Origin: Jimgerdemannia flammicorona
Taxonomy: Eukaryota
Direction: 5' to 3'
DNA length: 40,072 bases
Assembly: GCA_003990765.1 (NCBI GenBank)
Contig: RBNJ01000128.1
Coordinates: 1 to 40,072, forward strand
Under the pieces are notes generated by a model that was given only the letters and a program-made list of their open reading frames with translations, did not search any database and was not told where the DNA came from. Shown piece after piece: positions 1 to 40,072 of this stretch (its first letter is position 1; each line of letters opens with the position of its first letter). Both the position numbers and the translations under genes were made by a program.

Positions 1-1155
1 AAAAAAAAAAAGTATATATAAATCTCTTCTGAATCCTTCTCAAATATACCTTATATAATATATCTTATTATCATTATGCCATTCTGGAACCACTAAAGTA
101 AGTGGTCAGAACTACTTAGAATAGTGACTACTCCTCTCATTCTCATTCTACTAGACTCTGATGACTGGGACAATAATATAGATAATACTTTGAGATGCTC
201 TAATATAGTGAATCAGCAGTGATCCCCAGATACTATTAAACTAATATGATAGACTCACAGGCTCATTCAGATCAGTATCTGAATATTCTCTCATAAGAAC
301 TATAAGTTTGCCTTCCAACACTATGTCTGTTGATACTGTAGATGGTATATCAATCTCTTATATACTTCTACTGAGCAATACACAAACTGCCTGGCCTATT
401 TTTTTTGGGAGAAAATAAGTATACATCAACTCTGAGATATTTGCACTGCTATAAGATATTGGATCCCCTCTATTAATAGTATAAGATTCTTCAATCTCTC
501 CATGATTACATATTTAATCTGGGGCAGCAACTACCTCCAAAAGACAAGACTTCTCACTGGAATATTACTACTCTCATTCAATGTTAGCCCCTATGACTCA
601 ATTAAGTAAAATATCATACATAGCAAAAAGATACATATACTGCTCATACTGGTACCTCTTAGCAGATGGCCAGTGACTTTACAAAATACCAGATGACCAT
701 TAGCTTTTAGGATGGTCAGGACAATTGGCTCACTGAGATGGTCCTAACCACTGACATGACTATGAAGTATACTTCAGATATTACTATGAAGGCCTCTTAT
801 CCCATTCTGACTCTTCAGGAGGACAAGAACTTATGTCTGATATATTGGACTTTTTGCTAGATAAAAGAGATGAAATCTCATCATTCTAAACTAATGATGA
901 CTTCTTTTCATCAGTACTTAGTCTCCACATTACAATCTCACATCTGACTGCCTTTGAAACTAGTTATTCAAGTATATAGTAGTGGTGGGCATTGATCCAG
1001 TTCATCACTCACACTCTGTTTGGGCCAAATCTTCTACTGAGGTTCTTGAAGACAAGACACTAATTGATGAAGTCCTTGAGAGTGGCAATTGGAGCTCCAA
1101 AACCACTTTTGAGTACCACTATCACCTATCACATCAAACACCAGTCCTTTCATGA
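1..1155 (+). mobile_element. Degenerate DIRS-like (tyrosine recombinase) retrotransposon, 3' coding part
   Basis: The frame from 961 reads LFKYIVVVGIDPVHHSHSVWAKSSTEVLEDKTLIDEVLESGNWSSKTTFEYHYHLSHQTPVLS*. This matches the YR C-terminus: HSxR box with R>W (CGG>TGG), then GNWSS..F..HY carrying the catalytic Tyr. Upstream fragments PPKDKTSHWNITTLIQ (YR N-terminal part) and IIIMPFWNH*SKWSELL (61-120, like the end of the DIRS MT-like domain) fit. Many stops; CpG-depleted. Confidence 0.75.
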
Positions 1156-1306
1156 TCTACTTGGACCACCTCTCTCATCTACATGATTCTCAAGTACATG
1201 TATAAGGACAAAGCCAAGGCCATTACCACAACTCTGGCCAGATGCTCTGCTCACATCCAATCTATAAACAACCAACTCTAAAATGGTCCAGACTGAAGTG
1301 AAGCTT

Positions 1307-1754
1307 AGTCCCAGATAGATGAGATGCCAAAGGTACCAAAGTCTGTCCCAGACTTTGTGAGCTTTGGAGAGAACTATGAGGAGTTGGTTTTCCACCCATT
1401 TTTCCAACCCTTTGGTTTGGTTTTCTTTTTCATTCCTAGGTTCCATCTTTTCCTTCTACAGCCGTTTTTTCACCAGCCCCATTTCCTCTTCCCTTCAGTT
1501 TGTTTCTGGCTCACATGCCAATCTGGGCTAAGGGACTCTGTGGGAGTCGAGATACTCTTTTATTATAATGTCTTACACAAAATGTCTCATACACATGTCT
1601 TAGACAGATGAATTTCAAATGTAAAATCTGGTTTAAGACAAAATAAAGCACGCCAACGCTTTCAGGATGGCAGAAACCAACTCACGGTCCTCCCCAAAGC
1701 TCGCAAAGTCTGGGACAGACTTCGGCGCCTTCGGCACCTCGTCCATCCGGGATT
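1307..1754. repeat. Inverted repeat pair, arms ~1307-1390 and ~1674-1754 (~80 bp)
   Basis: agtcccagatagatgagatgccaaaggtaccaaagtctgtcccagactttgtgagctttggagagaactatgag is the reverse complement of ctcacggtcctccccaaagctcgcaaagtctgggacagacttcggcgccttcggcacctcgtccatccgggatt. The differences are almost all C>T/G>A in the left arm. Confidence 0.85.
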
Positions 1755-2832
1755 ATAAACCAAGTCGGGTTATAGACCAAGTTGGGGTAACTGCTCTACT
1801 GCTCGATGGCGGACGGACTGAATTTGCTATGGCTGATGCTTCAATATAAGTAGGTAATCATAGAAGTGTCTATAGCATCCTGGGGGCACTCGTTTGGCAA
1901 TAGGAATCGTCAGAATTTAGATGGCGCCGTGACCACAATGACCAAAACCGTGCGCGCTTCACGCTGCATATCGAATTCAATACTCCTAGTGGGCAAACTA
2001 TTGAAATATCGAATACATATCATTGGTGGCTTTTAACGACTCAGGAGGCGATGCAGGTCATGTGACGGGGCACGACATATTTTGATCGTCATTATGCAAG
2101 GGTTCTCTGCAAACGCTCCCTGACGTTTCCTTATAAGCAAATTACGTGGATTCGATATATCGGCAGATCTTCCTGCACGCTAATATGCGAATATCCCCCA
2201 AAGAGACAGGATTTTACCTTATGTATAATTCTCATGATTTTAACCGGTTTGCTATATTGATATTTACGACGCTTCAATTTATGGCTTACGAAGACATGGA
2301 TAAATGAAAATATAATCCCGCTATTTGACGGCAAATTGGCTATTATGCGGATCTCAGTTGACTCTTACATTGTGCAAGGAGAGTAGTATTTAACAAAGTA
2401 CCGTTGCTGCAGCTACATTGCCTGAAGTAGTGTAATAAAAATTACACCACCCTTTTATATTCCATTTCAGCCGCTTGCATGTTTTAGAGAACTATAGACT
2501 TCTGTTCCGGAGCTTAAGATCTTTGTCGATTTGATGTTAACGTGACAATAAATACAAACAACAATTACCCTATAACGGCGTTGTTTAGTGATGTACGCTA
2601 TAAAATAAATAAATAAATAAAATAAATATAAGCATACGTCTAATGCAGTTAGGGTAAAATTTTCAATACTGGTTAATCCAAGTAGGAATAAGTTATGTAG
2701 GGTTACAACTATAACTTCCGTTTGGGTTGCAAGCTCCGCCGAGACAATCGTAAATGTTATAATTATTCTGCATCGTTCATCAGGTAATTCATCTCCCTGT
2801 AAAATGTGGGGCGAGTGAGCCCTCTCCTCCCC

Positions 2833-2836
<4 letters not shown>

Positions 2837-2917
<81 letters not shown>

Positions 2918-2930
2918 TTTTTTGTTTTTT
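2837..2930. repeat. Long poly(T)/poly(A) tract (~94 nt, few G interruptions)
   Basis: Seen directly; it explains the poly-K/poly-F ORFs in the track. Confidence 0.95.
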
Positions 2931-3525
2931 CGGGCGAATTGATTTGATGTTTTGTACACTAGATTTAGAAAGCGCGCAATCGTTCTTGTGTGTGCGAAGC
3001 AATTCTTCAACTGTTGCTAATCGAGGAGAAAAAGGTAGAAACCTAAGTTAATTATATTGAAACTGTACCACGACACAGGCAACTGCCAAGTGTTATCCTC
3101 CTTGTACAAGAGAATAAAACGACTCGCATATAAAAGCAGTATATTTTCTAAGGCGTGAGAGATAAAAAATATGTGACATAGAAAGCATAGGAAGAGATTT
3201 TTAAAAAAAAAATGAAGGCGATATTTTGTATTTCTCTAAAATTCGATATAATGTGTGGCTTTGGACAGAAAGGTGAGTTTTGTGGAAGTAAAAGAAAGTT
3301 GTGGCAGGGAAACATTACAAAATTGTGTCCTCTTTAATAGATGTGTGGTAATTAATGAATATCATTAATTGGTTGTTTGATAGCTAGAGTTATTTATTCC
3401 AGTAAAAAATTTTCCGCTCTCAGCCAGAAAATATCTGTATGCGAAAAGTATTGGTATTAATTACCATATAAACTAATTCAGATTGGCACTCTCCAAACCA
3501 CAGCCCCCTCATCAGTTTTATCATT

Positions 3526-4334
3526 CTAAGGTTCCGCTTGATTTTGGGCAAGGCTGAGAGATCTTGTTTTCTTGTATATGCAGGAGTGGTTGCTTTGGCA
3601 TCTTGCACAGGGATTTTGTCCATCGCATTTTTTGCGGTGAATATGACAACGTTCACACGCAGCGGCTGCTCGCTTGGGTAATTTTTTTTGTGGATTATAC
3701 TCCACAACATGGAGTTGGGAATCCGGAGAAATTGGTGTGCAGCGTGGAAGAGTTTTGGTTCTCGTGACGTCTATCGAATTCGTTGTTAGTTCGCAACTTT
3801 GATTGTTCTCAAACCAGGGTGGTTCTATAAGCCTATTTTTGAAGAAGTAAAATGCATTGGGAATACGAAATATAACGATGCATGATATTGTGGATCAGTT
3901 GGTATTAGCAATCGGGGCTAACTTGCCTTCCGCGTTCGTCATCTCCGAAAAGACGTGCCTCATCACCAAGGAGCCAGTCTTGACTGCATTAGTTGGTAAA
4001 GGTGTCGAAAATAAAGGAGTGTCAACAATGCGAATTCAATTTCATAAAATGAAGAATGCGACATACATGAAAAGGTATACTTACGGTTGATCATAATGAG
4101 CCGACATACTGCGAATGAAGAGCTACAATACAAGCGGATCTTTACCAGCTTTATACCAATTGCTATGCATACATGAAGCGGGATAAACACTCACAACTGT
4201 TCACGTTCCAAATGTCGACAGAAGGATCTGAATCCGTGTATGGTGACTATACGCGGTTTTGCCAGGAGACGCAAATTGGTATTGTGGATTGACGATACAT
4301 CATGAATTACACATACCGTACTTCCAACCAATCA
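3526..4334 (-). CDS. Multi-exon gene encoding a C-terminal Zn(II)2Cys6 (GAL4-type) zinc cluster; 5' exons not resolved
   Basis: Manual splicing gives exons ~4334-4317, 4246-4195, 4108-4085, 3983-3927 and 3832-3526, with donors gtatgt, gtgagt, gtaagt, gcaagt and AG acceptors. The frame stays open: GWKYVTIHGFRSFCRHLEREQFMSAHYDQPQDWLLGDEARLFGDDERGRLIEPPWFENN...KKLPKRAAAACERCHIHRKKCDGQNPCARCQSNHSCIYKKTRSLSLAQNQAEP*. The six-Cys cluster is at 3657-3580. Confidence 0.8.
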
Positions 4335-6792
4335 CTTTTTACGCTTCAGAGTCCACATTATTCATTCATCCTTTTGCTTTCGAGGCTCTTCAATTGTTTC
4401 AAAATCCCTTTCCTGAAGCTGTATCTCTAGTCTGGATGACTTCCCATATGTATCAATCTATTCTTATCAAGGCCATTATCTTCCATATATGGTGGGCCTC
4501 ATGGGGTTTTAAGGGAAATATTCAAAAATGATAATCTTTTAATTATCCATTATTAGCATCACACTACTCGTTTTTCGTCAAAGCACATTATGTTAATGAT
4601 TTATTCTCTAAAGGTTGGCTTTACATGGCACCGATTCGTAACACATTATAATGACATGTATACTTTGTCGTGATCCAGTTTTAGATAAAACGTGGTTTAC
4701 TTTCAACAAAGACGTACTCTTAAACTCATCTCTTCGTGGTGTTCCTCTGGACGTTTTTAACAACGGAGTAATTTTTTTTTGGTTTTGAAAACGTGGCAAA
4801 GAGTGATGAATCGCGCTGTAGTGCGTGCCATGAATCGCTTCAGGGCGGGAAGAGCTTTATGAGAGAATAAAATACTAAACTGTAAAATAATGTGCCATAC
4901 AAGGCGATAAAAATAAATTACTTAAATGCGTAACTGCAGATCAGCATCATCATCCTGTCTTATTAGAAGAAAATGTAAGCGAAAGGATGTCCACTGGTTC
5001 ACTTTTTATTATAGCCATTGTAGCTGGATTGACGACAAAACGATCATGTGTCCTCTCTGGGATTTGTTCTCACGACCACGGAAACAAATCCTGTGTCTAG
5101 TTAATCAATGCTCTGATCCTCCTTTTGAAGCATACGCACCCGCGGAAAAGAATTCGACGTCCCATTCGTATTCCATTTAAATACACCCATGTCGTCATCT
5201 TCGGGATCAGGTTTTGATTGGGGAATGGGGCATTGTTTTCGGCATATCGGGAGCTGCATTCGCGCAAGATTGGAGAACCTGTAATCTCGTCATGACCGCA
5301 AGCTTGACTGAGCCCTCCTCGGCCGCGTGTGCGAACTTTTGTGGCGGTATCCCAAATTAGGTTTGTTTATTATGCATAATTGCATAATTGTTATTGATCT
5401 ATTGACTGTATGTCGTGTGACGTTCAATCAATACGGTAAGGGTTGACCAACTTATGCTATTTACCGAGGGCAAAAGCGCAGCCACAAGAGAGCGCGACTC
5501 GCAGAGGAGAACGGCTTATATAAAATACAGATTAACGAAGAAGACATTAAACTCAAGTGTAGTGCATAAGTGCTGCGTAGTGAGAAGAGGAAGTCTTCAA
5601 TGAAAAATAAATAAATAAATAACACATTTTCGCTGTCATTGAACACGTGATCTCACTCAATATTCACCTATTTATTTATCAGCTTAATATTTAAAATTCC
5701 TCCTATGTCCGCCATTTAGGCTTGCTTCTCGTGTATCATAAAACCACGCCACATACATGGCATACTTCGTGTACACCATGTACTTAAATGTATATGGCAG
5801 GTACTCTACGGTACTCAATGTACGGTGTCAGGATTTTGTAATGTGGGTATCGGTTCATGACTAAGAGATGGCCAGAATATTGGTTGCCAAACAACTCGAG
5901 ATTCCCCGTTTCCTGCCATGTACGTGGTACTGGCACTGATCTTTTAAATATCTAAAACTTAGATAAGTATATATAATAATTGATACAATGTATAGTATGT
6001 TGATCGTAAAGACTCTCTGAGAATTTGCAATTCGGGCTTCCGCCTTTGAGCACGACCTTTGTCTCATTTGCAGTTGAACACGCTTTTTGAAGCAGAAAAG
6101 GCATCCGAAAATCCAATGTGTGGACTAAGAATAAGACTCGTCATCAGGTCCTCAGTTTGTGTAGTGCATCCTTCAGCACAACGGGAAACGGGACCAAGTT
6201 TTCCCGCAGAGAATTACTGCGGGAATGACGAGGCGGATTACCCGGATCAGCGGGTTGGCTCAGCCCCAGACGGTGGCAAGGAATGGTGTGAAGACCATGT
6301 CCTTAATTTTTTTTACGCCCGAAACGTTCACCCTTCGCCGCACTATATAGGATCCACTGCTTTCGATATAATCCACCCCGGGCTAATTTTTGCATTATTT
6401 TTCTTGGCTGTCAATCAAAATCTATACGCACTATTCTGGCTTCCCCAATAAGGTCTATTACGAGATAACCGGCCTTAGCTAAATATAAGTATATTTCAAA
6501 CTGTTGATATTATAACTTAGATGTCTTACGTGTTGGATATCTATTAAAGCATAATGAGAGGCGAAAAATATAGAATATTGACAGAAGGTGTATAAATATA
6601 ACTATTGTATTCTCTGCCTAAGGTTGTTTAATAAGATAATTATGTTTGGGAGTAATAATAGGATCGGGGGATATTGCGCAATGTCAAGCACGAATAAGTC
6701 ACAGTACCGCCATTACCAACTGACGCCAGCGCTACTAGTTGCTACCGCTCAGCTCTCCTTGATGTGTTAGGTAGGTCGCGCTTTGGCGACCA

Positions 6793-7610
6793 TTATGTGA
6801 GCCCTGTGCCCATGTTTCGAGCTTTTACATTATGGTCACAACGTTTATGCGACTGGCGACAGGGATCACATGCAAGAGATGAACGACCGCCTACTGTGCT
6901 ATTGCGGATGCGTGGTGTTTCACCATTAATTACTTCAATCCACGTCAGTTCAGCGGTTCTAGAAGGTTCGATCCTGTTCCCGTTTAGAATCTCCGCAGGA
7001 CCGCTAATCGTATCATTGGCCGCAAATCCTCTTGCTTCTGGCAATGCTGGATCGGTTTTGCGATGCTGAAGCCACGATTTCATTGATCTATATTGTCGGG
7101 GCGCAAGAGAAAGCAGAGTTAACTTTATGTTTAGTTGGCCACTACTAGATGTTTCAATTTGACAGTAATTAAGATACTTGCGGTTCGAAATCCTCATGTG
7201 AAGCAAGAATCTTAAAACACTCGCGGAGTGTTTTTCGTCTACATTTGATGAAATAGAGATGAAAGATTAGGTTTAGGAAATTTAACAACGGAAAGCACGG
7301 CAATATTTCAGGCTTTGTACAATATTGAGAATCATACGTTTGTTTTTCTTGGCCAGCCATGCTTCGAAATGCTGTAGTACTCGAGAGAGCGCTTTTATTC
7401 TATGAAGGCCCTTAATAACCTCCATTCTGTAAAACTCGTTACGGTCGCGACTCGTTATAGATACCCAAAGGTAGCATTGTCCACGTTCTACTGATAGAAG
7501 GGAGGGCATTACGGACAGTGACCATAGAAAGGTTACGAGCCTTAGGACAGTGTTACAGCACTTTGGCAAGTAATTTGCATTGCGTGATATGGCCAAGTTC
7601 GTTCCCACAA
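6793..7610 (-). CDS. Multi-exon probable paralog with a half Zn2Cys6 motif (ACDPCRQSHKRCD); possibly truncated or a pseudogene
   Basis: Exons 7487-7338, 7238-7178 and 7087-6793 (introns gtatga..tag, and gtatct..tag of 90 nt) splice in frame: YLWVSITSRDRNEFYRMEVIKGLHRIKALSRVLQHFEAWLAKKNKHEKHSASVLRFLLHMRISNRKSMKSWLQHRKTDPALPEARGFAAND...RSSLACDPCRQSHKRCDHNVKARNMGTGLT*. Only three Cys are visible. The 5' end is uncertain. Confidence 0.6.
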
Positions 7611-8989
7611 CACATACGGGAGAATAGAAATAACCCTTTCCACCGCACCAGTAATACAGCTATTCCGGCAACAACACGTGTGAAAATTCGCCATTTTATC
7701 ACTTGAACTATGCCTCCAATCGCTATACTGAATGGAACGTTGTAATCATAGAAGAAAATATGTGTTACAGGTTCACTTAAAATATTTGCTAGTGGCGTGT
7801 CATTTCATAACTTTTTCGGGTGTTGTTGTCACTATAAACGGTTTGATCCTTAAAATATTTTAGCATCGAAGCAATTTTTTTTTTTTTTTTCTTTTTTTTT
7901 TACAATAGGGCCTTATTTAACTTTAAAATGACAGGTGATATGCCCTATTAGTGTAGCCAATCATCACCCTGTTTAATCACCCTGTTTATCCGTATTCCGT
8001 TTTTGGCCAATCCAAAATCGCATGGCTGTCATTCTCTTCCATGTCAAAGTCCTTTCCCACGCGATGAAAGCACGTTACGTTTCAGCTAACCCAATCGCCA
8101 CGCTGTGCAACTTGCCCAACTGGATTTTGATCGCAATATTCTCCCGTCTGCGGGGACATCAACACCCACGTCGGCGACGATTGAGGGCAATTTTCAAGGA
8201 GTACAACAGTGATTAAGTTGATAAATGCTTTGGTCTTATCTTCATATGAAGCAGTATGCGAAGGCAAAGCGTGTGTTTCCCTACTACTTGAAACTCTACT
8301 ATTTAAATAAAGATCACCAAAAAATAAAATAAAATAAAATAAAATTACGTGAGGCGTTGGATAGGACACGAAAGATACGGAAACCCGATTCAGTTTACGC
8401 ATACAGGTAATTGGTCTGGAAGCCTATTTCGTGCATACTTAATCTGTTGGGGGTAAAAATACACCCCATTTTCATTGTCGACATTGGGGCAACCTTAACT
8501 ATCCGTTTGCCCTTTTTGATGCGATTCTCGGGCTTGGGCAGATCAACCCTGCAGCCGGTGATTTTCGCGGAGGCTTTTTCTCACGCATAGTGTCACTCCC
8601 TAGCAGAACAGGGGGTGCGACCTCCCACGATTGTGCGGTATCTGCGCTGTAATTGCTTGGACGATAATAAAGTGATTCGCTACTGTTAGCTCGGGCCGAC
8701 ACCAACCAGAAATCGGAATGGTGGGGTTCCGTCGACGTACCGTCAATAATACCGCATTGAATGGCTTTTGGCGGTATCGCGGGAAAGCGGATGCGGTTTT
8801 GTGGGCTTTAAACGATGAAAGGATGCTTGGAATTGAGAATTCGGTGGCCTTCGCAGGCGCCAACTGTGGACATTTGTATAACCCATTGGCATTTCAATGA
8901 CCGACGTTAAGACAATCGTAGCAGGCGGAATTTTTGAACCCAACATGTGCTGGAGGAAAGCTCCGACTCGCTGGGTCAATAGGCCACTC

Positions 8990-9400
8990 TCTGCACGGTG
9001 ATTAATCGTCGCTGTTGTTCAACTTTCTGCGGTTAATCGTCAATCTATATTCGTCGTTCAGTGACTAATTGTCGTCGTTATACAGTTAGTTGTCGTTCTG
9101 CGGTTAATCGTTCTACAGTTCGCTCCGTAGTTCACCGTCATTCTGTAGATAATCGTTTTTCTGTGCATGATCATCACTCTGTGGTTAGTCGTCGTTCTAT
9201 CCTTTCGTCTGCAATGCAGGCAAAGGTTTCTACATTGATTTATTCATTTATTAGCACTGGAGGTTTTATGCGGAACATTTCTAATATATAGATACATTTC
9301 CATAATACAACGCTACGAATTAAGAGATAATCGTCGTTTAGAATCGTTGTTTTATAATCGTTCTACGGTTAGTCGTTACCCAGCAGTTAATCGTCACATT
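8990..9400. repeat. Degenerate CpG-rich minisatellite, ~18-bp unit like TCTGCGGTTAATCGTCGT
   Basis: Repeated variants include ctgcggttaatcgtc (twice), ctgtggttagtcgtcgtt, ctacggttagtcgtt, cagcagttaatcgtc and ctgtagataatcgtt. Confidence 0.7.
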
Positions 9401-9843
9401 TATTCCATTGTTTTTATAAGCTCATGTTACATCATCATTCGGATCCGTTCGAATTATTAGGATTGGACTGGATCCTGATTTTTCGGTTCGGAGATTGGAG
9501 CTTTCACCAGAGGCGCGAGCTATTATATATATCGGCATCGAAGTATTGGCGGGTGTTTGGAATATTCATAACGAATTAAAATTGTGTAAACTATTTGCGA
9601 AGAACTAACAAAATATGCGTTGGTATTATGATTGCAATGTTGGCGTAAGTATAAGTACTACAGAAGCCGCGCTCTAATCTTAAACGTTGGCAAAGGTGCA
9701 CTACTTGGGTGTGGTTGATGTTGCGGGAACATTGGTGGCGTAACATTAGTCTAGTGCAAAAGCCAAACGCAGGGTCATCCTATGCTCAATATACACGATT
9801 TGTCATTAAGGGGAGTCATTCTGGGCATTACTGGAAATTCAAA

Positions 9844-10149
9844 TGTAATTTCCTACAGAACTTCCAACCAGCAGTCATAGATACTGAATATAGTATAACC
9901 AGATATAGATATACCCAGTGCACCATATTTAGTCATAGCCCAAAATCTGTATAAATACCCTCTGTACTAAGTGTGTTATAACCTCAGCTCTACTTTTCCT
10001 GACTATAAGAATAAAGCAGTATTTTTATCAAAGAACCCTCAGATCCAACTTGTTAATGATTCTGAGTCTGATCAACTTGGGATACAAGTACAGTACCTTT
10101 TCCAGTATAAGAATCTAAAAGTAATACCCTGGACTATACTGCTACAACA
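9844..10149 (+). mobile_element. 5' LTR of old Ty3/gypsy element A
   Basis: TGT...ACA ends; TATA box tataaata at 9950-9957; aataaa near 10009. It is followed by ggtaatgagaacttagtgc, which is complementary to 9964-9984. It coincides with the start of the CpG-free block. Confidence 0.6.
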
Positions 10150-11484
10150 GGTAATGAGAACTTAGTGCTTTCTTACAAGAACTTAGAACTTAGGGCTGAT
10201 AGTTATCTTGGTTATTTATAATATATTAATTCTATCAACATATAGTTTTATTATAATTTAGTAGTAGCAGAAGTTACTCTTATTTATGAGAAAGCTATAT
10301 TTAAGGGATCTATCATAAATATAGACAACTTAGTCAATATTACTAACATTATTAGTAATAATCAAAGAATATCTTCACCCTGGCTACTTCTCAGAATTAA
10401 GCTGAAGAAATCAATAAAATCATTACTGAGTAGACCAAGACCCATACTAGTCAGAAGTCACTCATACTCAAGAAGTCAAAAGAGAATTTGAAATATTAAT
10501 TAATATTCACTTCTATGAGAAATATATAAGAAAATCCATCAAAGCTATAAGTGAATATTTTCTAACAATAATTGCTACCACAAAGCCAAGACCTTTCTGA
10601 TCTATAAGATATTATATCAAATAAAAAAAATCTCATCTCTATTACTAAGTCTTCTATATATAAGTAAAGATAATTCAATAGTAAGGATTGCAAACAATCA
10701 GATCCAGCAAAGCCTCTATCACATTATTTTGATCTAGAAGAATAGTTAAAGAAATATCAGAACCTTATACTAGTAGCCCTAGTACTACTATAGACCCACT
10801 ACTAAGAATATCAAGTCTACTAAAAATCACTATAGAAGACCCAGCAATAACTCTATCAAAACTACCAACCTATGGACTGGTTATCAAGTTTACCCATCTT
10901 GGTAATATTATAGAAGAAATAACTATATATTATATTATCTCTGAGATAATAGGATCTGAAGAAAGACTACTACTATCCTACTATATAAGTAATAAAATAA
11001 TATTAGTAGATGAAGAGATAGTAGCTCTGACTGACCAAGTGACTATACTTATTCAAGCCCTTCACCTCAGTATTAAAATAAACAAACTTATGAAAAGCCT
11101 CTAACTCACACTATTCAAAGACAAAATAGACCAAGTAATAATATTCATAGAATAAGTTAATACTAATTATCATATCAATAGATAGAATGACAATTAGAAC
11201 TCAGACAGTACTCTTAATAATAATAAGTACTATAAGATTGAAGATCTTCTTATAACTACAAGCTCATAAGTAAAAAAAGTTATTACTCATTTAATAAATA
11301 CAGCTGCTCAGTAGTAATATAATCTCTCAGTATACTCTCTCATCTGAAAAACTTATACTGAAATTAATACAAGTGAAGGAGATGATGATTGCCCTAACTA
11401 CAAAGTCTATCTAGCTACTATAGATCTAAAGAAGCTGATCATCCAACAGTTCTACAGCTCTGCTCACATTACTGAAGCTAGAAC

Positions 11485-11827
11485 TAGTACTTCTAAATGA
11501 ATAAAATCAATTTGAATTAAATCAAATTGAGGGTCATTTGAATCATATCAAATTGGGGATTTTTTAACTTAAATAAATTTCAAATTGAATCAAATTTGAA
11601 TTAAATTGAGAGTCTGATTTAAATCCTATTTTTAGAAATATAATAACTTGATATAAGTATATCTAAATTTAATATTCTTTAGTCTGTTAGATTCACCTTA
11701 TATAGAGAAATCTAACAAACTAAAGACTGTTAAATTTAGATTTATATTTATTAAGTTATTATATTTCAAAAAATAGAGATCTGAATAAAATTAGCCTTTG
11801 ATTTGATTCAATTCATTAGGAGTACTA
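11485..11827. mobile_element. Foldback MITE (hAT-like) copy 1
   Basis: TIRs tagtacttctaaatgaat / attcattaggagtacta. The 8-bp flanks gctagaac / gtcagaac both derive from gccagaac by one C>T each. There is a long internal palindrome at ~11630-11775 and AATT(C/T)GA-type subrepeats. Confidence 0.75.
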
Positions 11828-12373
11828 GTCAGAACTAAGCTCAAGAATCTCTGATTTTATAATGATAGAAAAGAAGACTTAGAAGTATTTGCAACAAGAT
11901 TAGAAACTCTTCTGAATACTATAGGAGTAGAATATAGCTGATGAGAACAAACAGTAAATGGAACCAGAGTAGCATACTTCTTTAATACTATCTCTGGATG
12001 GTTTAAAAAAGATCTGAGAGCAAGGATAATTCTATAATTATCTATAAACAATAGTGCTTAGGATAAGCCATTACTAGAGTATATACTATCTTAGGCTCAA
12101 TTACTAAGAGATAATAGAATAACAATAATGGAGACAAGAAATATTAATTTAAAAAGAAATTCAAACCTCAGTATGACTCTTCAAAATCACAAAGAGAATT
12201 CAAGAAATTGTCTGATAAGGAAATGAAGGAACTTATAAAGAAAGGAGCATATTTTTACTACAAAAAGAGAGGATATATATCTCACAAATACTCTGACAAG
12301 AAGTCCAATATAAACAAAGAACCATCCTCCTCACATACTATTACTATAATAAGAGATAACTCTAAAGAAATCT

Positions 12374-12777
12374 AAGGTTAAGAGATTCTACATTATAATA
12401 AAAATTTCAAATAAAGTATATAAATCTGATACTGATTATGATCTCTACTCAAGTATAGAAATAACCATTAAATCAGGCAAGCAAGCAATTATTAGTATAG
12501 GTATTAGCATAGAAGTTTCCAAAGGAATCTATATTTATCTTGCAAAAAAAAGTAGTCTGACTAAGAAAGAAAGACTCTATATAACTAGAGGAGTTATAGA
12601 CTAAGGATTTATAAGTAAAATCAAGGTCCTACTATACAATACTGGACAGAAGACTATCAAAATTATATATAGAAACTAAATCATCCAAATCATTATTAAG
12701 AGAATATATAATAACTTTGAAGTCAAAGATAAACTATCACTCTCAGATAGAGGAAAAAAGCTTTTGGATCAACAGAG
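12374..12777 (+). pseudogene. dut: Decayed trimeric dUTPase domain of element A (upstream of protease)
   Basis: KVKRF...KSDTDYDLYSS (motif I), AKKSSLTKK (II), RGVID*GFISKIKVLLYN (III), IQIII (IV) and SDRGKKAFGST (V). Confidence 0.8.
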
Positions 12778-13110
12778 AAGTACTCTAATAAGGCCAAGAA
12801 GAAGATCAAGATACAGAAGATTATTTACATTGAAGAATCTTAAGACTAAGACCAGAAATAATACCAGTATATTGCTAATGAATATATCTCAGCAGGATGA
12901 TATTCTTATAGAATCAAGATATACTATTTGGAATATATATATAGGAGAATATATTATATATATCCTTGAATTCAAGAAGAATAAGCCAACTATTTCAGAA
13001 TAATAAGATGAAGAAACCAAGAATATCAATGATGAAGATAGAGATACATAAGATTGGAAAGAAGAAGTCTCTCTAGAAATAATTGCTATCTAATAAGAAA
13101 GTAATCCCAA

Positions 13111-16100
13111 TACCTTTCTCCAGTATAATTCAGATTATACAAAACTTCTGACAATAATTTCAACATTGTTTTTGAAGAAAAGATAATAGTAACATAGTAA
13201 CTGATAGATAATCTGAGGAGCATATAGAGCAGGGCAGCCTCAGTATATTTGACTGGTAGTATGTAGGAGGAGGTATGGCTTGGGGCTTATTGGGCTCTCT
13301 CACAGATAGGAGAGGGAGTGGAAGAGGCAGAGCTGATAGATAGAAGACTGAGAGAGTGAGCTTTGCAGACAAGGTCAAGGCAGAGTATCTATTAATAGGA
13401 TTGAAGAGATAGCTACAAGAAGGCAAGAAGAAGGAGGAAGCAGCTGGGTCTGGTAGAGTGGCTCAAGGTAGTAAGAGTAGTAGGGCTGGAGGAGTAGAGA
13501 CTAAGGAGAGTGGGACTGTTAATAGAGGGGAGACTACTAATCTGAAAAAAATCTAGATATGATAGCTGATAGTAGATCTGAGCAGGGGGGGGTACAAGGT
13601 CTGGAGACTTGGCTAATAGTATAATGAGTCTAGTGACAGCACTCTTACTTAAGAAATTAGTATTCAAATTCACTATCACATTGTGTTTTCAGAACTTAGC
13701 AGTTATAGCAAAAATGATTTTGGAGCTTCTAGCTCAAGAGGTGAAGAGAGCAGCCTTAGTGAAGTTCTTAAAGAGATTGGAAGGAGTAGAGGTGGGCTTT
13801 AAGGAGAAGAATTTGATACTGAGAGCATTGGGGAAAAGAGTAGTAATGGAGGGGTGGCAATCTCTATAGCTTGGTACTTATGATGAGACCTCTGGGTGAT
13901 TTAGTTAGTAGTGGAAATTGTACTTATAGTGAAGAAGGAGGTGACCAGGAGGCTGATTATTAATGCCATCATATAGAGATATTATAGATGTTGGATTCAG
14001 AGTCTAAGAGAGTATAGAGTTTAGAACAGAGGATATAGATATCAGAGAAAGGCTGGCAGGTAAGGAGAATACTGAAAAAGAAAGAGATTGGTCAGCAGCA
14101 CTTAAGTAGAGTCCAGTAGAGTGCAAGGTCTTAAGGGTGAAGAGGATGCTAGAGGAGAAGGAGGACCTGTTAAAGATATTAGAGGATCTGATTAGTATTG
14201 TTGAAAGGAGAAGATTGGCCTAGAAGAAGTTGAGACTAAGATAGTAGTAGAGATTATAAATGGCAAGAGAGTACAACTGGAGCAGAAAGTCTAGAAGAGG
14301 GCTCAAGGGAGGCAGTGATAGAAAGATTTGTTGGTGAATTTGAAAGAGAGGGCTGAGAGAGAGAAGATCACTGAAGAAGCTGGATCAAGAGTGAGTACCT
14401 GGACAGGTGAGGATAGAGCAGCTTTAGAGATAATCCTGGTAAAGAGTAGGGATCCAGAGTGGAGTATGATGGCAAAAGATGAGGTGATGGAAGAGGGGAG
14501 AGGGGACTCAAGTACAGTATAGGATATCTACAGAGAGAGGAGAAACTGATAAGCTATAAGATATACTAGAGGAGGATTAGGATGAGTCAGTGAGGACAAA
14601 TACTAATGGCAGTCAGAGAGTTGAGAGACTGGAGGTGGTCCTGGAAGTGGATAAGGCTGTGGGAGATAAGAGATAGTTATGGAAAACTCTGACAAATATT
14701 GTGGCTGAGAAGTTAGGTGAGGTGGATTTTTATATTATTAGTGAGAGATAGTGGAGCAATATCTTACAAAGAGAAGAGATGGTGCAAAAGCTCCAGAATG
14801 AGTTAATGGCAGTCCTGCTAGAGGCTGAAGAGTATGAAGTAGATAATGGCAGAGAGGCAGCTCTCCTAGTAATTATAAATAAATGTACATCCTATCTATA
14901 GGGTCTCAGAAAGAGATTGGCAAAGTGGCAGGTAGTGTACAAGAAGTACAGGTCTTCTATGGAAGCAAGGATGGTGAGGATTGTCAGGAGATTCTGAAGA
15001 CACTGGATGCTTAGTAGGAGGAGGCAGATGAGATTGAGGCAGAGAGGAACCTAGATGTGGTGGGTGATATAGTGAGTATAGAATTGTAGAGTGAGAGATC
15101 AAGCTTCAAACATTATTCAATATAAACAGTACAATTAGAATCTTCTCTTTAAATGTCAATAGATAGAGAGATATATGTAGTGAGATATCAGAATATTTTT
15201 TACTGACTGAAGGGACTGGATACTGATCTGATCTTACTGTAGGATATAAGATCCAATAAGGACTTGAATATGCAAGATTAGATGAAGAAATGGGGGGGAG
15301 TGGCTGTGTGGAGAGATAGAGTAGGTATTCTAGTTTGAAAGGACAAGGGGGACATTGGGGACATTGGACACTGGAGAGGTAGAGTGGTGTGGAGAGTATG
15401 AAGGAGACCAGGCTGGAGTCCTTTGACTGTTGGATCATATTACTGCCCAGCAAAGAGGGGGATACACTTGAAGTAGATAAGAGAATTACAAGATGCAGAG
15501 GTAATGATAGAGGTAGAGATAGACTATTTGGGTGGAGACTTTAACATACATAGTTTGTAATGGATAGTTGGACAGGATAGATGAGAGGAGGGAGAAGGCT
15601 GACAGGAGTGAGAGAATGGAAGATTGGGAGGAGATTGAAAGGCTGAGCTCTCTGGTGGATGCAGGGTAACTTGGGTGAAGAGATCATAGGGTCTACACTT
15701 ACTGAGTAACTGGGCTGAGCTCAAGGATTGACTGGATCTTAACTGCTGAGTGCTGGGGAAGAGATGTCTGGGAATCTTTGCAGATAGTTTGGTGTCTGTG
15801 ATCAGATTACTGGAGACTTCTAGAGTATGGAAGGTTTGAGGGAAGTGGGGAGGGGCCTGGACATTGGTGTCTAAATGTATCCTTACTGGGAGAGTCCTCC
15901 TTGTAGGATGTATAAGTAGAGAACATTAGTATCTATATCCTTAATTAGAGGGAGAAAGGGCTGGAGATAGGAAATTACTGGTGGCAGTTGAAATTGGAGG
16001 CTCAATAGTTCTGGAGAGAGAAAGGGAGAATGAGGAGTACTCAAAGGAGGAGTCAGATATGGTGGGTCTCCTAAAGGTTGAAGTTGTTGGTGATATAGGC

Positions 16101-18851
16101 TGAACTGCTGAAGGATAGAGAGAGAGGATATTGGAGAGTTCAGTGAGTCCAGCTTGAGATGGAGAAACTGAAGAAGCTACTGAGACAGAAAGAGAACTTA
16201 CAGGTTAAGGGTATGGTAGCTCAGTTGCAGTGGTAGGGCTTGGAAGAAGGGGAGAGGCCTATGAAGTTTCTGTTGAGGATTCTTTAGGTAAGAAGAGTGA
16301 GACAGCAGTGGAAAGGAGTATTGAATGAGACAGGAGAGATAGTGGTGGGGACTCAGGAGACCTTGGATCAGTTGAGTACTTAGTGGAGACAATTATAGAG
16401 TGAGGAGAAGAGTGGAGAGGATGCACTGGACATTAAATGTCATTTGGAAGACTGGCACCCAGATCTAGCAGAGGGCTTGTGGAAACTCAGAGTATTAGTC
16501 AAAGGAGAGGAGATCTGTCAGGTGTTAGTAATGATAAGTCTTGGGACAGCTCCTGGAAGGACAGATTACTCTGGGATTTCTAGATGAGAATGGCAGACAT
16601 TGAGTTAGTCTTGGAGGAGATAATGTAGATATATTATAAAGTTATTAGCTTAGGGACTTGAATTGAGAAAGCACTTAGGCCTTGTAGCTCTATTGTATAA
16701 GAATAAAGGAAGAAGGGAGAAGTAAAAGAACTAGAGGCCAATTATGCTTCTGGACATAGATTGTAAGTTAGTCATAAAGATATTGATAGCTTAACTATAG
16801 AGAGTAGCTCAGCAGGTGCTGGGGGAGGAGTAGCAGGACTTTGTCAGTAGCTATCTAATAAGGAATGAGATAGTATAGATATATAGTATCATTGAGGGAG
16901 TAAGGGCTATAGGGGTAGATAATTATCTGGTATTTCTGGACTAGGAGAAAGCCTATGACAGAGTCCAGTGAGTATGGCTAGAGAGGGTACTAAAGTACAT
17001 TAGAGTTCTCCCAGAAGTTTGGTGATCTTTGGTCAGTCTGTTAGAGGAGAGTCAGATAGCTATCCTGATGAATGGCCACAGAGAGATTTTGTTCCCCCTG
17101 GGCAGAGGAGTGCTACAGAGGGACTTGCTATTACTGATCCTTTATGCCCTCTACTTGGAGCCTCTATTAGACAGAATTCAGTATAAGATAGAAAAGTTGA
17201 ACATTCTTGGGGTGAATTGAAAGATGGGGGCCTTTGCTAATGATATGGTGGTTGGACCTATAAAGGATGTGGCAGTATTGAAGAGAGCTGTGGAATAGTA
17301 TGAGGAGTACTCTAGAGCTAAGCCTAACTGGCACAAGTGTGAGACAATGATGTTTAGTAGAGGGATAGTAGGTGGGGACATGATTGAAACAGTTGTTCCA
17401 GCAGAGGAGATGGTGTGATATTTAGAGATATACTTCTCAGTATATAGTTCCCTATTATCTAAGGAATGGTGGGGGTAGTAGTTAGTGGAGTGGAGGAATA
17501 TGCTTCTGGGGTAGAGAGGACAGTATATCTCTCTAGCTAGAATAGTAATAGTGTTGAACATATACTGGCTGCTAAAGTTGTAGTATCTAGGATATCACTT
17601 GGACTTTCTGAAGTAAGTAGTCAGGAGGCTGTTGAAGATGGTCAGGACCTAGACATGGGCTGGATAGAGGAGTCAGATTGGATGGGAGGTTTTGATATTA
17701 CTAGTAGACTAGGGGGGACTGGGTCTAGTAGACTTTACCAAGTATTTACACTGTTTGTAGGCATAGTAGCTGAGATGATCTAGTAAGCTGTGGGGTTGAG
17801 AGTGGGTGCCCCTAATGTAGAGAGTATGAGAGGTGCAGTTCTCTCTCCATGACATATCTGGTAACTTACTTTCTCTGGTGATATTGAAGGAGAGCTAGAA
17901 GATGTACTTTATGAGATTCTAGTAGAGAGTGGTTGATAGAGTATATCATATTGGTCTCTACTGGTAGAGTGATGAGAGGGAGATAGACTGGGGACCTCAG
18001 ATGTAAAGGTGGGACTGTCTTTTGCTGGGAGGTATGCAGGTGATTGACTTCTGTTTAGAGGATAGTATAGAGTGCTTGTAAGAGCATGGAAGAGATTTAT
18101 GGTCAGAGGCTTGACAGGGGGTAGAGATTGGTGAAGAGTGGAACTGAGATAGTATTTGGTTATAGAGTAAGCTGGTGGTATAGTTAATTTCTCCCAAGTT
18201 TTGGATAGCTTGATGGAGGCTTCTGCAGTATAATGTGATGTTGAATTTTCAGTCAGAACATCTGATGAAAGGAGGTACCTTGGAGTGTGAAGAGTGCTTG
18301 AATATTGAGTAAAATAGGAAAGTGATACAGACCTCTGAGCATTGGCTGGGGGAGTGTGAAGTGATGGGGGACTTTTAGAGGACAATTGAGAGTCAGATAG
18401 GAGTATACTCTCCTGGGCTAGTGGTGGAGGAGAGGTGGGGGGATCTCCAGAGGAGATTGGTGAGTAGAGTTGATAATGAGTAAGTAACTGTTGAGTATTC
18501 TAGCTATTTTGATTGAGCTTATCAGATATTAGCTGTATGTGATTGAGAATGGTCAGCAGTTGGTGCTTGGGATACAGGTTATGAGGTAGGAATGGCTGAT
18601 ACTAGAGCTTTTGAATAGTTAGTAGCAGGGTGGAGATCTGGAGAGAGGCTCTAATAATAGTTTATAGAGAAGATTTGTAGGCAGAGTGGAGAGAGGATTG
18701 AAGTAGTGGGGGAATAGTGATATTCCAGAGAGATGGAGAGAGAGAGAGAGCTCCTTATAAGATTGAGTGAGGGGTTTGTTCATCTGTATTAGTATAAGTA
18801 TGACATAGACTAGATGATAATAAAGTGGAATAATAATAATAATAATAATAA
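13111..18851 (+). mobile_element. Full-length decayed L1-like LINE, copy 1 (ORF1 + APE-RT-ZnF ORF2), (AAT)n tail
   Basis: ORF2 from ~15122: IFSLNVN, GGDFN and RIDWIL (APE); FLD*EKAYDRV, GRGVLQRDLL, AFANDMV and YLEIYF (RT); CEEC...EHWLGEC zinc finger near 18290-18360. The (AAT)n tail runs 18829-18855. TSD taatcccaa lies at 13102-13110 and 18852-18860. Confidence 0.9.
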
Positions 18852-19290
18852 TAATCCCAAATACTTCTACCTATAAAGAAACCCATGTTGAAGTCCTTAT
18901 TGACAATAGAACAAACAAGTGCTATCTTGATAAGAAGACTGCCAATAAGTTCAGACTCAATATATAAAGAAATCTAAAAGAAAATATTACTATATTTAAA
19001 AATGGAACAATATGGAAACTCTCTAAAATCTGTCCTATAACTAGAAATACTATAAAGCAGACCTTTTATATTGTATATCCTCCAGAACACAATCTCATTC
19101 TTAGAAAATCATGGCTTACTCAAGAAAATCCTTGTATTAACTAACTAGCAAACTAATATAATCTCTCTAGAATATATCAAGCTATAGCTAGAACAGATTA
19201 AGAAAAAAGTGAAATCCAAGTACAACATCATCTCTGCTATTCAAATAAAGAAGCTAATCTGGAAACTGAGTAGTTTATATATATATATAC
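18852..19290 (+). mobile_element. Element A continuation: decayed aspartic protease
   Basis: Removing the LINE and one TSD restores LLSNKKVIPNTSTYKETHVEVLIDNRTNKCYLDKKTANK (D-S-G motif decayed to DNR). Downstream NLILRKSWL is the DLILGxxWL flap motif. Confidence 0.75.
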
Positions 19291-21750
19291 TATCAAGAAA
19301 GTCTAAATTTATTTCTATCTTCAGATTCTTCTACTTCTTTTGTAATAGATTTCTTACTACTGATATACTCTTCCTGGATAGTGACCTTCTTCTTTCTTTT
19401 TGACTGCTTATAGCTGGTTACCTTGATTCTATACTTCTTTCTCCTATAGTTGAATTTGAGCATCTTTTGGCCAATTTCAATGACTGTATGCATTTATTTC
19501 ATCTAGTTGATATCAGAATCATATCATAAGTGACAGCTTTAGTAACAACAGCTTTTAGAATAGAAAACTGGATGTGTCTCAGAAAGATAGTAATGTTTTG
19601 TACTTCTCTAAGAAGTTGAGTTTGGGCTTCATCTACTACTATGATACTGAGATTAGATAGTCTATCAATGGGCCACTGAAAGGTATCTAGGAATTATTTG
19701 ATAATAATACAGATAGCTGCTCCTATATCAATGAGGATTTTCACCTTTTGTCCTCTAATATCTCTATATAGATATGTGCTGATATATCTTTCTATAGCCT
19801 GAATAGTGGTTGGGCTAGTTCTTATTGAGAGATTAGAACTTGGCCAGTACTATACCTTATAGTTCTTAATAGTTTGTTTTAAACTCCAGCAGGTATTAGT
19901 TGCAAGAACTGCAAGAGAGAGACTTCTATCTTGACTTCTTGGATCTTTTATTAGGTTTTATTGTAGATATCTCTGGGCATAGTCTTTGAGATATACTTCT
20001 TTTTAGATTTCAGAACAATAGGCTCTCATTCTTCTTGCTCTATTTCTTTATTCTTTAATAGTAGTTTATTTATTTTAGAAATAAAAGGTAAGAGAGATTG
20101 TGGAGGTATTTCAATCTGCTCTTTTTTATATTTTTCATCCTCTTTCTGAATAATTCTTCTGTTGGTATTTCTGGATGATCTTTCTATAGGTCTCTTTATT
20201 TTCTCTACCAGATAAACTATCTTTCTAGTAATAACCTTGACTGGGTATAGGTCTAGGTCACTATAATGTTGCTTTCCTTTTCAAAGTCCTCAACAGAGTG
20301 AGCTTTGGTCTTCTTTTACTAGATTTCATTCTTTTGATTTGATAGTTCTAAGTCTCTTTAATCACTTCTTCTATTGTTATATTCTGTAACACAGTATCCA
20401 AACTGTCCATAGTAGAAGTATTGGACTTGAGCTCTATCCCAGACAGAGTACCTTCTTTCTTCTTATAGCTGGTAACTCCTATTATCTCTGAGTAGGTAGT
20501 TTTGGGTTTTTGTAATATATACTCTCTGTTGTCCTATAAGTAGCTCTGATTTTCATATGTAGTAAGTTTTTCAATCTGTCCAACCAATCAGTCTAACTTA
20601 GAGTTGAGGTCTTAGATTTTTTTTTTTTCTTTCTTCTATTTTTTGACTGACTTTTCTTCTTCAGATCTTTCTTGTCCTTGGAGAAGTCCTTGTAGAATCT
20701 TAACTAAAAGGACTTTCTTGTTATCCTTTTTGTTATAATCACTTCAGATGGTTCCTTATTTGATATTGAAAAATTCTTGGGCTGTATCTACTTGTTCTTT
20801 AGGTCTTCTGATATCTAGGGTGTAGCAATGTTTAGGAAAATCTCATTTATAAAGATCATTGGGTCTATAATATCTTTATTGATAGCATTGAAATCTGGCT
20901 GCATGCATTCTCTTTTGAATTCTCATGAAGAATACTCTAGGTGATTCTTTGAGATTCATCTTTATCTCTATAATAGATTCTTAGACCTTATAGTGAATTT
21001 TATTTTCTACATATTTCTCTATAAGTTAATAGATCATAGTCTCATATTCTGCTTCTCAGATTGCTGCTATATAGATGGCTAATCTAAAGTCTGAATGTAC
21101 ATTACTTACTATCTGATTAAAAATTCCCTTGGCTAGTTCTCTGAGTTGAGTCTTATAGCTGACAATTTTTCTCTTAGCAGAAAGGTTCTTCAAAGCTGTA
21201 ATTTCTTCAATTCTATCAAGAAATTTCCTTGAGTCTTCTTTTGAGTATTCAGCAAAAGTTGGAATTAATATGGCTATTTTATTATTACTATCTTCTGGTT
21301 CCAATTCTGATTCTAATTTTGGTTTTGATTTACTTTCTGAATTATTGCTAAAACTGAAAATACTTGAGTATTCTGAAAATAGTATTGCTGATATCAGATA
21401 AAGTTCAGTGGGTCTGGGTAACCTTGAAGAGTCTATTCTTAGTCCTTCTGGTTCTGTGATTACTGGTTCTGATAATGGTTCAATGGGGGAGACTGATGAG
21501 ACTTCTGAGGAAAACTGAGCCCATACAATGAGATCTTTGAGTTCTTGTGCAAGCTCATTGAAGTTTCTAACAGAGCTCTGTATTGTTCAGTTGATCTGGT
21601 TGATTTGGTTGATCTGAGGATAAGTTGGTTGATACTGGTTGAGGATTCTATACTTTACTGACTTCTGGTTAAGATTCTTCTAATATTGGATAATGAGTAT
21701 ATCTTGAGATAATTACTTCTCTTTCTGTCCAAAAACTGATAATGATTTGT
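19290..21750 (-). mobile_element. Decayed Ty3/gypsy fragment C (gag + protease)
   Basis: Gag-like IPTFAEYSKEDSRKFLDRIEEITALKNLS (ORF 21056-21304). Protease IRGQKVKILIDIGAAICII lies at ~19700-19760. Boundaries are approximate. Confidence 0.7.
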
Positions 21751-21763
21751 TCCCCTATATTAG

Positions 21764-22142
21764 TAGTATTCTCAACAAATTAAATCAAATCAAATTTGAC
21801 TCAAATTTAATTCAATTTGATTAAATCAAAGGTCTAATTCAATTTAATTTAAATTAAATCAAAGGTTCAATTCAATTCAAGATTCAATTTGAACTCTTTT
21901 TTTGAAATGTAATAACTCAATAAAAATATGTCTAAATTAACAAGTTAAAGATTGTTAAATTTGGATGTCTTTTCATTAAGTTATTATATTTTTAAAAATA
22001 GGGTTTGAATTGGACTCTCAATTTGATTCAAATTTAATTTGATTCAAACTTAATTCAAATTGAAAAATCCCCAATTTGATTCAATTTGAATGACTCTCAA
22101 TTTGATTCTATTCAAATTGATTCAATTTATTTAGGAGTACTA
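21764..22142. mobile_element. Foldback MITE copy 2, inverted relative to copy 1
   Basis: TIRs tagtattctcaacaaat / atttatttaggagtacta, with flanks tatattag / aagattag. The internal aaaaatccccaatttgattcaatttgaatgactctcaatttgatt is the reverse complement of copy 1 sequence near 11520-11567. Confidence 0.75.
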
Positions 22143-23249
22143 AAGATTAGTATTAAATCAAATATATCCATTTTGGATGTTAGATTCTGTGAGCTAAAAA
22201 GTCATATAGATTTATAATCTTTCTAGTTGAGCCTCTAAATATAATATATTAGTTCAATAGAGGCAAATTACAAGATTGAGAGCACTATATAGTTGGCTTG
22301 AGCTCCCAGTTACTTTGTCAAAAGTAACAAAATATTCAATAATTCCTACTATTGATATTTAGTAGCATAAAAGTCAAATCTAAATACAGCAGTTAATTTC
22401 TTTATTGGGATAGATTCTTAGATATAGTAGTGATTTATATAATAGTCTTTATATAGTGTGATAGATTTCAAAATTAGACAATTTCTATATAATGATCTTG
22501 TTTTCAAAAGAATTATGTAAGCAGATTTCTTTAATAAGTAGATTGATAGATAACACAATTTAATAGATAACTCAGTTTGGTACAGATTCTCCTAAATTAG
22601 CAGACTTCTTGAATAATAACTCAGATAACTTAAATTCTCTTCTTAACAAAGTTATATTAGAGACTAGTTTCATTTATATAAGATTATATCAAGAGACTGA
22701 CTTTACTGCAAAGTTGTAGCTTTTTCTTAAGTAGCAGATTTCTCTTCAAAGCTTTATATCAGAAAGTAGACCAGAGTGAAAAAGGAGAACTAAGCTCACA
22801 ATTTCCTAAAAGTAGCTTTTGAGCAGGCTTTTCTTCTAAGTATTGCAATTCTTCCTAGATTAAGTAACTTTTGATAAATATATCTCTTAAAGTATAATAG
22901 ACAAACTTGTCTTTTACTTTGAAACTTTTCAGACTAAGATTTATTTACTCTTGTCTCTGAGGTATTTTATATAAATTGATTACTACCTAGTTACTATATA
23001 GCTAAATATAGATTTACTATTCTTAGTAATATTCAGATATGTCTATAGGATATGAGTGTATCTGCAAGACATATATAAGTGTATCTATAGCATAAAGATA
23101 AATATACTGTTTTTAGATAGATTAGATTATTTATATAGATAGTAATATGGTTGAGTAACTATATAGATAACTATACTATATAAGGGTTTATATTATCTGA
23201 TTTATATTATCTGGTTATATTATGTTATTTACTCATCATACTATAGATG

Positions 23250-23327
23250 ATTTTTGATATACTTTGAGAATATAAGCTCTCAGAAAAAAGAAAGAAGTAC
23301 TACTTCTTTAAGAAGAAAATTAAATAT
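23250..23327 (+). mobile_element. Old Ty3/gypsy RT fragment, left of element B insertion
   Basis: KLSEKRKKYYFFKKKIKY joins in frame to LGYIVS after 30032. Confidence 0.7.
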
Positions 23328-23783
23328 TGTAATGTAGCGGACGCTTACTCTTGAAAGTATGTCAGATTTCTGTATCTTGAAAACTTGACTGTTCTGACTC
23401 TTGCAGAGTCTCTTGAAGTTGCAGGGGAGAGTGGGTGAGTTCAAAGTGTATCTGCCCGCAGGCTTACTAGTTCCTTTGCTATCTCTTTGCTTTGAACTAT
23501 TTCGATCTGAGGTTTATTCACTTGAAGATACTGGGTTATTTATACAAGTTTGCTAGCTATGAGATGGTTACTGGGTTACATAGCTAAGTTATGAGTCATT
23601 TAACACTTTGCAAAGTATTTTGCCAGTTGCAAAATGCTATACTATATCAAGAAGCTCGATCTTGCACTTTGTGAAATATTTAGCAAATGGCGGAATCAAG
23701 GACTGCTAACTATGTGGCTATACTACTTTGGGACTAGTGTCTGTTCCCTATTTCCTTCTTCTGAATCTGGCTATACCATCATA
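23328..23783 (-). repeat. 3' LTR of element B (456 bp)
   Basis: Direct repeat of 29562-30028. The differences are mostly CpG transitions plus one 11-bp indel. Confidence 0.95.
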
Positions 23784-23793
23784 ACTTTCTCCT
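23784..23793 (-). promoter_or_regulatory. Polypurine tract of element B
   Basis: Minus strand aggagaaagt abuts the 3' LTR. Confidence 0.7.
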
Positions 23794-23874
23794 GAATAGA
23801 TGATCTCATCCTTAAAGCATCTATTCAAACTCCCAGGCTTCAACGGTCTGTATGGTCTTGTATTGCATGATTTG

Positions 23875-24282
23875 TTACATTACTGTTTCCCAATGGTATC
23901 GCCTGACTTGGTTGAAGTCTGAGGGAGTCACTCCTCGCAGGTGGGCTAGTGCTGATTCATCCTCTTGGAATAGCTTGTAGATTCTCTTAGCAATGGTGAT
24001 CTGGAAATAGGAGAGCTGGCATTCTGTGACCCAATTTTCTTTGGTCATTTCTGGGTCTTGGTTGAGTACTTGGCCAAGTTTGAAGTACTCTTGGAATTCA
24101 TTTCGATGCTGATAGACTTTGAAGTGTGAGATCTGAGAGAGACGAGTCTGCACGATGCTTTGGATACTATCATAAGACTCCTCTATAGTTAGAGGCTCAG
24201 TGGTGCACCATTGTCTCTCGATGGCTCTTTGGGCAGCACTAGTGATCTTGAGTGCCATCACAGTACTTTTGTTACTAGCCAT
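23875..24282 (-). CDS. Accessory ORF3 of element B, unknown function (135 aa as it stands; may originally have run on towards the PPT)
   Basis: ATG-initiated and open for 135 codons despite hypermutation. The ATG overlaps the last pol codons. No hydrophobic TM segment. A homolog lies at 38350-38857. Confidence 0.75.
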   Translation of the reverse strand: MASNKSTVMALKITSAAQRAIERQWCTTEPLTIEESYDSIQSIVQTRLSQISHFKVYQHRNEFQEYFKLGQVLNQDPEMTKENWVTECQLSYFQITIAKRIYKLFQEDESALAHLRGVTPSDFNQVRRYHWETVM

Positions 24283-27200
24283 GATATTTCTTGAGTCAGT
24301 TTTGGTGAATGGTAGTGGGGATTATTATGCCTGAGGGTTTTCATAGCCAAAAGGTGGTCCCTTTTATATCTTGCACAAGGTAAGGTCCTTCCCACTTGGG
24401 CTCCAGTTTTTGTGACCATGAAGCTTCTACCATATTCTGATACACTAGGACTTTGTCTCCTATCTTAATAATCTCCAAGGGTTTGTGGGTCTTTTCCACA
24501 TTCCTCCATTATAGTGTCTGCGCCTTGGTTATGTAATCCTCAGCCTTCTTCCTGATTTGGTGTAGTCTCTGTATTTCTATGTCCACATGTTTCCATACAG
24601 CATCTCCATTGGATGATAGGGTTTCCTGAGAACAGTCTTCTCTGAATAGCATTTCTCAAGGGGTAAAGTGGGTACTTTGTGATTGGATATCCCAGAGAGC
24701 AGATAATGCTATTGGCAGATAGTGATCCCAGTTCTCATAGTTATCGCAGATCTTGGCAATAATGTTCTTGAGAGTTTTGTTGGTCCTTTCTACTTGTCCG
24801 TTTCCTTGAGGGTGATATGCTGTGGTCTGAATATACTAGATCTTATACTTCTTATAGAGAACTTCGAAGAACTGGTTCACAAATTCTGTTCCTCTATCTG
24901 TAGTTACTTGTGTTGGAGTCTTGAACTGGCAGATGATTTCTTTGTGGAAGAAATTGGCGATTGACTGTGCATTGGCTTCCATAAGGGGTCCTGCTTCTAT
25001 CTATTTTGTAAAAAGGTCTATGATGATAATGATGTATCGGTTGCCAGTCAAAGTCAAGGGTAGAGGGCCGATTATGTACATCCATTGCAATGTGAGCGAA
25101 TGGTACTGGTTCTATGTGTGCTGATCCTGGGGCTTGATTGCATTGGTCTTGTTTCTGTTTCTGGCATTTGTCACAGGTCTTGATGAATTGTCTGATATCT
25201 TCCTCCATTCCTGGCCACTATATTGTTCTTCTTGCCTTGTCATATGTATTCGTTCCTCCTAGATGGCCAAGTTCGTGTACTGATTTCATTGTTTGCTCCT
25301 TCTTGTGTTCTGGTATGACTAGTAGTTTTTCTTTCTTCAGTGTTTCTCCATCAGTTTCAAATTGTTTCTATGTTCTGTTGATAATCATTTGTATCCATTC
25401 TTCCAGATATTGGGGCATCTTTCGCTGTCCCAGGTATGTGATAATTCCATAGTAGAGCTTCTTATTCATGATTGATTTGTTGGTTGGAGGTAGTTCGGGG
25501 TGTCCATGAGAGGGCATCTGCATTGGCATTGGTTCTTCCAGAGTAGTGTATGATAGTTACATCATAAGCTTGCAACTTCATTATCCATCTGGCATAGATT
25601 CCTTTGGGTTGTCCAGTTGTCAGTAGCCAGGTGAGAGCTGAGTAGTCCATTTGGATGGTGAAGTATCTTCCAGCCAAGTAGTAGTGGAACTTTTCTACAG
25701 CCCAGATGACTGCGAGGTATTCCAACTTGTAGGATTCATATTCTTTTTCAGCTCCTCGGGTTCCGTGACTGAGGTATGCAATGACATACTCTACCTTATC
25801 TTTCTTTTGAGCCAGGACTGCTCCTAGTCTTTGTACACTTGTATCAGTCTGTAGGATGAATTCTTGAGTCCAGTCAGGTCTTCTGAGGATGGGTGCTTGG
25901 GTCAGTCTGACCTTGAGTTCATCAAATGCTTTTTGTTGTCTACCAGTCCACTGGAACTTGGTATCCTTCTTGTTAAGTTTGTAGATTGGTCTTGCAATAT
26001 TAGAGAATCCTCTAATAAATCTGTGATAGTAGGAGGCAAGTCCCATGAAGGCTTGGGCTTCTGTAACAGTGGTGGGTCTTGGGTATGCTGCCACTGCTTG
26101 TATCTTGAGGGAGTCCATGTGTGTTCTATCTCGGTTGATGATGTGGCTGAGATAGGAGATCTCGATTTCTGTGAATTTGCATTTTTTGGACTTGATATAT
26201 AGGCCATGCTTTCTCAGTCTTTCCATTATCTACCAGATGTGCTGCAGGTGTTCTTCTGGTGTCTGGCTGTAGATTATTACATCATCAACATAGACCATCA
26301 TCCATCTTTCCATGTCATAGCAGAAGATCTTGTTCATCATTCGCTGGAAACTTGCTGGTGCATTGCACATTCCAAATGGTATACATAGATAGACATAGGT
26401 TTCATCTGGGGTGATGAAAGCTGACTTTTCACTTACCATGTCTGTGAGTCCAATTTGGTAGAATCCCGTATATAAGTCCAAAGTGCTATAGTACTGTGCT
26501 TCATCTCCCAGTATTATGAGGATGTCATTGATGAGGGGCAGTGGTTGGCGATCCTTCTTGGTAACCATGTTGAGCTTTCTGTAGTCAACACAGAGTCTTG
26601 GGGTGAATTCTCCAGGCTTGCTGCCCTTTTTCAGGGCTAGTACAACAGGTGAGGACCAGGGGCTGCTGGCTTCTTTAATGATGCCGGCTTCTTCCATCTG
26701 CTTGATTTCTTCTCTGAGCCATTCTTGGTAGGCTGGTGGGACAGGTCTTGCCTTTTGATAAATTGGTTCAGTATTTCCAGTATCTACTTCATGATAACAG
26801 TGTGGGGTCTTTTCTTTGATATCCTTGAAATCTGTGGCAAGAATATCTTCGAATTCATGGAGTATTTTCTTGAGTTCTTTCTTGAGTGGAAATTTATTTC
26901 CGATAGTGTAGCTGTGCTTGCTTGTGTTTTCCTCCTTCTTATGCTCGAGTTTGGTGATCTTGGTGCTGGCAAATACTCCTCTTTCTATAGATCCAAATCC
27001 TTTCTTTCTTCTTTTCGTTTCTTCCAGCTTCTTAACTTCTATGATCTTTGGTTGTAGGATTGGAAAGATCAACATTTGTGCCAATCGGTCCTTCTTCTTG
27101 ACTGGAAATGGAATTGTAGGATTGTGATTCCTAGCAATAAGTAGAATTTCTCCAGTATAGTCTGAATCGATGACTCCTCCTTCAATTGTGATTTTGCTTC

Positions 27201-28100
27201 TGGCCAGACTGCTTCTTGTCTTGAGAATCCCGACATGATCCTTTGGGATAGTCATCTCCATTCCAGTTGCAAGTAGGGTGGTTGTCTGGGGTTCCAGTAT
27301 AGTCTCTTCTACTGTAGTGATGTCAATTCTGGCTGTGTTTTCTGACTTATATTCTGGCAAGACTGCATCAGGGTGGATCTTTCGAATCTTGACCTTGATT
27401 TCTTCTTCATCATCACTGTCCTTCAGGAGGGCTGGTGGTTCATCATCTTCCTCCTTCTCTTCTTCTCTGATCTGTTTTTTGAGAGCTTTCTGCCTTCTTT
27501 CCTAGTGGATCTTCTTGGTTCTGATGGTGCATTGGTAGCAATCATTGACATGCTCCATACATTACATCTTGATCCCATGAGGACAGACTCCTTGTGGGGC
27601 ATAATCTTCTGCGATCTTCTTGCACCATTCTTCTTTACTTATCTATCCAATTTTCTTCTTCTTTGGAGTAGTCACCATATAAGCTTCCTCTTGCTCTCTC
27701 TCTTCTTCCTCCATATTGGACAGGACTCCTTTGTTGACATTGATGAGAATCTGTATCTTCTGTCCCCAGTAGGTGATCTGTATCTTCTGGGTATTGAGAT
27801 CGATTACTGCTTTGGCTTTGTGAAGCCATTGATTGCTGATGAGGATATCATAGTTGGTGGCATTGGTTACAATTACACTGGGATGGTTGCTCCTCCAATC
27901 TTGATGGGAACATCTTGGATCTTTCCCAGAGATGTGGCTCTTGTGCCATTGGCTGTAACGAACACCAGCTTAGTTGCATCTTCCACATCCCAACCTAGGC
28001 AGTCTGCTGCCTTCTTGCTGAGGAGACATCCTCCTGCTCCCGTATCAATGATGGCTTCAAAGACTCTATCTTCAATTTGGTATGTTGCATAAGCAGAGGT
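24275..28100 (-). pseudogene. pol: pol of element B (PR, dUTPase, RT, RNase H, integrase), with premature stops and frameshifts
   Basis: PR AIIDTGAG (~28040). RT LCVDYRKLN, LDLYTGFYQI, PFGMCNAPASFQ and YVDDV. RNase H LQTDTS, LEYLAVIWAVEKF and NANADALS. IN HELGHLG..CDKCQ, IAMDV, GQVERTNKTLK and GPY motif KWEGPYL. In-frame stops at 26227-26229 and 25462-25464 look like CAG/CAA>TAG/TAA. Confidence 0.92.
26984..27399 (-). CDS. dut: dUTPase domain in element B between PR and RT
   Basis: KVKIRKIHPDAVLPEYKSENTARIDI, KTRSSLA, GGVIDSDYTGEI, DRLAQML and RRKKGFGS correspond to dUTPase motifs I-V, in frame with RT. Confidence 0.93.
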
Positions 28101-29446
28101 TTTGCGATTGTCCTTGCTTTCTTCTCCTGAGTCCTCTTGAACATTATTGGCCTCAGTTATCTTCCATCCTTGTTCCTTAGTTGTTTCAGCAAGTCCAAAC
28201 CTCATTTGCTGTCTGAATGTTGGGATTTCTGTGAGCTGACCAAAGGTTGCATTGACCTTTTATTGACTGAGGTCAAGATATCATACTTGAAGGTCTTGGT
28301 CTTGCAAAGCTTCTTTTCTTTTTCTCCTTCACTGGCTGGAGTGGTTCCTCAGATAATATCTTAAACTGCTTGCTCCAGCTCCATATCTTGGTCCATCTCT
28401 TCAGCTTGGCTTTTGGTGGCCGTTTCCATCTGCTTTTCCACTGGGTTCTTCTTGGGTCTTCCTGGCGGTCTCTTGTAGGGTTCTTTGCGAACATCCTTCT
28501 TAGTGGTCTGAGCAGGATAGACCTCCCATTCCTCTTCATCAGATTCTCCAATTTCTTCAAAGGTGATTATATTGGCCTGCTCCTTGTTTCATGTAGTATT
28601 GCTTGGTTGAGCCTTGCGCTTGGTTTCACTCATGTATTCATAGGAGTAGTGGCCTTCTTCTCCACAGCTGTAGCAGGTATCTTTCTTCTTGTCTGAGGTG
28701 GTGGCAAACTTCTGAACAGGGCAGCAGTCTCTTCCTCAAATTTCCTTTACCACATCTCCCAGGTGGGCTGTCATTTTGGCAAACCTTTTGGTAAGTTCCT
28801 CCATAGGGTCACTGTTCTTTTGCTGCTCTGTAACTTTTGGCTGAGGTGTGTTTCGATTGATCATTGTGGTAGGGATCATACTAGTTGCCTTGGGTGCTTC
28901 GATTCTAACTCCTGTAACTCTCTCTATTATATGGTCTTGTGGGTGTCTGGCTATTCAGTATTGCTGAGCATAGGTGACCTTCTGTGGCAGATCCAGAATC
29001 ACTGATGATGAGCAGATGGCCATGGCTATTTCTGGATGGACTCCTTTCATGAAGATTGCTTCAGCTACTTGATCTCAAATGGCAGCAGCATAATCTGCAA
29101 GGATTATCTGATATCGAATTCTGGTATAGAATGTGTTTGGATCCTCACTCATTCCTTGGCATGTTGTATTGAGCTGATCCTTCAGGGCTTGCTTGATCTC
29201 ATCTATATAATATGTATTTCAGAGCCAGGTCTTCTGTGCTGTCAGTATAGCATTGGTATCATTTCCTGCATGGGTTGTGGATGTGAATACTGCTCTGGCA
29301 GGACCTCGTAGGCTGAAGGGCATGAGGGCTACTTGCTGTGCTGCTGTCAGGATCCTTACAGCAGCATATTGCTTGAAATCATCAATGAAGGTGATGATTG
29401 ATTCATCTGAGGTATATCCATGGAATACTGGTGGTCTCATATCCAT
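28100..29446 (-). pseudogene. gag: gag of element B
   Basis: MDMRPPVFHGYTSDESIITFIDDFKQYAAVR...SLRGPARAVF at the N-terminus. The CCHC knuckle TCYSCGEEGHYSYEY lies at ~28630-28680. Confidence 0.85.
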
Positions 29447-29544
29447 CTTGTTCTTGGTATTGTAGTTTGGTTTGTATGGTTGTTTGGGTAGTGGTGGTTG
29501 TTCGTTGTTCAGCTTGAAAGTGAGGGATTCATCTTGAATCATCA

Positions 29545-29559
29545 GCCAATGGGCACCAA
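29545..29559 (-). promoter_or_regulatory. Putative tRNA primer binding site of element B
   Basis: ttggtgcccattggc starts 2 nt after the 5' LTR. Its TGG could pair with a tRNA CCA end; the tRNA identity was not determined. Confidence 0.55.
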
Positions 29560-29561
29560 GT

Positions 29562-30028
29562 TGTAACATAGCAGATGTTTACTCTTGAAAGTATGTCAGA
29601 TTTCTGTATCTTGAATACTTGACTGTTCTGACTCTTGCAGAGTCTCTTGAAGTTGCAGGGGAGAGTGGGTGAGTTTGAAGTGTATCTGCCCACAGGCTTA
29701 CTAGTTCCTTTGTTATCTCTTTGCTTTGAACTATTTCGATCTGAGGTTTATTCACTCGAAGATGCTGGGTTATTTATACAAGTTTACTAGCTATGAGATG
29801 GTTACTGGGTTATATGGCTAAGTTATGAGTCATTTAACACTTTGCGAAGTATTTCGCCAGTTGCGAAATGCTATACTATATCGAGAAGCTCGATCTCACA
29901 CTTTGCAAAATATTTAGCAAATGGCGGAATCGAGGACTGCTAACTATGTGGCTATACCACTTTGGGACTAGGTGCGATCAAGTGTCTGTTCCCTATTTCC
30001 TTCTTCCGAATCTGGCTATACCATCACA
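29562..30028 (-). repeat. 5' LTR of element B (467 bp)
   Basis: TGT...ACA on the + strand; direct repeat of 23328-23783. Confidence 0.95.
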
Positions 30029-30437
30029 ATATCTAGGATACATTGTCTCAGCAAATAGTATTACTATTTACTCTAAAAATATTGAAGCAATCTATAACTG
30101 ACCTATTCTAAAAACTCTCAAGTTTCTATGAAAATTTAATAGATTAGCTAGATACTATTAAGATTTATTCAAAGATATTTAATCTTTTATAAGCCTTTGT
30201 AAGAAGGGAATAAATATCAAAAAAGAATAAACAGAAGAATGCATTATAGCAATAAATATCCTCAAGAGAATGCTAACTGATATACTAATCCTGATTAGCC
30301 CAGACTCTACAGAACTTTTCACAGTTACTATAGATATCTTAAATATTATTATTAGAGCTATATTGACTCAGTATAAATACCTAGTTGCATATCTATCTCA
30401 GAAACTAAATAAGTATAAAAAGAACTATACAATATAG
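30029..30437 (+). mobile_element. Old Ty3/gypsy RT thumb / RNase H fragment, right of element B
   Basis: LGYIVSANSITIYSKNIEAIYN*PILKT...RLARYY*RFIQ...FTVTIDI...AILTQYKYLVAYLSQKLNKYKKNYTI. Confidence 0.8.
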
Positions 30438-33400
30438 ACCTTTCTCAGCTATTGCTTAGATTATATAAAGAAATATACTAAGATCATATTATTGATTTGA
30501 AGTTCTGAGAAGTATGCTGGACAGAGTAACTCTAGTATATTCAACTAGCAGCATGTAGAGAGGAGTCATAGCTTGAGTGTGGGCCTCTTGGACTCTTGTT
30601 CAGATGGATGTAGGGGTGGCAGAAGTGGGAGGCTGGGTACTGGTAATCCTAGGGCTGAGAGAATGAGCTTTATAAATAAGATCAAAGCTGGGGATCAGTT
30701 GGTAGGATTGGATGGATGGCTGAGAAGAGAGAAGAGAAAGACACCAGGTAAAGGGTCTGGAGGAGCTGTGCTGAGGGACCATGAGGGCAGGGCTAGAGGA
30801 ATAGCAGTGGGCAAAGAGAGAGAGACTACTGATGGAAGAGTAACTATTAATCTGAAAAAAAAAATCCAGATATGATGGCTGATAAAAGAGCAGAACAAGG
30901 GAGTGATATAAGGTCTGAGGATTTAGCTGATAGTGTAACAGGCTTGATGGCAGCACTATTACTCAAGAAATCAATATCTCTGAATTTGCTATTATACTGT
31001 ATTTCTGAAGCTTAATAGTTATAGCAAAACTGGTTCTGAGATTGCTGGCTCAGGAGATTAAAGAGGCAGTCTTAGTGAAGTTTCTGAAGAGGCTCAAGAG
31101 GGTTGAGATAGGCTTTGAGGAGAAGGATTTGATGCTGAAGATACTGGAAAAGAAGAGAGTGATCAGTGGAGTAACAGTCTTTATAATAAGGTATCTGCAG
31201 TAGGACCCTTGAGTGGTTTAGCTAGTGGTGGTGAATATTCCTACAGTAAGGAAGAAAGAGACAAGAAAGCTGATTGTTGATGCTGTGAAGCAGTATGAGA
31301 ATATTGTAGATATCAGCTTCTGAGTTTGGGAGAGAACTGAGTTCCAAATAGGTAATATAGACATCTGGATAAGATTGGCAGGAAAGGAGATCATGAAAAA
31401 AGTTAGGGACTGACCAATAGCACTAAAGTGGAGCCCTATTGAGTATAAGATATCAAGAGTGAAGGGGATGCTAGAGAAGGAGGAGAATTTACTAAAGATT
31501 TTAGAGGATCTAGCTAAGGTGGTAGAGAAGAGACAGATGGCATAGAAGAAGTTTGAGACTAGAACAGTGATAGAGATTATAAATGGCAAGAGGGTACATC
31601 TGAACCAAGCTGTATTAGAGAAGAATAAGAGTAGACAGCAGCAGAAGGATCTGTTGGTAAATTTGAAAAGAGAACTGAAGATAGTAGTAAATATAGCAGT
31701 AATTGGTTTAAGGACCAGTATCTGGGCTAGAGAATCAGAGGGGCTATAGAGAGAGAGTTCAGTAGAGGGAGAGATATAAGAGGAGAGTTCTATGGTCAAA
31801 GATGAGGTGATGGCAGATGAGGCTCTGATACAGTATGGAGTTCTGTCTGTAGAGAGAGAGGATGAGCTGTAGGATATACTTGAGGAGGACTGAGATGAGT
31901 TAGTGAGGATAAGTACAGAGAGAAGACAAGAGATGGAAAAGCCAGGGCTGGTCCCAGGAGAGGAGAAGGAGATTAGAGGTGAGCACTAGCTCTGAAAGGT
32001 ACTGATAAATATTACTACTGATGAGTTAGAGAGAGTGGACTTCTAGATGATCAGTAAGATATACTGGAGAAATGTTTTGAGAAAAGAAGAGATAGTATAC
32101 AAGTTGTAGGATGAGTTGATGGTAGCTTTACTGGAGGCAGAGAAGTATGAAGTAGATGAGAATAGAGCGGCTATACTGTTGGATATTATAAATAGACATA
32201 TAACTTATCTGTGAGGACTAGGGAAGAGGCTGGCAAAATGGCAGGTGATATATAATAAGTATCAGTCAGCCATAGAGGTGCAGAATGGGGAAGACTATTT
32301 AGAAGTATTAGTAGCTCTGGATGCCTAGCAGAAAGTAGAAGTTGATATCAAGACTGAGAGAAATCTGAATTTAACTATTGATATAGTGAGTATGAAATTA
32401 TAGAATAGGAAGAACTTTATAAATATTATTCAACATGAATATGTGGCAGTGTAGTAGGGCAGAGTAGATATCCTAGTTTATAAAGGAAAGAGGGACATTG
32501 TGAACATTGGACACTAAGGAGAGAGGATAGTATGAGAAACTTAAAGGAGATAGAGTTGAGACTCAGTTGTAGTTGGGTCTTGTTACTACTTAGCTGAAAG
32601 AAGGGTCTGAGTAGAGTGGATAAGTAGACTAAAGGACTCAGGCATACTGGTGGAGACTGGGGTAGACTGTCTAGGTGAGGACTTCAATATGGTACATAAT
32701 AGCAGAGTAGATAGTTAGGAGAGAGCTGTCAGAAAGAGTGAAGGACTGGATTGCTGAGAGGAGATTGAGAGACTTAGCTCTTTGATAGATGCTGACAGAC
32801 AGAAGTGAGATGATTTCAGAGTATACACATATTGGATAGATGGGCTTGACTTGAGGATTAACTGGATCCTAATAGCTGAGTGTTGGGGAGATAATATCTG
32901 AGAGTTATTGGAGACTAAATGATACCTATAGTCAGATCATTGAGGTCTCCTGAGAAGTGGAAGTTTGGAGGGTATGTAGAGAGATCTGAACATTAGTACT
33001 TAAACTCATCTTTGTTAAATAAGCCCTTATTGTAAGCCTCCTGGATTGTAGATATTGAGTCTAGGATTCTTGTCTAGAGGGAGAGTGGTCTGATAATTGA
33101 AGATCAGTAGAGAAGGCTGAAGTCTAATGCTCAGCAGTTCTAGAGAGAGGCCAGGAGACTCCAGAGTACTCAGAGGAAAGGACATATGTAGTGGGCCTCA
33201 TGTCAGCTAGAAAGACTTCTGAGTCTACTGGAGGATGTGAAGGTGGAAGATTAGAGGATTCAGTATATCCAGCTGGAAGTGATAGAACTACAGAGTCTAC
33301 TGAGAAGAGAGGCAGATATATAGGTACAGAGTATAGTGGCCAGGCTGAGGTGGTAAGATCTGGAGAAAGAGAAATAGCTAACTAAGTTTCTATCAAGACT

Positions 33401-34980
33401 TTATGCTAAGAGAGTGAGACAATATTAGGATAGTATGTTAGATGAGAAAAGAGAGCCAGTTGTGAGAACTCAGGATATTTTGGACTAATTGAGCAAAAGA
33501 TAAAGACTACTATAGAGTGAGAAGAAGGGTAGAGAGAATGTGCAGACTATTGAGCATTATCTGGAGAACTGGTATCTGGATTCAGCAGAGAGTCTGAGTA
33601 TACTAGAGATATCTATACAAGGGTAGGAGATTCTACAGATCCTAGCAGGAACTAAGCTTAAGATGGCTTCCAGTGATAATGGTTTATCCTGGGACTTCTA
33701 AAAGAGAATAGCTGAAGTAGAGATAGTGCTGAGAGAAATATTACAGAGATTATTGACTCTAGTAGATAGATTGTTAGACAGTATATAAGCCTAGTGGCTC
33801 TACTGTATAAGGATAAAGAGAGATGAGAGGAGTATAGAAATTAAAGGCTAATAATACTTCTAGATATAGATTACAAACTAATTATGAAGATTATTATTAC
33901 CCAGTTGCAGGAAGTGGCTCAGAGAGTATTAGGAGAAGAACAATACAGCTTTGTTAATAGTCAACTAATTCAAGATGGGATAATCTGGATCTATGAAGTT
34001 ATTGAAGAGGCCAGAGCCATGAGGGTGGATAGATAACTGGTGTTTTTGAATTAGGAGAAGGCTTATGACAGGGTGTAGAGAATATAGCTGAATAGGGTAC
34101 TGAAACATATTAGTGTCCCTTCAGACTTTCAATAGTCCTTAGTCAGTTTGTTAGAGAGGAGTAGAGCAGCTATTCTGGTTAATAAATATAGGAGAGTATT
34201 TTTTCCCCTGGGTAGAGAGGTGACACAGAGAGAACTATTATCACCTATTCTCTATGTCCTCTCTTTAGAGCTATTACTAGACTGAATCTGATACAAAGTG
34301 AGAGAATTGTCAATTTTGGGAGTAAATTAGAAGGTGGGTATCTTTGCTGATAATATAGTAATTAGGTTGGGCTCTGTAGAGGATGTGGCTCCTTGAAGAG
34401 AGCTGTGGAATAATATGAGAAATGCTCAGAGATGAAGCTCAACTGTTATAAATAAGAGACTCTGATACTTGAGGATAGGATTTTGGGTAGAGATATCATT
34501 AGAGCAATTGTTCTAGCAGAGGAGGTGATACAGTATTTGGAAATTTACTTCTCAGTATATAGTTTATTGTTATCTAGGATATAGTGGGAGCAGAAGCTAG
34601 TAGAGTAGAGAAATGCTCTCCTAGGCTAGGGAGGCCAATATATATAATTAGTAGAGAGAATTATAATGCTAAATATATACTGGCTGCCTAAGCTATAGTA
34701 TCTGAGATACTATCTAGATTCTCTGCATAAGTAGTAAAAAAGCTTCTGAAGATAACAGATCTTAGATTTGAGCTAGACAGTATAGTTAAATTAGTTGAGA
34801 AGTACTAGTACTGTTAGTAGGTCAGGGGGAACTTGACCTTATTAATTTCATAAAGTAGTTATATTATTTGAGAGCATGGTAACTAAAGTAAGCTTGTGAG
34901 CTAAAGGGTCAAAGCTGAGTATCTCTTATGTAGAAGATATGGAAGGCAAGGTTCTCTCTCCAGGCTCTCTAGGTGGCATT
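30438..34980 (+). mobile_element. L1-like LINE copy 2 (5' end present, 3' end interrupted)
   Basis: It starts acctttctc like copy 1, and ORF1 is colinear. ORF2 ATG is at ~32435 with a deletion in the APE N-terminus. RT motifs FLN*EKAYDRV, ELLSPILY and IFADNI are present. Confidence 0.88.
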
Positions 34981-37900
34981 ATCTTTCTCTACTACTATTT
35001 ATATAATACAAACTTCAAAACACACTTTTGAACAGTTTATTAGAGAAAGATACTAAGGTCATGGCAACCAATAAGCAAGCTGATACACATACTAGGTCAG
35101 GTAGACCTAGAGCCTTCAACTGGCAATATATCAGATAAGAGTATAGATTAGGGATGAGAGCTTTTGGTGATCTGAGTGGGTAGAGCAGTTCAGGCAGAGA
35201 AGCAGCACTGGTGGAGGAATAGGAGGGTAAAAGGAGAGAAGCTTTGTGGATATGCTGAAGGATGAAGGATGGTCTGTTGGAGCTTGTGGAGTTCAGGCAG
35301 AGAAGAAGAGAAAGCAAAGAGAAGTAGAAGCAGGGGATTCAGCATCTCAGCTGGAGGGTAGAAGGGCTGATATAGCAGTAGCTGGGGGAAGGAGGGAGAC
35401 TACTGATGGTGCTATGACTGAGAATCTGGAAAAAAATCCAGATATAACTACTGATGGTAGGGCTAGACTGATGGAGCCAAAGAGAAAGGGAGACCTGGCT
35501 GATGGTATGACAGGGCTGACAGTGGTACCATTACTCAAGAAGTCAATTTCAGTATTTACAGTAACCTTGTACTTCTAGGGCTTAGCAGTGACAGTGAGGA
35601 TGGTCTTGGGGCTTATCTTAAAGCAAGTGGCTAGAGCTGTCTTGGTAAAGTTTCTAAAGAGTCTAGAGGGAGTGGAAGTGGGTTTTGAGGAGGTGAGACC
35701 ACTGGAGAAAGCATTGAAGACTGGAGTGGCTATAGGGAAGGTGGTGGTCTCTATGGTGTACTGTTTAAGGTGGGACCCCAGAGTGGTTCAGATACTAGAG
35801 AAGAGGGTGCCTATGGTGACAACAGTTGAGACGAGGAGGAGAGTTGAGAAGATGATGGCAGAGTATGGTGATGTGGTTGATATTAGGTTTCAGATGTGGG
35901 AGGAGACCACTTTAGGACTAGAGATGTTGATATCAGGATTTGGCTGGCTGAAAGAGAAGCCACTGGGAAGACAAGTGACTGGCCATCAGTAATATTATGG
36001 GGGGCCTTCATCTGTAAGGTATTGAGGGTGAAGAGGAGTGAATAGAAGGAGGAGGATCTTCTGGAAGCATTGGAGGAACTGAGAGAAGCTGTAGAATATC
36101 AGGCAAAAGCTTGGAAGACTTATGTAGATTTGATGCATTTGGAGATAGTGGAGGGGAAATATATCTGGATAGATAAGGGATAGTGAGAGAGGGTCCAAGG
36201 GAGGAAGCAGCAGAGAGAGCTGCTGGCTAGTATAAAGGAGAGTGCTGTCAAGGTGCTGAGTAGAGAAGGGGGGCTGGAGGGGGCAAAGGCAAGTGTATGG
36301 GCCAGTGGAGGAGAGGAGCTGAGAGAGGAAGATGTTCAGGCAGCCAGGAGAGCTTAGGATCAGGCACTGTATAATGATGGTGTACTGGAGGTTTTTGAGA
36401 ATGACAAGGATAGCAGGACACTGGCAGGCTCTGGAAAGAGACAAGGTAGTGAGGATGTTGAGATGAGGGGCACACAGAGGGTCAGGTTTGGGGTCCCTGA
36501 TGCTGAGATGGGAGGACAGACTGAAGGATCTAAAGAGGATGAGTTGGTGAATGTCTCAGATAGAGAGTGGGAAGAATCTGCCAGTGCAGAGATTGACATC
36601 TCTATGCTGGGTGAGGAAAGACCAGACACACCTGGGGGAAAAGATTTTAGAGATATGAGGTAGATGTGCCACATTATGCATAACTTGGTGGCTGAGGAGT
36701 TGAGTGAGGTAGACTTGAGAGTTATCAGTAAGAAGCACTGGGAGAGGGTACTGCAAGGAGATGGAGTGGTAGAGGCTCTCAGAGCTGAGGTATTGGCAAT
36801 CTTCATGGAGAAGAAGAGGTATGAGATTAACGAGGTAAGGGAGAAAGAGTTGGCAGTAGCTGCTGGAGAATGGGCTACTTTCTGATAGAAGCAGAGGAGG
36901 GGACTTCAATTGTGGCAGGGTGTGTGCCAGAAGTATAGAGATAAAATGAAAGAGAAGAAGGATGTGGAACTGGCTGACCTTCTAGCAGGATTGGAGATGA
37001 ATAAGTGAGTAAGTGTGGAGCCTACTGCAGAGCAAGGAACAGATCAGGCAAGAGAGGAGAGAAGGACTGACTTGTAAAAGAGATCTTTTATCTAAATATT
37101 ATTCTCAATGAATAGTATAAATAATATTTTTTCTCTGAATGTGAATGGGTTACAGGGCTCTGGGTGGTGCAAGAATATTTTTACTTGGCTTAAGAGATTG
37201 GAGGCTGATCTCTTTCTGCTGCAGGATATATAACATGAGGATGATTTGGATAGAGTGGAGTGGACTAGAGAATGGAGAGGGGCTGCAGTTTGAAGTGGTA
37301 AGGTGGCAATTCTGGTAAGGAGTGGTAAAGAGGATTTAGATGGAATCAGGAGCTGAGGAGACCATCTGGTTTGGGGGAAATAGAATCAACCTGGGTGGGA
37401 TCTGGTGAGAGTTGGCTCTTGTATTGCTCTACTGCTCAGAGGGAGCATATTGTATAGATCAAGGATTTGTTAGAGGAGGATACTCTCTTGGAGGATAGAG
37501 TAGATATTCTGGGTAGTGACTTTAATATAGTACAGGACATTCAGTTGGATAGAACTGATGGAGGGAGAAGTGCTGGTGGAAGAAGTGGGGGACTGGATGC
37601 ATGGAAGGAAGTAGAGAACCTTAGCTCCTTAGGAGATAGAGGCAGAACACTGTGGGGAGAAAAGAGGATCTACACATACTGGATGAATGGCCTAGGTATA
37701 AGGATTGACTGAATCCTGATGGCCAAATGTTGGGGCATAGATGTTTGGAGGAACTTGGAGGTTGAGTGGAGCCCATGGTCAGATCACTGGAGACTGTTAG
37801 AGCAGAGGCAGTTTGGGGGGAGTGGAGATGGACCTGGACATTGGTATCTTAACTTCTCCCTGCTGGCTGAGAAAGTATTGTGGGACCCTTGAGTGGAGGA

Positions 37901-38215
37901 TGTCTAGGAGAAGATTGCTAGTTGGAAATATGAGGGCTCACCAGTTAGTGTCTGATGGATGAAGCTGAAATAGGCTGTGAGAGTTTACTAGGGTAGCACT
38001 GATAGGAATGCTGGGAGGCAGAAGAAGAGAAGAGTGAGGTGGGCTTCCAATAGGTTGGTCAGATTGTAAATGGAATAGGCAGATTTGTTAAATTCTGGAG
38101 AGGTAGATGATTGGAGGTTGGTGCAAGCTAAGTTTGAGGTAGTAGAGTTACAATAGGTACTGAGAGAGGAGGAGGAGATACATATGAAAGATATGGTAGG
38201 CTATAAGATGAGCAA
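34981..38215 (+). mobile_element. L1-like LINE copy 3 (ORF1 + APE), inserted in or adjacent to copy 2, 3'-truncated
   Basis: It starts atctttctc. ORF1 is homologous (LLKKSISVFTVTLYF; VLVKFLKSLEGVEVGFEE). ORF2 ATG at 37108 gives MNSINNIFSLNVNGL, LLQDI, GSDFN, RID and SDH. Confidence 0.88.
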
Positions 38216-38349
38216 TGATGACCAACTGTGAGTCATTGTGACCATAAGACAGATATCTTGAGGAATATAAAAAAAGGATCAAGAAACTACAGTAGCAGCA
38301 ATCCAAACAAAGCCCACAGAAATAGTTCAAAAGACTTACCACAAATAAA

Positions 38350-38857
38350 ATGTCTACCACTCACCAAACCTCAAGGTCCAGGAACCACCAAGGCCCCTCA
38401 GTCTAGAAAAGGATGTTCCAAGACATCTGAAGAGCTATAAGAACCTGTACCATAAGGACTCCCAGTGTCAATCTGGGTACTGGTGACCTTTATTATTATA
38501 TTCTCTACTACTGTGAGATGGAAATAAGAATTACCATTGCTACTAAATATCTCTAGATGTGATAAGAATATGAAATAGAAAACCTCCTCTGCCAGAAATT
38601 CCCTCAAGCCAGCCCTCAAGAACTACAAGATGCTACTCTCATAGATATATGAAATAAGGATAGCTAAGAAGATTTATCAGATCTTCAGGCATATACCATG
38701 GTCAATCCCCAACTTGGAGTATACCAGAGTCTCAGACTTCAGGGATCTGTCAGCCTGCTGTATCAATACACTAGAAGCCATAGTGGCTATAGAAGCCCAG
38801 TCTACTATCACCCTCAATAGTGATAAAGTAGAAGACTTCTGGTATCCCATCCTCTAG
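38350..38857 (+). pseudogene. Decayed homolog of element B ORF3
   Basis: MSTTHQ...KRMFQDI*RAIRTCTIRTPSVNL...**EYEIENLL...(+1 frameshift)YEIRIAKKIYQIFRHIPWSIPNLEYTRVSDFRDLS aligns with ORF3 AQRAIERQWCTTEPLTI...QEYFKLGQVL...FQITIAKRIYKLFQEDESALAHLRGVTPSDFNQVR. Confidence 0.7.
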
Positions 38858-39146
38858 GACAATCCAGATTAGTTCCTGCAAGGATTGATCTTAGCATTCC
38901 AAGGTCCCAGCATCCAGGTTAGACCTCCCCAAACCCCACATTTATTCCTTATTTTGTGGAAGAGAATGTCATAGATTGGAGAGCCCCCACTGCTACTGAA
39001 TATGATGACATCATCAGTGATGACATCATCCCATGTGACCTATGTGACAAGACAAATAAAATGTTCACAGATCTCATCTCCTTCAGTGATGATAAGGATG
39101 AAGTCCCCATGATCCTGAACATTCTGCTTTAAAATTCTTGGTGAAA

Positions 39147-39283
39147 CTGAATTCTGCCAGCACTCTGAACTTGTATAACAGTTAATCCTTCTACTGATAT
39201 TCTGATCTTATGTGACTCAGAATTCTTCTAGCATCCTTTTTCTGTACCACTGAATTCTACCAGCACTCCGAACTTATACAACC
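39147..39283. repeat. Short direct repeat pair (~34 bp, period ~103)
   Basis: ctgaattctgccagcactctgaacttgtataac / ctgaattctaccagcactccgaacttatacaac. Confidence 0.7.
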
Positions 39284-39439
39284 ATCTGTATCAACACTAG
39301 AATCTGTACTGACAACTGTAGTTTTCTGTATTCCAGTATTTTATTTGATTATTGGAATTTATATTTAGCTTTATATCTTAGCAACCATTAAATTATATTT
39401 TGTATAAATATTCCTCTTATTTCCTTTGAAATAAAGTCA

Positions 39440-40072
39440 ATTCCTCTCAGTGCAATATATATAATTCCTTGCAAGCAATCTAAAGAGATAATAAGACAGT
39501 TTAAAGATAAGAAGTTTGAGGACTATAAGATCTTGAGAAGGCACTCCAATAAGAACTTACTTATAAAAAACTTGTAGTTAGTCTAAGAGATACACCTTGA
39601 AGAGAATCTGATATATTTGAAGTACTCAATGACAATATATATAATATAGTTCCCTCAGTTCTAGTTCACTTACACTCAATTCTATACAAGCAATCTAAGA
39701 GATAACAAGACAGTTTAAAGATAAGAAGTTTGAGAACTATAAGACCTTGAGAAAGCACTCCAATAAGAACTTACTTATAACAAACTTGTAGTTAGTCTAA
39801 AAGATATATCTTGAAGAGAATCTGATGTATTTGAAAGACTCAATGCCCACTATATGACAATATGTATAATATAGTTCCTCTCAGTATAATACATACAATT
39901 CTTTATAAAAAATCTAAAGAGATAATAAGACAGTTTAAAAAATAAGAAGTTTGAGGACTATAAGACCTTGAGAAGGCACTTCAATAAGAACTTGCTTATA
40001 ACAAACTTGAGTTAGTCTAAGAGATATACCTTGAACAGAATCTAGCATATTTGAAGGACTCAGCGACCACTA
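39440..40072 (+). repeat. Tandem repeat, ~215-220-bp unit, about 3 copies, running off the window
   Basis: aatctaa(a)gagataa(t/c)aagacagtttaaa recurs at ~39477, ~39692 and ~39911, with colinear downstream sequence. Confidence 0.9.

Follow-up and report, generated by a model that had tools for sequence, protein, structure and literature searches.

The window analysed here, a stretch of 40,072 nucleotides from Jimgerdemannia flammicorona (contig RBNJ01000128.1), contains on its minus strand a 6.7-kb LTR element of the Ty3/gypsy type with gag, protease (PR), dUTPase, RT, RNase H (RH), and integrase (IN). The two LTRs of this element are 92% identical, and a 4-bp ATAT duplication was read from the sequence at the element. 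In the "env position," after IN and before the 3' LTR, lies a further open reading frame of the sense strand, referred to below as ORF3. The features under discussion are the following:

about 29561-30029, minus strand: 5' LTR (TG...CA), from LTR comparison
starting at 29558, minus strand: putative PBS-like TGGTGCCCATTGG after the 5' LTR, as read from the sequence only
25462-29569, minus strand: coding region for gag (CCHC knuckle), protease, dUTPase, RT, and RNase H, from Pfam and ORF reading
26989-27363, minus strand: dUTPase
25462-25469, minus strand: overlap of the RT-RH stop and the IN start (cATGaaTAA), of the same geometry as the IN/ORF3 border
24275-25469, minus strand: integrase ORF (zinc-binding domain, core, SH3-like end ...HQN*LKKYHG)
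24272-24282, minus strand: IN/ORF3 overlap, cATGgcTAGTAA (cATGgcTAG)
23875-24282, minus strand: ORF3 from ATG to stop, 135 codons plus TAA, from ORF reading
23821-23874, minus strand: continuation of ORF3 in the same frame past the premature TAA, 17 codons (QIMQYKTIQTVEAWEFE) plus TAG (23823-23821)
23785-23793, minus strand: polypurine tract AGGAGAAAG, immediately before the 3' LTR, found by reading
about 23327-23784, minus strand: 3' LTR, from LTR comparison
38645-38854, plus strand: 70-codon open stretch, the "second related ORF" of the initial annotation

The copy of the element in the window is dead; its pol carries many stops and its ORF3 is cut at codon 136. The gag-to-RNase H region, in which gag starts at 29569 or 29446, is interrupted by stops and two internal frame changes, and the integrase ORF is disrupted by one frame change and many stops (7 in the 289 codons of the IN core frame, 24278-25144). 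Integrase is encoded as an ORF of its own, distinct from the RT-RH ORF and joined to it by an ATGnnTAR overlap as at the border between IN and ORF3. The coordinates first assigned to ORF3 were borne out, including the position of its ATG (24282-24280) in overlap with the integrase end ...LKKYHG. The 17 codons beyond its premature TAA match the C-terminus of the full-length relatives P0001 and P0008 (153 aa) and, by sequence comparison, the window ORF3 is a truncated copy of a 153-aa family. At family length ORF3 ends 36 nt before the 3' LTR, and an intact ORF3 would occupy the whole interval from the end of IN to the polypurine tract. ATG-initiated ORFs of at least 135 aa arose at a rate of 0.06 per dinucleotide-shuffled window (200 shuffles, 6% of which had one); the length of ORF3 exceeds this chance expectation.

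Homologues of ORF3 were found as 10 protein clusters (P0001-P0010, with 20 member sequences) that are 66-79% identical and share its frame and start, 10 of 11 candidate proteins having scored at E ≤ 0.01. All seven homologues that cover the N-terminus begin MA[NT][NQ], and the ten form two to three subgroups that are 64-75% alike; the C-terminus of the family is reached by only two of them. These homologues are ORFs retained by gene callers and are known here as protein sequences alone, and their openness is a biased observation because it was the gene callers that kept them. A word-indexed search returned 10 matches, none of which is named beyond "hypothetical protein," and a profile of the 11 sequences searched against 1,835,955,588 representatives returned three matches at E ≤ 0.001, all belonging to the ORF3 family. 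The initial annotation had likened ORF3 to a large, uncharacterised family of helical proteins in the Glomeromycotina. No such family was found and, since the profile search returned the ORF3 family only, its existence is unsupported. That these 1.84 billion representatives hold no ORF3 relative from outside the family speaks against a genuine gene, whose long-term conservation would be conjectural. The proposal that the elements carry a real protein family thus stands with respect to the 10 related clusters of like start and frame, which are also the homologues in other copies whose lack had been named as grounds for doubt; it does not stand with respect to the wider family, nor to the second ORF in the window.

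This second ORF, situated 14 kb away, had been described as clearly related to ORF3. The similarity extends over 34 residues with 32% identity. Searches confined to the window scored it at E = 0.03 with tblastn and E = 0.14 with the family profile, and hhalign assigned a probability of 43% (P = 2.5e-4 for a single comparison, the segment having been preselected as the best of 1695). No retroelement Pfam domain was detected in the 89 short open stretches of 13000-18000 and 35000-39500, the DNA of the second ORF lies outside the nearby repeats, and a profile of six INs matched 24344-25556 only, with no integrase remnant near the second ORF. The relationship is not established.

The ORF3 protein is near neutral (pI 6.4-6.8; K+R 15-18 vs. 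D+E 16-19), and the GRAVY value of the window copy is -0.56. It has no hydrophobic stretch, the highest 19-aa Kyte-Doolittle mean of full-length P0001 being 0.19, and the earlier statement that it has neither signal peptide nor transmembrane helix agrees with this value. Pfam recognized no family, chromodomain included, in 23751-24464, whichever of the three sense frames was read. Both AlphaFold2 models of ORF3 are composed of helices only and are poor (mean pLDDT 53 and 55, from alignments of 11 and 12 sequences). Foldseek searches of these low-confidence models against the PDB and BFVD gave 0 matches at E ≤ 0.001, a comparison of folds that is weak because of the low confidence of the models (pLDDT 53-55), and a profile search of PDB sequences gave a single match at E = 0.37. 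The structure prediction and Foldseek check that had been proposed thus yielded no match to a known Env or IN extension. The initial annotation had also held that ORF3 is neither Env nor a chromodomain, and both statements agree with the results: there is no hydrophobic segment and no Pfam or fold match to support the former, and no Pfam match in three sense frames, together with helix-only models, to support the latter. As a separate candidate, a duplicate of gag was rejected on finding no similarity to the element's own gag. The ESM Atlas returned vague look-alikes, namely small helical phage and HTH-like clusters with scores of 0.92-0.95, that share 145-165 features, fewer than the 170 usual for true family members, and no inference was drawn from them.

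When ORF3 was modelled as a dimer, a score of 0.46 was obtained, and the best of three controls scored 0.00. The mark applied to such models was reached by 21 of 30 solved same-chain pairs and 0 of 23 solved single chains in its calibration; with eukaryotes, the values were 17 of 29 and 0 of 30 single chains, and 1 of 7 for those without an older solved relative. The dimer runs agree in at least 81% of contacts with a partner pLDDT of at least 64, and the modelled interface takes in residues 40-94 and with them the block in which the invariant columns fall. The model supports binding of ORF3 to itself, and the protein would probably pair symmetrically, with its most conserved block (roughly residues 40-94) as the contact surface.

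The amino-acid differences within the family fit constraint at the protein level. The 86 distinct one-nucleotide differences have a mean BLOSUM62 score of +0.395, compared to -0.16 to -0.33 for random mutation (sd 0.17, P ≤ 0.0004). In each of 10 pairwise comparisons the mean was positive (+0.05 to +0.88), compared to -0.28 to -0.40 under simulated neutral drift. Finally, the score is higher for differences shared by at least two copies (+0.33, n = 48) than for singletons (-0.13, n = 85; one-sided P = 0.033), the shared ones being the more conservative. On three separate counts, replacements were thus more conservative than neutral. Codon usage likewise fits a translated frame: measured as log-odds against the RT/RH usage of the element, the ORF3 frame scores +0.155 per codon and the other two frames -0.32 and -0.46, the former exceeding 0.072, the 95th percentile for 500 random pieces taken as best-of-three. 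Had the family drifted neutrally to 70-78% amino-acid identity, 2.0-2.75 stops would have been added for each 135 codons, with a probability of 0.05-0.14 that no stop is acquired. By codon position, the one-nucleotide differences are distributed 35:38:11, which is the neutral expectation; the second-position deficit seen in closely related IN cores (21:8 and 28:11) is absent from ORF3.

The IN frame is closed by two successive stops, TAG (24277-24275) and TAA (24274-24272), and the ATG of ORF3 sits 5 nt upstream of the first of these, in the +1 frame relative to IN and with a favourable context (A at -3, G at +4). The sense strand of the element has only three ATGNNTAR sites, two of which are the RH/IN and IN/ORF3 borders. 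The overlap in which the initial annotation saw a sign of termination-reinitiation is real, and it is also found at the RH/IN border of the same element, where the six nearest IN proteins all begin at a Met homologous to the Met of the window IN. Termination-reinitiation involves a start no more than about 20-30 nt away from the stop of the preceding ORF and, when that ORF is as long as here, normally also requires an RNA element that retains the 40S subunit, a TURBS or a pseudoknot (PMC10275272); the ORF3 start is out of frame and within this distance. No unusual RNA structure was detected up- or downstream of either junction of this decayed copy (folding z -1.35 to +0.80), nor any tethering structure or rRNA-complementary motif common to both, which counts against reinitiation. 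The sequence TGGGA, which we take to be a TURBS motif, is present about 110 nt upstream of the ORF3 ATG, within KWEGP codons, and there is none at the RH/IN border. ORF3 may be translated from the full-length RNA by coupled termination-reinitiation, a route suggested by the place of its AUG, 5 nt ahead of the IN stop, and by the cAUGnnUAR arrangement that this border shares with the one between RT-RH and IN.

In the nearest other elements (P0013-P0018), the interval that corresponds to ORF3 encodes a fast-evolving, basic C-terminal tail of IN. The tails of these six INs extend for 112-157 aa after ...LKLY, and in the window about 155 codons lead from the homologous Tyr to the ORF3 stop of the family. 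The sister tails are 32-40% identical, compared to 86-89% for the IN core, and their replacements are radical (mean BLOSUM -0.6 to -0.7); it follows that this interval tolerates almost any sequence. When the six tails were compared to the window by tblastn, no alignment in the interval had an E value below 2.2. A search by degenerate back-translation for a hidden ORF3-like frame under the six tails, in two frames, gave z ≤ 1.46 at low power (null about 240 vs. positive control 653), and the differences among tails by codon position (29:27 and 41:25) gave no hidden-frame signal, also at low power. No fused IN-ORF3 form scored among 77 candidates of 238-2000 aa; a separate search for IN proteins covered a range into which INs of the same family (expected to be <507 aa) do not fall. 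ORF3 differs from the C-terminal tails of IN in its +1 frame behind TAG TAA and its lack of similarity to them. It is possible that ORF3 acts together with integrase, because the interval of equal length encodes a basic IN tail in the nearest elements; in no frame, however, does ORF3 resemble the sister tails in sequence, which counts against such a link.

ORF3 is probably a genuine, family-restricted additional ORF of the kind carried by LTR retrotransposons. The fuller account, to which we attach slightly better than an even chance, is that it is a genuine gene of a dUTPase-bearing Ty3/gypsy family encoding a 153-aa soluble, all-helical, near-neutral, and probably dimeric protein, which would be produced by reinitiation and would serve as a partner of IN. 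The roles initially proposed for it, as an anti-silencing factor, a nucleic-acid-binding regulator, or an accessory of the particle, are conjectural. A competing view, unlikely but deserving of serious consideration, is that ORF3 is not a functional gene at all but an open frame left by a frame-changed IN tail, open only since the copies are fairly young and similar among them by descent. The almost free evolution of the sister tails in the interval, the lack of ORF3 relatives beyond the family, the neutral-like codon positions of the differences, the poor fold models, and the mostly truncated homologues are each in accord with this view; it has to contend with replacements that are too conservative on three separate counts, pol-like codon usage confined to the ORF3 frame, the 2.0-2.75 stops per 135 codons that drift to 70-78% identity adds, a start Met that has been kept, a dimer model that passes its controls, and an ordered helical composition unlike that of an arbitrary frame of a basic, low-complexity tail. 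ORF3 might otherwise be a C-terminal extension of IN that directs the choice of integration site, as a counterpart of the in-frame tails or chromodomains of other elements; ribosomes would reach it by shifting to the +1 frame at the stop (GGC UAG U). Fungi are known to use such frameshifting at slow or stop codons, with antizyme, Ty1, and Ty3 as examples. ORF3 indeed lies in the +1 frame relative to IN, this frame stays open over the 13 codons that precede its ATG, and sister elements have an in-frame tail of equal length. Nevertheless, a start Met in good context is kept in 7 of 7 covering homologues, the IN frame ends in two successive stops, no fused form was seen among the 77 candidates of 238-2000 aa, and the RH/IN border has a like ATG geometry at which Met starts six independent INs, all of which makes this explanation very improbable.

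It is also conceivable, albeit rather improbable, that ORF3 is real but has a subgenomic RNA of its own, produced by splicing or by an internal start, and that it is a post-transcriptional regulator of the element's RNA, like CERV in Cer1 or Rev in lentiviruses. Splicing is the usual route for sense ORFs downstream of pol, as with env of gypsy and Bagy2 (PMC7264820), and the accessory protein CERV provides a precedent that is lineage-restricted, multimerising, and made from a spliced mRNA (PMC10309623). A branch-point-like CTGAC followed by AG, evident on inspection 8-17 nt upstream of the ORF3 ATG, and the dimer model that passes its controls would also accord with this route. However, the leader has no convincing splice donor, only two weak GT sites that both lie inside the LTR, the protein is non-basic (pI 6.4-6.8), and no nuclear-localisation, arginine-rich, or basic-cluster motif is evident by eye. 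The notion of a degenerate envelope gene, chromodomain, or captured fragment of a host gene is largely refuted and retains only the slightest probability; position downstream of pol speaks for it, and nothing else does, whereas the hydrophobic segment is absent, Pfam is empty in three sense frames, low-confidence models gave 0 PDB or viral fold matches at E ≤ 0.001, the PDB sequence profile gave one match at E = 0.37, and no protein from outside the family was found among 1.84 billion representatives. A bolder extension of the preferred reading, that of a genuine gene, would have a tricistronic clade of fungal Ty3/gypsy elements (gag-PR-dUTPase-RT-RH, then IN, then ORF3) whose two downstream cistrons are expressed by termination-reinitiation coupled at a conserved cAUGnnUAR; in one family of this clade, ORF3 would have arisen de novo from the +1 frame of the freely evolving IN tail and would now be a dimeric partner of IN that replaces this tail. 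We consider it a speculative and fairly improbable scenario; if true, it would represent the birth of a retroelement accessory gene by overprinting, caught near its origin.

Extra genes of this kind are already known from retrotransposons. New here are an IN encoded in a separate ORF with an ATGnnTAR overlap and the presence of an IN tail of sister elements in the interval of ORF3. LTR retrotransposons often carry extra ORFs beyond pol, of which almost none has a known role. Being compact, an orphan, and probably dimeric, with the IN tails of sister elements as a comparison group, ORF3 could therefore be a tractable case. It could address both how retroelements gain accessory genes and whether fungal LTR elements use stop-start coupled translation like several fungal RNA viruses. 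For purposes of annotation, its interval should be masked as transposon-derived rather than listed as a "hypothetical protein" of the host.

Sense additional ORFs in the interval between pol and the 3' LTR of LTR retrotransposons have been termed aORF-3S (Vicient and Casacuberta, 2020, PMC7264820), and fungal examples were presented as "add. ORF" (Novikova et al., 2010, PMC2864245). ORF3, on the sense strand between pol and the 3' LTR, resembles the aORF-3S in place, orientation, occurrence in many copies of a family, lack of similarity to host genes, and lack of an assigned function. It differs from them in that it has no membrane segment and is not env-like, is without a sequence relative, be it a described protein or an undescribed one, starts in overlap with the pol stop, and belongs to an element of a fungus and not of a plant or insect. 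The brtn gene of Botrytis Boty (Zhao et al., 2011, cited in PMC8365987 and PMC7264820) is likewise a small extra ORF of a fungal gypsy element, located between pol and the 3' LTR and, in these citing accounts, without an assigned role. Its orientation is antisense; ORF3, by contrast, runs in the sense direction and overlaps the stop of pol. With the C-terminal extensions of Ty3/gypsy INs, both chromodomains and the tails of P0013-P0018, ORF3 shares the interval of about 155 codons after ...LK.Y; it is distinguished from them by its other frame, its own Met, an ordered helical rather than basic, low-complexity composition, and the lack of a chromo fold or sequence similarity.

Stop-start reinitiation is represented by calicivirus VP2, influenza B BM2, two viruses of fungi, CHV1 (UAAUG) and HvV190S, and SART1, a non-LTR element (PMC10275272; PMC2699510), and no LTR retrotransposon shown to use it was found in the literature searched. 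Like these cistrons, ORF3 has its AUG a few nt from the upstream stop, is out of frame with the ORF before it, and lies towards the RNA's 3' end; unlike them, it presents no tethering structure or rRNA-complementary motif at both junctions, and the upstream ORFs are very long. The one worked non-envelope example of an accessory gene is CERV, which belongs to Cer1, a Ty3/gypsy element of C. elegans (Sun et al., 2023, PMC10309623). CERV is a protein of 517 aa with three domains, compared to the 153 aa of ORF3, and the two share no homology; CERV is encoded by a five-exon spliced mRNA that shares exons with gag, whereas ORF3 lies wholly downstream of IN, and CERV has an NLS, an NES, and Cys-rich motifs, none of which is present in ORF3. 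Nonetheless, each is a lineage-restricted, non-envelope accessory protein of a gypsy-type element for which self-association is predicted, in the case of ORF3 from the dimer model, and CERV demonstrates that an accessory gene of this sort can be essential for its element (PMC10309623).

ORF3, the frame downstream of the integrase (IN), is probably a genuine accessory gene restricted to one family of fungal Ty3/gypsy elements, and is carried here in a dead copy. The reading frame proposed in the initial annotation was confirmed, and the features that frame it are as follows:

23875-24282 (-): ORF3, ATG to TAA, 135 codons, within an LTR retrotransposon
23327-23784 and 29561-30029: LTR pair, direct repeats of 92% identity, with TG...CA ends read from the sequence
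26989-27363 (-): dUTPase domain, Pfam E = 5.7e-25, between protease (PR) and reverse transcriptase (RT)

Also read from the sequence were a 4-bp ATAT duplication on both sides of the element, a primer-binding-site-like TGGTGCCCATTGG after the 5' LTR, and AGGAGAAAG immediately before the 3' LTR. Pfam matches between the LTRs comprised protease, dUTPase, RT, two RNase H (RH) models and the integrase zinc-binding domain. Three-frame translation further revealed the CCHC knuckle of gag as well as the integrase core, which a profile built from six related integrases confirmed. The element is of the Ty3/gypsy type with dUTPase placed between PR and RT, an arrangement known in some fungal gypsy elements (PMC2864245). 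A 180-aa ORF without a Pfam match lies antisense to its gag/protease region at 27550-28092 (+).

This copy is dead, since stops or frame changes are present in each of gag, PR and IN in three-frame translation and ORF3 itself is shortened. The IN core frame (24278-25144, -) holds seven stops in 289 codons (TAG x3, TGA x3, TAA x1), unlike dUTPase-RT and RNase H, which are open over 423 and 255 codons, respectively. ORF3 ends prematurely with a TAA at codon 136, compared with 153 residues in its full-length homologues P0001 and P0008; beyond it, 17 further codons match the C-terminus of these proteins before a TAG at 23823-23821. Because the frame continues to this TAG, 36 nt from the LTR, an intact ORF3 would span the entire interval between IN and the polypurine tract.

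RT and RH of the same element supplied the reference codon usage for an assessment of coding potential. ORF3 scored +0.155 log2 units per codon in its frame, and the remaining two frames -0.32 and -0.46; gag, PR and IN, each read in its proper frame, scored +0.02 to +0.35, the LTR was negative in all three, and the 95th percentile of 500 pieces drawn at random from other parts of the window (best of three frames) was 0.072. ATG-initiated ORFs of at least 135 aa occurred 0.06 times per dinucleotide-shuffled window.

A word-indexed search recovered 10 protein clusters (20 member sequences) related to ORF3 at 66-79% identity, all located on jgi or ena contigs 0.5-3 kb long and annotated at most as 'hypothetical protein'. 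They split into two or three subgroups, 64-75% alike; the seven covering the N-terminus all start MA[NT][NQ], and three others begin at Met33. No fused form of ORF3 was found among longer proteins (none of 77 candidates scored). A family profile was run through 1.84 billion representatives and returned three proteins, each from the ORF3 family, and not the large Glomeromycotina family suggested in the initial annotation. ORF3 had no Pfam match, a profile search of PDB sequences gave a single match (E = 0.37), and look-alikes in the ESM Atlas were non-specific. Two AlphaFold2 models contained helices only and were of poor quality (pLDDT 53 and 55), and Foldseek found no match for them in PDB or BFVD at E <= 0.001. 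By these searches, the protein is an orphan confined to its element family.

Constraint on ORF3 was evaluated from homologue proteins and the window codons in place of nucleotide copies. Of 128 distinct differences between homologues and window, 86 are explicable by one nucleotide change and have a mean BLOSUM62 of +0.395, compared with -0.16 to -0.33 when those codons are mutated at random (transition bias 1-8; sd 0.17; P <= 0.0004). Pairwise means were +0.05 to +0.88 in all 10 homologues, and neutral drift simulated to equal identity gave -0.28 to -0.40 (sd 0.25-0.31). Such drift also introduced 2.0-2.75 extra stops per 135 codons. Singletons were less conservative (-0.13, n = 85) than differences common to at least two copies (+0.33, n = 48; one-sided P = 0.033), which originated in propagating lineages. 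On the other side, the one-nucleotide differences are spread over the three codon positions (35:38:11) as expected under neutrality; closely related integrase cores display a marked second-position deficit (21:8 and 28:11). The homologues are also ORFs retained by gene callers and hence biased towards openness. Together these comparisons provide moderate evidence for purifying selection on ORF3 in active lineages, with the signal weakened by post-insertion decay.

As the initial annotation noted, ORF3 overlaps the end of pol: its ATG (A at -3, G at +4) precedes the IN stop by 5 nt within cATGgcTAGtaa, and the IN frame is closed by two stops. The same geometry recurs where RT-RH ends and IN begins, at cATGaaTAA (25469-25462, -; ATG 25469-25467, TAA 25464-25462), and two of the three ATGNNTAR sites on the element's sense strand are the RH/IN and IN/ORF3 borders. 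The six nearest integrases, P0013-P0018 from sister elements (45-49% identical, 530-571 aa), contain IN domains only; as all six start at the Met homologous to that of the window IN, the latter appears to be a genuine start. From the shared geometry and homologous Met, IN in this clade seems to be a separate, overlapping ORF to which ORF3 is joined in like manner. ORF3 (and IN) would be translated by termination-reinitiation at these overlapping stop-start borders. After a long ORF, that process is described as using an out-of-frame start ~20-30 nt from the stop at most (PMC10275272), and the geometry of these borders fits it. We infer rather than demonstrate this route, because RNA structure at both junctions was ordinary (z from -1.35 to +0.80) in what is a decayed copy. 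A limited literature search found nothing specific on LTR elements using termination-reinitiation or on fungal Ty3 elements whose integrase has an ORF to itself.

Downstream of ...HRNRLKLYH, each sister integrase runs on in frame into a basic tail of 112-157 residues with a high content of R, P, S and Q, in which Pfam detected no domain. The tail is held open yet barely constrained in sequence, since close sister pairs with 86-89% identity and conservative changes in the IN core (+0.66 and +0.81) retain 32-40% in the tail, with radical changes (-0.6 to -0.7). In the window, about 155 codons separate the equivalent Tyr from the family ORF3 stop (23821-24287, -), which is the length of a sister tail; ORF3 resembled the tails of P0013-P0018 in no frame. 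The simplest reading is that ORF3 sits in the slot of the integrase tail but is read in a different frame, from a start codon of its own. A de novo origin at this site is possible and would agree with the protein being an orphan; a joint action with integrase is conjecture, drawn from its position.

Two copies of P0001 folded together gave a dimer score of 0.46, with 0.00 for the best of three controls, contact agreement of at least 81% between runs and partner pLDDT of at least 64. The mark applied to this score was met by 21 of 30 proteins solved as one-chain pairs and 0 of 23 solved as single chains; for eukaryotes the counts were 17 of 29, 1 of 7 lacking an older solved relative, and 0 of 30 single chains. 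The model supports, but does not show, self-binding. Its predicted symmetric interface (residues 40-94) is the block containing the invariant columns, 12 of 23 of which lie at the interface versus about 11 expected, so that there is no special enrichment within the block.

A second related ORF had been claimed at 38645-38854 (+), which aligns with ORF3 residues 93-126 at 32% identity. The tblastn match had E = 0.03 in a search of the window alone, and the family profile did more poorly (E = 0.14); conserved D108, E109, L112 and A113 are unmatched. Its hhalign probability was 43% (P = 2.5e-4 per one comparison, for a segment preselected as the best of 1695). The DNA is unique in the window beyond 37866, and no retroelement domain or integrase remnant was found upstream. 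This stretch cannot serve as evidence for an ORF3 family spread over different elements, and the wider claims of the initial annotation, a second relative and a large family, do not hold.

Elsewhere in the window, two features are probably remnants of other retroelements: a second dUTPase fragment (12353-12601, +; Pfam E = 1.6e-8) and a weak tblastn match resembling protease (19586-19789, -; E = 1.7e-4). Three copies of a ~4.6-kb repeat (13242-17849, 30534-34962 and about 35553-37866, +; 65-68% identity) yielded no Pfam domain when their open stretches of at least 35 aa were scanned. An ORF at 3529-3894 (-) contains a Zn(2)-Cys(6) binuclear cluster domain of the fungal type (Pfam E = 1.4e-6); as the sole pointer to the kingdom of the host, it suggests a fungus. 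Also present are a 205-nt inverted repeat (11485-11689 / 21938-22142; 80% complementary, arms 10.2 kb apart), a near-palindrome at 11617-11786 and, at the window end, three tandem units of ~215 nt each, 84-93% alike (39441-40072).

Among the extra ORFs of LTR retrotransposons, those in sense orientation located between pol and the 3' LTR are reported as the most frequent class, and in that account mostly have no role assigned (PMC7264820). Varied ORF3s are described in bdelloid rotifer elements (PMC5408684), an 'add. ORF' appears in the Figure 3 legend of a fungal survey (PMC2864245), and Boty of Botrytis carries an extra ORF in antisense orientation (PMC8365987). CERV of Cer1 shows that an accessory protein need not be an envelope to be essential (PMC10309623). 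By sequence, ORF3 belongs to none of the described families; in position, it is one of the sense additional ORFs of LTR retrotransposons.
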